This document shows positions 1 through 56,268 of a DNA stretch of 56,268 bases, piece by piece. How positions within the stretch are numbered: position 1 is the stretch's first letter; each line of letters opens with the position of its first letter. Where the stretch lies: contig VGUA01000001.1 in assembly GCA_016874535.1 (NCBI GenBank), positions 107,188 through 163,455 on the forward strand, given 5' to 3'. Position numbers and translations under genes: made by a program. The notes beneath the pieces are model-generated. The model worked only from the letters and a program-made list of their open reading frames with translations. It did no database searches and was not told where the DNA came from. The stretch is from Gammaproteobacteria bacterium. Its GTDB lineage: Bacteria; Pseudomonadota; Gammaproteobacteria; Ga0077536.

Positions 1-1948
1 AGGCAGTGAAAGTCACCCCGAGCAGCTTGCTCATGACCCGCCCGCGGACCCGCCAGAGACCCCCGTGCTTGCCGTCGAATGCGTTGCAGTACTCGCCCGG
101 CGAGATGGTCCAGGCGCGCGTCCCGTTGTCGCCCTTGCGAACCTCGACGATGTTCGGATTGTCCGGGTGGGGCTGGCAGATCCAGTAAAAGCCATTAGCG
201 GCCAGATACATGAAGCGCCCGCCCTGATGCTGGTAGTCGTGATAGGCCTGCATCTGCTGTTCGGACATGTATTCCGGGTGATGCCCGGTCAGCACCACCG
301 GATATTGCTTCAGCAGTGCGACACCCTCGCGCTGCACATCCTCGTCGACGAGGATGTCGACGTCGTATCCCATCTCGAACAGCCAGTCCACCAGATGCAG
401 ATCCGCGTTGAACTGCCACAGCGACGGTGACAGCACATGGATGTACTTCGGACGCATGTTGAGAATGGGCCGCAACCGCGACGAGATGTTCACACCCCAG
501 CCGTCGCGGTAGCTGGTGTAGGTACCCAGTCCATAGCCGCGCTCCTTGTTGAGCAGCAGATCACCGGGCTGCAATAACGGCACCTGACCAGTCAGCAGCT
601 GCGCGATCACGGAATTGACGCTGAGGTTGTCATTCGCGTACGCGAGATAGCTATGCATCGCAACGACGAAGGCAATTTTGGCCGTGGGTCCGTCCGCCGG
701 CGGTCGCACGAAGAACGGGATGTAGTCTTCACAGTCGGGGTCTGATGATCCATTGACTCGAAGGCGGGCAGCGTAGACCCCGCTCTTCATGGAGGCCGGA
801 ATCTTCAACCGGAAGGAAGGCTCCCAACGCGCGTCGTCCACGGATTCATCGTGGAAGTGAATCGCACCATACTCCTGGGGCGCGTGCCGGAAGCTCATGT
901 AATCCGACGACCAGTTGAAGCCCGTCACGCCGCGCACCGGCATATTGACGGCAATGCCATGGAGTCCATGCGGGCCGGCATCCACGATATGGGTGGACGC
1001 GGCATTCTCAGCGATATTCGCACTGAAATCCCACGCGCCGACGATCGCCTCACGCAGCTCACCCGGCAGCTGCTGCACACTGGAGGCGGCAAGCAGCAAT
1101 TCCACCTCGGCCGCAGACAGTGCGCGATTCGCGACACGCGGCCGCTCGATGCGGCCGTTGTACTTGTGGGTGTGCTCCGGCAACTCAACCGGTGCGGCCA
1201 GTTGTGCGTAGTGTGCGCCCTGGACGCTGCGCCCGGATTTGGGCACGAGCGTGCTTGCCGCCATCAGGAAGGGCGCATCGGTCGCGCGCGGCGGACCCAA
1301 GGACGAGCGGTAGCGAACGCTGGCGGCGGTGTCCTCGTGCGGATGGAGCATGCTCATGCCGTGTCCGCCGTTCGTGATGGTGACGTGCGGGATCTGCCAG
1401 ATCCGGACTTCACCACTCGTCGCGTCGTAGGATGCGCCGACCCGATACCACACCTTGCGGAACAGCGGTTTGCGGGTGGAGTACTCGACCAGGCGGCGGC
1501 GTCCGCGCCCGATGCGCAAGGTGAGCTCGCCGGCCTCGTTGATGAACAGGCCGTATCCGGTGTCGGTTTTCGCGTTCCACTTCGTCAAAAGCGCCTGCAT
1601 GCCGACAGGCACGTATTCGCAGTCGACAGTCGGTGTTGTCGGGTAGGCGTAGGCGCAGAGGGTGAAGCTCTCCACATCGAGCCGGGAATCGGCGGGCACC
1701 ATGAGATAGCTCCCCGCGTGCACTGGCTGATGTTGGCCCCGGTAGCGCCCGTTGACCGGGGTGCGCACCACTTTCTCCTTGAACCCCGGCCCCTCCGGAT
1801 TCGTGTCGCCGTGAATCAGCCGCACGATGTCGACCTGATAGGGCTCCTCGAATTCGCTGTGGACATGGAAGCCGATCTCGTCACCGGGCCGCACCGAGCA
1901 GCGGTCCGTGTAACCGGTAATCCTGAGCATCATTTGCTGGGTCGTCAT
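1..1948 (-). CDS. N,N-dimethylformamidase large (beta) subunit-like amidohydrolase, copy 2; 3' end runs off the window
   Basis: Not in the ORF track because there is no stop in the window. Manual translation from ATG at 1948 gives MTTQQMMLRITGYTDRCSVRPGDEIGFHVHSE...IVRLIHGDTNPEGPGFKE...SYLAYANDNL...LTGHHPEY, collinear with the paralog at 2843-5227. Confidence 0.85.
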   Translation of the reverse strand, partial: MTTQQMMLRITGYTDRCSVRPGDEIGFHVHSEFEEPYQVDIVRLIHGDTNPEGPGFKEKVVRTPVNGRYRGQHQPVHAGSYLMVPADSRLDVESFTLCAYAYPTTPTVDCEYVPVGMQALLTKWNAKTDTGYGLFINEAGELTLRIGRGRRRLVEYSTRKPLFRKVWYRVGASYDATSGEVRIWQIPHVTITNGGHGMSMLHPHEDTAASVRYRSSLGPPRATDAPFLMAASTLVPKSGRSVQGAHYAQLAAPVELPEHTHKYNGRIERPRVANRALSAAEVELLLAASSVQQLPGELREAIVGAWDFSANIAENAASTHIVDAGPHGLHGIAVNMPVRGVTGFNWSSDYMSFRHAPQEYGAIHFHDESVDDARWEPSFRLKIPASMKSGVYAARLRVNGSSDPDCEDYIPFFVRPPADGPTAKIAFVVAMHSYLAYANDNLSVNSVIAQLLTGQVPLLQPGDLLLNKERGYGLGTYTSYRDGWGVNISSRLRPILNMRPKYIHVLSPSLWQFNADLHLVDWLFEMGYDVDILVDEDVQREGVALLKQYPVVLTGHHPEYMSEQQMQAYHDYQHQGGRFMYLAANGFYWICQPHPDNPNIVEVRKGDNGTRAWTISPGEYCNAFDGKHGGLWRVRGRVMSKLLGVTFTA

Positions 1949-1962
1949 GCAGGGGTCCTTTC

Positions 1963-2397
1963 TCAGTACGCGAGACCGTAGCGGTCCATCAGTGCGCGCA
2001 GGCGGTGGAGAAAAATGGCGTGCTCGGCGTCTTCACGGGTGGCATGGCGTTCCCGTGTGATCTTGACGACTCCACCGCGTCGTCCCGGCAGGATGCCGAT
2101 GGCGTATTCCTGCCAAGGTATGGTCTCCACAATCGTGTGCTTGCCGGCCTGCGGCACCACCCGCAAGCGGTCAATCAGACGCTTCAAATCCGGGCTGTGG
2201 TTGGGCGGGGGACTGCCCGGCTGGGACGCCGCACCACGTGGATGGGCGCGATGCTCGGCGATGAGTTCGGCGCGCCGCACCGGGTCGCGGAGCGCAGGCA
2301 GGATATAGGTCCGGATGTCATAGTCGTCCACGGTGGTGTAGCCGTAGTCGCGGGCCAGCGCGGTGTCAGGCCCCGTTTTACGTCGTGTCGCCATCAT
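1963..2397 (-). CDS. N,N-dimethylformamidase small (alpha) subunit-like protein
   Basis: MMATRRKTG...LIAEHRAHPRG...HSPDLKRLIDRLR...GKHTIVETIPWQEYAIG...AEHAIFLHRL. Directly upstream of a large subunit gene and similar to 5290-5700. GGGG RBS-like sequence before ATG 2397. Confidence 0.75.
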   Translation of the reverse strand: MMATRRKTGPDTALARDYGYTTVDDYDIRTYILPALRDPVRRAELIAEHRAHPRGAASQPGSPPPNHSPDLKRLIDRLRVVPQAGKHTIVETIPWQEYAIGILPGRRGGVVKITRERHATREDAEHAIFLHRLRALMDRYGLAY

Positions 2398-2465
2398 GTT
2401 CCCCGTCTGTCGGGTTGTGCGGCGCAGCCACGCCGCGATGTCATGGGTAGCCCTTGCGGGCCTTC

Positions 2466-2846
2466 TCACAAGCTGCGCGCAGGGGGCCTTTCGCCTCGTT
2501 CCTCGCGCAGGCGCTCGGCGGCGCGTTGCGCCGCCACGGGATCATCGTATTCCATTGTCTCGTAAAGCACGACCGGACGCGCCCGGTCCGCACTCAGTTG
2601 CCCCACGCACCACCGCGCGCCTGGTTGGGTGCAAACCACGACGTAAGCCCCCGGGATGGGGCCGAAGCGTCGGTTGTTCAGTGTAAACAGACATTCGGTG
2701 AGCTGGTTGACGCGGTCAGGGTCCAGATCTCCAAACACCGTGCTCTCCAGCGAGCTCGGTCCGCCCTCGAGTGCCGGCATCACGTGCTTGCCCGTCGGCG
2801 GCGCCACCGGTTTTGCGGCCGACGGTTGCGCTGAGGCGCGTCTCAT
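2466..2846 (-). CDS. Hypothetical protein, probable divergent DMFase small-subunit paralog
   Basis: ATGA overlap with the large-subunit stop. Segment PIPGAYVVVCTQPGARWCVGQLSADRARPV...YDDPVAAQRA aligns by eye with the C-terminal halves of the small subunits. Confidence 0.6.
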   Translation of the reverse strand: MRRASAQPSAAKPVAPPTGKHVMPALEGGPSSLESTVFGDLDPDRVNQLTECLFTLNNRRFGPIPGAYVVVCTQPGARWCVGQLSADRARPVVLYETMEYDDPVAAQRAAERLREERGERPPARSL

Positions 2847-5227
2847 GGCAGCGGGCCCGGCTTCAGGAAGCCGTCAAGGACGTTTTTCATGAGCCGTGAC
2901 ACGTTGTTCCGGTAGGCATTGTGCGAAAGGGCACCGCACCACGCGAGCGACCCGGGCGCGAACACCGCGCCGTCGCCCGGTGTCTTGTAGTAGATCATGT
3001 CGGCCCGGATCATCGGGTTCTCGTCGCCACCGCCGTAGTAGCCGCGCACCGTGAAATGGATTTCCTCGTTCACCTGCATCATCAGATCCGTGTGTCCTTC
3101 CGAGCGCGCGAGCAGGAAGGCGTTATGAGGGGTGCCGAACTCGAGGTCGTAGCGATCGATCTCGAGACCGGCGGCGCCGCCGCCCACCAGCCCGAAGTCA
3201 CCGATGATTTCGTCCTTTCCGATGCCTTTGAACATCCATGCGCACTCCGGCCGCAGGCTGTCCGCTTCGCGCCGATAGTAGGTCGAGACATCAAAACCAT
3301 AGCCGGTGAAGGTCAGGCCGCAGACCTTGCTTGGAATTCGGCCGCGGGCGCGCCACATGCCGCCGAATTTGCCATCAAAGGCGTTGTTGTATTCGCCGGG
3401 ATTGGCGGTCCACGCCCGCGTGCCGGCTTCGCCCTTTCGCACCTCGATGAGGTTGCTGTTATCGGGGTGGTACTGGCTGCACCAGTAAAAACCGTTCGCG
3501 CCGAGGTACAGCCAGCGGCCGCCGCCCGCCTGGTAAGCCTCGTAGGCATCAAGCATCTTTTCCGAGGAGTACTCCGGATGGCTGCCCGTCAGCACCATAC
3601 GGTAGCGGTTCAACAGGTCGACGCCCTCGCGGTCCAGATCTTCATCGGTGTGGACATCGAAGGTGTAGCCCATCTGCTCCAGCCAGTCCGTCAAGTGCAG
3701 GTCGGCATTGAACTGCCACAGGGAGGGCGAGAGCCAATGGCGGTACTTCGGGCGCATGTTGAGAATGGGGCGCAGCCGTGAGCTGTAACAGACGCCGCTG
3801 CCGTCAGAATGACACGAGTACGTGGAAAGTCCGTACTCGCGGTGTTCGTTCAGGTAGAGATCCGAGGCATTCATGATGGGCACGCGGCCCGCGAGCAACT
3901 GGGCCACGACCGAGTTCGTTGCGAGGTTGTCGTTCGAGTACGCCATGTAGCTGTTGGTCGGTGCGATGAAGGCAATCTTGGCGGTGGCTTTTCCGCGCGG
4001 CGGGCGCACGAAGAAGGGGATGTAGTCCTCGGTCTCAGGCGAACTCTTGCCGCCGATGCGCAGACGCGCCGCATACACGCCGCTCCGCAGCTTGGCCGGG
4101 ATCGTCCAGCGGAAATCGACCTCCCAGCGCGCATCATCGATGTCATCGTCGTGGAAGTGGATCGCGCCGTATTCCTGCGGTGCGTGATGGTAGACGATGT
4201 CGTCACCGGTCCAGTTGTAGCCCGTCATGCCCCTGACCGGAAGATTGATCGCAAATCCGTTCAGGCGCGCCGGCGAGACGTCCAGAATCTGGCAGGACGC
4301 GATGTTTCGAGTGATGTTGGCGTGGAAGTCCCAAGCCCCAATCACTTTCGCGCGCAGCGCGGCGCTGCAACCCTCGTAGCCCCGCGCGAGCGCATCAATC
4401 TCGGCTTTCGACAACGCTGACCCGGAAACCCGCGGGCGATCGATCTTGCCGTTGTAGCACCAGGTCTGCTCGGGAAGGGCCACTGGCTCTTTCGCTTCCC
4501 GGTAATGTCCGCCGTGGATCGAGCGGCCAGTGTTGGCCTGTGCCGTCGCGGCCGCGAACAGCAAAGGAGCCTCGTTGGCCGCGGGGCGATGTGCACTTTT
4601 TGCCTTCACTGTAGCGCTCGTTTCGCTCGCCGGGTGCAGCAGTGCCATGCCCAGCCCACCGTTGGTCGATGACACGACCGGCTCCTGATACAGCACTACC
4701 TGCCCGCTTTTTGCGTCGTAACTCGCGGCGACGAGATACCAGACCTTGCGCAGCAGCGGCTTGCCGCTGGTGACGGTCGTCAGCTTGCCCCGAGCGCCGC
4801 CAATCATCACGGCGAGGCAGCCGGCCGCATCAACGAACAGGCCGTAGCCGGTCTTTTTGTCGACGTCCCATTTGGTGACGATGCCCTGCATGCCTTTGTC
4901 GTGACAGTAACCATGCGGGCCGGGACCTGGTGTCGTTGGGAAAATGAAGGCCTGCAAGGTGAAGCTCGCGCAGTCGAGTCGCCGATCGTCCGGCACCACC
5001 ACGTAGGAGCCGCCGTGAATGCGCTGGGGCCTGCCCTTCATCCGTGTGTTGCACTCCGCTGCGATCTCCTCCTCCTTGAAGCCCGGTCCCTCCGGATTGG
5101 TGTCGCCGTGGATCAGGCGGACGATCTGCACGTCATAGCGTTCGCCCTGCTCCGAGTTCACGTGAAAACTCAGCGTGTCGCCGGGACACGCGGAATAGCG
5201 GTCGCTGTAGCCGGTAATACGTAGCAT
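2843..5227 (-). CDS. N,N-dimethylformamidase large (beta) subunit-like amidohydrolase, copy 1
   Basis: 794 aa from MLRITGYSDRYSACPGD. LamG-like N-terminal part (WYLVAASYD, YNGKIDRP), then YMAYSND, GLSTY, FNADLHLTDWLE, LTGSHPEY and YLGANGFYW motifs typical of the DmfA2 family. Confidence 0.88.
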   Translation of the reverse strand: MLRITGYSDRYSACPGDTLSFHVNSEQGERYDVQIVRLIHGDTNPEGPGFKEEEIAAECNTRMKGRPQRIHGGSYVVVPDDRRLDCASFTLQAFIFPTTPGPGPHGYCHDKGMQGIVTKWDVDKKTGYGLFVDAAGCLAVMIGGARGKLTTVTSGKPLLRKVWYLVAASYDAKSGQVVLYQEPVVSSTNGGLGMALLHPASETSATVKAKSAHRPAANEAPLLFAAATAQANTGRSIHGGHYREAKEPVALPEQTWCYNGKIDRPRVSGSALSKAEIDALARGYEGCSAALRAKVIGAWDFHANITRNIASCQILDVSPARLNGFAINLPVRGMTGYNWTGDDIVYHHAPQEYGAIHFHDDDIDDARWEVDFRWTIPAKLRSGVYAARLRIGGKSSPETEDYIPFFVRPPRGKATAKIAFIAPTNSYMAYSNDNLATNSVVAQLLAGRVPIMNASDLYLNEHREYGLSTYSCHSDGSGVCYSSRLRPILNMRPKYRHWLSPSLWQFNADLHLTDWLEQMGYTFDVHTDEDLDREGVDLLNRYRMVLTGSHPEYSSEKMLDAYEAYQAGGGRWLYLGANGFYWCSQYHPDNSNLIEVRKGEAGTRAWTANPGEYNNAFDGKFGGMWRARGRIPSKVCGLTFTGYGFDVSTYYRREADSLRPECAWMFKGIGKDEIIGDFGLVGGGAAGLEIDRYDLEFGTPHNAFLLARSEGHTDLMMQVNEEIHFTVRGYYGGGDENPMIRADMIYYKTPGDGAVFAPGSLAWCGALSHNAYRNNVSRLMKNVLDGFLKPGPLP

Positions 5228-5266
5228 GGGGTCCCCCGCAGTGATTGAGTGGGCGCGTCGACGGGT

Positions 5267-5290
5267 AAAAAAAACCGCGCAATGCGCGGT
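5267..5290 (-). terminator. Intrinsic terminator-like hairpin between the small- and large-subunit genes
   Basis: Minus strand reads CCGCGC-ATT-GCGCGG followed by T8, immediately after the TGA of 5290-5700. Confidence 0.6.
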
Positions 5291-5700
5291 CAGTATCCGT
5301 AGGTTGCGAGCAGGTCCCGCACCCGCCTGACGAAAATCGCGTGTTCGCACGCGTCCTCGCTTGGATATCTATGCTCGAGTATCTGCACGGGTTTGCCGCG
5401 CACCCCGGAAGCGATTCCGATGCGATAGTCCGTGTGGGGTGCCACGCAGATTCTCACGTATTTGCCTGCCATCGGCGCGCGCCTGAGCTTGTCGATAACA
5501 CGCGCCAGATCATCGCTGTGCTGGACGCCGCGGCGGCCCGCCTGACCGGGTTTACCGATAGGGTTGTCGCGATGCTCCGCGATGAGCCGATCCCGGGATG
5601 CCGGGTCGACAAGCAGCGGCAGAATGTGGGTGCGGGTGATGAAATCGTCAGTCGCGGAATGGCCGCGGTTGGCCTGGACACCGGTGAGCTTTCTGGCCAT
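5290..5700 (-). CDS. N,N-dimethylformamidase small (alpha) subunit-like protein
   Basis: LIAEHRDNPIGKP...HSDDLARVIDKLRRAPMAGKYVRICVAPHTDYRIG...CEHAIFVRRV. First gene of the minus-strand operon, with GGGGAG RBS. Confidence 0.78.
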   Translation of the reverse strand: MARKLTGVQANRGHSATDDFITRTHILPLLVDPASRDRLIAEHRDNPIGKPGQAGRRGVQHSDDLARVIDKLRRAPMAGKYVRICVAPHTDYRIGIASGVRGKPVQILEHRYPSEDACEHAIFVRRVRDLLATYGY

Positions 5701-5732
5701 GAACTCTCCCCCTTGGGCAATTACTCGCCAAG

Positions 5733-5744
5733 TTGGTATAACAA
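5733..5744. promoter_or_regulatory. Candidate GntR-family operator in divergent promoter
   Basis: TTGGTATAACAA is one mismatch from the palindrome TTGGTATACCAA and sits in the 85-bp divergent intergenic gap. Confidence 0.4.
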
Positions 5745-5785
5745 GTCCACCAATAGCGGGGAACAGCTATGAGCAGGCACAACCC

Positions 5786-7162
5786 ATGACCCCACACACC
5801 GCCCCCATCGTGCCCCGTCAATGGCAGGTCGACAGTCCCGGCGAGCTTGCCGACTTGTTTGCGCGCGAACGCATTGAGTTGGTGCACGCGGGGCTTTTCG
5901 ATACCGAAGGTGTGTTCCGGGAGAAACGGTTGCCGGCGAAGCTCGCGCTGCACTATGCGAAAGAGGGCTGGTCCTTCATCGATGCGCTGCCGTTCTGGGG
6001 GCCAAACGATGCGGTGCGTGCAGACCGGGCCTACCACAGCGAACCCTGCGCCATAGACTGTGCCAGTGTGCGGCCCTATCCGTTTGAAGCCAGCGCGGCG
6101 CTGCTGGTTGCGGACTACTGCGGCAACAGCGCCAATCTGTCGCCGCGCACGCTGCTCTCACGTCAGTTGGCGCGCGCGCAGGGAATGGGTTTCCAGGCAC
6201 TGGGGGCCTCGGAATTCGAATTCATCCTGCTGGCCGAAACACCCGCCACGGTGGCGGCGAAGGACTACCAGAGTCTGACCACTCACGCGCAGGAAAACCG
6301 CTGCTGGTCAGGCCTCTACCCGGCGACCGGGGCCGCCTTCCTGCGCGACTATGACCAATGCCTGCGCAGCGGCGACATCCCGCTGCACCACCTCTGTGCG
6401 GAATTGGGCCCGGGTTGTCTGGAAGCGTCCTTGCCGGTGCGGCCACTGCTCACCGCCGCCGACGATGCGGCACTGTTCAAACTCCACACCAAGGCCTTTG
6501 CGATCGAGCGTGGTCACATCGCCTCCTTCATGGCCCAGCTGTCTGATCAGCATCCCGGGCTTGGGGGTCACCCGATCCTTTCGCTACGCAGCACGGCGGA
6601 TGGCACGGCGAGCTTCCACGATGCCGCCGACCCGCTCGGGATTTCCGCGACCTGTCGCCAGTTCATCGCAGGGGTGCTGCATGCATTGCCCGACCTGATG
6701 CCCATGTTCGCCGGGACCGTCAACGCCTACCGGCGCTACGTTCCGGGCAATTGGGCGCCGCGCACCGCAACCTGGGGCATCGACAACTACACCTGCGCCA
6801 TCCGTGTTGTCGCGGGCGCGCCGGACGATTGCCGTATCGAATTTCGCCTGCCGGGGGCGGACACCAACGCCCATCTGGCGTTCGCCATGTTGCTTGGGGC
6901 CGGACTCGACGGCATCGAGCGTCGCCTGGAGGCTCCGCCAGCCACCACAACCCTCGGGCGCGAGCTCGTGCACCCCGGGATCGGTCCGCTGCCGCGCACC
7001 CTCCTGGAAGCTGCGGAGCGCATGGCCGCGAGCCCGCTGGCGCGGCGTTTTTTCGGTGATGCCTTCGTCGACCACTACACGGCGTCCTGCATCCAGGAGG
7101 ATCACCTCATGCGTCGCCACGTGCCGGCGTTCGAGCGGGCACGGTACCTGCATCACGTTTGA
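5786..7162 (+). CDS. Glutamine synthetase-like protein (gamma-glutamyl-amine ligase family)
   Basis: ASEFEF, ELGPGCLE, GLGGHPILS, NAYRRYVPGNWAP, WGIDNYTCAIRV and RIEFRLPGADTNAHLA motifs. Start trimmed to ATG 5786. Confidence 0.85.
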   Translation: MTPHTAPIVPRQWQVDSPGELADLFARERIELVHAGLFDTEGVFREKRLPAKLALHYAKEGWSFIDALPFWGPNDAVRADRAYHSEPCAIDCASVRPYPFEASAALLVADYCGNSANLSPRTLLSRQLARAQGMGFQALGASEFEFILLAETPATVAAKDYQSLTTHAQENRCWSGLYPATGAAFLRDYDQCLRSGDIPLHHLCAELGPGCLEASLPVRPLLTAADDAALFKLHTKAFAIERGHIASFMAQLSDQHPGLGGHPILSLRSTADGTASFHDAADPLGISATCRQFIAGVLHALPDLMPMFAGTVNAYRRYVPGNWAPRTATWGIDNYTCAIRVVAGAPDDCRIEFRLPGADTNAHLAFAMLLGAGLDGIERRLEAPPATTTLGRELVHPGIGPLPRTLLEAAERMAASPLARRFFGDAFVDHYTASCIQEDHLMRRHVPAFERARYLHHV

Positions 7163-7209
7163 TTTGGTTTGCCCGTTCCAACCACGCTCAAACGCCCGGA
7201 GGCCCCCAG

Positions 7210-8676
7210 ATGACAGCCTTGGAAACCTATGTGAAGGACGCCCAACGGATGGAGGGCGTGAAGAAAGTACGCGCGCTCATCAATTCGCTCGGTATCGAAT
7301 ACATCTACTACCAGTTCGTGTCGGTGACCGGTCGCATCGTCGGCAAGGGAGCACCGGCCGACCACTGGGAACGGCTGGCGACCAAGGGCTTCCAGCTCGT
7401 TTACGGCTCCACGGCCAACCTTTTCATCAGTCGCAAGGGTCGCTACCTGGGCTACGGGCCCGAGGCCAGCGAACTGGTGGGTATAGCCGACCCCGAGACG
7501 TTCGTGCAGTTGCCTTGGGAGCCGCGCGTCGCGCGCGTGTTCTGCACACTGTTCCGCAACCGCGAGGAGCCTGTCTACCCGGGTGGTTTCCTCACGTCCG
7601 ACTGTCGCGGCAACCTGAAACGTATGCACGCCGCGTTCGAAAAGAAGCATGGCCTGCGCCTGCGGCTGGGCACCGAGCCAGAAATGATGTGGCTGAAGAA
7701 GGGCCCGGACGGCAAACCGGACGGTGGCGTGACCCGCCCGTACTGTTACCACATCGATCAGTTCGAGGAGCTGCGCCCGCTGACTCTCAAGGTCAACGAG
7801 TACTGCCGCAAGATGGGACTCGACATGATTCAGGGCGACCACGAGGATGCGCCCGGCCAGCTCGAACTCAATTGGGCTTTCGATGATGTGCTGCGCACCT
7901 CGGATCGCCTCACCACCTATCGCCAGATCTGCGCGCAGGTGGCCCGCGAATTCAATGTCATCGCCTGCTTCATGACCAAGCCGTTCATGCGCCTGTCGGC
8001 CAACGGCTGCCATCACAATTTTTCGCTGTGGAAGGGTGGCAAGGATGTGGTGAACCACTTCGGTGGCCTGTCCAAACACGGGATGTCGGATGTCTACACC
8101 TACGTGACAGGGGGGCAGAACAAATTTGATCCGGAGGGAGACGATCCGCGCATGCCGGGCCAAATCGGGGTGCGGGCTGCTGGCGGCATCGTGCGTCACC
8201 TGCCGGCCCTCACAGCACTCGGTGCCTCGACAGTCAACTCCTATCGACGCCTGCTCGATCAGGGATATTGGGCGCCGGTCTACAACAATTGGGGTTACCA
8301 GAACCGCACCTGTGCGTTGCGCGTTTCAGCGCCGGGCCGCTTCGAATATCGCGCGGTCGACTCGATGGTCAATCCTTACCTGCTGAACTCCGCACTGCTG
8401 GCGGTGATGGATGAGGGGATCTCGAAAAAGCTCGACCCTGGTCCGCTGGAGCAGCGCAACATCTACGAGCTCGAGCTCGCCGGCAAGAAAGTGGTGAAGC
8501 TGCCGTCGAACCTCGGTGCCGCGCTCGATGCGATGGAGGCTGACTCCCTTGTGCGCAGTGCGCTGCCCGGCGAGATGTGGGATGTCTTCATCGACTACAA
8601 GCGCGACGAGTGGGACAAATTCATGGCCACAGTCACGCAATGGGACCACGATACCTACATGGACTGTCTGCCCTGA
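7210..8676 (+). CDS. Glutamine synthetase-like ligase (GmaS/GlnT-related)
   Basis: GTEPEMMWL, DHEDAPGQLELN, ANGCHHNFSLW, NSYRRL and NRTCALRVSAPGRFEYRAVDSMVNPYL motifs. GGAGG RBS before ATG 7210. Confidence 0.85.
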   Translation: MTALETYVKDAQRMEGVKKVRALINSLGIEYIYYQFVSVTGRIVGKGAPADHWERLATKGFQLVYGSTANLFISRKGRYLGYGPEASELVGIADPETFVQLPWEPRVARVFCTLFRNREEPVYPGGFLTSDCRGNLKRMHAAFEKKHGLRLRLGTEPEMMWLKKGPDGKPDGGVTRPYCYHIDQFEELRPLTLKVNEYCRKMGLDMIQGDHEDAPGQLELNWAFDDVLRTSDRLTTYRQICAQVAREFNVIACFMTKPFMRLSANGCHHNFSLWKGGKDVVNHFGGLSKHGMSDVYTYVTGGQNKFDPEGDDPRMPGQIGVRAAGGIVRHLPALTALGASTVNSYRRLLDQGYWAPVYNNWGYQNRTCALRVSAPGRFEYRAVDSMVNPYLLNSALLAVMDEGISKKLDPGPLEQRNIYELELAGKKVVKLPSNLGAALDAMEADSLVRSALPGEMWDVFIDYKRDEWDKFMATVTQWDHDTYMDCLP

Positions 8677-8693
8677 CGCGGAGGGGAACGACG

Positions 8694-9578
8694 ATGAAGG
8701 AATTCGAGATCAGCGACAACCAGGTTGAGGACTTCGAACGCGACGGCTTCATCGTCGTTGACCGCATCATCAGCGACGAAGAGGTCGCCTTGCTGCGTGA
8801 GCGCTACGATCTCCTGTTCAAAGGGCAATGGGAAACAGGCCTCGTGCCGGACGAGGTCAACTGGCAGGAGGGGCGCGATCCCCCAGACAGCACGCGCCAG
8901 ATCTGCAACGGTTGGAAGTCTGATCGTTATGTGGCGGGTGTGATCCTCCAGGAGTCAATCGGGCGCGCCTGTGCAAAGCTCGGCCGCTGGCCCGGCACCC
9001 GCCTCAGCCAGGACAACATTCTGTGGAAGCCACCCGGCGGCAAGCCGCTGGGTTTCCATCAGGATTCCTCTTATGAGCTCTGGACCACGCTCCCGGACTG
9101 GGTGAGTTGCTGGATTGCGCTGGACGACACCACCGCCGAGGGTGGCACCGTTGAATACGTGCGTGGTTCGAATCATTGGGGCCGCTCGGGCATGATTGAG
9201 CAGTTCCACGCGCCCGAAAACCCCGTGAAGGATCTCGACAAGGCGGCGGCCGCAGCGGGCGTGAAGACGATTGAGCGCGTGCCCATCGTGGTGAAGGCCG
9301 GAGGCGGTGCGTTCCACGGCGGATGGACCTGGCACGGATCCGACATCAATCGGCGCGATGTACCGCGCCGCGCGATAGTGGCGCACTGCATGTCGAGCGA
9401 GACGCGCTTCCACCCCACCTACGTTGGCTACATCTACAGCCGCTACAAGCGGTTCGGCGATGACACGATGGACGAGTCCTTCTTCCCGGTGACGTGGCGG
9501 CAGGATGGCTATCGATCGCCTTTCATAGATCCCTATTCCGCGCGACGCATCACCTGGGGCGAAGCGCTACCAACATGA
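8694..9578 (+). CDS. Phytanoyl-CoA dioxygenase (PhyH) family Fe(II)/2-oxoglutarate dioxygenase
   Basis: FERDGFIVV, FHQD (HxD), CWIALDDTTAEGGTVEYVRGS, WHGS and RRA motifs. GGAGG RBS. Confidence 0.88.
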   Translation: MKEFEISDNQVEDFERDGFIVVDRIISDEEVALLRERYDLLFKGQWETGLVPDEVNWQEGRDPPDSTRQICNGWKSDRYVAGVILQESIGRACAKLGRWPGTRLSQDNILWKPPGGKPLGFHQDSSYELWTTLPDWVSCWIALDDTTAEGGTVEYVRGSNHWGRSGMIEQFHAPENPVKDLDKAAAAAGVKTIERVPIVVKAGGGAFHGGWTWHGSDINRRDVPRRAIVAHCMSSETRFHPTYVGYIYSRYKRFGDDTMDESFFPVTWRQDGYRSPFIDPYSARRITWGEALPT

Positions 9579-10294
9579 GGCCGCCCCGACTGGGCTTGCT
9601 CGCTTGCGACAGGCTGTGGGAGCCACTGCGCTCGGCCCACGGCGACTACGCCGAGATGTATTCCGCACTGTTGCGCGCCGCCGGTGCCGAGTTCGAGCTG
9701 GTATCGTGGGCGGTATATGCCGGCGAACTTCCTGCCAGCAGCGAGGCGTGTGATGCTTGGCTCGTCTCCGGATCACGTGCATCGGCCTTCGAAGATCGAC
9801 CGTGGATCGCTCCGCTGTTGGAGTTTGTGCGCGCCACCCACGCGACCGGCGTGCGTCAGGTGGGGATCTGCTTCGGTCACCAGGTGCTGGCCCACGCCCT
9901 TGGCGGCCGGGTCGAGCGTGCAGCGGGTGGCTGGGGGCTTGGCAATATCGAACTCACGCTGCGCGATCGCGCGGGCGTTCCCTCGAATGTTCCGGATCGT
10001 CCGCAGCTGTTCATGGCGCATCAGGATCAGGTGGTGAAACTCCCGCCGGGTGCCATGTGGCTCGCCGAGGCACCGCACTGTCCCCATGCGATGTTTGCAC
10101 TGGGCGGATCCACGCTCGGCATCCAGCCACATCCCGAATTCTCGGCCGCCTTCATGCGCGACATGACTCTGGACCAGTCCCTCAACCTTCCGGAGCCGCT
10201 GCGGGCGCAGGCGCTTGCGAGCTATGCGGCGCCGGTCGACAGCCTGGTGGTCGGGCGCTGGATCGCGCAATTCCTCGGCTTGCAGCGGGCCTGA
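9575..10294 (+). CDS. Class I glutamine amidotransferase-like protein (probable gamma-glutamylamide hydrolase)
   Basis: GICFGHQ nucleophile elbow, HQDQV and QPHPEF. ATGA coupling to the PhyH gene. Confidence 0.88.
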   Translation: MRPPRLGLLACDRLWEPLRSAHGDYAEMYSALLRAAGAEFELVSWAVYAGELPASSEACDAWLVSGSRASAFEDRPWIAPLLEFVRATHATGVRQVGICFGHQVLAHALGGRVERAAGGWGLGNIELTLRDRAGVPSNVPDRPQLFMAHQDQVVKLPPGAMWLAEAPHCPHAMFALGGSTLGIQPHPEFSAAFMRDMTLDQSLNLPEPLRAQALASYAAPVDSLVVGRWIAQFLGLQRA

Positions 10295-10377
10295 GTCGAA
10301 TGCACACCGGGGATGGGGCCGGGCGACCTTTCCGACGGCAAGGCCGGGCGCCGTGGTCCTGCGTGCCGGGACGTCTC

Positions 10378-11604
10378 TCAGCGCTTGAGCGTGGACAGTG
10401 CCTCGAGCAGCCGGTCGATCTCGGTCGGGGTGTTGTAGAGCGACACGCCAGTGCGCAGCAGGCCTCCGCGATCGACAAGTTGCAGCGACTCCAAGACCGC
10501 CATGGCGTAGAAGTGTCCGTGCCAGACCTGGATGCCGCGGCCAGCGATCTGCGCGGCGGCATCTGCGGCAGTGATGCCATCAATCGTGACCGACACCGTG
10601 GGCGCGCGCGTGACTTCCGCGCCCGGCCCCCACACGGTGATGGCGGGCAGCGTGGCGAGCCCCGCCAGATAGCGCTGCGCGAGGGTGTGTTCATAAGCAG
10701 CCAGCCCCTGCATGGTGTTTCGCAGACGCTCGCGCCGGCTTCCCCCGGGTGACAGACCGGCCAGATAGTCCACTGCTGCGCGCACGCCCATCAGGGCCGG
10801 ATGATTCGGGGTGCCGGTCTCGATTCGATGGGGCGCCGTGCTGTACTGGGCGCGCAGACGGTCTGTCTCCAGCTCATCCAGCAGTCCCGGCTTTGCATAC
10901 AGCACGCCGATATGCGGGCCATGGAATTTGTAGGCCGAACACAGCAGAAACTCGCAGTCGATGGCTTGCACATCGACAGGAAAATGCGCGGCATAGTGCA
11001 CGGCGTCGCATACCAGCCACGCGCCCACCGCACGCGTCAGCGCGCGAATCTCTGCGATCTCCGGCACCGTTCCCAGCGCATTCGAGGCGAGCGTCGTCGC
11101 CACCAGTTTGACGCGCGGGGTGAGCTTCGCGCGGAAGTCTTCCATGTCGAGCGAACCAGCACTGGTGATCGCCACCTCCTTCACCAGCACTCCATGCGCT
11201 GCCAAGGTCTGCCACGGACCGCGATTCGCTTCGTGATCAAGCCGCGTGATAAGCACTTCATCACCGGCCTTGAAGCGCCGCGCAAACGCCCGCGCGAGCG
11301 CAAAGTTGAAGCTCGTCATATTCGCGCCGAACGAGATGCAGGACGGGCTCTCCGCGCCCAGGAAATCCGCCATCGCGGCACGTGCCGCCTCGACCTCCAA
11401 TCCGACTTCCCGCGAACTGGCGAAGGCACCGCCCGCATTCACATTGCAGCGGTGATAGCCATCGGTCATGGCGTCAAGCACGGCCTGCGGCACCTGCGTG
11501 CCACCGGGTCCGTCGAGAAAGGCCAGCGGTTGCCCCTCGTGCTGGCGCAGCAGAGCGGGGAAATCGATGCGCGCGCGTTCGGCATCAGCGACGGTAAAGG
11601 GCAT
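10378..11604 (-). CDS. Cysteine desulfurase-like PLP enzyme (class V aminotransferase)
   Basis: FLDGPGGTQVP, LDHEANRGPW, DAVHYAAH, CSAYKFHGPHIG and IETGT motifs. GGAG RBS before ATG 11604. Confidence 0.88.
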   Translation of the reverse strand: MPFTVADAERARIDFPALLRQHEGQPLAFLDGPGGTQVPQAVLDAMTDGYHRCNVNAGGAFASSREVGLEVEAARAAMADFLGAESPSCISFGANMTSFNFALARAFARRFKAGDEVLITRLDHEANRGPWQTLAAHGVLVKEVAITSAGSLDMEDFRAKLTPRVKLVATTLASNALGTVPEIAEIRALTRAVGAWLVCDAVHYAAHFPVDVQAIDCEFLLCSAYKFHGPHIGVLYAKPGLLDELETDRLRAQYSTAPHRIETGTPNHPALMGVRAAVDYLAGLSPGGSRRERLRNTMQGLAAYEHTLAQRYLAGLATLPAITVWGPGAEVTRAPTVSVTIDGITAADAAAQIAGRGIQVWHGHFYAMAVLESLQLVDRGGLLRTGVSLYNTPTEIDRLLEALSTLKR

Positions 11605-11671
11605 CAGGCTTGCTCCTGCGAACTGGCAGTGGTTTTGGTCGAGTGAAGTAGCGGCCTCGCTGCGATTTGCG

Positions 11672-11700
11672 TTGGCGACCCCCGTTCCCAGCCATATACT
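11672..11700 (+). promoter_or_regulatory. Candidate sigma70 promoter for the TdnQ-like gene
   Basis: TTGGCG-N17-TATACT, 32 bp upstream of ATG 11733. Confidence 0.4.
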
Positions 11701-11732
11701 CAACTGGCCCATCCAAACGCAAGGGGACGGTC

Positions 11733-13208
11733 ATGAGCTCGATTCAGGACGGCAGCGTTGGTCAGGTCGATTTCATCACCCGCCATGGGCTCTACTCCGA
11801 TGAGCAACGCGAGGCCATTTCCCGCCTCAAGGCCGAGATCGAGCGTCTCGGGCTGCGCACCATCCGCATCGCCTGGTGCGATCAGCACGGACTGGTGCGC
11901 GGCAAGCATGTGATGGCGCACGACTTCCTGCTGGCACTGCGCAACGGCATCGACTTCCAGACCGCCACGCTCTTCATGGACACCACCAACAATCTGGCCG
12001 TACCGATGTTTGCAAAACAGGGCGGTGGAATCGGTGTCGCTTCGCTCTGCGGTGGGCCGGACGCCATCCTTGTGCCGGATCCGCTCACCTTTCAGGTGCT
12101 GCCCTGGGCGAAGAGCACCGGTTGGATACTGTCAGAGATGTATCTTAACAGCGGCGAGCCCATGCCCTTCGACACGCGCGCGCTTTTCAAGCGTCTGCTT
12201 GCGCAGAACCGCGCCAAAGGCTACGACTGGATTGGCGGTCTCGAGGTAGAGTTCTACATCTGCAAGCTCGAGGATCGCATGCTGCAGCCCGAGCAATCAG
12301 GCTGGCCGCCGGATCCACCGAAAGTCTCGGCGATTGCCCATGGCTTCCAGTACCTCACCGAAGAGCGGCAGGACGAAATCGATCCCATCCTGCAGATGCT
12401 GCACGACAACCTCTCACAGCTTGGCCTGCCGCTGCGCACGATGGAGGACGAATGGGGTCCGGGCCAGTGCGAGTTCACTTTTGATCCCACGCGAGGGGTC
12501 ACCAGCGCAGACCAGATGGTGCTGTTTCGCACGGCCACCAAACAGTTGTGCCGTCGGCACGGCTATCACGCCACCTTCATGACCCGTCCGGGTCTGCCCA
12601 ATTTCTTCTCCAGCGGCTGGCATTTGCATCAGTCGCTGTGCGATGTGAACAGCGGCGCCAACCTCTTTGCCAACATGGGCGACAGTGATGAGGTGCTCTC
12701 GCCGCTTGGCCGGCATTTTGTGGGCGGCCTGCTGGCGCACGCGGCGCCGGGTTGTGTGTTCTCGACACCCACCATCAACGGCTACAAGCGTTATCGCCCC
12801 AATTCCTTCGCCCCGGATCGCATCACCTGGGCCAGTGAAAATCGTGCGGCGATGATTCGCGTGCTTGGTGGGCCCGGCGATCGTGCTTCGCATATCGAGA
12901 ATCGCGCCGGCGAACCCTGCGCCAATCCCTATCTCTACATGGGCTCGCAGCTGGTGGCCGGCATGGACGGCGTGGCGCGCAAGCTCGACCCCGGCCCGCT
13001 GGAAGAAACGCCCTACGAATCGGCCAACGCCAAGCTGCCGCGCAGTCTCATGGAAGCCACTGCCGCGCTACGCGAGAGCAAGGTGTTTCGCGAGGGCTTT
13101 GGCGATGCCTTCGTTGACTACATGTTGTTGTTGAAGCAGAGCGAGATCGATCGCTTCCTGCAGCATGTGACCGACTGGGAGCATCGCGAATATTTTGAAA
13201 TGTTCTAG
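11733..13208 (+). CDS. Glutamine synthetase-like ligase of the TdnQ/AtdA1 (gamma-glutamylanilide synthetase) type
   Basis: DFITRHGLYSDEQREA...IRIAWCDQHGLVRGK, VPDPLTFQVLPWAKSTGW, EDEWGPGQCEFTFD, SGWHLHQSL and IENRAGEPCANPYLY match the recalled AtdA1/TdnQ layout. Confidence 0.85.
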   Translation: MSSIQDGSVGQVDFITRHGLYSDEQREAISRLKAEIERLGLRTIRIAWCDQHGLVRGKHVMAHDFLLALRNGIDFQTATLFMDTTNNLAVPMFAKQGGGIGVASLCGGPDAILVPDPLTFQVLPWAKSTGWILSEMYLNSGEPMPFDTRALFKRLLAQNRAKGYDWIGGLEVEFYICKLEDRMLQPEQSGWPPDPPKVSAIAHGFQYLTEERQDEIDPILQMLHDNLSQLGLPLRTMEDEWGPGQCEFTFDPTRGVTSADQMVLFRTATKQLCRRHGYHATFMTRPGLPNFFSSGWHLHQSLCDVNSGANLFANMGDSDEVLSPLGRHFVGGLLAHAAPGCVFSTPTINGYKRYRPNSFAPDRITWASENRAAMIRVLGGPGDRASHIENRAGEPCANPYLYMGSQLVAGMDGVARKLDPGPLEETPYESANAKLPRSLMEATAALRESKVFREGFGDAFVDYMLLLKQSEIDRFLQHVTDWEHREYFEMF

Positions 13209-13235
13209 GCCGCCGCGTGATCCGGAGGACACGAC

Positions 13236-13745
13236 ATGAGCAATTGGCGAGGCAATAAATTCGGTGGTCTGTCGCCGAGTGAATTGGATGAATTTCTCCA
13301 AGGTCCGTGGCTGGCGCGACTCGCCTGCCTCAAGCCCGACGGTTGGCCGTATGTGGTGCCGGTGTGGTACCACTGGGACGGTGCGGCCTTCTGGGTGGTT
13401 GGACGCGCGCGATCCGAGTGGTGTCTTTACATGGCGAAGGACGCGCGGGTCTCGCTGGTGGTGGATGAACCGACACCCCCCATCCGCAAGGTCATCTGCG
13501 AGGGGCTCGCGGAGGTGGTGGAGGAATCCGTCGGACCTTATCTGCCGTCCGGCGAGAAATCCTTGTGGAACAAGCTGGGTGAAGAACACACCGGCCCGCG
13601 CTATCTCGGTGAGCGCGCGCAGGAATATCGCGGATCAGTGAACGTGGAACCCTGCTGGACCTTCCGCATCGTGCCGCAGAAGCTGACCACCTGGCAGGGC
13701 TTCGGCTGGCACACCCGCTACAAGCACCCCGAACTCCACCCCTAA
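13236..13745 (+). CDS. Pyridoxamine 5'-phosphate oxidase-like (split-barrel flavin-binding) protein
   Basis: LSPSELDEFL...ARLACLKPDGWPYVVPVWY...DARVSLVVD. GGAGG RBS. Confidence 0.8.
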   Translation: MSNWRGNKFGGLSPSELDEFLQGPWLARLACLKPDGWPYVVPVWYHWDGAAFWVVGRARSEWCLYMAKDARVSLVVDEPTPPIRKVICEGLAEVVEESVGPYLPSGEKSLWNKLGEEHTGPRYLGERAQEYRGSVNVEPCWTFRIVPQKLTTWQGFGWHTRYKHPELHP

Positions 13746-13830
13746 CCGGAAATTAGTGACAGTTACCCTATTTCCCGTAATTGGTGACAGTTACCTGATT
13801 AACGGAAATAGGGTTACTGTCACCAATTCT
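13746..13830. repeat. Composite cluster of three hairpin (REP-like) units, orientation F-F-R
   Basis: GGAAATTAGTGACAGTTACCCTATTTCC (13748-13775), AATTGGTGACAGTTACCTGATT (13779-13800) and GGAAATAGGGTTACTGTCACCAATT (13804-13828). Confidence 0.92.
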
Positions 13831-13858
13831 TGCACCTATTCCCCGGGGGAGTGCCGGA

Positions 13859-15088
13859 GTGCCTGAGCAGTCAACCGCGTGGGCGCAAGACACACCGCCT
13901 TCGCTGGAGGCAGCTCTGCGCCGTATCGATGCCATCCGGCCGGGCGACTACGCGCGCACGCGCAATCATCTGCAGGGCGCGGTCACGGGCTTGTCTCCGT
14001 ATGTCACCCACGGGCTCATCACCCTCCGAGATGTGCTGGAGCGGGTGAATCAGAAGACCGCGCTCGCGGTCGGCCACAAGCTCGTCTATGAATTCGGCTG
14101 GCGGGAATATTTCCGGCATGTGTGGGCCTGTGAGTCGGACGGGATTTTTTCATCGTTTCACGAGGGGCCATGTACGGAGCGGGACTATGCGCGCGATCTG
14201 CCGGCTGACATCCGGGAGGCCCGCACGGGCGTGCCTGCGATCGATCAGGCCGTGCGGACGCTTTATGCGAGTGGCACCCTTCACAACCACGCCCGCATGT
14301 GGCTCGCAAGCTATGTGGTCCATCTCCGCCATGTGCACTGGCGCGCCGGAGCGGACTGGATGGTTGCGCACCTGCTGGATGGTGACTTGGCGAGCAATCA
14401 TCTCAGCTGGCAGTGGGTGGCGGGCACAGCAAGCCACAAACCCTATCTCTTCAATGCCGAGAATGTCGCGCGCTATGCACCGGCCTTCTGGCATAGCCCG
14501 GGCTCAGTGATTGATCAGTCTTACGCCGTTTTGGATGCAGTAGCCCGCGGGGCGCGCACGCCGGAGATGCGTGCAGGTGATGTGGTGGCGCAATCCTGCT
14601 TTGAAGTGGGCTTTGGTCTCGAGCCCATGCTGCAAGGGCAGCCCCCGGCTGGCCTTGGGCCTGCCACAGAAGTGCTGTCAGACACTGAGCGTTTCGCCGG
14701 AAGGGAGGTGTGGCTGGTCCATCCCTGGGCGCTGCGCGCTCCACCTGCTTCCCTCGCTTCCGATGCCGTGGTGCTCGGAATCTACTTGCAGGAATATCAC
14801 GCAACTTGGCCGTGGCCGGAGTCGCGCTGGCGCTGGGTGGCTGCGGCGATGGCTGCCGTCACGCCGCAGCGCTGGTTCGTCAATGCAAACGTGCTGGCGA
14901 GTGCATTGGCTGGCGCCGCCTGCGTGAGGACGGTCTCGGATCCGCATATCGACCGTTGGCTTGAACCGTTTGTGCAGCTGGACCCACCAACGCGACTATT
15001 CCCCGTCGTCAACCGCCGCTGCACCAGCTTTTCGCAGTGGTGGACGCGAGCGACGCGCGGACTGGAGCGCGCAGAGGAGTTGCTGTGA
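13859..15088 (+). CDS. DNA photolyase with N-terminal FAD-binding domain (inverted domain order, NewPHL-like)
   Basis: YARTRNHLQGAVTGLSPYVTHG, EFGWREYF, GTLHNHARMWLASY and LLDGDLASNHLSWQWVAGT all lie in the N-terminal half of a 409-aa protein. Confidence 0.82.
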   Translation: MPEQSTAWAQDTPPSLEAALRRIDAIRPGDYARTRNHLQGAVTGLSPYVTHGLITLRDVLERVNQKTALAVGHKLVYEFGWREYFRHVWACESDGIFSSFHEGPCTERDYARDLPADIREARTGVPAIDQAVRTLYASGTLHNHARMWLASYVVHLRHVHWRAGADWMVAHLLDGDLASNHLSWQWVAGTASHKPYLFNAENVARYAPAFWHSPGSVIDQSYAVLDAVARGARTPEMRAGDVVAQSCFEVGFGLEPMLQGQPPAGLGPATEVLSDTERFAGREVWLVHPWALRAPPASLASDAVVLGIYLQEYHATWPWPESRWRWVAAAMAAVTPQRWFVNANVLASALAGAACVRTVSDPHIDRWLEPFVQLDPPTRLFPVVNRRCTSFSQWWTRATRGLERAEELL

Positions 15089-15486
15089 GCAAAGCACGCG
15101 AGGACGAACAGCTGACAGTGTTGTATGACGGGGCCTGTCCCTTGTGCCGCCGGGAGATCTTGCATGTGAAAAACCTGGCGCAGCACCGGCCCGAGAGTGG
15201 GCTCTGCTTTCTTGATCTGAGTAGGATGGATGCAGAGCCGTTGCTGCCTTCAACAGAGCGCAGCATGCTGCTCGCGCGCTTCCACGTGCAGCGCCCGGAC
15301 GGGTCGAAAATCTCCGGCGCTGCGGCCTTTGTTGCGATGTGGCGGCGACTGCCCGGCTGGCGCTGGTTGGCGAAACTGTCCGATCTCCCGGGCATGCTGG
15401 TGCTGATGGAATGGGTCTACCGAGCATTCCTGCGGGTGCGTCCAGCATTGCAGGCCATCGCTCGTCGGCTGGACAAGTCCAAGTAG
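15085..15486 (+). CDS. DUF393 / DCC-family thiol-disulfide oxidoreductase
   Basis: TVLYDGACPLCRREI motif. GTGA overlap with the photolyase stop. Confidence 0.85.
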   Translation: MSKAREDEQLTVLYDGACPLCRREILHVKNLAQHRPESGLCFLDLSRMDAEPLLPSTERSMLLARFHVQRPDGSKISGAAAFVAMWRRLPGWRWLAKLSDLPGMLVLMEWVYRAFLRVRPALQAIARRLDKSK

Positions 15487-15584
15487 AAATGAGTGACGGG
15501 AAATGGGTGACAGTTACCCTATTTCCGTTAATTAGGTAACTGTCACCCATTACGGGAAATAGGGTAACTGCCACCCATTTCCGG
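15486..15584. repeat. Half-unit plus composite cluster of three REP-like units (F-R-R); inverted copy of 13746-13828
   Basis: GAAATGAGTGAC half-site (15486-15497), then units at 15499-15526, 15530-15551 and 15555-15582. The reverse complement of 15502-15584 matches 13746-13828 at 76/83 nt without gaps (manual count). Confidence 0.92.
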
Positions 15585-15611
15585 TACCGATAGTTTTGGG
15601 AGGGGCGCGTC

Positions 15612-16154
15612 ATGATTCGGAGCCTTTTGGCATTGTCACTGACGGCGTGGGCCGCGTTTGCTGCGGCGGAGTCTATCGACGATCTGCGCGCCCGTGCCGA
15701 GCAGGGCAGCAGCTACGCACAAGTGCTCATGGGCGTGAAGTATCACAAGGGCGATGGCGTGCCGCAGGATATGGCAGAGGCAGCGCGCTGGTCTCGGATG
15801 GCGGCGGAGCAGGGTGATTCCCGCGGGCAGTACAACCTGGGCGCCATGTACGATTCCGGCGATGGCGTCTCCCAAGACTTTGCCGAGGCCGCCGCATGGT
15901 ACCGAAAAGCGGCTGAGCAGGGAGATTCACGCGGACAATACAGTCTTGGCGACATGTACCAGCTTGGCCAAGGTGTGGATCAGAGCGATGTCGAAGCGTA
16001 TCGCTGGTTCAGCCTCGCCGCAGTGAGCGGAAACGATGACGCCATCCCCGCGATGCAACGTCTGGCACCGCAGATGACTGCTGAAGAAATCGCTGAAGCC
16101 GAGCGCCTGGCACAGGCATGGCAGCCGTTGAGGCGCGACCAAAAAAATCGGTGA
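15612..16154 (+). CDS. Secreted Sel1-repeat (TPR-like) protein
   Basis: Signal peptide MIRSLLALSLTAWAAFAAA and repeated AAEQGDSRGQYxLGxMY units. GGAGG RBS. Confidence 0.9.
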   Translation: MIRSLLALSLTAWAAFAAAESIDDLRARAEQGSSYAQVLMGVKYHKGDGVPQDMAEAARWSRMAAEQGDSRGQYNLGAMYDSGDGVSQDFAEAAAWYRKAAEQGDSRGQYSLGDMYQLGQGVDQSDVEAYRWFSLAAVSGNDDAIPAMQRLAPQMTAEEIAEAERLAQAWQPLRRDQKNR

Positions 16155-16182
16155 CAAAAATCGGTGACAGTTACCCTATTTC
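16143..16182 (+). repeat. REP-like unit preceded by a tandem half-site duplication
   Basis: AAAAATCGGTGAC AAAAATCGGTGAC AGTTACCCTATTTC. The half-site supplies the TGA stop of the Sel1 gene. Confidence 0.9.
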
Positions 16183-16207
16183 AGGCCGGCAGCCTTGGGG
16201 CCGAGAA

Positions 16208-17005
16208 ATGAACAAAAGCAGTTCGTCTGGAGAACAACGAGTTCGGATTCAAGGGCCAGACCACGACACTTCTCTGGTCTTTGATGTACGCGGTTGCGGG
16301 CGCGCTGCGCTCTATGTACATGGATGGAGCTGCAGCCGGACCGACATTGCCGCCGTTGCTGACCTGTTGGCTCCATCAAATCGGGTATACGCAGTCGACC
16401 TGCCACACCATGGGGCGTCGAGCAGCACAATTTCAAAGTGGACCATGGCAGGTCTCGGCGAGGTAGTGGCAGCGGTGGTGCGCCGACTCGGTCTTCGAGA
16501 TGTTGCTCTCATAGGGCATTCCATGGGCGCCGCTGTTGTGGTCGAGGCGGCGGCGTTGCTCGGAAGCAACGTGCGGCGAGTGATTGCCCTCGACGGCCTC
16601 AGCTATCTCAATGTCTACCCGCGTCAGGACGAAGCTTCTGTCGATGGGTTTGTCTCGCCGTTCGTGGCCAATTTCCGGGAAGCGATAAATCACTTCGTGA
16701 ACATGGCGATGCCAGGTTCGGACGAGACACTCAAACGGCACGTGGCGACGGTCATGAAGAGTGGGCCGTCCCAACATCGGGTGCCGATGCTCGCCGAGCT
16801 CCTGCGCTGGGATATGGATTCAGCGCTCGATCGACTCGTCGCGCAGATCAGCGTGCTGGCGGCGCGTCAGTTCCTTTCTGCCGAACTGGAGATCCGCTAC
16901 GGAAAACGGTTCGAGATCATTCCCACCGACCTCGGCGGCCATTTCTTTTTCATGGAGCAGCCGAGTGCAAGTGCGGAGATGCTCGAGTCGCTCCTGCGCC
17001 GATGA
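16208..17005 (+). CDS. Alpha/beta fold hydrolase
   Basis: YVHGW, AVDLPHHG, GHSMG nucleophile motif and GHFFFMEQP. Confidence 0.88.
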   Translation: MNKSSSSGEQRVRIQGPDHDTSLVFDVRGCGRAALYVHGWSCSRTDIAAVADLLAPSNRVYAVDLPHHGASSSTISKWTMAGLGEVVAAVVRRLGLRDVALIGHSMGAAVVVEAAALLGSNVRRVIALDGLSYLNVYPRQDEASVDGFVSPFVANFREAINHFVNMAMPGSDETLKRHVATVMKSGPSQHRVPMLAELLRWDMDSALDRLVAQISVLAARQFLSAELEIRYGKRFEIIPTDLGGHFFFMEQPSASAEMLESLLRR

Positions 17006-17073
17006 CATGGCGAACGGGTCCAGACTCACCACCCGGATCTCGTGAACCGTTGCCACCGACGACTCCGGGATCT

Positions 17074-17140
17074 GTGACTATTATCTGATTATCGGAAATA
17101 GGGTAACTGTCACCAATTTCAGGTGTCACCAATTTCAGGT
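17074..17140 (-). repeat. Degenerate short unit plus reverse REP-like unit with tandem half-site duplication
   Basis: Minus strand reads ACCTGAAATTGGTGAC ACCTGAAATTGGTGAC AGTTACCCTATTTCC GATAATCAGATAATAGTCAC. The half-site contains the TGA of 17135-18451. Confidence 0.88.
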
Positions 17141-18451
17141 GGCGAGGCAGTAGGCTGTGAGACGGTGGAACATCTGCAGCACGGAAAGCCAGCAGATGAG
17201 TTCGACGATGGCCTGCGGAGAGATGGCGGACTGTCGACAGCGCTCCACCACATCCGGAGTGATGCGGGCAGGCGTGGGCGCGGCGGCCCGCGCCAGATGC
17301 AATAGGGCGATCGCTGTATCGGTCATCTCCTCCACTGTGATGTCCGCTCCCGCGGCGAAGCTTCTCGCCGATGCAAGCTGCGTCTCGGAAACGCCGTGAT
17401 GAAGAGCCAGCGCCGCCATGTCTTTCGCAAGCGCTGCATTGCCGACAACTTCGGCGAAAATCGTACCGGCCAGAATCTTCTCGCCCACAGGCATCACGCT
17501 GAGTGCGGGATCCAGATTCAGGTTGAGCACCGCGGCGATAGCGCGCACGCAACGCTGGTTGACCAGGCGCCCGAGCACCGGAAAATCATGTCCGGTCTGC
17601 TGCTTGAGATAACGACCCACTTCCGGCCAACGCGATGGCACACGGCGCTGCCAGCGCACGTCCAGCAGAAGGGCGCTGGGCAGGAACCGCAGGATGCGGG
17701 CCTTGCTGACCAAGTTGTCTGCGCCGGGCGGCGGCGTGGTCTTGTCGATGGCAAGGCCCCAGCCCGCACGTCCCGGAGACCATTCGGATCCGAGGGTTGT
17801 CGTCACCTCGGCAACGGTACTCGTCTCCAGCTCCACGCCAGTGGCGTCCATGAATTTGTTCAAGAAGCCCATTGCCACTGCGCCCATGGCAATCCACTCG
17901 GCCTGTGCGCGAGGAAAGTGCGCTTCGAGCGCCGCTCGGTGCTCGGGCGTCAACTCACAGGGCACGCGACCCAGCGCAGTGGCTACCGCTACCACTGCCG
18001 CCTCCGGGGGTGATAGGGCACCTGGCCCGCGCAGAGCGGCCGCAATCGTTTCTGGCGTGGCGCCCCGGCGGAGCGCAAAGGAGCAGGTGTGGGCGGTGCA
18101 GTAGGGACAATCCGCCGCACGACTTGCCATCAGCATGGAAAGCCCAACCTGCGCCTTGGGCGCTCCCCCGATGCCGAACACCGCAGCCGGCAGGTTCATC
18201 AGGTTGGGCACCACAAGATTGTAGGTCCTGAAGGCTGGCGGCCAGATCTCGAGGTAGCGATCGCAATTGGGCACCACGCCAATCAGCGTTCGGACCAGCT
18301 CCATCAGGGCACCATAACGCCCATGGAGCACCGCCATCGGCACGACGTGCGGCAGGAGAAGCTCGGCCAGGCTGTTGGGTGCGGGGATGGCTGACCCGGT
18401 GGTGTCGCCGGAGCCCGCGGTGGATGATGAAAGCTGGGGGGAAGTTGTCAT
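17135..18451 (-). CDS. AhpD/carboxymuconolactone decarboxylase-like protein (two-domain, CxxC)
   Basis: MASRAADCPYCTAHTC motif, then LEAHFPRAQAEWIAMGAVAMGFLNKFMD and a second CMD-like repeat (QAIVELICWLSVLQMFHRL). Confidence 0.65.
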   Translation of the reverse strand: MTTSPQLSSSTAGSGDTTGSAIPAPNSLAELLLPHVVPMAVLHGRYGALMELVRTLIGVVPNCDRYLEIWPPAFRTYNLVVPNLMNLPAAVFGIGGAPKAQVGLSMLMASRAADCPYCTAHTCSFALRRGATPETIAAALRGPGALSPPEAAVVAVATALGRVPCELTPEHRAALEAHFPRAQAEWIAMGAVAMGFLNKFMDATGVELETSTVAEVTTTLGSEWSPGRAGWGLAIDKTTPPPGADNLVSKARILRFLPSALLLDVRWQRRVPSRWPEVGRYLKQQTGHDFPVLGRLVNQRCVRAIAAVLNLNLDPALSVMPVGEKILAGTIFAEVVGNAALAKDMAALALHHGVSETQLASARSFAAGADITVEEMTDTAIALLHLARAAAPTPARITPDVVERCRQSAISPQAIVELICWLSVLQMFHRLTAYCLAT

Positions 18452-18492
18452 GGCGAGCCCGCTTGGGAGATGGCGGTATCATGCCACGAGAA

Positions 18493-18587
18493 GAATTGGT
18501 GACAGTTACCCTATTTCATTCAAGATGAAACATGACGGTCAGCGGGGCTCCGGGGCGACGGAAATAGGGTAACTGTCACCCATTTCC
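18493..18587. repeat. Inverted pair of REP-like units with a ~42-bp spacer (REPIN-like)
   Basis: GAATTGGTGACAGTTACCCTATTTC (18493-18517) and GGAAATAGGGTAACTGTCACCCATTTCC (18560-18587). Confidence 0.92.
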
Positions 18588-18714
18588 AAAAAAATTGCGT
18601 TTCTTTGACAAAAAAATCACGGCGAACCACGATCCCTTGCGCCGGGGGCGTTCACGCTCTCGGCCAGCACCCACCAGGCACAACGCATCCCCCAACACGC
18701 GCAGTGAGGGTTCA

Positions 18715-20058
18715 GTGAAACGAATTCGTGACGGTCTGACCGATTGGCATCTTGAGTACTGCCGCGCGCTCGCCTTGCGGCTGCTCGGCCATGGGCCAAT
18801 CCGCGAGCCTGAGAAAGACACCTTCCACGTCAACCTCACCGACTTCCTGGCTGCGGAGGCTGGCGTGCGCAGTGCCGACATCGCGGGCGTCATCGACATC
18901 CTCGCCGTCACGCGCACGGAGTCGGGCATCAGCCATCACCGCAGCATCAACGATTATCCCAGGGAGCTGGCGCTCAATTATGGTTCGCTGGAGGAGTACC
19001 TGGCGGGTGGAGAATTCCAGGAATACGAGAGCTACGCCGCAGATCCGCTGATCGGCAATCGATGGGTGCAGAATGTGGAAGAAGCCATTCTCATGACCCT
19101 CGGGCACGAGCTCGCGCATCATGTGGTGGCGCTCCAGCGAAAGGGCAGAGATGTCAAACCCCATGGCCCCGAGTTCAAGCATTTCTATTCCCTGATACGT
19201 CGGTTCGCACTCAACCCGATGCTCGATGAGTTCGCCATGGACACCAAGCAGCGCGCCGCAGCGCGCTTCGAGACGCGGCTCATCAACAAAATCCATGCGC
19301 TGCAGAAGATGGCGACGGACGCCACCTCCAACGAGAACGAGGCGGAACGCGCGCTGGCCCAGCTGCAGGCACTGAAGAGCAAATATGGGCTCACGGATAC
19401 CGTCCTTTCAGACAGCACCAAGCCGCACGTCATCGAGCGGACAGTGCCCGTGGTGCGGCGGGAAGGCTACAAGGCGCTCAGCCACCTTTGTTGGGGCATT
19501 GCAAGATTCTGCGGCGTGGAAGCGGTGCTGCATCCAGGGCGACTGGTCAGCTGGCAGGAGATTGAACGCGGGATTCGCAAAGTGCTGTGGACGTATGACT
19601 ACGTCACCTATTTCGGCTCGACGTCCGATACCGAGATGGCCGTGTACCTCAGCGAGATGATCTTCCATTCGCTCTTTGACGAATCCGAGCGCTATCGCAC
19701 GACAGAGGCCTATCGCGAAGCATTGGCAGTCGGCCACAAAAGCCGGACCCTGGTCTTCTCCTTCCGGCGGGCCTTTGTTGCACGCATCAATCGGCGACTG
19801 GAAGAGAGCCGCAAGGCCGTGCGGGAGGAGTGGGTTGCCTCCCGCGCCGATGGACGCGAGCTCATGACCCGCAAGGACGCCACCCTGCAAGCCCTCTTCA
19901 AGCAGCGCTATCCCAGGCTGGGCGCGTTTCAGGGCGGATCATCATCCTCGACTACCATTGGTAGCGCAGACCGGGCAGGCAGATCAGCCGCAGACCGCGT
20001 GAATCTGAACCGTCCGGTGGGGCAGGCGAGGACGCTGGCGCTGGGGCATCGGCGGTAG
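18715..20058 (+). CDS. SprT-like HExxH metallopeptidase fused to a DUF2786-domain protein
   Basis: LGHELAHH...KPHGPEFK, then KIHALQKMATDATSNENEAERALAQLQALKSKYGL, YFGSTSDTEMAVYL and SFRRAFVARINRRL. GTG start after GAGGG. Confidence 0.75.
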   Translation: MKRIRDGLTDWHLEYCRALALRLLGHGPIREPEKDTFHVNLTDFLAAEAGVRSADIAGVIDILAVTRTESGISHHRSINDYPRELALNYGSLEEYLAGGEFQEYESYAADPLIGNRWVQNVEEAILMTLGHELAHHVVALQRKGRDVKPHGPEFKHFYSLIRRFALNPMLDEFAMDTKQRAAARFETRLINKIHALQKMATDATSNENEAERALAQLQALKSKYGLTDTVLSDSTKPHVIERTVPVVRREGYKALSHLCWGIARFCGVEAVLHPGRLVSWQEIERGIRKVLWTYDYVTYFGSTSDTEMAVYLSEMIFHSLFDESERYRTTEAYREALAVGHKSRTLVFSFRRAFVARINRRLEESRKAVREEWVASRADGRELMTRKDATLQALFKQRYPRLGAFQGGSSSSTTIGSADRAGRSAADRVNLNRPVGQARTLALGHRR

Positions 20059-20070
20059 GGCGGGCTCTCC
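20022..20070 (+). repeat. 49-bp direct repeat, left copy (3' end of the SprT-DUF2786 gene)
   Basis: GCAGGCGAGGACGCTGGCGCTGGGGCATCGGCGGTAGGGCGGGCTCTCC, 46/49 identical to 28376-28424. Confidence 0.93.
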
Positions 20071-20101
20071 TGTGCCGCTCGGGCCCGCCATCGATCTTCC
20101 G

Positions 20102-21475
20102 TTACGGCGCTACGCTGGGTCGCTGAGGCGATGCTCCGCCATCCTCCAGCAGCACCGCCCGGGTCGCTGCCACCATGTGATCGATGTCCGCTTCGGTGTG
20201 CGCCGTACACAGGAAGCCGAGCCGGCCGGCATAGAAGTAGAGGCCGTGGCTCAGCAAAGCTTCGTGCAGCCTGCGGATCTTGGCGTGGTCCGCGTCCTCC
20301 GCTTCGCGCGCCGAGCGGACGTCCGCCGCGGTGAAATGCAGGTGGAACAGTGATCCGAGCCCCGTCACACACGTCGGCAGGCCAAGATCCGCCACCACGC
20401 GCCGCAATCCCTCACGCGCGCGTTCACCCAGTTTCAGCAGGTGCGCCTCGCCACCCGCCTCCAGTGCACGCAAGGTGGCAAGCCCGGCAGCAAGGCTCAG
20501 CGGCAGCGCGCTGTAAGTGCCGGACTGGAACACGTAGTCATGCGGATGCGCTGTCGCCGACAGCCACTGCATGAGCTCCGCACGGCCGCCAAATGCCGCC
20601 AGCGGCAGGCCGCCGCCGATGGCCTTACCGAGGATCGTGAGATCCGGCACCACGCCGTAATGTCCCTGGCCGCCGCCCAGGCCCACGCGGAAACCCGTGA
20701 TCACTTCGTCCAGCGCGAGCACGATGCCGTGGCGCGCCGTGACGTCGCGGAGCGCATGCACGAACTCGCGTGTGGCCGGCACCGCGCCCGCGAAACCGAG
20801 CATGGGCTCCATCAGCACGATCGCCAGATCTTTGGCATGCCGTTCGATTAGCGCGCACGCGGCGTCCGCATCGTTGTAGGGCAGCACCACGGTCAGCGCA
20901 GCCAGTTCTTCCGGCAACATGCAGTGATACGGCACCCGCGCGGGCGCGGCGGCCGGACCACGCTCGTCGGCTGGCGCGGCGACGGAGACCATCACGTTGT
21001 CCGCCTGCCCGTGGTATGCGCCTTCGAACTTGGCGATCAGCTTGCGTCCGGTCGCCCGTCGCGCAACGCGGATGGCGGCCTGCACCGCTTCTGTCCCGGT
21101 GGGCAGAAAACGCAGTCGCTCCAGGCTCGGCATCATGCGCTGAATGGTTTCCGCGAGCTCGACCTGGCGCTCCGTGACGGCGATATTCGGCAGCCCTTCC
21201 CCAAGCACCGCCTGCACGGCGCTGACGATGTCCGGATGCTGGTGTCCGAGGATCGCCGGGCCTGCACCCAGCATGAAGTCGATATATGCGTTGCCATCCA
21301 CGTCGTACAGCCGTGCGCCTTCGGCGCGCGTGAGGTACAGCGGATGTGGTGCCCGCGCCTGCGAATACCCGCCCACACCGTCTGGAAACACCTGCAGTGC
21401 GCGGGCATGCAAGGCCTGCGAGCGGGCAAACGACGGGGCAGTCACGGCAAAGGGGGTGCGTTCAGGACGATTCAT
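20102..21475 (-). CDS. Class III aminotransferase (glutamate-1-semialdehyde aminomutase-like)
   Basis: YDVDGNAYIDFMLGAGPAILGH, TGTEAV, KFEGAYHG, DEVITGFR and LGKAIGGGLP motifs. Confidence 0.9.
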   Translation of the reverse strand: MNRPERTPFAVTAPSFARSQALHARALQVFPDGVGGYSQARAPHPLYLTRAEGARLYDVDGNAYIDFMLGAGPAILGHQHPDIVSAVQAVLGEGLPNIAVTERQVELAETIQRMMPSLERLRFLPTGTEAVQAAIRVARRATGRKLIAKFEGAYHGQADNVMVSVAAPADERGPAAAPARVPYHCMLPEELAALTVVLPYNDADAACALIERHAKDLAIVLMEPMLGFAGAVPATREFVHALRDVTARHGIVLALDEVITGFRVGLGGGQGHYGVVPDLTILGKAIGGGLPLAAFGGRAELMQWLSATAHPHDYVFQSGTYSALPLSLAAGLATLRALEAGGEAHLLKLGERAREGLRRVVADLGLPTCVTGLGSLFHLHFTAADVRSAREAEDADHAKIRRLHEALLSHGLYFYAGRLGFLCTAHTEADIDHMVAATRAVLLEDGGASPQRPSVAP

Positions 21476-22206
21476 GGATGGTCCTCCTCGACGAGTCTGG
21501 GGCCGGCCGCCGTGCCTGCGCGTTGCGCGACGTCGCGCACGAACGCGCGAAGCGCGCGGATGTCGGATTGTTTCTCACGCCGCGCACGCGGGGCATCATG
21601 CGCGGCGAGCGCCGCCACCAGTGCCGCATGGTTGATCCAGCTCTGATGGTAGTAATCAGGCCGCTCGCGCAGCATCACGCGAACGGCAGCAGTACAATGC
21701 GGCACACTCTTCAGGCGCAGCAGCTCGATCATCTGCAGCAGCAACGGGCTACGCGCCGCGCGATAGATGGCGAACTGGAACGCGTTGTTGCGCTCGAGCA
21801 CCGGGTGCAGGTCGCCCGCCTCGCCAGCGTTCTGCAGGCTGTCCCCCAGCACGCGGATCTCGGCGAGCTCGGCCGCGGTGATATGGCGCGCCGCGCGCGC
21901 GCAGGCCTCGCCTTCCAGCTGCACCCGCAGCGACCACACGTCCTCCGCTTCCTCGTCGCTCAGCAGCGGCAGGCGAATGCCGCGCTTCGGCATCACCACC
22001 AGCGCGTTCTCTGCGGACAGCCGTGTGATGGCCTCGCGCACCGGCATCACGCTGGTGCCGAGCTGTTCGGCGACCTGGCGGAGCGTCAGTGTGGTGCCGG
22101 GCCCGATGCGGCCGGACACAAGCGCGTGCTTCAGGCGCGCGTATGCGAGCTCGTTCAAGGTGGCATGCTCGATGGGCGCGAGCGTCGGCGGGACTGGCGT
22201 GTTCAT
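21472..22206 (-). CDS. GntR-family transcriptional regulator (FCD domain)
   Basis: LTLRQVAEQLGTSVMPVREAITRL wHTH and NNAFQFAIY...HAALVAAL FCD. ATGA overlap with the aminotransferase. Confidence 0.9.
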   Translation of the reverse strand: MNTPVPPTLAPIEHATLNELAYARLKHALVSGRIGPGTTLTLRQVAEQLGTSVMPVREAITRLSAENALVVMPKRGIRLPLLSDEEAEDVWSLRVQLEGEACARAARHITAAELAEIRVLGDSLQNAGEAGDLHPVLERNNAFQFAIYRAARSPLLLQMIELLRLKSVPHCTAAVRVMLRERPDYYHQSWINHAALVAALAAHDAPRARREKQSDIRALRAFVRDVAQRAGTAAGPRLVEEDHP

Positions 22207-22215
22207 GGCCCGATG

Positions 22216-22245
22216 TTGACATCTGTGATCACAGATTTCTAGACT
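22216..22245 (+). promoter_or_regulatory. Sigma70-like promoter with a 16-bp perfect palindromic operator
   Basis: TTGACA (22216-22221), 18-nt spacer, TAGACT (22240-22245). ATCTGTGATCACAGAT (22221-22236) fills the spacer. Confidence 0.75.
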
Positions 22246-22282
22246 CCGGGCCAAGTGCACACAAACGGGGGCGAGGCACGGT

Positions 22283-24382
22283 ATGGCCGATCTCGACACG
22301 GCGCGCGGCTGGCGAATCAGCGTGGACACCGGCGGTACGTTCACAGACGTCGTGATTGCGGATCCCACGGGCCGCTTCACGCTGGGCAAGGCGCCGACCA
22401 CGCGCGAGCGCATCTTCAACGGCCTGCGCAACGCCATCTCAACTGCGGCGGAGACCCTCGGTCTCACGCTACCCGATGTGCTCGCACGCACAGACATCCT
22501 GATCTACGGCACCACGCGCGCCACGAACGCCATCGTCACCGGTAACATCGCGAAGACCGCCTTCCTGACCACCGCCGGGTTTCCAGACGTGCTGGTGCTG
22601 CGCGAAGGAGGCAAATTCAATCCCCACGATTTCTCCCGGCCGTACCCGGCGCCCTATGTCCCGCGTCGGCACACCTTCGAGATCCCCGAACGCATCGATG
22701 CCCAGGGTCGCGTGGTGCAGGCGCTGGACGAGGGGCAGGCGCGCGACGTGCTCAAGACGCTCGGCGCAAGCGGTTTCGAGGCGATCGCCGTGTCGCTCCT
22801 GTGGGCCACAGCCAATCCCGTGCACGAGCAGCGCCTCGGCGCGCTGATCGAAGATCTGCTGCCCGGGCTGCCGTTCACCCTGAGCCACCGGCTGAATCCA
22901 ATCCTGCGCGAGTACCGGCGTGCCTCGTCGGTGGCGATCGACGCGTCCATCAAGCCCCTGATGCAGGCACACCTGCGCGACCTGCAGGCGGATCTGCGCG
23001 ACGCCGGCTACGCGGGTGAGATCCTGGTCAGTACCACGATGGGCGGCTGCCTCGATATCGACAGCGTCGTCGCCCGGCCGATCCACACCGTGCGCTCCGG
23101 ACCCGCGATGGCCCCAGTGGCCGGTCGGCGCTACGCGGCCGCGGAGGGCGAGCAGGAATCCGTGCTGGTCGTCGACACCGGGGGCACCACGTTCGACGTG
23201 AGCCTCATCCGCGACGGTCGCATCGCGATCACGCAGGAGACCTGGCTCGGCGAGCGCTTCACCAGCCACATGCTGGGGATCCCGGCGGTGGACGCGCGCA
23301 GCGTCGGTGCCGGCGGCGGCTCCATCGCGTGGCTGGACCCCGCGGGCCTGCTCCGCGTGGGGCCGCAGAGCGCCGGCGCGAACCCCGGGCCAGCCTGCTA
23401 CCAGCAGGGCGGCACGGCCGCCACAGTGACCGATGCCGCGCTCGTGCTCGGTTACATCGACCCGAACTACTTCCTCGGTGGTCGCATGCGCCTCGATGTG
23501 GATGCTGCGCGCCGCGCCGTGCAGGCAATCGCCGAGCCCCTCGGCCTTACGGTTGAGGCCGCCGCGTATTCCATCTTCGCGGTCTCCAACGAAGCCATGA
23601 TCAACGCGATCAAGGACATCACGGTCAGCGAAGGCATCGATCCATCGGAGGCGGTGATCGTGGCGGGCGGTGGCGCCGCCGGGTTGGGCATCCTGCCGAT
23701 TGCGCGCGAACTGCGCTGCCGCTCGGTGATCATCCCGCGCACGGCGAGCGTGCTGTCAGCCTGCGGCATGCAGTTCTCCGAACTCCAGCTGGAGGCCAGC
23801 GCGAGCGTACCAACGCGCTCCACCGCGTTCGACCCGGCCCGCGTGAACCAGGCGCTCGACGGCATCGATGCCGCGCTCGAGAGCTTCGCGACGCGCCTCG
23901 CCGCGCGCGGCTTCACCGAACGCCGCATCCAGTATCGGGTTGACGCGCATTACGGCGCGCAGGTGTGGGACCTGCCGATCGATCTGCCATGCCGACGTTT
24001 TGCCACCGCCGAAGACGCCGAGGCACTGTTCGAAGCCTTCCACCAGAGCCACCTGCGCGTGTTCAGCGTGGATGATCGCGCGAGCCCCATCGAGTTCATC
24101 GGCTGGACCGGTCGGGTGTCCATCCGCCTGCCGCAGGCCGCCGACGGGCCGGAAGAGGTGGACTCGGTGGCACGGACCACGCAGGCCGGTACGCGCAGCG
24201 CACTGTTCGATCTAGATGATCGCCGTGACGCGCGTATCTACCGTGGCGATGCGATCCGCGTGGGCGACAAGATCGAGGGGCCCGCGATCATCGAGGAAGC
24301 CACCACCACCCTGGTTCTGCCGCCCGGCGCGCGTGTGACGCTCTCGCCGCACGGCAGCTATGTCGCCACCCTGGATCTTTGA
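22283..24382 (+). CDS. Hydantoinase/oxoprolinase subunit A (ATP-dependent lactam hydrolase)
   Basis: SVDTGGTFTD, GTTRATNA, SGPA, DTGGTTFDVS, GAGGGSIAW and GPQSAGANPGPACY motifs. Confidence 0.93.
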   Translation: MADLDTARGWRISVDTGGTFTDVVIADPTGRFTLGKAPTTRERIFNGLRNAISTAAETLGLTLPDVLARTDILIYGTTRATNAIVTGNIAKTAFLTTAGFPDVLVLREGGKFNPHDFSRPYPAPYVPRRHTFEIPERIDAQGRVVQALDEGQARDVLKTLGASGFEAIAVSLLWATANPVHEQRLGALIEDLLPGLPFTLSHRLNPILREYRRASSVAIDASIKPLMQAHLRDLQADLRDAGYAGEILVSTTMGGCLDIDSVVARPIHTVRSGPAMAPVAGRRYAAAEGEQESVLVVDTGGTTFDVSLIRDGRIAITQETWLGERFTSHMLGIPAVDARSVGAGGGSIAWLDPAGLLRVGPQSAGANPGPACYQQGGTAATVTDAALVLGYIDPNYFLGGRMRLDVDAARRAVQAIAEPLGLTVEAAAYSIFAVSNEAMINAIKDITVSEGIDPSEAVIVAGGGAAGLGILPIARELRCRSVIIPRTASVLSACGMQFSELQLEASASVPTRSTAFDPARVNQALDGIDAALESFATRLAARGFTERRIQYRVDAHYGAQVWDLPIDLPCRRFATAEDAEALFEAFHQSHLRVFSVDDRASPIEFIGWTGRVSIRLPQAADGPEEVDSVARTTQAGTRSALFDLDDRRDARIYRGDAIRVGDKIEGPAIIEEATTTLVLPPGARVTLSPHGSYVATLDL

Positions 24383-24392
24383 GGAACCCCCG

Positions 24393-26198
24393 ATGGCTGC
24401 CGACACACCAATCTCGACCGTCCGCGACACTGACCTCTCACCAATGCTGCTCGCGGTGCTCGCAAACCGCTTCGATGGCGTGGTGCGGGAGATGACCAAC
24501 ACAATGCTGCGCACCGGCCGCTCGGCGGTCATCAACAGCGCGCGTGACTTCTCCTGCGGCATCACCACCGCCGACAACGAGCTCTTTGCCACTGCCGAGG
24601 GGCTGCCGGCGCACACTTACGGCCTGAACCTGCAGACCGCCGCGATGTGCCGCTTCCACGCCGACATCGCGGAGGGGGATGCATTCCTCCACAACGATCC
24701 CTACAGCGGCAACTCGCATCCCGCGGACCACACCCTGATCGTGCCGGTGTTCTGGGAAGGCGAGCACCTGTTCAACGTCTGCGCGAAGGCCCACCAAGCA
24801 GACATCGGCAACAGCCTGCCGACCACCTACCACGCGGCGGCCAGGAACATCTACGAGGAGGGCGCGCTGATCTTCCCCGCGGTGCGCGTGCAGCGGAACT
24901 TCGAGAGCAACATGGACATCATCCGGATGTGCCAGCGGCGCATTCGCGTGCCGGACTACTGGTATGGGGATTTCCTGTCGATGCTCGGCTCCGCACGCAC
25001 CGGCGAGAAGCGCATCCACGACATCTGCCGCAAATACGGCAAGGCCATCATCAGGCGCTTCGTCACCCAGTGGTTCGACTACAGCGAGCAGCGGATGCGC
25101 CAGGCGATTGCCGAGCTGCCAGCCGCGACCATCGTGCGTGAAAGCTTTCACGACCCTATCCCGCCGTTCCGCGACGACCCGATCCCTGTGCGCGTGAAAG
25201 TGACCATAGATCCGCAGGCACAGACCGTCGAGCTGGATCTCACGTCCAACATCGACTGCATGGACAACGGGCTCAATCTCTCCGAGGCCTGCGCGATCAG
25301 CAATTCGGTGGCCGGCGTGTACAACTGCCTGCCATCGGACATCCCGCGCAACGGCGGCTCCTATCGCTGCATCCGCATGAAGCTGCGCGAAGGCGCCGCG
25401 ATCGGCATCCCGCGCTTCCCGCACAGCTGCTCGGTCGCCACCACCAATGTCTCCGAGCGCCTGCTGAACAACGTGCAGGCCGCGCTCGCAGATCTGGGCG
25501 AGGGCTATGGACTCGCCGAGGGCGGTATCGGGATGGGCGCGGGTTTCTGTGTGATTTCCGGGCTCGATGCGCGCAACGACAATCATCCGTACGTCAACCA
25601 GCTCATCATCGGCAACAATGGCGGCCCCGCGTCGCCGGTGTGCGACGGCTGGATCACCTACGGCATCCCGGTCGTCGCCGGCCTGATGTACCGCGACAGC
25701 GTGGAGATCAGCGAGCTCTCGTATCCCATCCACTATCGCGAGATGCGGCTCGCACCGGACACTTCCGGCGCCGGTCGGTTCCGGGGCGCGCCGGCGCTGT
25801 GCATGACGTATGGGCCAAGCGGCAATCCGATGACCGTGGTGTTCGCGGCCGACGGCCAGACCCGTCCGGCCCGCGGCGTGCGCGGCGGGAACGACGGTAA
25901 CGTCGGCCGCATGGATCTGATCGACGAGCAGGGCACCGAGAAGCAGATGCTGAACGTGGGGCAGGTGGAGATGCGTCCCGGACAGTGGCTGCGAGGACTC
26001 GACACAGGAGGTGGTGGTTACGGCGATCCCCTGACCCGCGATCCCGATCAGGTACGCCTGGATGTCCTCGAACGCTATGTATCGCTCGGGCACGCACGCG
26101 AGCTCTACGGCGTGGTGTTCACCGGCCGCGCGGAAGACGAATCGCTCGCCGTGGACAGCGCAGCCACCGCGCGCGAGCGCGCGCGCCGCGCGAAATAG
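24393..26198 (+). CDS. Hydantoinase B/oxoprolinase subunit B
   Basis: RDFSCGI, HNDPYSGNSHPAD, HQADIG, GAGRFRGA and GGGGYGDP motifs. GAGG RBS before ATG 24393. Confidence 0.93.
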   Translation: MAADTPISTVRDTDLSPMLLAVLANRFDGVVREMTNTMLRTGRSAVINSARDFSCGITTADNELFATAEGLPAHTYGLNLQTAAMCRFHADIAEGDAFLHNDPYSGNSHPADHTLIVPVFWEGEHLFNVCAKAHQADIGNSLPTTYHAAARNIYEEGALIFPAVRVQRNFESNMDIIRMCQRRIRVPDYWYGDFLSMLGSARTGEKRIHDICRKYGKAIIRRFVTQWFDYSEQRMRQAIAELPAATIVRESFHDPIPPFRDDPIPVRVKVTIDPQAQTVELDLTSNIDCMDNGLNLSEACAISNSVAGVYNCLPSDIPRNGGSYRCIRMKLREGAAIGIPRFPHSCSVATTNVSERLLNNVQAALADLGEGYGLAEGGIGMGAGFCVISGLDARNDNHPYVNQLIIGNNGGPASPVCDGWITYGIPVVAGLMYRDSVEISELSYPIHYREMRLAPDTSGAGRFRGAPALCMTYGPSGNPMTVVFAADGQTRPARGVRGGNDGNVGRMDLIDEQGTEKQMLNVGQVEMRPGQWLRGLDTGGGGYGDPLTRDPDQVRLDVLERYVSLGHARELYGVVFTGRAEDESLAVDSAATARERARRAK

Positions 26199-26268
26199 GC
26201 ACACACGAGGGACAGACCCGGTTTGCCCCGGGAATGTGGGTTGCCCTCTTTTTCCACTGGAGTTGACG

Positions 26269-27639
26269 ATGGTTGCCGTACGCCCCGTCCCCGACGAGAA
26301 CGAGCGCCTGCCGATGCTGCTCGGATTTCAGCCGGTGGCGGAAAACACCGCGCGCCAGACCCGTTTCATCGAGCGGGGCCGCGGAATCTACGTCTACGAT
26401 ACGGACGGTCGCGAGTACATCGAGGCGACGGCATCGTTTTACGTGGCGGCGCTCGGCTACCAGAACGAGGAACTGATCGATGCGCTAACCGCGCAGTACC
26501 GCGAGCTGCCGTTCTTCGTTTCCGCCATGCATCGCACACCGAAGGTGGCGCTCGACCTCGCCGAGAAACTGGTGGAGCTGCTGCCGCTGCGCGATCCGCA
26601 CGTGCTGTTCGGGTCCAGCGGCTCGGAGGCTATCGACTTCATGCTGAAGATGCTGCGCTTCCAGGCTGCTGCACGCGGCACACCGGCGCGCAAGACGGTA
26701 ATCGGTCGCTGGGGGAGCTATCACGGGGGCACGCTCGCCTCGGCCAGCCTGACCGGTGGACATCACGAAGAATTCCTGTTGCCGTTACCGGGCTTCCGCC
26801 ATGTGTCGCAGCCCGACTACCACGGCATGCGCACGCCGGGTGAGACACCCCACGAATTTTCTGCACGCCTGGCCCGCGAACTGGAAGAGACCATCGTGCG
26901 CGAACCTTCTGGCAGTGTTGCCGCGTTCTTCTGCGAGCCGGTGAGTTTTTCATGCGGCTTCAAGGTACCGCCGGCTGAATATTTTCCCGCGATCCGTGGC
27001 GTGCTCGATGCACATGGCGTGGATCTCGTCTGTGACGAAGTGGTCAGCGGCATCGGCCGCACCGGGCAGTGGTTCGGCAGCCAGACGTTGGGCGTCACCC
27101 CCACACACATGACGCTCGCCAAAGGCATCACCAGCGGCTATTTCCCGCTGTCGGTGGTCGCACTCGGGCGGGACCTGTACGACGATCTTGAGCGAGGTTC
27201 GAACCACGTTGGCACCCTCGCGCACGCCGGCACCTACGCCGCCCACCCGGTGGGCGCAGCCGCTGCCCTGAAGATGCTGGAGATCGTGGAGCGCGACGGA
27301 CTGGTCGCGCACGCGGCAGAGATGGGTCGCCATCTCGAGATGCGCCTGCGCGCATTCGCAGATCACCCGCTGGTCGGCGACGTGCGCGCGCTGGGCCTTG
27401 GGGGTGCGCTCGATTTCCTGCGGCGGGATGGCGATGACCGTCCGCTGCAGACAGAAGCCGAGGCGGACGCGGTGTGCCTGCGCGTTTACGAAGCGCTATT
27501 CGATCTCGGTGTTGTGGCGCGCCCTGCCGGGCGCAGCCTGGTGATCGCGCCGCCGCTCATCGTGCAGCGCAGTGAGATCGACGAAATCTGTCGAAGAGTC
27601 GGGAAGGCGTTACATCTGTCGGAAGAAGGCGCTCGCTGA
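26269..27639 (+). CDS. Class III (omega-amino acid) aminotransferase
   Basis: IERGRGIYVYDTDGREYIE, SGSEA, SYHGGT, DEVVSGIGRTG, TLAKGITSGYFPLS and HAGTYAAHPV motifs. Confidence 0.9.
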   Translation: MVAVRPVPDENERLPMLLGFQPVAENTARQTRFIERGRGIYVYDTDGREYIEATASFYVAALGYQNEELIDALTAQYRELPFFVSAMHRTPKVALDLAEKLVELLPLRDPHVLFGSSGSEAIDFMLKMLRFQAAARGTPARKTVIGRWGSYHGGTLASASLTGGHHEEFLLPLPGFRHVSQPDYHGMRTPGETPHEFSARLARELEETIVREPSGSVAAFFCEPVSFSCGFKVPPAEYFPAIRGVLDAHGVDLVCDEVVSGIGRTGQWFGSQTLGVTPTHMTLAKGITSGYFPLSVVALGRDLYDDLERGSNHVGTLAHAGTYAAHPVGAAAALKMLEIVERDGLVAHAAEMGRHLEMRLRAFADHPLVGDVRALGLGGALDFLRRDGDDRPLQTEAEADAVCLRVYEALFDLGVVARPAGRSLVIAPPLIVQRSEIDEICRRVGKALHLSEEGAR

Positions 27640-27706
27640 CTGTCCGCAGAGGTGCGCGCCCGCGTGCGTGTATCCGCCTCGCCCTCACCGATCTCCCGTC
27701 ACGGCG

Positions 27707-28189
27707 CTAAGCCGCCTCGCCGAGGCGACGCTCCACCACGTCTTCGATCGTGACGGTGAGCAGGGTGTTCCCCTGCCTGTCCAGCAGGTCGAACAACCGC
27801 CCGTCTGGTGCGTGGATGCTGAACAGGATGATCATCCCGTCCTTGCCCGCATGCTCCATGTGCATCTCGCCATCCGGCAGCCTGCCCGTGAATCCCGCCT
27901 GCCGGATCTTGTGCACGGTCTCGAGCGGCCCTTCCTCGTGGATATGCTGTTCGCCCTGCAAGATCGTCACGGTGGTCTCGCCAAGGTGGCGGTGGTAATG
28001 GCAGTAGGCGTTCGGAGCCCATTTCACCAGGAACTCGACGCGGCCGGCGACCACGTCGGCGCTGGGTACCGTGTAGGCATAATCGATGGGGTAATCGAAC
28101 TCTGGGCCGCCGCCGATCTTCATCCACTGCACTGCGTTGAGATCAAAGTCTGCCGGCAAGGTTTCCGGCAAACGTACGGGCTTATTCAT
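27707..28189 (-). CDS. Cupin-like hypothetical protein
   Basis: HYHRHLGETTVTILQGEQH...HMEHAG His pattern. AGGAG RBS. Confidence 0.65.
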   Translation of the reverse strand: MNKPVRLPETLPADFDLNAVQWMKIGGGPEFDYPIDYAYTVPSADVVAGRVEFLVKWAPNAYCHYHRHLGETTVTILQGEQHIHEEGPLETVHKIRQAGFTGRLPDGEMHMEHAGKDGMIILFSIHAPDGRLFDLLDRQGNTLLTVTIEDVVERRLGEAA

Positions 28190-28375
28190 GTGAGTCTCCT
28201 TTTACAGGACCAGATCGTGTGTTGTGCGTCAGGCGTTGGCTACCAATGCGGACAGTTTTTTTCCGCCTCGTGCATATTGACGCTTATCATCGAAAACGCA
28301 TTGAAAGCCGGTTCTGGCAGGCTAGGCGACTAATCAGGGCGATTCAAGTGCAGCAGCACATGCCGCCCGGCTTGC

Positions 28376-28424
28376 GCAGGCGAGGACACTGGCGCTGGGG
28401 CATCGGAGGTAGGGCGGGCTGTCC
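28376..28424 (+). repeat. 49-bp direct repeat, right copy (orphan 3' end of the SprT-DUF2786 gene)
   Basis: GCAGGCGAGGACACTGGCGCTGGGGCATCGGAGGTAGGGCGGGCTGTCC encodes QARTLALGHRR-stop in the same frame as the left copy. Confidence 0.93.
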
Positions 28425-28452
28425 AAACGCCGTTTAGAAAGGCGGCGATCTG

Positions 28453-29013
28453 TCAGATCGCTACCTTCCACTCGCGCAACTGGCCCACGGTCTGTGTCAG
28501 TCCCTGCTTGAGCAGCGTGTCCAGGTACTCGTCGGCTGTCTTGGGTGGGTTCTTCAATGAGCGGCGATGATTGGCCGCTGCCTCGCACACGCGAGCGGGA
28601 TGCAGGTCCAGTAGTTCGAAGATGAAGTCATCCGGGTGCTGGGCGGTCAGGTTGTAGGGTTCGAGCCGTTCTGGCGGAAAGTCCTTCAGGTTGAATGTCA
28701 CGATCAGGCTGGCGCCACCGTGAATGGCGGCCGCCAGCACATGTCGGTCATCTGCGTCTGGCAGTTCCACTGCCGGGATCAGGTGCTCGAACCCGGTGAT
28801 CAGACTGTCGCGGACGTGGGCGTTCATCAGCGCCGCGTCCGATCAAGATCTTCGGCCGTCAGATCCAGCCGCTGCTTCAAAACATTACGCACCCACTCGT
28901 CGTGGATCATGTCCGTCCAACGGGCCCGGTACAAATCTGTCAGCGCCAGGCGCATCAGCAGGTCGCGCAACGGAGCCGGGTAGAGCACGCACGCGTCTGA
29001 AGTCGAGACCCAT
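28453..29013 (-). pseudogene. PIN-domain toxin (PIN_3/VapC-like), frameshifted
   Basis: The segment DACVLYPAPLRDLLMRLALTDLYRARWTDMIHDEWVRN is out of frame with both the ATG at 29013 and the C-terminal MNAHVRDS...LPDADDRHVLAAA...IVTFNLKDF. Lesions lie near 28998 and 28832. Confidence 0.8.
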
Positions 29014-29478
29014 TCATTCGTACCCCATCTTGAGCGCCTGCGCTTGTTCGGTCAGCGCATCGAGGGCCTTGCTGCGCTCGGCATCAATCCGCTCCTTGTA
29101 CGCGATCACATCCTGGTAGCGTACGCGGCGGTGCGTTCCAATCTTGTGGAACGGGATCTCGCCGCGCTCCAGTAGTTGCACGAGGAATGGCCGCGAGACA
29201 TTGAGTACGTCCGCGGCGTCCTGGGTCGTGAGCTCGGCATGGGTTGGGATGATGCTGACGGCATTGCCCTCGCCGATTTCCGTCAGCACGTCCACTAGCA
29301 GCCGCAGCGCCGACACCGGAACGTGGACCTGATGGGGTGCGCCCTTGTCGTCGAAGATCTCGATCTGCTGAATTTCCGCGCGGGTCTGCAGGAAGGTGGA
29401 TAGCGCCCGGCCGCTCTCGCGGGCGATGGCAACTTCTTCGGCCGTCGGCAACGGATGGGTGGGTGAGGGCGGGGTCAT
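29014..29478 (-). CDS. Excisionase-family HTH DNA-binding protein (antitoxin partner of PIN)
   Basis: ELTTQDAADVLNVSRPFLVQLLERGEIPFHKIGTHRRV. GAGG RBS before ATG 29478. Confidence 0.88.
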   Translation of the reverse strand: MTPPSPTHPLPTAEEVAIARESGRALSTFLQTRAEIQQIEIFDDKGAPHQVHVPVSALRLLVDVLTEIGEGNAVSIIPTHAELTTQDAADVLNVSRPFLVQLLERGEIPFHKIGTHRRVRYQDVIAYKERIDAERSKALDALTEQAQALKMGYE

Positions 29479-29828
29479 GGCAGCCTCTGCGGAACCTTTA
29501 AAGAGCGTCACGGGAGGGAATATAAACGAAATAAACAAATAATCGAAATATCCAAAAGACGAGAGCCTCCCCTGGCAGACACCCCTTTACACTCACCCCG
29601 CCGCCAAGCCGCCTTGCGCCCCCCGGCTGGCAGATCAGCCACTGATCAACTGAGTGTGAACCGGCAGTTGGGCCAGCTGAGGATGCTGGAGATGGGTGCA
29701 TGGTATGTAATGACCCAGCCGAATCTGCTCACCTCGATCCTGCTGGTTACGCAGTCAAAGTAATCACAGCGAACAGGCAGACTCTCCCGCCAAAACAACG
29801 AGTTACGGGAAAAAAATACTGAATGAGA

Positions 29829-29905
<77 letters not shown>

Positions 29906-29967
29906 CCGGTGAAAGCGGGGAGCGCCCCAAGGCTGGGGCGTTGCGGCGGGGCCGATGGCCCCGCGCT

Positions 29968-31824
29968 TCAGTCCAGGAAAGTGCGCAGCCGTTCGGAGCG
30001 CGAGGGGTGGCGCAGCTTGCGCAGGGCCTTCGCCTCTATCTGGCGGATGCGCTCACGCGTCACGTCGAACTGCTTGCCCACTTCTTCCAGCGTATGGTCG
30101 GTATTCATGTCGATACCAAAGCGCATGCGCAGGACTTTCGCTTCCCGCGGCGTGAGCCCTTCCAGCACTTCGCGAGTGCTGCGGCACAGGCCTTCAAAGG
30201 TGGCGGAGTCGATCGGGGACTGGATGTTGGTGTCCTCGATGAAATCCCCCAGGTGCGAGTCCTCGTCGTCGCCAATCGGAGTCTCCATGGAGATGGGCTC
30301 CTTGGCGATCTTCAGCACCTTGCGGATCTTGTCTTCCGGCATCTCCATGCGCTGCGCCAGCTCTTCCGGCGTCGGCTCGCGGCCCTTCTCCTGCAGGATC
30401 TGGCGCGAGATGCGGTTGAGCTTGTTGATGGTCTCGATCATGTGCACCGGAATGCGGATGGTGCGGGCCTGGTCTGCAATGGAGCGCGTGATCGCCTGGC
30501 GTATCCACCAGGTCGCATAGGTGGAGAATTTGTAACCGCGGCGGTATTCAAACTTGTCCACCGCCTTCATGAGGCCGATGTTGCCTTCCTGGATGAGGTC
30601 CAGGAACAAGAGCCCGCGGTTGGTGTACTTCTTGGCAATCGAGATCACCAAGCGCAGGTTGGCCTCCACCATTTCCTTCTTCGCGCGGCGGGCCTTGGCC
30701 TCGCCAATGGACATGCGACGGTTGATGTCCTTGATCTCGCTGATCAGCACGCCACTGCGCCCTTCAATTTCGCGCAGCCGGTTCTGGATTTCTTCGATGT
30801 CCGGCGCCTTCTCCTTCAGCGCCGCCACATAGGGCTTCTTCTGCTTGATAAGGTTCTTCAGCCAGGTGTCATCCGTTTCCTTGTCGATGAACATCTGCAG
30901 GAAATCCTTGCGCGGAATCTTGCACTGCTTCACGCAGATATCCATGACGTTCTTTTCGTGCTGGCGGATTTCTTCCACCACCGTGCGCACCTGCTGGCCA
31001 AGATGCTCGGACATGCGCGGGATGAGCTTGAAGACCAGGAACTTCTCCTGCAGCTCCTTGCGCGCTTGCTGGGTCTTGGGATGGCTGCGGCCGTTCTTCT
31101 TGGTGGCCGTCTGCACCTTCTTCTGGAGTTTGCGGAACTCCTCGAAGTGCGCCTTCACTTCTTCCGGATCCAGCTGGTTGGCGGCTGGATCTGCGGCGTC
31201 GTCGTCGCCGTTTTCTTCATCATCGTTGGCGGGCGCAGCGGCTTCCACTTCGTCCGGCAATTCCACCGGCTCCGCCGCCACCGTGGCTTCGGAATAGTCG
31301 ATGAAGCCCGCGATGAGGTCCGTGATCTTGCCTTCGGTCTCCACTGTGCGGTCGTATTCGGCGAGGAAGGTTTCCCCCACGCTCGGGAAATCCGCCAGCG
31401 CGGACAGCACCTGGTTCAGGCCGTCCTCGATGCGCTTGGCAATCTTGATTTCGCCTTCGCGGGTGAGCAGATCCACCGTGCCCATTTCGCGCATGTACAT
31501 GCGCACGGGATCCGTGGTGCGGCCAAATTCCGTATCCACGGCGGCGATGGCGGCGGCCGCTTCTTCCGCGGCTTCTTCGTCGATCTCCGGCTCTGCCATG
31601 AGGATGGCGTCCGGATCGGGGGCCGTCTCGTGGACGGTAATCCCCATGTCGTTGATCATGTTGATGATGTCTTCGATCTGCTCGGGATCGACGATGTCAT
31701 CGGGCAGGTGGTCGTTGACCTCGTGATAGGTCAGGAAGCCCTGCTCCTTGCCTTTGGCAATGAGGCGCTTGAGCTGCGACTGTTCGTCGTTGGTGTCGAT
31801 TTCTTCGAGCGGTTCAGTGGCCAT
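29968..31824 (-). CDS. rpoD: RNA polymerase sigma factor RpoD (sigma70)
   Basis: [50 protein letters not shown] and [20 protein letters not shown]. Confidence 0.98.
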
Positions 31825-32054
31825 GCGCTGTACCTTGATGAATGGCTGGGTACGGAGGGCCTTGAGCCTTCCGTCGGGCGTTTTAGAGTATTGACCGGCG
31901 CGAGCGTTCCGCAGCTGCGGAAACAATGCCGGAGTATAACCCCGAAGCCGAGGGGTGAACCACCCGAGGAGCTCGCAAGTGCGCCCTGTGTCTCGAGATT
32001 GGGATGGCAGTGGGCTTTTGCAATGGCTCCCGTGCCCGTAGGGGCACCCGCAGC

Positions 32055-33809
32055 TCAGCCCGGGTCGCGGCGCCGGGTCTGCTGCAGCTTGGCCCGAGTC
32101 TGCTCGGCGAGCTCGGCCGGGGTGCCTGCGGCCGCTGTTTCCACGAGCCGCGAGTAGTAATTTCGTTGCGCGTGCTTCAGCACTTGGCCCAGGGCCCCCG
32201 TGAATTCGGCGGCCCAGTGTTCGGGCGGCAACAGCATCTGGGTTGCGAGAATCTCCTCGATGAGCGCGCCCTGGGGGGTATCCCGGAAGCGCTCGATGAG
32301 CGCGCCGGAGGTGAGCGTGGGCTCGGCACCCAGCAATTCCAGCAGGTCGACCAAGAGCGCAAGGCGCGGGTCGGCCGTCACGTCCAGAGCCGGAAAGTGG
32401 CTGGCCTGGGCGGCGAGGCCGGGCTCCCGCAGCAAAAAGTAGAGTGCGCGATTGAGCACCGGCGTCACGCTCTGGCGGGGACCGAGCGGCCGGGACTGGC
32501 GCACGGCACCGGGCGGGTCGGGTGGCAGGCGCGCCCCCGGCACGATGACGCGGGTTTGCGCGAGTTCGGCCAGCCGCTCCTGCAGCAGTTGCCGGAAAGT
32601 CCCGCCGGGCACCTTGCCAATCAAGGGCTTGGCGAGCGCCACCAGCCGTGCCCGGCCTTCCAAGGTGCGCAGATCCGTCTGCTTGCCGAGCTCCCTGAAC
32701 AGCATTTCGGACAAACCTTCAAAGCGCGCCGGATCTTCAAACGCCGTGCGCCCTTCCTGACGCACCAGCGAATCCGGATCCTGACCCTGTGGCAGGAACA
32801 GGAAAGCCGCGCTGCGCCCGTCCTGCAGATAGGGCAGGGCGGTTTCCAGCGCCCGCCAGCTGGCGCGTTGGCCGGCGGCGTCGCCATCAAAACAGAACAC
32901 GATTTCCGGCACCGCGCGGAACAGGGTTTCCAGATGTTCGCCGGTGGTGGCGGTGCCGAGCGTGGCCACCGCGTAATCGATGCCGTGCTGGGCCAGCGCC
33001 ACCACATCCATATAGCCCTCCACGATGAGGATGCGCGAAAGCTTGGTATTTGCCTTCAGGGCATGGTGCAGGCCATAGAGCTCGCGCCGCTTCTGGAAGA
33101 TGGGTGTTTCCGGCGAATTGAGATATTTGGGCTCGCCCTGATCGATGACGCGCCCGCCAAAGGCGATGCAGCGGCCGCGCCGGTCATGGATGGGAAAGAT
33201 GATGCGATCGCGGAAGCGGTCATAGGCGCCGCCGCCTTCGCGCTCGATGGTGAGCCCACCCAGGAGCAGAAGTTTCTGTCGCTCGGGCGTGGTGCCGAGG
33301 GCGCTGAGGCAGGTATCCCAGCCTTGCGGCGCGTAGCCAATGCCGAAGCGCTTGGCGATTTCGCCGGTGAGGCCGCGGCGCTTCAGGTAGCTCACCGCGC
33401 GCTCGCGGGTGGGGTGTTCGCGCAGCAGGCGGGCATAGAGGGCTTCGGCTTCCGCCATCACGGCATAGAGCGGGCCGTTGTCTTCGCGCTTCGCCTCCGG
33501 GCCGCCGGCTTCGTATTCGATATCCATGCCGAACTGGGCGGCGAGATCTTCCACCGCCTCGGTGAAGCTCAAGCCATCATGGTTCATCAGAAAGCCGATG
33601 GCCGAGCCGTGCTGGCCGCAGCCAAAGCAGTGATAGAACTGCTTCTCCGGGCTCACGGTGAAGGAGGGCGATTTTTCGTTGTGGAAGGGGCACAGGCCCT
33701 GGAAGTCACGCCCCGCCTTTTTCAGCTGCACGGTCTTGCCCACCACATCGACGATATCGACGCGGTCCAGCAATTTGTCGACGAAGGCGCGGGCGATGCG
33801 ACCAGCCAT
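32055..33809 (-). CDS. dnaG: DNA primase
   Basis: [11 protein letters not shown]...HCFGC zinc ribbon, [16 protein letters not shown] and CFDGD TOPRIM. Confidence 0.97.
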
Positions 33810-33916
33810 GGGGCAAGCAAATCCGTGTGACGCGGGCAGTGCGTGTGCCCATTGTAGGCGCTTGGCATCCCGGCGGAATGCTCCGCGCAGGAGAAGGGGA
33901 GCGGGGTGGCCGGCGC

Positions 33917-34369
33917 TCAGGCGCCGGAGAGTCTGGCCTTGATGGTGGCGCTGACGGCGGAGAGGTCGGCCCGGCCCATGACCAGCGGGCGGAGCGTGTT
34001 CATGACCTTGCCCATGTCCTTGATTTGGGTGGCGCCGCACTCGGCGATGGTCTTGTCGATGAGCGCACCCAGCTCCTCGGCGCTCAGCGGCGCGGGCAGG
34101 AATTCCTCGATGATGCGCAGTTCGTCCCGCTCCTTGTCCGCGAGATCCTGCCGCCCAGCGGCATCGAACTGGCTGATGGAATCCCGGCGCTGGTTGGTGA
34201 GCTTGGTGAGGATGGCGATGATGGCATCGTCATCTGGCGTGGTGCGGGTATCGACTTCCACCTGCTTCACCGCGGCCAGCATGCCGCGGAGCGTGGTGGA
34301 GCGGAGTTTGTCCCCGGATTTGAGCGCCTCCTTCACGGCGGCGTTCATGCGGTCCTTGAGTTCGGACAT
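33917..34369 (-). CDS. GatB/YqeY domain protein
   Basis: QRRDSISQFDAAGRQDLADKE...KDMGKVM. Typical position between rpsU and dnaG. Confidence 0.92.
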   Translation of the reverse strand: MSELKDRMNAAVKEALKSGDKLRSTTLRGMLAAVKQVEVDTRTTPDDDAIIAILTKLTNQRRDSISQFDAAGRQDLADKERDELRIIEEFLPAPLSAEELGALIDKTIAECGATQIKDMGKVMNTLRPLVMGRADLSAVSATIKARLSGA

Positions 34370-34425
34370 GGCGGGAGCTTCCGGGCTGTCTGGCGCTCCC
34401 TCGGTTGAGGCGGCGCCGGGAACAA

Positions 34426-34641
34426 TCAGTACATGCGGGTCTTGCGCAGTGAGGACCGCGCGGCCTTCTTCTGCCAGCGCTTCACCGCGGCAGCGGCCTT
34501 GCGCTTGCGCTCCTGGGTGGGCTTTTCGTAGAACTCGCGCTTGTGCACTTCGGCCAGTACACCGGCTTTTTCACAGGCGCGCTTGAAGCGGCGCATGGCG
34601 ATATCAAAGGGTTCGTTTTCGCGGATTTTGACGCTGGGCAT
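34426..34641 (-). CDS. rpsU: 30S ribosomal protein S21
   Basis: [42 protein letters not shown]. Confidence 0.97.
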
Positions 34642-34744
34642 GGGCTTGCTTTGGATCCTATGGGTCACTGTGCCTTCAGGGACCGGGGATCCTATGCGGC
34701 CAGCCACCGAATGTCCACCTGAAGGAGTGGTAATCTCCCGCCCC

Positions 34745-35767
34745 ATGAACATCCTCGGCATCGAGACCTCCTGCGACGAAACCGGTGTGGCCGTCTACGC
34801 CGAGCCCGGTGGCCTGCTGGCCCATCGCCTGCACAGCCAAGTGGCCATGCACCGCGAGCACGGGGGCGTGGTGCCGGAACTCGCCTCGCGGGACCATGTG
34901 CAGCGCCTGGTACCCCTCATCCGCGAGACGGTATCGGAGGCGGGGCTCGGCCTCCCGGACCTCACCGCCATTGCCTATACCGCAGGCCCCGGCCTCATCG
35001 GGGCGCTGCTGGTGGGGGCGACCTTGGCCCGCAGCCTCGCGTGGGCGCTCGGGATCCCGGCCATCCCCATTCATCATATGGAGGCCCACCTCTTGGCCCC
35101 CATGCTGGAGCCGGATCCGCCTGAATTCCCCTTCTTGGCCCTGCTGGTGTCCGGCGGCCACACCATGCTCGTGCAGGTGGAAAGCCTCGGGCAGTACCGG
35201 ATTCTGGGCGAATCCCTGGACGATGCCGCGGGCGAGGCCTTCGACAAGACGGCCAAGCTGCTGGGCCTCGGTTACCCCGGGGGGCCGGCGGTGGAGCGCC
35301 TGGCGGCGGAAGGCGAGGCCGGCCGCTTCACCTTCCCCCGCCCGATGACGGACCGGCCGGGCCTCGATTTCAGTTTCAGTGGCTTGAAGACCTACTGCGC
35401 CAATACCGTGCGCGACCACGGCAAGGAGCCCGGCGCGCCTGCCGCCATTGCGCGCGCCTTCAGCGAGGCGGTAGTGGATACCTTCATCATCAAGTGTCGT
35501 CGCGCTTTGAAAGAAACAGGTCTGCGAACCCTAGTGGTGGCCGGTGGCGTGAGCGCCAACCGGCAGTTGCGCGCGGGGCTCGATGCTCTCGCCAAGACTC
35601 AGGGCGCGCGGGTGTATTACCCGCAGCCGGCGTTCTGTACGGACAACGGCGCGATGATCGCCTACGCCGGATACCTCAGGCATCGCGCAGGCGAGCGTGC
35701 GCCGCTCGATTTTGCGGCGAGGCCGCGTTGGTCCTTGGAGGAGATTGGCCTGACGGCGGGGGCCTGA
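34745..35767 (+). CDS. tsaD: tRNA N6-adenosine threonylcarbamoyltransferase
   Basis: [37 protein letters not shown] and CTDNGAMIA. Confidence 0.97.
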
Positions 35768-35807
35768 GGGCAGCAAGGCCCGCAGTGCTGGCCGCGCGGT
35801 GGAATGC

Positions 35808-36401
35808 TCAGGCGCGCTTGGCGCCGATGCGACCTTCCGTGCCGGCGCGCAGGCGCTGGATATTCTCCGCATGGCGCCAGAACACTGCCGGGGCCATCAC
35901 GCCCAGCGCCAGGGCGTAGGGTAGGGGCAAGCCCAGCAGCAGTGCGTAAAGTGGTGCCGCCAGAGTGGCGCACAGCGCGGCGAGTGAGGAATAGCGGGAC
36001 ACGGCCGCCACCGCGAGCCAGGTCACGATAAAGCAGAGTCCCAATCGCCAGTCACAGCCGAACAGCACGCCGATGAGCGTCGCCACGCCCTTGCCACCCT
36101 TGAAGCCGAAGAACACCGGATAGAGATGTCCGATGAAGGCGGCGACGCCTGCGCCGGCCACGATGGCGGGATCAAGCTTGAGCCCGGCCGCGATCACGAC
36201 CGGCAGAAAGCCCTTGAGCACATCGCCCGCCAAGGTGAGCAGTGCGGGAAATTTGCCATAGGCGCGCAACACGTTCGTGGCGCCGGGATTGCCCGAACCC
36301 ACGCTGCGCGGATCGCCCTTGCCCATCAGCCTGCAGACCAGAATGGCCGCGGAGATGGAACCGATGAGATAGCTGGCGACGAGATAGGCGATGCCCCACA
36401 T
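35808..36401 (-). CDS. plsY: Glycerol-3-phosphate acyltransferase
   Basis: GSGNPGATNVLR, GHLYPVFFGFKGGKGVAT and RHAENIQRL. Confidence 0.96.
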   Translation of the reverse strand: MWGIAYLVASYLIGSISAAILVCRLMGKGDPRSVGSGNPGATNVLRAYGKFPALLTLAGDVLKGFLPVVIAAGLKLDPAIVAGAGVAAFIGHLYPVFFGFKGGKGVATLIGVLFGCDWRLGLCFIVTWLAVAAVSRYSSLAALCATLAAPLYALLLGLPLPYALALGVMAPAVFWRHAENIQRLRAGTEGRIGAKRA

Positions 36402-36492
36402 GCCGGCTATTGCACTTGATGCCCGGACGGCAATCAAGAGGGCTTATACTCCGGCGCAGCGCGACTCCCGCGCGTTCTCTGGACGGCTTGTG

Positions 36493-36849
36493 ATGGATAT
36501 CGTTTTTCTCCATGGACTCAAGATCGACACCGTCATCGGCATCTGGGACTGGGAGCGCAAGCTCAAGCAGACCTTGGTCATCGATCTCGACATGGGCGCC
36601 GATCTCTCCATCCCCGGCCGCAGCGACAACATCGAAGACACCCTCGACTACAAATCCGTGACCAAGCGGATCATGAAGCTTGCGGACGAGAGCGCCTTCC
36701 TGCTCGTGGAAAAGCTGGCCGAGACGATTGCGGACATCCTCCTCGATGAATTCAAGATCCCCTGGGTGCGCGTGCGTATCAACAAGCAGGGCGCCGTGCG
36801 TCAGGTGCGCGATGTGGGTGTGATGATCGAACGCAGCCGCAAGTCCTGA
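36493..36849 (+). CDS. folB: Dihydroneopterin aldolase
   Basis: MDIVFLHGLKIDTVIGIWDWER...LDY...LVEKLAE...VGVMIER. Confidence 0.95.
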   Translation: MDIVFLHGLKIDTVIGIWDWERKLKQTLVIDLDMGADLSIPGRSDNIEDTLDYKSVTKRIMKLADESAFLLVEKLAETIADILLDEFKIPWVRVRINKQGAVRQVRDVGVMIERSRKS

Positions 36850-36856
36850 TCTGCCC

Positions 36857-37363
36857 GTGCCGCAGGTTTACGTCAGCATCGGCAGCAACCAGTCACCCCG
36901 GCAGTACATTCGCGAGGGCCTGGGCCGGTTGGAAGCCGAGGTTGGGCCGTTGCAGGTCTCACCGGTCTACCGCAGCGTGGCCGTGGGGTTTGAAGGCGAG
37001 GATTTCTTCAATCTCGTGATTGGATTTTCCACCGACTTGCCGCTGCAGACGCTGGCGCAGATCCTGCGCGACATCGAAGCCGCCTGCGGGCGTCACCGCG
37101 GGGAAGCGAAATTCGCACCGCGCACCCTGGATATGGACATCCTCACCTATGGTGATGCTGTGCTCGAAGAAGGCCGCCTGCGCCTGCCGCGCGAGGACAT
37201 CCTGGAATACGCCTTCGTGCTGAAGCCGCTGGCGGACCTTGCGCCCGAGGCGCGGCATCCGGTGCTCAGGCAAACTTATGCGGCGCTCTGGGCGGCCTTT
37301 GCCGGTGACGATGCCGGCATGGTGGAAGCCCCCGGGTTTCTCGACGACGAACCTTCCCCATGA
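36857..37363 (+). CDS. folK: 2-amino-4-hydroxy-6-hydroxymethyldihydropteridine diphosphokinase
   Basis: VYVSIGSN, DFFNLV, PRTLDMDIL and AFVLKPLADL. Confidence 0.93.
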   Translation: MPQVYVSIGSNQSPRQYIREGLGRLEAEVGPLQVSPVYRSVAVGFEGEDFFNLVIGFSTDLPLQTLAQILRDIEAACGRHRGEAKFAPRTLDMDILTYGDAVLEEGRLRLPREDILEYAFVLKPLADLAPEARHPVLRQTYAALWAAFAGDDAGMVEAPGFLDDEPSP

Positions 37364-37800
37364 TGAGGAGTGCGCGCATGCCGTGGATGCGATGGGCCTT
37401 GATCCTGCTGATGCTGCTCTCTGCCGGCTGTGCTTCCATCGTCTCTCCGGGTGAGGAAAAACGTGGACGCGCGCTCTTTGAGGCCACGGATACCTACCGC
37501 AAGCTTTTCCGTTGGGGACAGTACGAACAGGCGGCGCAGTACCTGCGCGGCAAGGGCGAGGAAAAAATTGCCGCACCCGATCTCGAACGCATGCAGCGCT
37601 ATCGGGTGGTGGGATATCACCAGGCGGATCAAATTGCGAGCGCCGAAGGCACCGAGGTGCGGGCCATCGTGCTGATCGAGTACTACGAGATTGACTCGGG
37701 CGTCACCAAGACCGTGCGCGACGAGCAGTACTGGTGGTATGAGGAAACGGAGAAACGCTGGTTTCTGGGCACGCCCATGCCGGTCTTCGGCCGGCGCTGA
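37360..37800 (+). CDS. Hypothetical lipoprotein
   Basis: Hydrophobic leader with lipobox LSAGC. ATGA overlap with folK. Confidence 0.7.
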   Translation: MMRSARMPWMRWALILLMLLSAGCASIVSPGEEKRGRALFEATDTYRKLFRWGQYEQAAQYLRGKGEEKIAAPDLERMQRYRVVGYHQADQIASAEGTEVRAIVLIEYYEIDSGVTKTVRDEQYWWYEETEKRWFLGTPMPVFGRR

Positions 37801-37845
37801 GTCTGCTGAAACCAGAGGCTCAGGCCAGGGGCTCCATCCCGGGGC

Positions 37846-38598
37846 TCAATCGAAGATCGAGCGTCCCCCGTCCACGTTCATCACTTGGCCGGTGATATAG
37901 GGCGCATCGAGCAGATAGCACACGGCGCGCGAGATATCTTCCAGACTGCCGAGCCGCCCCAGCGGGGTCTTCGCGAGTATCGCCTGCTGATCCGCGCCGG
38001 AAGTTTCCGTGCTCCACAGGATGGCCCCGGGCGCAATGGCATTCACGCGAATGGCAGGCGCAAGTTCACGGGCCAGCGCCCGCGTGAGGCCAACGAGCCC
38101 CGCCTTGGCCGCACAGTAGATGGCGAAGCGCGGCTTGGGCCGCTCTGCATACACATCCACGATATTGATGAGGTTGCCGCCTTGCGCCTGCAACAGCGGC
38201 AGCGCCGCCTGCGCCAGAAAGTAAGGCGCGCGCAGGTTCACGTTGTTCATTTCGTCCCATTGCTCCACCGTGCTCTCGGCGAGCGGGGTGGGATGGAACA
38301 GTGCCGCGTTGTTGATGAGCACATCGAGCCGTCCCCAGTGGGTGCGGATGGCCTCGATGATTTTTGCAGGTGTTGCGGCATCGGCGAGATCGCCCTCAAC
38401 CTGCAGGGTGGAACCGGGACGTGTGGATTCCAGCCCCGCGCACAGGGCACGCGCAGCCTCCGCGGATTGACGATAATGCACCACCACCCGCATGCCGCGG
38501 GCGTGCAGGGTGGAAACGATGTGCGCACCCAGCCGCTGGCTGGAGCCGGTGACCAGTGCAACAGGGGCGTCAACTGCGGTGTGCGTTGGCGAGGACAT
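37846..38598 (-). CDS. Pteridine reductase (FolM-like SDR)
   Basis: ALVTGSSQRLG, INNAA, NIVD, YCAAK and RVNAIAPG. Adjacent to folB/folK. Confidence 0.88.
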   Translation of the reverse strand: MSSPTHTAVDAPVALVTGSSQRLGAHIVSTLHARGMRVVVHYRQSAEAARALCAGLESTRPGSTLQVEGDLADAATPAKIIEAIRTHWGRLDVLINNAALFHPTPLAESTVEQWDEMNNVNLRAPYFLAQAALPLLQAQGGNLINIVDVYAERPKPRFAIYCAAKAGLVGLTRALARELAPAIRVNAIAPGAILWSTETSGADQQAILAKTPLGRLGSLEDISRAVCYLLDAPYITGQVMNVDGGRSIFD

Positions 38599-38621
38599 GA
38601 ATGGGCGTCCGTGAATAGACC

Positions 38622-39803
38622 ATGAAACTCGAAACGAGATTACCTGATCCGGGCCCGGAGGAGACAGCGGTTTCCGCACGCCTGCTCGCGCGCATCCAGC
38701 AAGAAATACACGCGGCAGAGGGCTTTCTGCCGTTTGATCGTTTCATGGAGCTCGCGCTCTACGCGCCGGACCTCGGCTATTACGTGGCGGGCGCGCACAA
38801 GTTCGGGCGTGAAGGCGACTTTGTCACCGCGCCCGAGCTGTCTCCGTTGTTCGGTGCCTGCCTCGCGCGGCAATGTGCCGCCGTGCTGCAGGCAGGCGGC
38901 GAAGGCATCATCGAATTTGGCGGCGGCAGTGGTCGCCTTGCCCTCAGTGTGATGCAGGCTTTGCACAACTTGGGTCAGCATGACTTCCGCTATGCCATTG
39001 TGGAACTCAGTCCTGAACTCCGCGCGCGGCAACGGGATCTCATTGCGCGTGAAGCGCCCGAACTGCTCGCGCATCTCGAATGGTGGCAGGGGCCGCCGGC
39101 AACGCCTTGGCATGCCACCGTGCTGGCGAATGAAATCCTCGATGCGATTCCCGTCTCCTGCTTCAGCCTTGACGAGGGAGCCATCCTCGAGCGCGGTGTT
39201 GGCGTGGAGGTTGCGGGCACCCTCACCTGGCGCACGCGCGCGGCGCCCGCTGCGCTCGCCTCGGCCGTCGAAGCGGTGCTGCCTCTGGCGCCTGCGGACT
39301 ATCCGCCCGAGTGGGGCTCGGAGATCGCCCTGCGTCTGCCGGCTTTCATGGCCGATTTGAGTCGTTTCGTGGCGCGCGGCGCCGTGGTGCTGGCCGACTA
39401 CGGCTATCCGCGGGCGGAGTTCTATCACCCGGATCGCGCCCAAGGCACTTTGCAGTGCTACTACCGTCATCGCGTGCATGCTGATCCGCTGTGGATGCCA
39501 GGTATCCAGGACATCACGGCGGCGGTTGATTTCACCGCGGTGGCCGAGGCCGCGCATGAGGCCGGATGGACCATCGCGGGGTTTGCCGAACAGGCGCAAT
39601 ATCTGATGGCCTGTGGCATCACGGATCTGCTGACCGCACGCATGCAGGCCTCACCGGAAGAGGCCGAACGCACGGCGCGGGCCGTGAAACGCCTGCTGCT
39701 GCCCCAGGAGATGGGAACCCGTGTGAAGATGATGACTCTCACCCGGGACTACACCGGCGCGGTGCCCGGCTACGACCTGCGTGATGCGCGCCACCGTCTC
39801 TGA
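38622..39803 (+). CDS. SAM-dependent methyltransferase, MidA/NDUFAF7 family
   Basis: FMELALYAPDLGYY, GDFVTAPELS, EFGGGSGRLA, ANEILDA, DYG and QDITAAVDFT. Confidence 0.9.
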   Translation: MKLETRLPDPGPEETAVSARLLARIQQEIHAAEGFLPFDRFMELALYAPDLGYYVAGAHKFGREGDFVTAPELSPLFGACLARQCAAVLQAGGEGIIEFGGGSGRLALSVMQALHNLGQHDFRYAIVELSPELRARQRDLIAREAPELLAHLEWWQGPPATPWHATVLANEILDAIPVSCFSLDEGAILERGVGVEVAGTLTWRTRAAPAALASAVEAVLPLAPADYPPEWGSEIALRLPAFMADLSRFVARGAVVLADYGYPRAEFYHPDRAQGTLQCYYRHRVHADPLWMPGIQDITAAVDFTAVAEAAHEAGWTIAGFAEQAQYLMACGITDLLTARMQASPEEAERTARAVKRLLLPQEMGTRVKMMTLTRDYTGAVPGYDLRDARHRL

Positions 39804-39834
39804 TGCTCGAACCGTCACATTCCCCGAAGGAGGC

Positions 39835-40488
39835 ATGATGAATCCTGAAAGACGCTGGCTGCTGGCCCTGTTGTGCAGTCTGGCCACGGGCATGGCTATT
39901 GGCCCTGCGCTGGCGGCGGACGATTCCAAGGCGATGGCACCTTTGCCCAAACCGGCTGCCGGCCAGCAGGTGGCGACCTTCGCGGGTGGCTGCTTCTGGT
40001 GCATAGAGCAGCCTTTCGATGAATTGCCCGGCGTGCTGGCCACCACTTCGGGTTACATCGGCGGCACCGTGGCCAATCCCACCTATGACCAGGTGACCTA
40101 CGAGGACACCGGGCACGCCGAAGCGGTGCAGGTGTTGTTCGACCCCGCCCAGATCAGTTACGAGCGCCTGCTGGAAGTGTTCTGGCGCAACATCGACCCC
40201 ACCACGCTTGATGCACAGTTTTGTGACATGGGGGCGCAGTACCGCACCGAGATCTTCTTCCATGACGCGGCCCAGAAAGCCGCTGCCCTCGCCAGCCGCG
40301 AGGCCTTGCAGCGTGCCAAGCCCTTTGCTGGTGCAATCGTCACCCGCATCACGGCGGCCGGTGAGTTCTACCCCGCGGAGAACTATCACCAGGACTACTA
40401 CGTGAAGAATCCCGTGCGCTACAAGTACTACCGTTATCGCTGTGGCCGCGACGAGCGCCTGCAGGAATTGTGGGGCAAGGGCACTTGA
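39835..40488 (+). CDS. msrA: Peptide-methionine (S)-S-oxide reductase with N-terminal export signal
   Basis: FAGGCFWC, GHAEAVQ and FYPAENYHQDYY. GGAGG RBS. Confidence 0.93.
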   Translation: MMNPERRWLLALLCSLATGMAIGPALAADDSKAMAPLPKPAAGQQVATFAGGCFWCIEQPFDELPGVLATTSGYIGGTVANPTYDQVTYEDTGHAEAVQVLFDPAQISYERLLEVFWRNIDPTTLDAQFCDMGAQYRTEIFFHDAAQKAAALASREALQRAKPFAGAIVTRITAAGEFYPAENYHQDYYVKNPVRYKYYRYRCGRDERLQELWGKGT

Positions 40489-40547
40489 TCATGTGATAAT
40501 CGAACCCTGCAATCTCTGCCCCACAATCGCGGAAAAGGAGAGCCCGA

Positions 40548-41477
40548 ATGCCTGGAGCGGAAAAGGAAGTCGGCACTGCACCGCAGGGTGTGGCCCAGGG
40601 AGTAGTGATGCTCGCCGACATCGTTGGCAGCACGGCCCTGTATGAATCGTGCGGTGACACCCGGGCACGGACATTCCTCGCCGAAGTGATTCAAGCCATG
40701 ACCGGAATCATTACCGAACAGGGTGGCAGGGTTGTTGCCGAATTCGGTGATGAACTCATGTGCATCTTCCCGGACCCTCGTCTCGCTGCCGTGGCGGCCT
40801 GCGCCCTGCACGAGAACATCAGTCACGGCTACCAGGTGCCGGGTGCCGATGAGCGCCAGCGCCTGCACATCGGCATGCATTTTGGGGATCTGCCCGAAGG
40901 TGAACCGGACATGCTGGGCGAAGTGGTGCGGCTCGCGCGGTGGGCGGCGATGCACGCCAAACCCGACCAGACGCTGGTGACTGCGGAGGTGATCGAGCGT
41001 CTGCCGCCGATGTTCCGGGCGGTGTCACGCTATATCGATGACGAAACCTGGGATGCCGAGGGCGATGCCCGCGTTGCCCTGTTCGAGATCATCTGGGATG
41101 TGGATGCCGCGACCGTCGCGGGGCTGCCCGCTGGCCTGCCGCCCAAAGGTCCTTACGTCTCGGTGCGCCTTGAGCATGATGGGCGCCGCATCCGTCTGGA
41201 TGCCGAGCATCCGGTGCTCTCCGTGGGGCGCCATCCCGGCAATGATCTGGTGATTTCGCATGAGCTGGTGTCGCGCCAGCATTTCACGCTGCAGTTCGGT
41301 CGGGGTCGATGCACGATTACCGATCGCAGCACCAATGGCATCACTGTGATCGCGGCAGTCGAGAAACCACAACTGCTCCAGCACGACACGGCAGTGCTCG
41401 CAGAGCGCGGGCAGATTCATATCGGTCACAAGCCGGATCAGACGCCGGCGGTGGTGCTCACCTGGGTGTGCGAATAA
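40548..41477 (+). CDS. Class III nucleotide cyclase-like domain plus FHA domain protein
   Basis: LADIVGST, FGDELM and HIGMHFG, then FHA motifs VGR, VSRQH and DRSTNG. Confidence 0.82.
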   Translation: MPGAEKEVGTAPQGVAQGVVMLADIVGSTALYESCGDTRARTFLAEVIQAMTGIITEQGGRVVAEFGDELMCIFPDPRLAAVAACALHENISHGYQVPGADERQRLHIGMHFGDLPEGEPDMLGEVVRLARWAAMHAKPDQTLVTAEVIERLPPMFRAVSRYIDDETWDAEGDARVALFEIIWDVDAATVAGLPAGLPPKGPYVSVRLEHDGRRIRLDAEHPVLSVGRHPGNDLVISHELVSRQHFTLQFGRGRCTITDRSTNGITVIAAVEKPQLLQHDTAVLAERGQIHIGHKPDQTPAVVLTWVCE

Positions 41478-41515
41478 AGGCGCTCGCGCGGCCTGCATTA
41501 GTCGCCTTTGCCCTG

Positions 41516-42688
41516 TCAGCCGGCTTCCAGGTGCAACACCGCCTGCACCCTCGCGGCGTGCAGGGCGGCCTTGATGCGCGCGCCATCCTTGCTGGCGAGC
41601 ACTGCGGCGTCTGGCTTCACTTCACGACACGCTGCGAGCGCGCGGGCAATGCGGACCGCTGGCGCGTAGTCTGGCAAGACGGGCGCACGGGTATCCACCG
41701 CACACGCACGTAACACTTCCTCCAGTCGCTCGGGCCGACGGAAACCGTCCACGCGCTCGAGCAGCGTCACCACCGCCTCCGCTTCCAAGGCGCAGGCTGA
41801 GCGAATCACCTGCTGCTCGCGCACCAGCGCCAGCGCCGTTTCGGTGAGCGCGACGGGGGCACGCCGGCGCTGGCAGAGACGTTCAGTCTGCTGGAAGGCG
41901 TGCCCATCTTGGGTTGCATCATCCACAGGCGTCTGCGCCAGCAGTGCGAAGCGCACCGGGAGCGGGAGTTCGGCTTCTGCGGCGCGCTCGAGGTTTTCCA
42001 GCAGATGCTCGCCCGCATCCACTGCGGACTGATCGGGCAGCAGCCGGGGCCGGCCGAAGAGTGCGGCGAGTTCCGGCAACAGGGGCGCGAGCGCGCCACA
42101 GGCTCTCAGCACTTCGACGAAGCGCTCGGGATGGGTCTCCATCAAGGCGCGTTCGAGTTCGCGCCACACTCGCTCCGGAGACAAAGTAAGCAGCTCGCCA
42201 CTGTCTGCCAGCTGCTGCATCAGAGCCAAGGTTTCCGGCGCGATGCGGAAATCGAAGCGTGCCGCGAAGCGCGCCACGCGCAGCACCCGCAGCGGATCTT
42301 CCGCAAAGGCAGGCGTGATGTGGCGCAATACCCCGGCGGCCAGATCCTGTTGTCCGCCATAAGGGTCGTGGAGGTTTCCCTGCTCATCGCGCGCCATCGC
42401 ATTAATGGTCACATCGCGTCGCGCGAGATCTTCTTCCAGGGTGACCGTGGCACCTGTATCGAAGGCAAAGCCGCGATAACCCTGGCCCTGCTTGCGCTCG
42501 AGTCGTGCGAGCGCGTATTCCTCGTGTGTGTCCGGATGCAGGAAGACCGGGAAATCACGGCCCACCTGGCGATAGCCGAGGGCGAGCATTGCTTCCGGGC
42601 TGCCCCCCACCACCACCCAGTCGCGATCCGCGACCGGCCTGCCCAGCAGGCGGTCCCGCACCGCGCCGCCCACTTCGTAGATTTTCAT
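41516..42688 (-). CDS. cca: tRNA nucleotidyltransferase (CCA-adding enzyme)
   Basis: MKIYEVGGAVRDRLLG, DRDWVVVG, DLARRDVTINAMA and EDPLRVLRVARF. Confidence 0.93.
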   Translation of the reverse strand: MKIYEVGGAVRDRLLGRPVADRDWVVVGGSPEAMLALGYRQVGRDFPVFLHPDTHEEYALARLERKQGQGYRGFAFDTGATVTLEEDLARRDVTINAMARDEQGNLHDPYGGQQDLAAGVLRHITPAFAEDPLRVLRVARFAARFDFRIAPETLALMQQLADSGELLTLSPERVWRELERALMETHPERFVEVLRACGALAPLLPELAALFGRPRLLPDQSAVDAGEHLLENLERAAEAELPLPVRFALLAQTPVDDATQDGHAFQQTERLCQRRRAPVALTETALALVREQQVIRSACALEAEAVVTLLERVDGFRRPERLEEVLRACAVDTRAPVLPDYAPAVRIARALAACREVKPDAAVLASKDGARIKAALHAARVQAVLHLEAG

Positions 42689-42731
42689 CCGCGCAGGGGG
42701 TTCATGAATCGTCTGCGGGCTTGCGTGGGAG

Positions 42732-43703
42732 TCAGCGCTGCGCGCTGCGCCGCTTCGCGCTGTAGTCGCGGGCGCGTCGGCTGGGTTTGAGGAGCGCAGG
42801 GACGATGGAGTCGATAGGGGTGGCCGTGATGCCGAGCGCGGCGAGGCCATCTTCACCCTGAACGACGGAATCGCGTTTCAGCGAGCGCCAGTTGTCGCGC
42901 GAGAAAGGCTTGCCCGGCAGATGCTCGCAGACTTCCGCCTGTAACCGCCCGGCCCAGGCAGGCAGGCCAATGACCGGGCAGGCGTGGCCGCTGGTGCGCG
43001 CGGTGTATTCCACGAGGCGACCCAAGGTCCAGACTTCCGGCCCACCCAATTCGAACACACTGCCGCTCGCCAGCTGATCGTTGCCGAGAATGCGCAGAAT
43101 GGCCTCTGTCACATCGCCGACGAATACCGGCTGCATGCGCGCGCCGGCACCTGCCAAGGGCAGGAAGGGCAGCCAAGTCACCAGCGGCAGGAAGCGCCCG
43201 AAGAGGCCATCGCCCGGCCCGAAGATCACGGAGGGTCTAACGATTGCCGTGCGCAGGGTGCGCGTCTCGAGCACGCGCTGCTCGGCCTCGCCCTTGCTGC
43301 GCAGATAGTGGCTGGGGCCTTCGGGATCTGCATTGAGCGCACTCACCTGCACGAAGCGCGACACACCGGCTGCTTCCGCCGCCGCGAGCGCGGAGACCGT
43401 GGCGTCCACATGCGCGCGCCGGAAGCCGCGTCCGCTGTCGCCTTTCTCGTTGAGGATGCCGATGAGATTGACCAGGGCTTCGCAGCCACGCAGCGCCGTG
43501 GCGAGCGCGGCTCGGTCGTGCACCTCCACGGCCTCGCAACGGGCATCGGGCAGCAGCCACAGAGGTTTTGCGTGTTCCAGGCGACGGGTGAGGATGCGGG
43601 TGCGAAATCCGGCGGCTTGCAGGCGACTGGCGAGCGCCTGGCCGACGAAGCCGCTGCCACCGAGCAGCGCAACCGTGCGTAGAGGGGCGGGAGATTTCAA
43701 CAT
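42732..43703 (-). CDS. NAD(P)-dependent epimerase, NDUFA9-like family
   Basis: GGSGFVG, VNLIGILNE, YLRSKGEAE, RPSVIFG and QPVFVGDV. Confidence 0.9.
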   Translation of the reverse strand: MLKSPAPLRTVALLGGSGFVGQALASRLQAAGFRTRILTRRLEHAKPLWLLPDARCEAVEVHDRAALATALRGCEALVNLIGILNEKGDSGRGFRRAHVDATVSALAAAEAAGVSRFVQVSALNADPEGPSHYLRSKGEAEQRVLETRTLRTAIVRPSVIFGPGDGLFGRFLPLVTWLPFLPLAGAGARMQPVFVGDVTEAILRILGNDQLASGSVFELGGPEVWTLGRLVEYTARTSGHACPVIGLPAWAGRLQAEVCEHLPGKPFSRDNWRSLKRDSVVQGEDGLAALGITATPIDSIVPALLKPSRRARDYSAKRRSAQR

Positions 43704-45631
43704 GTGGTACTGGCAGATCCAAAGCGTGTCATGTCGGCCATTCTGGAGCCGAGCGGGCTCACAGTCACGCCGAGCCGGAATTCATAGACCGCCGCGTAAA
43801 AGAGGGCACGGCGCACGTAGCCCTCGGTTTCGAGGAAGGGCAGGGTGTCCACCCAGACGTCCTCCGGCGTGCAGGCCGCGTTCTTCAACCAGGCTTTCAC
43901 GCGACTGGGCCCTGCGTTGTAGGCCGCGGCTGCCAGCGGAAAATAACCGCCGAACTGCCGCAGCACCTGGCGCAAGTACTCGCTGCCGATGGCGATGTTT
44001 GTGTCCACCTGGGTGATCTCTGCATTGGAACGCAGCCGCAGCCCAATCTGTCGTGCCGTGGCATTGGCCGTAGCCGGCATCACCTGCATCAGGCCCAGGG
44101 CGCCCACCGGTGAGCGGGCATCGGTGACGAAAGCGCTCTCGCCGCGGATGATGGCGTAGATGAGCGCCGGCGGCAGACCCCGCGCCTCGGCGAATTTCGT
44201 GACCAGTGATTTGTGCAGCAAGGGAAAGCGCAAATCGAGATCGTCATAACTCTGCATCTGTCCCAGCATGAGGATGGCCTGCGCGTGCCAGCCCCATTCG
44301 TAGATCAGCGCCGCGCCGACTTCCTGCTCACGACGTGGCCGGCCTTCCAGCTCGAAGGCAATCTCGTTGCGTGCCTCACCCGGCCGGTTCAGCTGGTAGA
44401 ACTCGCGTGCACGCTGCAGGCCTCCGGATTCGCCAATGCCGCGTCGCTCTTCGGCCGTCGGACGTATCGGCTTGTGCGTCATCGCATAGGGCACGCCCGC
44501 GCGATCACTCGCCATGAATCCGTAGTAGTCGCGTTCGGTCGCCAGTTCGCGAAAAGTCGTGAGTGAGGCCTCCTGCTGCCCGGTCTCGCCCAAGGCGCGT
44601 GCATGCCAGTAGCGCCAGCGCAAGGCATTGGTGGTGGCGCCGCGCGGCGGTCCCGCCGTCCACACCACCAGATCCTGCCAAGCGCGTGCCCTCAGGCCTT
44701 CGCGCAGGCGGAAGCGCTCCACGGCATCGTCCACGCCGGCATCGTTCACGTCCCGCAGGTAATCGAGGCGCTGTGGATGAGTCGCGGCCACCGCTGCCAC
44801 CGCCAGTTCGCGCTGAACCACGCCGGCCTGGGCGGGGGTGAAGGGATATTTGTCCCGCACCTGGCGCCACGCGAGGGTCGCACTCGCCAGCCCCTGGTGG
44901 GCGTAGCGTCCGAGACCATGCGCGATGACATCGCGCAGCTGCAGGCTGTCCGGCTTGCCGGCAGTGAGTTTGAGGGTCTGGGAGGGCGTGCCGTGCACCT
45001 TGTGCAGCAGGTCGGCGAGCACGCGATCCGATGGGGCCGCGTAGTTCTTGGCAATAACCACGGCAAGACTGGTGTTGCCGCCCTTGGCCGCGAGCATCAC
45101 CCGCTGCCAGACCAGCGCATCCGTGAGTGCGCCGCGAGTGCGCAGGATTTCAAAGACGGCATTGCAGCCCGGGGCCTGTGATTTGCCCGTCAGCCACAAT
45201 TCAAGGCCTGCCTTGACGGCTCGCGGCTTGTTGCCGCCATCGAGATCCCGGCGCAGGGCGTGGCAGCGCAACTCGGGATCGCTTTGCGGTGTGTAGTCCT
45301 CGTTGAAGAGATCGAATCGGCCCTGGCGCGCAGCTTCGCGCAACCAGTCGGTGCGCAGGCGCTCGGCCGGCAGGCTGCCCGCATGGGCCGCCAGAAACGC
45401 CCGCACCTCCTGCGCCGGCAGGGCGCGCAGCTTGCGTTTCAGGGGGTGATAGCTGAGCCAAGGCGTAAGCGGATAGCCGCGCAGCGCGGTCAGCGTCTCG
45501 GCACGCGGCGTGGCGCCCTTGAGGACTTCCCGATACTTCGCTTCAAATAGGGCTCGCTGCCTGGCCAGATCATCGGCCATGGCCGCGAGAGTGAAACCGC
45601 AGAGTGCGGCAAGTAACAGGAATCGCTTCAT
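43697..45631 (-). CDS. slt: Soluble lytic murein transglycosylase (Slt70-like)
   Basis: Signal peptide MKRFLLLAALCGFTLAAMA, RDYYGF, IIRGESAF, GALGLMQVMPATA, AAYNAGP and ETEGYV. Confidence 0.9.
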   Translation of the reverse strand: MKRFLLLAALCGFTLAAMADDLARQRALFEAKYREVLKGATPRAETLTALRGYPLTPWLSYHPLKRKLRALPAQEVRAFLAAHAGSLPAERLRTDWLREAARQGRFDLFNEDYTPQSDPELRCHALRRDLDGGNKPRAVKAGLELWLTGKSQAPGCNAVFEILRTRGALTDALVWQRVMLAAKGGNTSLAVVIAKNYAAPSDRVLADLLHKVHGTPSQTLKLTAGKPDSLQLRDVIAHGLGRYAHQGLASATLAWRQVRDKYPFTPAQAGVVQRELAVAAVAATHPQRLDYLRDVNDAGVDDAVERFRLREGLRARAWQDLVVWTAGPPRGATTNALRWRYWHARALGETGQQEASLTTFRELATERDYYGFMASDRAGVPYAMTHKPIRPTAEERRGIGESGGLQRAREFYQLNRPGEARNEIAFELEGRPRREQEVGAALIYEWGWHAQAILMLGQMQSYDDLDLRFPLLHKSLVTKFAEARGLPPALIYAIIRGESAFVTDARSPVGALGLMQVMPATANATARQIGLRLRSNAEITQVDTNIAIGSEYLRQVLRQFGGYFPLAAAAYNAGPSRVKAWLKNAACTPEDVWVDTLPFLETEGYVRRALFYAAVYEFRLGVTVSPLGSRMADMTRFGSASTTC

Positions 45632-45731
45632 CGGCACCACGCAGCCAGGATGTCGCAATTTTCACTGCAGCCCGCGATGCTTGCAAATACGAAGCCTGCA
45701 GGCCGCAGGGGTATTCGAGGAGAGACCCACA

Positions 45732-46316
45732 ATGTCCGGTGCGTTTGCGGGTGAGCAGTCACCTTCGCCTGTCGTGCTTGCGGCCCTCATCAAGGGGCGG
45801 CGCACGATTCATGATTTCACGTCCGATGCAGTGCCCGAGGCGGCGGTGCTGGAAGCTCTGGAGCTTGCCTGCTGGGTGCCCAACCACCATCGCACCGAAC
45901 CCTGGCGGTTCTATCTTCTGGGCGAGACAGCACGTGCGCAGGTGATCGAACTCAATACCGCGATCGTGCGCGCCAGCAAGGGGGATTCGGCGGCAGAGGC
46001 GAAGCGCAAGCGCTGGAACACCATGCCGGGCTGGCTCGTGCTGACCTGTCAGGTCAATCAGGATTCGGCGCGCGAACGCGAGGACTACGCGGCGTGTTGC
46101 TGTGCGGCCCAGAATCTCGCGTTGGCGCTGTGGGCGCGCGGCATCGGCCTCAAATGGGGCACGGGCAAGGTGATCCGGTCGCCCGCATTTTTGGAGATTC
46201 TGGGCGCCGATGCGGCCGAGGAATTTGCCGTGGGTCTTTTCTGGTACGGCTATCCGGCCGAAGTGCCTGAACAGGTGCGTCGGCCGGTGCGTGAGCTCAC
46301 GCGCATCCTTGCGTGA
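45732..46316 (+). CDS. Nitroreductase family protein (YdjA-like)
   Basis: RRTIHDF, WVPNHHRTEPWRF and EDYAACCCAAQNLALA. Confidence 0.88.
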   Translation: MSGAFAGEQSPSPVVLAALIKGRRTIHDFTSDAVPEAAVLEALELACWVPNHHRTEPWRFYLLGETARAQVIELNTAIVRASKGDSAAEAKRKRWNTMPGWLVLTCQVNQDSAREREDYAACCCAAQNLALALWARGIGLKWGTGKVIRSPAFLEILGADAAEEFAVGLFWYGYPAEVPEQVRRPVRELTRILA

Positions 46317-46335
46317 ATCGCTTCGGCGCGCGGGA

Positions 46336-47460
46336 TCAGCCCACAGCGCCGAGACGGCGCGCCCGCATCACGCGTTGTGAAGCTTCCTCGGTGTCCGGCG
46401 TGTTGCCCGCGACTTCGGGCCAGCCTTGCAGGTTTCTTTCGATCAAGCCGCACAAGGCCTCCACATGCGCCGGTGCCGCGTTCAGCGCCGGGATGTAGCG
46501 CAGATCGGTGCCACCCGCCTCGATGAAGGCCTCACGGTTCTGAATCGCGATTTCTTCCAGCGTCTCCAGACAATCCACCGAAAAGCCCGGGCACACCACA
46601 TCCACGGTGCGCACACCCTGGCGTGCGGTTTCCTGAAGGGTGAGGTCGGCATAGGGCTCGAGCCAGCGCTCGCGCCCGAAGCGCGACTGGAACACGACCT
46701 GCCATTCGTTCGCGGCAAGTCCGAGTTTTTCCGCGACCAGTCTGGCGGTGGCCTGGCAGTGGCAGAAATAGGGATCGCCCTGCATGAAGTAGCGATAGGG
46801 CAGGCCATGGAAGGAAAAGAAGAGCCGGTCCGGACGGCCGGCCTTTGACCAGTGCGCGGTTATCGAATCCGCCAGCGCCGTGATATAGGCCGGTTCGTTG
46901 TGATAGCTGCTGATGAAGCGCAGATCAGGCACCCAGCGCCAGCCTTGCAGCACTGCGGCCACTGCATCGAAAACCGAGCCGGTGGCAGGGCCCGAATACT
47001 GCGGATAAAGCGGCAGCACGAGCACGCGACGTGCCCCGGCAGCGCGCAGCGCCTCCAGGCCTTGCGCGACCGAGGGTTCGCCGTAGCGCATGGCCAGCGC
47101 CACCGCCACGTGATCACCAAACTGCTGCTGCAGGCGCTCGCGTACGGCCGTTTCCTGTGCGCGCGACAGCACCAGCAGGGGCGATCCTTTCTCGGTCCAG
47201 ATCTTGGCGTAGGCATGGGCGGAGCGTCGCGGCCGGATGTTCAGGATGATTCCGTGCAGAATGGAAAGCCACAACCAGCGCGGCAGCTCGATGAGCCTCG
47301 GGTCTGACAGGAACTCCGCCAGGTAACGCCGCAGGGCCTTGGGTGTGGGCGCGGCGGGCGTTCCCAGATTGCACAGGAGCACGCCCACCCGGCTGCCTGC
47401 GGCATGGGAGAACTCTGCCGCATCGGTACCGACGTAGCTGGAACTGGGGGGCTGCTGCAC
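46336..47460 (-). CDS. hemH: Ferrochelatase
   Basis: LLCNLGTP, AMRYGEPS, LPLYPQYS, FSFHGLP, FQSRFG and DCLETLEEI. Confidence 0.96.
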   Translation of the reverse strand: MQQPPSSSYVGTDAAEFSHAAGSRVGVLLCNLGTPAAPTPKALRRYLAEFLSDPRLIELPRWLWLSILHGIILNIRPRRSAHAYAKIWTEKGSPLLVLSRAQETAVRERLQQQFGDHVAVALAMRYGEPSVAQGLEALRAAGARRVLVLPLYPQYSGPATGSVFDAVAAVLQGWRWVPDLRFISSYHNEPAYITALADSITAHWSKAGRPDRLFFSFHGLPYRYFMQGDPYFCHCQATARLVAEKLGLAANEWQVVFQSRFGRERWLEPYADLTLQETARQGVRTVDVVCPGFSVDCLETLEEIAIQNREAFIEAGGTDLRYIPALNAAPAHVEALCGLIERNLQGWPEVAGNTPDTEEASQRVMRARRLGAVG

Positions 47461-47664
47461 GGGAAAATCAGCGGGATTTCAATGATTCGATGTTAACAGG
47501 ATTCATCGCCATGCTGGTCAATTCCACTGCCTGCAGGCGCCGCCTCACCGCGTTCGTCACTCCGCGCTGGATGGCAGCGCATGACGAGCGGCCGGAGTGG
47601 ACGCTCGTGCCGTCGGAAGGCAGAGTACGCCGCCTCCTCCATTCCTGAATAAGGCGGCACCGCC

Positions 47665-48471
47665 ATGGATCCCTCCCGCTATCTGCTCAAACCCGGCTCC
47701 CGGCTCGTGCTGGAAAAACTGCCCACGCGTGATCATTTCGGCATGCCGCAGAAAGCGGAGCGTGTGGCGGCAACCGAGGCGCTCTCGCAGGAAATCGGCC
47801 ACTTGCAACAGCTGCTTTACGCCACCCAGCACCATCGCCTGCTGGTGGTGCTGCAGGGCATGGATACCTCGGGCAAGGATGGCACCATCCGCAGCGTGTT
47901 CGCCGGGGTGGCGCCACTCGGGGTGCGGGCGGTGAACTTCCGCGCGCCCTCGGAAGAGGAACGCGCTCGCGACTATCTCTGGCGTATTCACCAGCACGTG
48001 CCCCGCACCGGTGAAATCGTGCTCTTCAACCGCAGCCCTTACGAGGACGTGCTGGTGGTGCGCGTGCAGGGGCTCGTGAGTGCGAAGGAATGCGTGCAGC
48101 GTTACCACCACATCCGCGAGTTCGAACGCATGCTGGTCGAAACCGGCACCACGCTGGTGAAGATCTTTCTGCACATCTCCAAGGACGAGCAGCGCGAGCG
48201 CCTGCAGGCCCGTATCGACAATCCGGCCAAGCACTGGAAGCTGATGCCTTCTGATCTGGAGGCGCGGCGGCAGTGGGCGGACTACATGGAGGCCTACGAG
48301 GATGCCTTGCGTGAAACCTCCACCCCGCAGGCCCCATGGCATGTGATACCGGCAGACAGCAAAACCACCCGCAACCTGATTGTCGCGACCTTGTTGCGGG
48401 ATTGCCTGGCCGGCCTCTCGATGAACGCGCCTCAACCGACGACCGATTTGAGTGGTCTCATCATCGCCTGA
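47665..48471 (+). CDS. ppk2: Polyphosphate kinase 2 family (class III-like polyphosphate:nucleotide phosphotransferase)
   Basis: LQGMDTSGKDGTI Walker A, FNRSPYEDVL and KIFLHISKDEQ. Confidence 0.9.
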   Translation: MDPSRYLLKPGSRLVLEKLPTRDHFGMPQKAERVAATEALSQEIGHLQQLLYATQHHRLLVVLQGMDTSGKDGTIRSVFAGVAPLGVRAVNFRAPSEEERARDYLWRIHQHVPRTGEIVLFNRSPYEDVLVVRVQGLVSAKECVQRYHHIREFERMLVETGTTLVKIFLHISKDEQRERLQARIDNPAKHWKLMPSDLEARRQWADYMEAYEDALRETSTPQAPWHVIPADSKTTRNLIVATLLRDCLAGLSMNAPQPTTDLSGLIIA

Positions 48472-48674
48472 GGCGTTGGGCACCCGGTTCCTTGCCGCCA
48501 GCGCCCGTGGCGCGACGCTCCTGTGCCGAGCCCGGTAACTTGCCTCCCGGGACCTCCCATCCTCCGACGGATCCGGAAGGGCAGAGCATGTAGAATCGGG
48601 CGCTCCCGTGCGCTCGAAAAACGAGAATGCCCTGGGCACTGCACGCGGGGAGTGCCCAAAGCCCGGAAAACGCC

Positions 48675-49874
48675 ATGATCAGTGCTCCCAGCCTGCCGCG
48701 TATCGGCAGTGTCGTCCTGCTCGCATCCCTTCTCGTTGCGTGTGACCGCGCCCCTGAACCCCCGGCCGGAGGCCCCGCCGGCGCGCCTCCTGTGAGCGTG
48801 GCCGCGGCGGTCACGCGGGAGGTCACCCTTGCGGACGAATATCCCGGCCGCTTCGAGGCGGTGGACGAGGTGGCCATCCGGGCCCGGTTGAACGGCTATC
48901 TCGAATCCGTGCACTTCAAGCCGGGTACCGAGGTTGCCAAGGGAACCCTGCTGTTCCAGATCGACCCGCGACCCTTCAAGGCCCAGCTGGCCGAGGCGCG
49001 CGCGGCGCTCGCCAACACCGAAGCTCAACTTGCCCTGGCCCGCACTGAGAAGAATCGGCAGGCCAAGATGCTCGCCACACGTGCGACCAGTCAGCGTGCG
49101 TTCGACACGGCAGTGGCGCAGGTGCAAACCCTGGAAGCTGCGCGCCAGGCCAATCTCGCCACCATTGAGCGCGCCCGTCTCAATCTTGAATACACGCGCA
49201 TCACTGCGCCCATCGCGGGGCGGGTGGGCAAGGACGAGGTGACTCTCGGCAATCTCGTGCAGGGTGAGGGCCCCGACTCTCCCGTCTTGACCACGCTGGT
49301 CTCGTTGGACCCCATCCGGGTCTCCTTTGAAGCCGATGAGCAGGCCTATCTGCGCTACATCGCAGGCGCCCGCGACGAGGGCCTGGCCGTGGAAGTGGGA
49401 CTCGCCGGTGAAGAGGGTTTCCCGCATCAGGGCACGCTCGAATTCGTGGACAACCAGGTGGCGCTCACCACCGGCACGGTGCGCATGCGGGCGGTGCTGC
49501 CAAATGCGGATCGGCGCTTCACGCCCGGACTTTTCGCCCGCGTGAGGTTGCGCGCAACCACCGGCGCCGAACGCGTGGTGCTGGTGGCGGAACGTGCCAT
49601 CGGCACCGACCAGACCAAGCGTTTCGTGTTGGTGCTGGGCCCGGACAATGTTGCGAACTATCGCGAAGTGACCCTCGGTCGCCAGATGGGCAGCCTGCGG
49701 GTGCTCACCAGCGGACTGAAAGAAGGCGAGCTGGTGGTGGTGAATGGCCTGCAGCGCTTGCGTCCCGGCACGCCCGTGACACCGGAACAGGTGCCGATGG
49801 AGGAATCGACTGCTGATTCGCCGTCAGGGCCGGCAGGGGACGCCAGCGCCAGCAGCACTTCCGCGGGCGGCTGA
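48675..49874 (+). CDS. RND efflux periplasmic adaptor (MexE/OqxA-like lipoprotein)
   Basis: Lipobox LVAC, LFQIDPRPF, YTRITAPIAGRVG and TGTVRMRA. Confidence 0.92.
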   Translation: MISAPSLPRIGSVVLLASLLVACDRAPEPPAGGPAGAPPVSVAAAVTREVTLADEYPGRFEAVDEVAIRARLNGYLESVHFKPGTEVAKGTLLFQIDPRPFKAQLAEARAALANTEAQLALARTEKNRQAKMLATRATSQRAFDTAVAQVQTLEAARQANLATIERARLNLEYTRITAPIAGRVGKDEVTLGNLVQGEGPDSPVLTTLVSLDPIRVSFEADEQAYLRYIAGARDEGLAVEVGLAGEEGFPHQGTLEFVDNQVALTTGTVRMRAVLPNADRRFTPGLFARVRLRATTGAERVVLVAERAIGTDQTKRFVLVLGPDNVANYREVTLGRQMGSLRVLTSGLKEGELVVVNGLQRLRPGTPVTPEQVPMEESTADSPSGPAGDASASSTSAGG

Positions 49875-49879
49875 GCAGC

Positions 49880-52800
49880 ATGAACATCTCGCGCACGTTC
49901 ATCGAACGGCCAATTCTTGCGGGCGTGATGTCCGCGGCGATCTTTCTGGCCGGTCTCATCGCAATCTATGTTCTGCCGGTTTCCGAATACCCGGACGTCG
50001 TACCGCCTTCCGTGGTGGTGACCGCTACCTATCCCGGCGCCAATCCGGAAGTGATTGCCGAGACCGTTGCTGCACCGTTGGAGGAGCAGATCAACGGTGT
50101 GGAGAACATGCTCTACATGTCTTCCATGGCGACCACCGACGGCATCCTGCAGCTCACGGTCACGTTCAAGATTGGGGTGGATCCAGATTTGGCCGAATCC
50201 CAGGTCCAGAACCGGGTGCAGCGCGCGCTCCCGCGCCTGCCGATGGAAGTGCGGCAGTACGGCGTCATCACCAAGAAGCAGTCGCCCAACCTGACCATGG
50301 TGGTGCATCTCATCTCCAGCGACAGTCGCTACGACGAGCTGTATCTGCGCAACTACGCGATGATCAACCTGCGCGATGATCTGCGTCGCCTGGAGGGCAT
50401 GGGCGATGTGGTCATCTTTGGTGGCGGTGATTACGCCATGCGCGTGTGGCTGGATCCGCAAAAGCTTGCCGCCCGTGAACTCACGGCGGGCGACGTGGTG
50501 GCGGCCATCCAGGAGCAGAACCAGCAGGTGGCGGCCGGTGTGATCGGCGCGCAACCCGCGGCCACCAATATCGAATTCCAGCTCTCCGTGAACACGCAGG
50601 GCCGACTCACCACGGAGGAAGAGTTCGGCGAGATCATCGTTGGCACCGCGCCCGATGGCGGCATCCTGCGGCTCCGGGACGTGGCGCGCATCGAACTCGG
50701 CGCGGGTGATTACTCCCTGCGCAGCTATCTCAACAGCAAGCCCGCCGTTGCACTGGGGCTCTTCGAAGCGCCGGGTGCGAATGCCGTCGCGCTGTCGCGC
50801 AACGTGCGCGACCTGATGACCAAGGCCGCCAAGGACTTTCCGCAGGGCGTGGAGTTCCAGGTCATCTACGACCCGCCGCGCTTCGTGCGCAAATCCATCG
50901 AGGCCGTGGTGAAAACCCTGCTGGAGGCTGTGGCGCTGGTGGTTGTGGTGGTCATCGTGTTCCTGAAGACCTGGCGCGCCTCCATCATTCCGCTCATCGC
51001 GGTGCCGGTGTCGATTGTCGGCACATTTGCAGTGATGCTGCTGGCCGGATTTTCCATCAATACGCTGACCCTGTTCGGGCTGGTCTTGTCCATCGGCATC
51101 GTGGTGGACGATGCCATCGTGGTGGTGGAGAACGTCGAGCGCAACATCGAACTCGGCCTGAACCCGGTGGCCGCCACGCGGCGCGCGATGGAGGAAGTTT
51201 CCGGCCCCATCATCGCCATCCTGCTCACCCTGTGCGCGGTGTTCATTCCCATCGCCTTCATCAGCGGCCTGCAGGGACAGTTCTATCGCCAGTTCGCGCT
51301 GACGATTGCGATCTCCGCCGCCATTTCGGCCTTCAGTTCGCTGACCCTGTCGCCAGCACTCGCAGCGGTGCTGCTGCGTTCCCATCACGCGCCCAAGGAT
51401 GCCTTCACGCGCTTCATGGACGCGCTGTTTGGCTGGTTCTTCCGCGGCTTCGATGCGGTATTCCGCGGCGCTGCCCGCCGTTATGTGAGCGCGGTGCGCG
51501 GCATCCTGCGCGGCAAGCTCGTGGTGCTGGCCCTGTATGTCTGCCTGCTGGGCCTGACCTGGGTGTTGTTCCACAAGGTGCCGACGGGCTTTATTCCCAA
51601 TCTGGACAAGCAATACCTGGTGGGCTTCATCCAGCTGCCCGATGGCGCGTCGCTGGAACGCACCGACCGCATCGTGCACAAGGTGACGGACATTGCGCGC
51701 GAGACTCCCGGCGTGGTGGACGTGGTGGCCTTCACCGGGCTTTCGATCAACGGCTTCACCAATTCACCGAATGCGGCGGTGTTCTTCTTTGGCCTCGAGG
51801 ATTTCGAGAAAAGGGAGAGCCCCGAGCTCAAGGGTGGTGCGCTCGCGATGGCGCTCAACCAGCGGCTGGCGGTCATCCAGGATGCCTTCGTTGCGGTGTT
51901 CCCTTCGCCCGCGGTGGATGGTCTTGGTTCCATCGGCGGATTCAAGATGCAGCTGGAAGATCGGGCGGGCCTCGGCAGCAAGGAACTCTATGCCACCTTG
52001 CAGTCCGTGTTGATGCAGGCCTGGCAAAGTCCCGAGATGGCGGGCGTCTTTTCCAGCTACCAGATCAACGTGCCGCAACTTTTTGCCGACGTGGATCGCG
52101 CCAAGGCCAAGCAGATGGGGGTGAGCCTCAACGACGTCTTCGCCACCCTGCAGGTGAATCTCGGCTCCTACTACGTGAACGACTTCAACCGCTTCGGCAA
52201 GACCTACCGCGTAATCGTGCAGGCCGATGCGCCCTTCCGCGAAAGCGCGGAAGACATTCCCGTCCTGAAGACCCGCAACCGCATGGGCGAGATGGTGCCA
52301 CTGGGCGCGCTGGTGAATGTGCAGCAGAGCTTCGGGCCCGATCGCGCGATGCGCTACAACGCCTTTCCGGCGGCGGACATCAACGGCGCCACTGCCCCGG
52401 GGTTCAGCTCCGGCCAGGCCCAGGCCAAGCTGGAGGAACTGGTGCGTGCCAATGCGCCGCGCGGCGTCACCTTCGAGTGGACTGATCTCGTCTATCAGGA
52501 GATTCTCGCCGGCAATACGGCGGTCATCGTGTTTCCCTTGTGTGCGATGCTCGTCTTCCTGGTGCTGGCCGCCCAGTACGAAAGCCTCAAGCTGCCGCTT
52601 GCCATCATCCTCATCGTGCCGCTGTGTCTGCTGTTCGCGGTGACGGGGGTGTATCTCACGGGCGGCGATCGCAACATCTTCACGCAGATTGCGCTCTTCG
52701 TGCTGATGGGGCTGGCCTGCAAGAACGCCATCCTGCTGGTGGAATTCGCGCGGGAATTCGAGATGCGCGAGCCGCTCGCAGGCCCGGTGGTCGCTGCCCT

Positions 52801-53053
52801 GCAGGCCTGCCGCATGCGTCTGCGGCCCATCCTCATGACGTCCATTGCCTTCATCATGGGCGTGGTGCCGCTGGTCACCTCCAGTGGTGCCGGCGCCGAG
52901 ATGCGACACACCATGGGCATTGCCGTGCTGTCCGGCATGATTGGCGTGACGTTCTTCGGCCTTTTCCTGACGCCCGTGTTCTACGTGCTGCTCCATCGCA
53001 AACCGCGGCGCGAGAAGCAGGTGAAGGCAAGCGCCGGGGAGGGCATGACATGA
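49880..53053 (+). CDS. RND efflux permease (HAE1; MexF/OqxB-like)
   Basis: 1057 aa with GIVVDDAIVVVEN, CKNAILLVEFA and RLRPILMTS. Confidence 0.95.
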   Translation: MNISRTFIERPILAGVMSAAIFLAGLIAIYVLPVSEYPDVVPPSVVVTATYPGANPEVIAETVAAPLEEQINGVENMLYMSSMATTDGILQLTVTFKIGVDPDLAESQVQNRVQRALPRLPMEVRQYGVITKKQSPNLTMVVHLISSDSRYDELYLRNYAMINLRDDLRRLEGMGDVVIFGGGDYAMRVWLDPQKLAARELTAGDVVAAIQEQNQQVAAGVIGAQPAATNIEFQLSVNTQGRLTTEEEFGEIIVGTAPDGGILRLRDVARIELGAGDYSLRSYLNSKPAVALGLFEAPGANAVALSRNVRDLMTKAAKDFPQGVEFQVIYDPPRFVRKSIEAVVKTLLEAVALVVVVVIVFLKTWRASIIPLIAVPVSIVGTFAVMLLAGFSINTLTLFGLVLSIGIVVDDAIVVVENVERNIELGLNPVAATRRAMEEVSGPIIAILLTLCAVFIPIAFISGLQGQFYRQFALTIAISAAISAFSSLTLSPALAAVLLRSHHAPKDAFTRFMDALFGWFFRGFDAVFRGAARRYVSAVRGILRGKLVVLALYVCLLGLTWVLFHKVPTGFIPNLDKQYLVGFIQLPDGASLERTDRIVHKVTDIARETPGVVDVVAFTGLSINGFTNSPNAAVFFFGLEDFEKRESPELKGGALAMALNQRLAVIQDAFVAVFPSPAVDGLGSIGGFKMQLEDRAGLGSKELYATLQSVLMQAWQSPEMAGVFSSYQINVPQLFADVDRAKAKQMGVSLNDVFATLQVNLGSYYVNDFNRFGKTYRVIVQADAPFRESAEDIPVLKTRNRMGEMVPLGALVNVQQSFGPDRAMRYNAFPAADINGATAPGFSSGQAQAKLEELVRANAPRGVTFEWTDLVYQEILAGNTAVIVFPLCAMLVFLVLAAQYESLKLPLAIILIVPLCLLFAVTGVYLTGGDRNIFTQIALFVLMGLACKNAILLVEFAREFEMREPLAGPVVAALQACRMRLRPILMTSIAFIMGVVPLVTSSGAGAEMRHTMGIAVLSGMIGVTFFGLFLTPVFYVLLHRKPRREKQVKASAGEGMT

Positions 53054-54483
53054 GCCCACGTCTTGCCTGGCCTTTGCTGCTGATGCTGGGCGGCTGCTCC
53101 TTGGCGCCTGCTCTGCCTGATCCTGCCGTGAACACCCCAGCGGCATGGAAGGAAAGCCCGGCCCAGATTACGGGTGACTGGAAAGTCGCGACGCCGGCCG
53201 ATGACGCCGCCCGTGGGCAGTGGTGGACGGTATTCCGGGATCCGCTGCTCGATGGACTGGTGGCGCGCGCCAGTTCCGGTAACCAGAATCTGCAGGCGGC
53301 ACTCGCAAGACTCGAGCAGTCCCGGGCCCAGGTGCGCGTGGCGAGTGCGCAGCGGTTACCGCGGATCGATCTCGGCGTGGGGGCCTCGCGGATCCAGCCG
53401 AGTGCGGTCATCCTCGATTCCTTCGGGGGCGGTGGGCCCGAGACCCTGGAAGATTACACACAGATCAACACCAGACTCAGCGCAAGCTACGAGCTCGATG
53501 TGTTTGGCCGTGTGCGGGATTCGGTCAAGGCAGCCGAGGCCGATTTCGCGGCCCAGCGCGCACTCTACGAAAGCCTCACCCTGAGTCTGCAGGGCGATGT
53601 CGCCCAGACCTATTTCCTCATCCGCGCGACGGACGAGGAACTGCGGGTGCTGCGGGAGGGCATCAAGCTGCGCGAGGACACCTTGCAGCTGGTGGCGGCG
53701 CGCGTGGCAGCGGGCGATACCGACGATTTCGATCTGGAACGCAGCCGGGCGGAGCTGGAAACCGCACGCGCCGAACTGGAAGCCGTCGCGCGCAGTCGTG
53801 CGGCTTACGAACACGCGCTCGCCGTCTTGTGTGGAGAAACCCCGGCGGCATTCAGTCTGGCGGAAGCGCCCGCCACCCGCGCCCTGCCCGAGATTCCACC
53901 CGGTCTGCCGTCCAGCCTGCTGGAGCGTCGCCCGGATGTGGCGGCAGCCGAGCGCCGCATGATTGCCGCCAATGCGCGCATCGGGGTGGCGAAGGCCGCG
54001 TTTTACCCGCTGATCAACCTTACGGCCAATTTCGGGGTGGAGTCCGGTGGCGTGGGTGAGCTCTTCAAGTGGAGCAGCCGGACCTGGGCCCTTGGCCCCA
54101 TTGCCGGGCCGCTGCTCAGCCTGCCCATTTTTGATGGGGGACGTAACAAGGCCAACCTCGCCTCGGCGGAAGCCAGCTTGGATGCGGAAGTGGCGGTCTA
54201 TCGCCAGACCGTGCTGGATGCCTTCGTCGAAGTGGAGGACAGCCTCTCGGGCCTGCGCACGCTCGCCACCCAGCGCGCGGCGCTGACGCGTGCAGTTGAT
54301 TCAGCGCAAGCCGCGAGCACGATTGCCGAGGCACGCTTCGAGGCTGGGGCGACAGGCCTGCTCGAAGTGCTGGATGCGAGGCGCAACCTGCTGGCAACCC
54401 AGCGCCTGGGCGTGCAGGTGGACGGAGCCCGTGCCGCCACCACGGTGGCTCTGGTGCGTGCGCTGGGGGGGGGCTGGCAATAA
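53050..54483 (+). CDS. RND efflux outer membrane lipoprotein (OprN/NodT-like)
   Basis: ATGA overlap with the permease. Lipobox LGGC, SYELDVFG, LLERRPDVAAAER and ALGGGW. Confidence 0.92.
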   Translation: MSPRLAWPLLLMLGGCSLAPALPDPAVNTPAAWKESPAQITGDWKVATPADDAARGQWWTVFRDPLLDGLVARASSGNQNLQAALARLEQSRAQVRVASAQRLPRIDLGVGASRIQPSAVILDSFGGGGPETLEDYTQINTRLSASYELDVFGRVRDSVKAAEADFAAQRALYESLTLSLQGDVAQTYFLIRATDEELRVLREGIKLREDTLQLVAARVAAGDTDDFDLERSRAELETARAELEAVARSRAAYEHALAVLCGETPAAFSLAEAPATRALPEIPPGLPSSLLERRPDVAAAERRMIAANARIGVAKAAFYPLINLTANFGVESGGVGELFKWSSRTWALGPIAGPLLSLPIFDGGRNKANLASAEASLDAEVAVYRQTVLDAFVEVEDSLSGLRTLATQRAALTRAVDSAQAASTIAEARFEAGATGLLEVLDARRNLLATQRLGVQVDGARAATTVALVRALGGGWQ

Positions 54484-54628
54484 TTTGAACGGGTCCGTGG
54501 CGCCTCGGCCGACAGGACGGCGGAGGCGACCCGGAGGGAAGCTTGCGCGCCGGCAAGGCGAGACTTTCACGTAAGCACCCGGCCCGTTAGGCTGCGGGTC
54601 CGCAGATACCGTGCCGCAGGCAGGAGAC

Positions 54629-55585
54629 ATGACAGCGCGAATTTTCATCGACGGCGAGGCGGGGACCACCGGCCTGCAGATCAAGGATCGCCTTGCGTCC
54701 CGCGAGGACCTCACGCTGGTCAGCATCGCGCCGGAGCGGCGCAAGGATCCGGCGGCGCGCGCGGAGCTGCTCAACAGCGTTGACCTCGTGATGCTCTGCC
54801 TGCCGGACGATGCGGCACGCGAGGCGGTTGCGCTCATCACCAATCCTGCGGTGCGGGTGATCGATGCCAGCACGGCACACCGCACGGCAGCGGGTTGGGA
54901 ATACGGATTTCCGGAGATGGATCGCGGGCAAGCCGCGCGCATTGCCGCGGCCCTTCGTGTGGCCAATCCCGGTTGCTATCCCACCGGAGCCATCGCGCTC
55001 ATCCGTCCGCTGGTGGCGGCCGGCATCCTGCCCGCCGATTTCCCCGTCACGATCAGCGCGGTGTCCGGCTACAGCGGTGGTGGCAAGGCGCTCATCCAGC
55101 GCTATGAGGATCCCGCCTCTGCGGAACCACTCGCCCTGCCGTTCTGGATTTACGGGCTTGGGCTCGAACACAAGCATGTGCCGGAGATCCAGCGTTTCGG
55201 CCTGCTGGAGACGCGTCCCCTGTTCCTGCCTGCGGTGGGACGCTTCGCGCAAGGCATGCTGGTACAACTGCCCTTGCAGCTGCGCGCCTTGCCGGGCAAG
55301 CCCTCCGTGCACGACGTGCATGCCGCACTCGCTGCGGCCTATGCCGGCCAGACCTTTGTCTCGGTCGAACCGCTGGCGGACGGCGCCGCGCTGGAGCGCC
55401 TGGGACCCGAGGGCTTGAACGACACCAATGCGCTGAAGCTCTACTGCTTTGGCAATGAACAACATCATCAGGTGGTGCTCTGTGCGCTGCTGGACAATCT
55501 CGGCAAGGGCGCCTCGGGCGCCGCAGTACAGAACATGAACCTGATGCTGGGCTTGCCCCCCGAGACCGGGCTGCGCGGCGCCTGA
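54629..55585 (+). CDS. argC: N-acetyl-gamma-glutamyl-phosphate reductase (short, type 2)
   Basis: IFIDGEAGTTGLQI, IDASTAHR, ANPGCYPTG, SGYSGGG and DNLGKGASGAAVQN. Confidence 0.93.
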   Translation: MTARIFIDGEAGTTGLQIKDRLASREDLTLVSIAPERRKDPAARAELLNSVDLVMLCLPDDAAREAVALITNPAVRVIDASTAHRTAAGWEYGFPEMDRGQAARIAAALRVANPGCYPTGAIALIRPLVAAGILPADFPVTISAVSGYSGGGKALIQRYEDPASAEPLALPFWIYGLGLEHKHVPEIQRFGLLETRPLFLPAVGRFAQGMLVQLPLQLRALPGKPSVHDVHAALAAAYAGQTFVSVEPLADGAALERLGPEGLNDTNALKLYCFGNEQHHQVVLCALLDNLGKGASGAAVQNMNLMLGLPPETGLRGA

Positions 55586-55608
55586 AACGACCAAGCGAGT
55601 CTGAAGCC

Positions 55609-56268
55609 ATGACCGACTACACCCATTTCTCCGTTCAACCGATCGCCGGCGCCTGCGGCGCCATGATTTCCGGCATCAACCTGCTGGAAAAAGTCAGTGA
55701 CGAGGCGATCGCCGAGCTGCGCGCCGCCTGGCTGGCACACGGCGTCATCTTCTTTCGTGACCAGCCCTTGCCGCCGGCCGATTTTCTGGCCTTCGCCAAC
55801 CGTTTCGGTGAGGTGGTCGAATATCCGTTCGTGAAGGGCATCGATGGCTTTCCGCTGATCATTCCGGTGCTCAAGCTCGAGCATGAGCGCAACAATTTCG
55901 GTGGCATCTGGCACACGGACACGGCGTATCTCAAGACGCCGCCGATGGCGACCATGCTGATCGCCCGCGAGATTCCGCCCTACGGCGGCGACACGCTTTT
56001 TGCCAGCGGCTATGCGGCTTACGAGGCCTTGTCGCCGGGCATGAAAGCGATGCTTGAAACGCTGAAGGGTGTGAACACTTCGGCCAAGGCCGATGTGACC
56101 AAGACCCGTGAAGATCGCATCAAGGATTCAGGATCTGATCAAGGCAAAGCCAAGGAAGAGCTGGTGTCCGCGCATCCGGTGGTGCGCACGCATCCGGAAA
56201 CGGGGCGCAAGAGCCTGTATGTGAATTTCGGCCATACCGCGCGCTTTGCCGGCATGACCGAGGAGGAG
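55609..56268 (+). CDS. TauD/TfdA family dioxygenase; 3' end runs off the window
   Basis: Manual translation gives MTDYTHFSVQPIAGACGAMISG...HGVIFFRDQ...WHTD...GGDTLFAS...HPVVRTHPETGRKSLYVN. Confidence 0.9.
   Translation, partial: MTDYTHFSVQPIAGACGAMISGINLLEKVSDEAIAELRAAWLAHGVIFFRDQPLPPADFLAFANRFGEVVEYPFVKGIDGFPLIIPVLKLEHERNNFGGIWHTDTAYLKTPPMATMLIAREIPPYGGDTLFASGYAAYEALSPGMKAMLETLKGVNTSAKADVTKTREDRIKDSGSDQGKAKEELVSAHPVVRTHPETGRKSLYVNFGHTARFAGMTEEE

What the first reader, a model, noticed from the sequence alone, without database searches (positions are those of the whole stretch)
13746..18587. Cassette-like array of unrelated genes delimited by a 28-bp hairpin repeat: candidate REP/REPIN-based gene-capture system
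Seen: five repeat clusters holding about 14 full, short or half copies of GGAAAT[G/T]GGTGAC-A-GTTACCCTATTTCC, an AT-rich imperfect palindrome. They occupy every inter-unit gap from 13.7 to 18.6 kb, and I found none elsewhere in the 56 kb. They separate four functionally unrelated cargo units in mixed orientation: photolyase+DUF393, Sel1 protein, alpha/beta hydrolase and AhpD-like protein. Each unit starts only ~25-41 bp from a repeat. Known: REPs and REPINs are processed by RAYT (HUH Y1) transposases, and integrons stockpile single genes between hairpin attC sites. These repeats lack both the GTAG tetranucleotide of classic REPs and the attC cores. Inference: an integron-analogous array assembled in trans by a HUH-type enzyme recognising these hairpins.
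Basis: partly seen in the sequence, partly recalled or inferred. Interest (0 to 1): 0.88.

Follow-up and report, generated by a model that had tools for sequence, protein, structure and literature searches.

The report
REP hairpin repeats with their transposase
The 28-bp hairpin repeat is a new family of an ordinary kind of bacterial repeat (REP/REPIN) whose own transposase gene lies elsewhere in the genome, and it crowds a poorly conserved stretch of chromosome without any sign that it captures genes.

Summary
Ten cores (<=1 mismatch) fill all five inter-unit gaps at 13.7-18.6 kb and occur nowhere else in the window. The repeat is not private to this locus: the genome holds 88 copies at 35 sites, and the array runs on upstream of the window. 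One intact HUH/Y1 gene (RAYT, contig C11) is flanked on both sides by these repeats, the classic REPtron layout. Among 12 genus-mates, only the two with a 90%-identical RAYT carry the repeat in number. More distant RAYTs carry variant repeats. There is no integron integrase. I found no unit-skipping forms in four independent assemblies. Gene order around the RAYT is conserved while repeats come and go, and repeat-less relatives shuffle the same genes too. So the HUH link is supported and gene capture is not. Two features are unusual: sites are strongly concentrated in poorly conserved regions, and one synteny break sits exactly at a repeat edge. Verdict: a new member of a known kind, of modest interest.

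The parts
13236..13745 (+). PNPOx-like gene. It is the last gene of a conserved GS-like+PNPOx pair and forms the left border of the array in the window.
   Evidence: Pfam PF01243. The pair is 76-84% identical in protein in G010, G005 and G011, and the DNA match ends at about 13739.
13748..13829 (.). REP cluster 1, three copies in the order + + -.
   Evidence: Cores at 13755, 13783 and 13812. Folds as ssDNA at -21.3 kcal/mol, z -6.4.
13859..15088 (+). Photolyase-related gene with an FAD_binding_7 domain only.
   Evidence: Pfam PF03441, residues 78-202. The G006 homologue is only 62% identical and lies in a different, REP-free context.
15037..15486 (+). DCC1-like (DUF393) thiol-disulfide oxidoreductase gene, overlapping the previous gene.
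   Evidence: Pfam PF04134.
15498..15583 (.). REP cluster 2, three copies in the order + - -.
   Evidence: Cores at 15506, 15535 and 15563. Folds at -30.4 kcal/mol, z -8.3.
15612..16154 (+). Sel1-repeat protein gene.
   Evidence: Pfam PF08238, three repeats.
16143..16184 (+). REP cluster 3, one full '+' copy preceded by a half copy.
   Evidence: Core at 16163. The half copy is seen in the sequence.
16208..17005 (+). Alpha/beta hydrolase gene.
   Evidence: Pfam PF12697 and PF00561. No homologue above 37% identity in the metagenome scan, and no match in genus-mates.
17064..17140 (.). REP cluster 4, one full '-' copy with a degenerate partner and half copies.
   Evidence: Core at 17102. Partner and half copies are seen in the sequence.
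17135..18451 (-). CMD/AhpD-like gene.
   Evidence: Pfam PF02627. Homologues are 66% identical in G006 and G011, in other contexts.
18492..18587 (.). REP cluster 5, an inverted pair (+ ... -) with a 57-nt spacer. This site is shared with G006 and G007.
   Evidence: Cores at 18498 and 18568. Folds at -26.1 kcal/mol, z -7.7. In alignment A1 homology with G006/G007 starts at the outer edge of the left copy.
18595..20058 (+). SprT-like/DUF2786/DUF7168 gene, the right border of the array. In G006 and G007 its homologue lies 2-4 kb from the RAYT.
   Evidence: Pfam. 73% identical in protein in G006 and G007.

Best explanation
The repeat is a REP/REPIN family: a 26-28-nt imperfect palindrome that mostly sits as head-to-head doublets or nested '+...-' groups forming long ssDNA hairpins. 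Its cognate enzyme is a REP-associated tyrosine transposase (RAYT, HUH/Y1 fold), encoded once on contig C11 and itself flanked by the repeats (a REPtron). The stretch at 13.7-18.6 kb is a REPIN-dense part of a flexible, poorly conserved chromosome region. The repeats colonised the intergenic gaps between accessory genes that were already there. They did not bring the genes in. Shown here: the repeat family, its hairpin geometry, the flanked RAYT with its catalytic motifs, REP-RAYT co-occurrence and co-divergence, regional concentration, and enrichment near the RAYT in a relative. Inferred: the RAYT cuts and rejoins the single-stranded hairpins and copies REPINs preferentially to nearby gaps. 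This builds dense neighbourhoods around its gene. Such sites persist where intergenic insertions are tolerated. Recombination between the many near-identical copies later moves blocks, so that some synteny breaks fall at repeat edges.
For: Repeat family: 53 exact plus 35 one-mismatch cores at 35 sites, with 0 matches to the reversed-pattern control. Polarity: 27 of 27 sites that hold both orientations have every '+' copy before every '-' copy. Hairpins: single unit -7.2 kcal/mol (z -3.3), clusters -21 to -30 kcal/mol (z -6.4 to -8.3). Enzyme: there is one PF01797 hit in the genome (44.6 bits, cut-off 23). The 221-aa protein has NHVHF (HUH) and RYVECNP (Tyr) motifs. Its best NCBIfam hit is REP_Tyr_transpos. 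It aligns with E. coli TnpA_REP, PDB 4ER8, with HUH, WQ and Y-x3-N matched. Repeats lie at C11:10411 and 10478 upstream and at 11240, 11269 and 11348 downstream. The same '+ | RAYT | + - -' layout is seen in G007. Co-occurrence: of 12 genus-mates only G006 (33 exact cores) and G007 (37) carry the repeat in number, and only they have the 90%-identical RAYT. The other ten have 0-1 copies. Co-divergence: the 58% RAYT of G019 has inverted pairs of a variant core just upstream; the 55% RAYT of G043 has the exact core beside it, with variant copies on both sides; G022 has another variant. Enrichment near the RAYT: in G019, 13 of 29 variant-REP sites are on the RAYT contig and 6 lie within +-10 kb of the gene, against about 0.13 expected if uniform. 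In G006/G007 the homologue of the window's SprT-like border gene lies 2-4 kb from the RAYT. Repeats come and go without changing gene order: the B|GST gap holds 3 copies in G006, 2 in G007 and 0 in G000, while A-B-GST-RAYT-LLM stays collinear at 87-94% protein identity. Published frame, from passages read: a single tnpA_REP flanked by its REPs is called a REPtron, and some subclasses lack GT[AG]G (PMC6006769). REPIN clusters sit beside each RAYT in SBW25 (PMC3116915).
Against: The protein scores 69.7 bits on NCBIfam REP_Tyr_transpos, below that model's cut-off of 80. The repeat lacks the GT[AG]G or CGTC tag of most REPs. Two long-read MAGs (G041 with 52 cores, G042 with 57) carry the same core but no cognate RAYT was found in them. 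G042 has only a 38%-identical Y1 gene with no repeat nearby. So the repeat can exist without the enzyme, or the enzyme was missed. In G000 the window's array is at least 38 kb of contig away from any RAYT, so closeness to the RAYT is inferred from relatives only. Colonisation alone does not explain why homology with G006/G007 stops exactly at a repeat edge. No activity of the enzyme was tested.
Confidence: 0.8

Rival explanations
1. The repeats act as rearrangement hot spots. The many near-identical REP clusters serve as substrates for homologous or illegitimate recombination, with or without RAYT nicking. This shuffles blocks of accessory genes, so the mosaic of unrelated units is partly caused by the repeats. 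This adds to the best explanation rather than replacing it.
For: At the one repeat site shared by G000, G006 and G007, homology begins exactly at the outer edge of the left copy. The DNA beyond it is unrelated: CMD/AhpD-like gene in G000, small genes plus LLM plus RAYT in G006/G007. The DNA match of the conserved GS-like+PNPOx pair ends about 10 bp before cluster 1. Repeat-rich stretches are the least conserved. By my hand tally of the tables, at >=75% identity C1:84-104 kb matches 0 nt in G006 and about 3.4 kb in G007. The repeat-free controls match 6.0 and 12.0 kb (C1:20-40 kb) and 11.5 and 8.6 kb (window 22000-41999).
Against: Only one junction could be examined at nucleotide level. Repeat-less G010, G005 and G011 also give the GS-like+PNPOx pair different neighbours in each genome, so shuffling does not need the repeats. 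Species in this genus are far apart (about 70-80% DNA identity), and G006 and G007 are fragmented (about 260 and 490 contigs; 90% and 74% complete), so cause and effect cannot be separated. E-value thresholds differed between the three conservation searches.
Confidence: 0.3
2. This is the first reader's model: an integron-like gene-capture system in which a HUH enzyme excises and inserts gene units bounded by the hairpins.
For: A cognate HUH/Y1 enzyme exists. Every inter-unit gap in 13.7-18.6 kb holds a repeat. The cargo is functionally unrelated and its homologues in the closest relatives are much more divergent (55-73% protein identity) than core orthologues (87-94%). One break sits at a repeat edge.
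Against: No integron integrase: the best TIGR02249 score is 80.6 bits against a cut-off of 265, and the hits are Xer-like. Geometry is wrong for a unit bounded like a REPIN: each gene block is flanked by '-' on its left and '+' on its right, the reverse of the '+...-' unit. Units are in mixed orientation and hold 1-6 genes. No unit is seen twice or in two repeat-bounded contexts. The photolyase+DCC1 pair of G006/G007 lies in a repeat-free context. Repeat-adjacent genes differ only slightly in composition (median GC3 0.734 vs 0.755, p 0.02). The same repeat family in G041, G042 and G019 is mostly isolated doublets 3-50 kb apart, not cassette arrays.
Confidence: 0.05
3. The hairpins are kept by the host for a local function, such as transcription terminators or insulators, mRNA 3'-end stabilisers or protein-binding sites between independently regulated accessory genes. 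Their density would then reflect selection, not transposition bias.
For: The repeats form stable hairpins and sit between genes in tandem, convergent and divergent gaps alike. One site is conserved in three species that are only about 73% identical in the adjacent protein. Roles of REPs in mRNA stability and protein binding are described in the literature (PMC3184786, passages read).
Against: Two of the 12 sites on C1 lie between divergent starts, where a terminator has no use. Presence or absence varies freely in conserved gaps. No expression data were examined.
Confidence: 0.1

Closest known systems
REP/REPIN-RAYT systems and REPtrons (E. coli TnpA_REP with REP/BIME; Pseudomonas fluorescens SBW25 REPINs; Stenotrophomonas REPs)
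   Same: A short extragenic imperfect palindrome in tens of copies, mostly inverted doublets that form hairpins. One intact Y1/HUH gene per repeat family, flanked by forward copies on its N-terminal side and inverted copies on its C-terminal side. Repeat and enzyme are inherited together and diverge together. The published descriptions were read as passages.
   Different: The unit is AT-rich in a 63% GC genome and has no GT[AG]G or CGTC tag. Copy number is low (88). Sites are concentrated at kb scale: 23 of 35 have a neighbour within 5 kb, whereas SBW25 spacing beyond 200 bp did not deviate from random (PMC3116915). Multi-copy sites are 'n plus copies then m minus copies', not the alternating order of BIMEs. 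The protein has a roughly 80-aa C-terminal extension and scores below the NCBIfam equivalog cut-off.
Atypical REP-like structures of TnpA_Y1 subclass 2.6 and class 3 (Quentin et al. 2018, PMC6006769)
   Same: Y1 genes flanked by repeated secondary structures that lack GT[AG]G and fold weakly, with further copies in the host genome (passages).
   Different: This protein has the Y-x3-N motif and the WQ pair of E. coli TnpA_REP, not the Y-x4-Q of class 3. I could not assign a subclass because the paper's supplementary tables were not available to me.
Integrons and CALINs (attC arrays)
   Same: Hairpin-forming sites between unrelated, mostly single genes. Recombination acts on folded single strands in both kinds of system.
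   Different: No IntI integrase and no attC core. Sites occur at both ends of units and as inverted groups. Units have mixed orientation and several genes. The associated enzyme is HUH/Y1, not a tyrosine recombinase.
MITE-bounded mobilisation units (the IMU elements flanking a defective integron, described in PMC3184786)
   Same: This is the known precedent for genes moved by flanking copies of a small non-autonomous repeat (passage).
   Different: Here I found no duplicated unit, no target-site duplication and no evidence that any unit moved.

Membership tests
REP/REPIN-RAYT system (REPtron) | A short imperfect palindrome, repeated many times, in extragenic space | tested here: met
   88 cores at <=1 mismatch in 35 sites, and 0 hits to the reversed control pattern. 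All 12 sites on C1 lie in gaps between crude gene calls, a few touching the ends of longest-ORF calls. 30 of 1,894 scored gaps hold a copy.
REP/REPIN-RAYT system (REPtron) | Inverted doublets (REPINs) able to form hairpins | tested here: met
   27 of 27 mixed-orientation sites are ordered '+ then -'. ssDNA folds have z -6.4 to -8.3. 27 of 29 sites of the G019 variant are doublets about 34 nt apart.
REP/REPIN-RAYT system (REPtron) | A Y1 transposase-fold gene with HUH and catalytic Tyr, about one copy per REP family | tested here: met
   One PF01797 hit in the genome. HUH, WQ and Y-x3-N align to PDB 4ER8. A second match on C15 is a relic that stops before the HUH motif. NCBIfam REP_Tyr_transpos scores 69.7 bits, under its cut-off of 80.
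REP/REPIN-RAYT system (REPtron) | The RAYT gene is flanked by its own REPs | tested here: met
   G000 has two copies upstream and three downstream. The same holds in G006, G007 and G043, and with a variant repeat in G019.
REP/REPIN-RAYT system (REPtron) | REP family and RAYT lineage co-occur across genomes | tested here: met
   3 of 13 genomes of the genus (G000 included) have both, and 10 have neither. Exceptions outside the genus: G041 and G042 have the repeat but no cognate RAYT was found.
REP/REPIN-RAYT system (REPtron) | A 5' GT[AG]G (or CGTC) tetranucleotide at the foot of the hairpin | tested here: not met
   The consensus unit holds none of these tags on either strand. This feature is not universal: published subclasses lack it (PMC6006769).
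REP/REPIN-RAYT system (REPtron) | The enzyme cleaves and rejoins single-stranded REP DNA | not testable with these tools
   This needs biochemistry.
Integron / CALIN | An integron integrase (IntI) | tested here: not met
   The best TIGR02249 score is 80.6 bits against a cut-off of 265. The four matches belong to two Xer-like genes on C19 and C130.
Integron / CALIN | attC sites with conserved cores, one per cassette, all in one orientation | tested here: not met
   The unit has no GTTRRRY or RYYYAAC core (read). Sites are inverted groups and units have mixed orientation. No attC covariance model was run.
IS200/IS605 insertion sequence | The transposase lies inside a multi-copy element bounded by left and right subterminal hairpins | tested here: not met
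   There is one intact gene copy plus one relic. The repeats are about 40 times more numerous than the gene.

The most novel reading that the evidence does not exclude
The REPIN-dense neighbourhood that grows around this RAYT acts as a gene-shuffling zone. Blocks of accessory genes would be exchanged at repeat edges, through RAYT nicking of the hairpins or recombination between the near-identical clusters. On this reading a domesticated Y1 transposase and its repeats organise a flexible-genome compartment. The window's array would be the displaced half of such a neighbourhood, since in G006/G007 its border gene lies 2-4 kb from the RAYT.
Probability: 0.1. Interest if true: 0.75.

Novelty: new member of a known kind. 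Interest (0 to 1): 0.3.

Why it matters
REPIN-RAYT systems are usually described from cultured Enterobacteria, Pseudomonas and Stenotrophomonas, with GC-rich, GTAG-tagged repeats spread along the chromosome. This is an AT-rich, untagged family from an uncultured freshwater lineage. The 21-mer scan hits carry titles of Gammaproteobacteria and Pseudomonadota MAGs. Its sites pile up near the RAYT and in poorly conserved DNA. That makes two open questions testable in natural populations: whether RAYTs act preferentially close to their own gene, and whether REPIN clusters promote rearrangement of accessory genes. At least 20 lake-water runs hold half or more of this stretch. For annotation, it also warns that cassette-like arrays delimited by hairpins can be ordinary REP colonisation.

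Tried and rejected
1. Integron or CALIN: rejected. No IntI, no attC cores, mixed orientation.

2. Excision or unit-skipping forms: I laid contigs from four runs on 12500-20500. The only joints run from one repeat to another with sides of 24-33 nt, which the tool flags as typical of repeats or other organisms. They are not evidence of excision. Contigs also drop rare variants, so absence is not shown either.

3. Close strains for precise gain or loss: the metagenome scan with the hydrolase found only relatives at <=37% identity. The species-level genome collection holds no second strain.

4. Synteny in G041 and G042: no DNA match to window 9000-24000 at E <= 1e-15. They are too distant.

5. Foreign origin of the cargo by composition: only a slight GC3 shift (0.734 vs 0.755, p 0.02), and region GC of 62.3% against 63.4% for the genome. 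Not diagnostic.

6. Link to the replication terminus through GC skew on C1: no clear switch.

7. A second RAYT on C15: a truncated relic that lacks the HUH and Tyr motifs, with no repeat of this family on that contig at <=2 mismatches.

8. The repeat in print: 0 papers hold the 13-mer or its reverse complement. The listing for 'RAYT' plus 'integron' (10 of 55 shown) gave no title proposing RAYT-bounded cassettes, and the one paper I opened treats them separately. A four-term search on REPs and synteny breakpoints found one unrelated paper. These searches cover open-access full text only.

A recount gives 30 multi-copy sites, of which 27 are mixed and 3 are same-orientation.

Full report
OBSERVATION

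The repeat is in the sequence as described. The core GGTGACAGTTACC occurs 10 times at <=1 mismatch, all between 13755 and 18580. At <=2 mismatches there are 12 matches against 0.52 expected, and none of 100 shuffles reaches 12. The two extra matches (4900, 50017) have two mismatches and no repeat context.

The copies form five clusters that fill every gap between the units. The gene after the array carries SprT-like, DUF2786 and DUF7168 domains. Four independent lake-water assemblies reproduce the stretch. One contig of 4,406 nt covers 15335-19740 without a difference and spans four clusters, so the array is not an assembly artefact.

THE REPEAT IS GENOME-WIDE BUT CLUMPED

The assembly (3.08 Mb, 189 contigs) has 53 exact and 35 one-mismatch cores, and none for the reversed control pattern. 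Oriented copies give a unit of 26-28 nt: GAAAT[T/G]GGTGACAGTTACC[C/T][T/C]ATTTCC.

Merging copies within 300 bp gives 35 sites. Five are single copies, three hold copies of one orientation only, and 27 hold both orientations. In all 27 mixed sites every '+' copy precedes every '-' copy. Each site is therefore an inverted, often nested, hairpin-forming group. A single unit folds at -7.2 kcal/mol (z -3.3) and clusters fold at -21 to -30 kcal/mol (z -6.4 to -8.3).

Sites are strongly clumped. 23 of 35 have another site within 5 kb, against a mean of 3.1 and a maximum of 13 in 2,000 random placements. The window's array is the right part of a larger one on contig C1: 12 sites between C1:83.9 and 125.8 kb, interrupted by 16.7 kb without repeats. 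Other dense stretches are C11:0-11.4 kb (7 sites) and C12:7.7-13 kb (3 sites).

THE ENZYME

The genome has one Y1_Tnp match. It is a 221-aa ORF at C11:10564-11226 with NHVHF (HUH) and RYVECNP (Tyr) motifs. It scores 43 bits on Pfam PF01797 (cut-off 23). Its best NCBIfam hit is REP_Tyr_transpos at 69.7 bits, below that model's cut-off of 80. Its only PDB relative is E. coli TnpA_REP (4ER8, E 3.6e-4), with HUH, WQ and Y-x3-N aligned.

Two '+' repeats lie 76-153 bp upstream of the gene, and a '+ -' doublet plus a further '-' copy lie downstream. This is the REPtron layout described in the literature (passages of PMC6006769; PMC3184786). A second match on C15 keeps only the first ~58 residues and breaks off before the HUH motif, so it is a relic. 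No integron integrase was found: the best TIGR02249 score is 80.6 bits against 265, from Xer-like genes.

REPEAT AND ENZYME TRAVEL TOGETHER

Among 40 relatives, the exact core is frequent only in G006 (33) and G007 (37). G003 and G010 have one copy each, and the other 36 have none. G006 and G007 are also the only genomes with a 90%-identical RAYT; the next best is 58%. In both, repeats flank the gene, in the same '+ | gene | + - -' layout in G007.

The 58% homologue in G019 has inverted pairs of a variant core just upstream. The 55% homologue in G043 has the exact core beside it, with variant copies on both sides. G022 has yet another variant.

A scan of all species genomes with a 21-mer found the repeat in six MAG records titled Gammaproteobacteria, Pseudomonadota or proteobacterium. 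Two long-read MAGs, G041 and G042, hold 52 and 57 cores, mostly as doublets 3-50 kb apart. Neither yielded a cognate RAYT. That counts against a strict one-to-one link, or it reflects loss of the enzyme or gaps in those assemblies.

IS IT A GENE-CAPTURE ARRAY?

Evidence against capture:

- The block A-B-GST-RAYT-LLM is collinear in G000, G006 and G007 at 87-94% protein identity. Repeats in its gaps differ all the same: the B|GST gap holds 3, 2 and 0 copies. The repeats therefore behave as small insertions into existing gaps.
- Each gene block is flanked by '-' on its left and '+' on its right, the reverse of the '+...-' unit that looks mobile.
- Units are in mixed orientation and hold one to six genes. 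The upstream part of the array holds an amidase, amidohydrolases, RidA, a cytochrome c, a PQQ dehydrogenase, an FMO-like enzyme, a luciferase-like enzyme, an FkbM methyltransferase, a HepT-like protein and several unknowns.
- The only joints in the laid contigs are repeat-to-repeat alignments with 24-33-nt sides, which the tool itself flags as unreliable.
- The photolyase+DCC1 pair of G006/G007 lies between orthologues of G000 C56:7773-8357 and C56:8459-8857 with no repeat beside it.
- In repeat-less G010, G005 and G011 the GS-like+PNPOx pair has different neighbours in every genome, so small gene blocks are reshuffled in this genus without repeats.
- Repeat-adjacent genes are barely different in composition: median GC3 0.734 against 0.755, p 0.02.

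Observations that keep a weaker form of the idea open:

- Repeat-rich DNA is the least conserved. By my hand tally of the tables, at >=75% identity C1:84-104 kb matches 0 nt in G006 and about 3.4 kb in G007. Window 11000-21500 has no gene-sized match at that level. The repeat-free controls match 6.0 and 12.0 kb (C1:20-40 kb) and 11.5 and 8.6 kb (window 22000-41999). The second control is also collinear in G008, G005, G011 and G003. The E-value thresholds of these searches differed, and G007 is only 74% complete.
- Cargo homologues in G006/G007 are 55-73% identical against 87-94% for core genes.
- At the one repeat site shared by all three species, the pair upstream of the SprT-like gene, homology starts exactly at the outer edge of the left copy. 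The DNA to its left is unrelated.

WHY THE CLUMPING?

In G019, a fairly contiguous genome with an intact 58% RAYT, 13 of 29 variant-repeat sites lie on the RAYT contig. Six lie within +-10 kb of the gene, where a uniform spread would give about 0.13. In G006/G007 the SprT-like border gene of the window's array lies 2-4 kb from the RAYT.

The simplest reading is that REPINs of this family spread mainly to nearby gaps and build a dense neighbourhood around the RAYT. The window's array would then be a part of that neighbourhood, separated from the RAYT in G000 by a rearrangement with one end at a repeat edge. This reading is an inference. In SBW25, REPIN clusters sit beside each RAYT, but spacing beyond 200 bp did not depart from random (PMC3116915, passages). 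The kb-scale clumping here therefore goes beyond the textbook case.

COMPARISON AND VERDICT

The system meets the defining features of a REP/REPIN-RAYT system except the GT[AG]G tag, which published subclasses also lack. It fails the defining features of integrons. I could not assign a published RAYT subclass because the supplementary tables were closed. The 13-mer is in none of the open-access papers searched. I found no proposal of RAYT-bounded cassettes in the listing or in the paper read.

I rate it a new member of a known kind. A modest residual chance (about 0.1) remains that the repeat-dense zone actively shuffles accessory genes.

Noticed in passing
G041 and G042 (genome-wide; reached through loci L051 and L057): Two long-read MAGs, unrelated at DNA level, carry 52 and 57 exact copies of the same 13-nt core, mostly as inverted doublets. 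No cognate RAYT was found. G042 has only a 38%-identical Y1 gene (one TGA in the protein match) with no repeat within about 20 kb. These may be orphan REPIN populations left after RAYT loss.
   Followed up: partly
L091:1201-1806 (-), i.e. G000:C15 around 37.7-38.3 kb: A relic of a second RAYT. The first ~58 residues are 55% identical to the intact enzyme, then the frame departs just before the HUH motif and continues as an unrelated Cys-rich sequence.
   Followed up: partly
window 13859-15486: The 409-aa 'photolyase' has only the FAD_binding_7 domain (residues 78-202) and no N-terminal photolyase domain. It overlaps a DCC1-like/DUF393 gene by 52 nt. The pair is kept together in G006 and G007 in a different context, so it looks like a functional two-gene module of unknown role.
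   Followed up: no
window 14102-14368: The summed contig depth is 70-195 in this bin in all four laid runs, against about 2-7 elsewhere, with loose ends at 14096, 14127, 14278 and 14323. A conserved FAD-binding stretch is probably recruiting contigs of other, more abundant organisms.
   Followed up: no
window 18588-18720, with L038 and L040: Upstream of the SprT-like/DUF2786/DUF7168 gene, a TTGACAAAAAA-containing stretch is conserved in three species although the protein is only about 73% identical. It may be a promoter. The true start codon is probably downstream of the longest-ORF start at 18595.
   Followed up: no
L085:18942-19796 (G000:C1:102941-103795): A HepT-like ribonuclease domain sits in a 284-aa ORF inside the upstream part of the repeat array. 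It could be the toxin half of a HepT/MNT pair. The ORF is longer than the domain, so it may be a fusion or an over-called start.
   Followed up: no
L085:4055-6141 (G000:C1:88054-90141) compared with G007:C116: G007:C116 joins the orthologues of the flanking DNA directly, so a roughly 2.1-kb segment holding most of a 633-aa gene of no known family is absent there. A 71%-identical copy lies on another G007 contig. This insertion or deletion is not bounded by repeats.
   Followed up: no
L019 (G022:C39:222082-225729): Around a 51%-identical RAYT homologue, a different short motif (ATTTCGGGGACACGACAC-like) occurs 8-9 times in 3.6 kb. This looks like a third repeat variant of the same enzyme lineage.
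   Followed up: no

Follow-up and report, generated by a model that had tools for sequence, protein, structure and literature searches.

In the E. coli REPtron, a single-tyrosine HUH enzyme, TnpA_REP, is flanked by its own repeats (Ton-Hoang et al. 2012, PMC3333891). As described in the sections of that paper drawn on here, the enzyme cleaves single-stranded DNA leaving a 5'-phosphotyrosine, performs strand transfer in vitro, and figures in a model (7B) that yields tandem additions (PMC3333891). Its substrate must present a 5' GTAG tag as well as a stem with a bulge (PMC3333891; PMC8266576), and the enzyme cuts at C|T on either side of an inverted REP or in the linker (PMC3333891; Corneloup et al. 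2021, PMC8266576). For the characterised RAYTs, in the portions of the literature examined, the dinucleotides cut are CT or CA and flank a stem-loop on its two sides; those portions describe no RAYT cut inside the loop. Half-unit duplications were not found in the main texts of the literature searched on RAYT/REP cleavage and tandem forms. In the sections consulted, the authors report RAYT activity in vitro only and regard the mechanism of REP spread in the cell as unresolved (PMC3333891; PMC8266576).

TIRtrons likewise comprise a RAYT-like Y1 gene (TIRYT) flanked by short, partly self-complementary repeats lacking GTAG; in the parts of the description used here, the repeats occur throughout the genome singly, as dimers or in clusters, border on gene ends or overlap them, and provide stop codons (PMC3733652), all of which applies to the repeats treated below. 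TIRYTs are told apart from RAYTs by their length and by amino-acid signatures (PMC3733652). Their consensus is given as GGGGWSAS (Di Nocera, De Gregorio and Rocco 2013, PMC3733652), and the same parts of the description contain neither partial-unit arm duplications nor a cleavage site.

Imperfect palindromes also form the attC sites of integrons, each at the 3' end of a small accessory gene and with stop codons falling inside the repeat. The attC core consensus is GTTRRRY. Rolling-circle Rep proteins and relaxases, which are HUH enzymes, make a strand-specific nick in the loop of a small hairpin, and a half-site 5' of the nick is enough for rejoining. What is new in the present case is the truncation pattern of arm duplications.

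The repeat family

The window (the whole stretch of DNA analysed, 56,268 nucleotides) belongs to the genome of a gammaproteobacterium, here G000; the host is a lake bacterium. The repeat unit is an imperfect palindrome of 27–29 nt centred on GTGAC-A-GTTAC, and its 14-nt core has 10 matches in the window against 0.21 expected from shuffles. Genome-wide there are 98 units (12-nt core with no more than 1 mismatch), mostly intergenic, and 78 exact cores, against 0 with a reversed control. Contig C1 holds 30 of 103 core matches and contig C11 a further 17. Small accessory genes in islands have units on either side. A position table of the 98 copies gives consensus ends GGAAAT... and ...ATTTCC; unlike the E. 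coli REPs, neither end carries a GTAG or CGTC tetranucleotide tag in this table. The left arm is AT-rich and melts easily, and the predicted loop is GGT[GACAGTT]ACC. Taken alone as single-stranded DNA, one unit folds weakly (z -1.7 to +1.1); the three-unit cluster starting at 15499 reaches -31.7 kcal/mol (z -7.9). The repeat can be classed among the miniature palindromic elements of REP/TIR type; its core motif was not found in the published papers searched. The central octamer, GGTGACAG, agrees with the published TIR consensus at 7 of 8 positions, and those of three sister families (G019, G022 and G024) at all 8.

The units and partial copies discussed for the window are as follows.

13748..13831, both strands: three-unit cluster (+,+,-), directly past the TAA stop (13743-13745) of a PNPOx-like gene
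15484-15486, plus strand: TAG stop of the DCC1-like/DUF393 gene, overlapping half-repeat 1
15486..15497, plus strand: half-repeat 1, GAAATGAGTGAC, a left arm ending in GTGAC, followed by GG and then a full unit
15499..15526, plus strand: full unit after half-repeat 1, the first in a three-unit cluster
15527-15554 and 15555-15582, minus strand: two more units of the same cluster, inverted
16143..16155, plus strand: half-repeat 2, AAAAATCGGTGAC, copy 1 of an exact 13-bp tandem duplication
16152-16154, plus strand: TGA stop of the Sel1 gene, within half-repeat 2
16156..16183, plus strand: lone full unit, its left arm (16156-16168) being copy 2 of the 13-bp duplication, then AGTTACC
17094..17124, minus strand: full unit holding copy 2 of a 16-bp duplication (17124-17109), then AGTTACC
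17125..17140, minus strand: half-repeat 3, ACCTGAAATTGGTGAC, copy 1 of the exact 16-bp tandem duplication
17135-17137, minus strand: TGA stop of the CMD/AhpD-like gene, within half-repeat 3
18491-18518 (plus strand) and 18560-18587 (minus strand): two units upstream of the SprT-like/DUF2786/DUF7168 gene

Direct reading bears out the three half-repeats ending in GTGAC that the first-pass annotation had picked out, each 0–2 bp before a full unit, as well as its two exact tandem duplications of 13 and 16 bp; the coordinates also agree for the overlapped TAG, TGA and TGA stops, and for the TAA that abuts the first cluster. Half-repeat 1 is an imperfect copy of the adjoining unit's arm (11 of 14 positions identical). 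On the minus strand, a degenerate inverted unit follows past the unit at 17094..17124. Two related genomes, G006 and G007, have units at corresponding positions beside their homologue of the SprT-like/DUF2786/DUF7168 gene.

The duplications are not assembly artefacts, a possibility that the same annotation had named as fatal to its case: separate per-run assemblies (Logan contigs) reproduce all three. Contigs of runs X10, X11 and X12 cover the three sites without a single difference or gap, and one of run X23 covers the site of half-repeat 3. No indel variants are listed at these sites in the assembled contigs, a level at which rare alleles without the duplication are possible.

Duplications of the left arm

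A weight-matrix scan for isolated partial copies was swamped by noise, shuffled sequence equalling the genome up to about 17 bits, and the tally was therefore confined to the surroundings of full units and to explicit tests for tandem periods. Of 207 distinct units from G000 and other genomes, 30 are immediately preceded, on the same strand, by a tandem duplicate of their left arm. Some of these cases are not independent, L034 and L042 being one locus with near-identical DNA. The right boundary lies at +4 (GTGAC) in 19 units and at +2 (GTG) in 9, and the remaining two have it at +6 and at +8, which means that 28 of the 30 end at either of two positions 2 nt apart at the centre of the palindrome. 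The left boundary is variable but concentrated around the unit's 5' edge (-8 in 12 cases, -9 in 7, the remaining 11 spread from -7 to -13), giving periods of 11 to 18 nt. No sequence is constant at this boundary: the duplication opens with G in 12 cases, with A in 11, with C in 4 and with T in 3. Microhomology at the junctions is 0–2 nt, and 0 in several exact cases. The strands differ, with 30–31 left-arm duplications against one mirror case of the right arm.

The partial copies are thus truncated non-randomly, and random truncation had been named by the first-pass annotation as what would refute its reading. Tabulating the truncation points had been proposed there as a check for a sharp peak at GTGAC; that peak is present (19 of 30), far in excess of chance, but it is accompanied by a second one at GTG (9 of 30).

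Each half-repeat represents a short tandem duplication of the left arm that extends from the element's 5' edge to the middle of the palindrome. A half matches its own neighbour at 8.43 of 10 variable positions, a value inflated by a detection threshold that favours similar pairs, and other units at 5.26; none of 10,000 permutations gave a likeness as high. In 13 of the 30 the identity is complete (10 of 10), and many composites have arms seen nowhere else, indicating that they arose locally. Halves are found only beside units. The 27 isolated left-arm 11-mers are close to a chance level estimated without a shuffle control, no credible orphan right arm occurs among 84 matches, and a search for reciprocal products (orphan arms) or deleted forms found none. 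A metagenome search for the arrangement of arm, gap and unit returned only 3 contigs, not enough for a separate tally, and these are pooled with the other loci.

Two other origins for the halves were rejected. Deletion remnants of tandem full units are ruled out, because adjoining full units share only 6.3 of 10 arm positions (n=34 pairs), as against the 13 of 30 halves that are identical throughout. Insertion of a foreign unit into the loop of a resident one is ruled out as well, since no composite has a trailing right arm.

Composite copies and orthologous loci

Composites are copied whole to new places. The duplicated 16-bp form recurs after an unrelated Zn-ADH gene in another species, and a duplicated 15-bp ACGG form occurs at two loci whose flanks part at the first duplicated base. 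The ACCTG form and the ACGG form may each derive from a single event.

Orthologous sites were compared among relatives. A DNA search of 40 relatives with the 15.0-17.4 kb segment gave only repeat matches and weak gene matches; longer or targeted queries produced usable empty sites, and the DCC1-like and CMD genes have orthologues without the repeat in sister species. Upstream of the RAYT gene described below, the orthologous site has a plain unit in G006 and an exact 13-bp arm duplication in G007, and in G000 there is a 68-nt insert that begins after GTGAC and ends in GTGAC. The unit next to the RAYT gene carries an arm duplication in one of three species. At the 3' end of the gene, a half-like GTGAC or CTGAC, 9 nt before the unit, is conserved in two species.

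The associated transposase

The sole Y1_Tnp gene in G000 lies on a different contig from the window (C11:10564-11226, 221 aa) and has units of the repeat family both 5' and 3' of it. It scores 44.6 bits against PF01797 (cut-off 23), the only match above the cut-off in the genome. Its best PDB match is E. coli TnpA_REP (4er8, chain of 165 aa), a distant similarity at E 3.6e-4; the HMMER alignment to this chain brings together an HVH histidine pair and a conserved tyrosine region, read here as the predicted HUH motif and the putative catalytic tyrosine. With 69.7 bits against NF047646 (REP-associated tyrosine transposase), it falls under the cut-off of 80 and is therefore a distant member.

Among 41 genomes searched, a 90%-identical orthologue is present only in G000, G006 and G007, which have 78, 34 and 39 exact cores, compared with 0–2 in the other 38. 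Sister RAYT lineages (51–58% identity) are flanked by repeats that share the core, as GGGGACAG or GGGGACAC; in the sister family of G019, inspection of 44 units gave one clear half, ending in GGGAC, and 2 doubtful ones. Judged by this co-occurrence and by analogy, the probable partner of the repeat is a RAYT-like Y1/HUH single-strand DNA transposase.

Origin of the arm duplications

Local duplications that are one-sided and fixed in position are the pattern expected from a site-specific nick or strand transfer. To this extent the first-pass annotation, which saw the half-repeats as scars of such an event at GTGAC^A, is sustained: nearly all breaks (28/30) fall at two positions, on one strand, and locally. 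GTGAC^A is not a single cleavage site, since GTG^AC accounts for 9 of the 30. That the arm duplications are footprints left by a strand-specific cut in the central motif and a subsequent strand transfer, along the lines of the published RAYT model, is given an even chance here. The transposase would cut one strand within the conserved central motif GGTG^AC^AG, mainly after GTGAC and less often after GTG, and would make a second cut at the 5' edge of the element; the upstream 3'-OH would prime a short stretch of DNA synthesis, and the 3'-OH newly freed by the central cut would then be joined to the enzyme-bound old 5' end, the outcome being one added left arm. This would be the scheme "cleave, extend, cleave on new strand, rejoin" of Ton-Hoang et al., put forward for tandem BIME amplification, halted mid-unit, and a duplicated unit, once made, could be copied onward to new places. 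Additions under model 7B, as presented in the portion of the paper used, involve two cleavage sites of which one is loosely specific (PMC3333891), which would correspond to the one fixed and one variable boundary observed. The break itself we infer to be an enzymatic cut. Unlike that of E. coli TnpA_REP, it would fall in mid-palindrome (C^A or G^A), and the piece added is only half a unit, not an entire BIME. In contrast to the rolling-circle Rep and relaxase enzymes, the candidate is a member of the Y1 transposase family (PF01797), and no replicon is involved.

Counting against the footprint reading are the position of the cuts described for characterised RAYTs, beside the stem-loop, the partial dependence among the 30 cases, the presence of two preferred breaks and rare others, the unfixed left boundary, the lack of reciprocal products, the weak folding of single units, and the scarcity of halves in the G019 sister family. 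A more specific proposal, that the RAYT/TIRYT of this lineage cuts inside the palindrome centre at GG(G/T)G^AC^AS, where all characterised RAYTs cut next to the hairpin, and that the duplications are the first record within a genome of RAYT cleavage and strand transfer, is tentative, the balance tilting somewhat against it. If the footprints are enzymatic, they provide a base-precise cleavage site for an uncharacterised branch of RAYTs, and in-genome support for a rolling-circle-like amplification model of REP spread; if they are not, they represent an unusually clean, strand-biased micro-duplication at a small palindrome.

Replication slippage would do without a site-specific enzyme: one arm would be doubled when the polymerase, held up at the small hairpin or released from it, realigns. 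The family does contain other tandem duplications (whole units with periods of 26–29 nt, and one of 21 nt ending at +13/+14), the AT-rich left arm is easily melted, and a few junctions permit 1–2 nt of microhomology. However, microhomology is only 0–2 nt, with 0 in several exact cases, and a palindrome should yield both arms equally, whereas the count is 31 to 1. A template hairpin would probably also block the polymerase at its foot and not at its centre, and a duplicated arm of 11–18 nt would have no hairpin of its own to stabilise the looped-out strand. Slippage is considered unlikely. A host structure-specific nuclease, SbcCD-like or similar, that cleaves close to the tip of the extruded hairpin, with error-prone repair then doubling an arm, is still less probable. 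Hairpin tips are known targets of such enzymes and the breaks do fall within the predicted loop, but a structure-specific cut should strike the hairpins of both strands, contrary to the 31 to 1 asymmetry; moreover, single units fold weakly, at 27 nt the units fall well short of the palindromes that SbcCD-like nucleases are known to attack, and no orphan or deleted forms were found.

The composite of arm, arm and opposite arm might instead be no scar at all but a selected architecture, serving for alternative hairpins or as an extra protein-binding half-site and copied as such. The copying of composite forms to new loci agrees with this, as does the conserved half-like GTGAC/CTGAC before the unit at the RAYT 3' end, yet only 30 of 207 units have the arrangement, the RAYT-proximal unit has it in one species of three, the periods range from 11 to 18 nt, and many composites have unique arms and hence a local origin; this explanation is very improbable. 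The least probable is an integron-like cassette system, with the units as recombination sites, GTGAC^A as the crossover and the half-sites as scars of exchange. The first-pass annotation had drawn the analogy with attC, and it has some appeal given the bracketing of small accessory genes in islands on C1 and C11, the 68-nt segment of G000 delimited by GTGAC at both ends, and the sister-species orthologues of the DCC1-like and CMD genes that lack the repeat. The analogy fails on the enzyme, since there is no recombinase among the window's ORFs and the enzyme associated with the repeats is the putative Y1/HUH RAYT-like transposase. The genome has 8 matches to the tyrosine recombinase family PF00589 (on contigs C19, C130, C34, C17, C131, C7 and C98), none of which shares a contig with a clean unit; C34 has a lone 2-mismatch core match, which looks like chance. 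The units are also unlike attC in their size of 27–29 nt, in being spread over the genome and not in one array beside intI, and in lacking an R/L box architecture; they read GTTACCC, which departs from the attC core. Conservative exchange between two GTGAC^ sites would restore whole units and no half-sites, and the halves are local duplicates, not foreign. A dif/pdif-like Xer site is likewise improbable, as the palindrome reaches to a 1-nt centre and leaves no asymmetric spacer.

Stop codons and gene ends

The stop-codon overlap, taken by the first-pass annotation as a trait of the half-repeats, is generic to the whole family and to published REPs, which are known to overlap gene ends and stop codons (PMC3733652, in the part used here). 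In G000, an ORF of at least 150 aa ends at the unit in 4 of 18 duplicated units and in 23 of 80 plain ones, which gives no support to a special link between half-repeats and stop codons. The overlap is a by-product of where the family tends to lie, at gene 3' ends. What matters in annotation is that gene ends and stops beside the repeats are repeat-derived and unlike those of orthologues. The tandem duplication itself leaves the junction and the stop of the upstream gene unaltered.

Half-repeats in the window

The repeat unit is an imperfect palindrome of 27-29 nt with the consensus cgGAAATTGGTGAC-A-GTTACCCTATTTCCg over the 98 copies in the genome of the window (G000; 3.08 Mb, 189 contigs, 63% G+C). 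Core matches in the window number 10, where 0.21 would be expected, and all fall within 13.7-18.6 kb. Three half-repeats, extra left-arm copies upstream of a unit, are found by direct reading of the sequence where the first-pass annotation placed them, among genes identified by Pfam:

13236-13745: PNPOx-like gene
15037-15486: DCC1-like/DUF393 gene
15486-15497: half-repeat 1, GAAATGAGTGAC, then GG and a full unit
15612-16154: Sel1 repeat protein gene
16143-16155: half-repeat 2, AAAAATCGGTGAC; second exact copy at 16156-16168, then AGTTACCCTATTTC
end at 17005: alpha/beta hydrolase gene
17140-17125, minus strand: half-repeat 3, ACCTGAAATTGGTGAC; second exact copy at 17124-17109, then AGTTACCCTATTTCC
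17135-18451, minus strand: CMD/AhpD-like gene

The tandem duplications are exact at 16143 and 17140, while the half at 15486-15497 is imperfect, agreeing with the arm of the adjacent unit at 11/14 positions. They are not assembly artefacts, a possibility that the annotation had raised, as Logan contigs of separate runs show no differences. The stretch is present in 24 public runs, four of which (X10, X11, X12 and X23, none flagged as a possible source) were compared. Contigs of X10, X11 and X12 cover 15300-15532/15711, 15360/15522-16295/16573 and 16267/16337/16664-17400, and X23, a run of a different year and study, covers 17059-17211, all with no other letters and no gaps. No insertions or deletions at the three sites are recorded in the contigs of these four runs, which probably sample one population, so that rare alleles could escape detection.

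Elsewhere in the window, a gene with SprT-like, DUF2786 and DUF7168 domains (18595-20058) has DNA matches of ~74% identity in two other genomes (G006 and G007), with units beside them at corresponding positions. Three glutamine-synthetase-like paralogues lie inside 8 kb (5564-8676 and 11667-13208), adjoined by a PhyH dioxygenase, a class-I amidotransferase and a class-V aminotransferase; together they suggest an accessory gene cluster for using amines or amides.

Arm duplications across the repeat family

The half-repeat observation is confirmed and generalised in a sample of 207 distinct units, 98 from G000 and 109 from elsewhere (loci in other genomes, and three metagenome contigs), with identical contexts dropped. 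We searched each unit for tandem repetition of its left arm and, in mirror image, of its right arm. Left-arm duplications at a score of 8 or more occur in 31/207 units, where loci L034 and L042 are a single locus in near-identical DNA and not independent, and where one event apiece may lie behind the ACCTG form (window and L022) and the ACGG form (L042 and L036/L037). The mirror-image duplication occurs in 1/207.

Thirty left-arm duplications extend into the core, and their boundary is confined to two adjacent positions of the conserved central motif: 19/30 end after GTGAC (+4, with +5 fitting equally in 11 of the 19 owing to the following A) and 9/30 after GTG (+2), with one each at +6 and +8. 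The common truncation point at GTGAC proposed by the annotation is therefore a genuine peak, but not the sole break. The other boundary is at the 5' edge of the element, at -8 in 12 cases, where conservation of the unit also starts, at -9 in seven, and elsewhere between -7 and -13 in 11. The period is 11-18 nt, and 12 duplications are exact.

The duplications are strictly polar with respect to strand, arose locally and have almost no microhomology at the junction (0-2 nt). Halves agree with the adjacent arm at a mean of 8.43 of ten variable positions, a figure raised by selection for self-similarity, against 5.26 for other units, and 0/10,000 random pairings attained this value. Agreement is 10/10 in 13/30 halves, and several of the arms are unique in the data. 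Adjacent full units agree at only 6.3/10 positions (34 pairs), which rules out halves as leftovers of tandem units. Halves are found only beside units: the 108 left-arm 11-mer matches comprise 69 in units, 11 halves directly upstream of a unit, one after a unit and 27 isolated, the last close to chance level by our estimate, made without a shuffle control. Right-arm matches lie inside units in 79/84 cases, the other five being two-mismatch matches in unrelated contexts.

Stop codons and orientation

The units in G000 have a strong orientation bias. A same-strand ORF of 150 aa or longer ends between -24 and +19 at 28/98 units, with the TGA inside GGTGAC as the stop in 8/28, while an ORF enters from the opposite side, through the right arm, at only 5/98. 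That the halves overlap stop codons, as the annotation noted, is real but generic, since such ORF ends are not enriched at duplicated units (4/18 vs 23/80 plain; the DCC1-like ORF, at 149 aa, just misses the threshold). A tandem duplication keeps the upstream junction unchanged and so cannot alter the protein, and the link between stop codons and halves is incidental. Stop codons supplied by REP termini are already described in PMC3733652.

Comparison between species

C-termini, which the annotation proposed to compare, differ in cargo homologues that have no repeat. The repeat supplies the TGA of the CMD gene in G000; the G006 orthologue lacks a 3'-terminal repeat and terminates in ...TAYVLARG, vs ...TAYCLAT in G000. 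The DCC1-like orthologue in G007, also without a repeat, is four residues longer.

An orthologous site upstream of the transposase gene (L011:1300-1400 against L058 and L057, alignment A1) has a plain unit in G006, an exact 13-bp arm duplication in G007, and in G000 a 68-nt insert whose first base directly follows GTGAC and whose last bases are GTGAC. In this insert a right arm and a left arm, in that order, enclose a 40-nt spacer; it resembles a miniature cassette whose ends are the two break sites. In another species, the 16-bp x2 composite of the window follows an unrelated gene, for a zinc alcohol dehydrogenase, which means that a duplicated unit can be copied whole. The flanks of the two composites part at the first duplicated base, so that the left boundary of the duplication is the 5' end of the element. 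In a sister family (G019; about 59 exact cores, 44 units examined), almost every unit belongs to a doublet with a fixed 35-nt offset; one half is clear, ending at GGGAC, and two are doubtful.

The transposase

G000 has a single Y1 transposase gene (contig C11:10564-11226), flanked by two units upstream and by a doublet and one more unit downstream. Its protein matches PF01797, and among solved structures E. coli TnpA_REP is the closest (4er8, E 3.6e-4); HMMER aligns an HVH histidine pair and a conserved tyrosine region with the 4er8 chain, which we read as the putative HUH motif and catalytic tyrosine. Against the NCBIfam model 'REP-associated tyrosine transposase' it scores 69.7 bits, under the 80-bit cut-off. 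Among 41 genomes searched, a 90%-identical orthologue occurs only in G006 and G007; exact cores number 78, 34 and 39 in G000, G006 and G007, and 0-2 in the remaining 38.

Sister transposases (51-58% identity) in G019, G022 and G024 (loci L062, L064 and L063) are flanked by their own, different repeat families sharing the core GGGGACAG or GGGGACAC. This core fits GGGGWSAS, described by Di Nocera et al. as a motif of the TIRs that surround 'TIRYT' genes (PMC3733652). The family of the window reads GGTGACAG at this position, and neither a GTAG nor a CGTC tag is present in its 98 copies. From the untagged consensus, the RAYT-like gene among units and the fit of the sister cores, repeat and transposase are a REPtron/TIRtron-type system, a known kind, with the transposase encoded in the same genome.

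The TGA stop of the transposase gene sits in a half-like ...CCGTGAC, 9 nt ahead of a full unit (L011:2100-2270, G000:C11); G007 (L057) has CGCTGAC instead, the arrangement being kept across both species. A possible second Y1 gene fragment lies at G000:C15:37979-38152, where a stretch of 58 residues shares 55% identity with the N-terminal end of the RAYT-like protein.

Origin of the duplications

The best reading of these patterns, partly supported, is a site- and strand-specific break made by the RAYT-like transposase. The site-specific nick proposed in the annotation survives in this form, with two positions rather than GTGAC^A alone. We infer a strand-specific cut within GGTG^AC^AG; the predicted single-stranded loop of the unit is GACAGTT, between GGT and ACC, so both break positions lie in it. 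Among published systems, E. coli TnpA_REP comes closest in its chemistry: it cleaves single strands to leave a 5'-phosphotyrosine, has loose site specificity and performs strand transfer in vitro (PMC3333891). It has been proposed to add tandem copies by cutting, extending the 3'-OH, cutting again on the newly made strand and rejoining (PMC3333891). Here, a first cut at the 5' edge of the element and a second in the centre would give arm-arm-rest of unit. Against an enzymatic cut stand the two break points, an upstream cut with no fixed sequence, the weak folding of single units, and co-occurrence as the sole tie between the events and the enzyme. In the accounts consulted, characterised RAYTs place their cut next to the hairpin, at CT or CA, whereas the cut here would be inside it.

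Replication slippage would also make arm duplications, but is disfavoured by the 31-to-1 asymmetry between left and right arms and by the lack of microhomology, and the same asymmetry disfavours a structure-specific host nuclease. If the three-arm arrangement were instead a selected architecture, its presence in only 30/207 units and the differences between species at the transposase-proximal unit would be hard to understand. Integron-like exchange, the analogy drawn in the annotation, is not borne out: it cannot produce half-sites and has no recombinase. None is found in the window. The genome has 8 tyrosine-recombinase matches, all on contigs devoid of clean units (one of these contigs, C34, carries a single 2-mismatch core match that looks like chance). 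The RAYT-like transposase is the better candidate enzyme. Neither the arm-duplication footprint nor a break at the palindrome centre was found in the main texts of the published literature searched.

Other arrangements of the unit

In the sole mirror-image case (L013:4850-4900), a unit that is almost a perfect palindrome has an additional right arm behind it (GTCACCC... after GTTACCC...), which, read on the opposite strand, also ends in GTGAC. A unit in G006 (L024:2320-2380) contains a 21-nt exact tandem duplication ending at +13/+14, outside the arm-duplication class, so other boundaries exist at low frequency. Outside the window, at 104233-104321 in contig coordinates (G000:C1:104241-104321), a doublet has additional arms on each outer side: a GTG-type half on one, and on the other a third, dissimilar arm that extends to GTGACAGT, followed by two 16-nt arms in a row.
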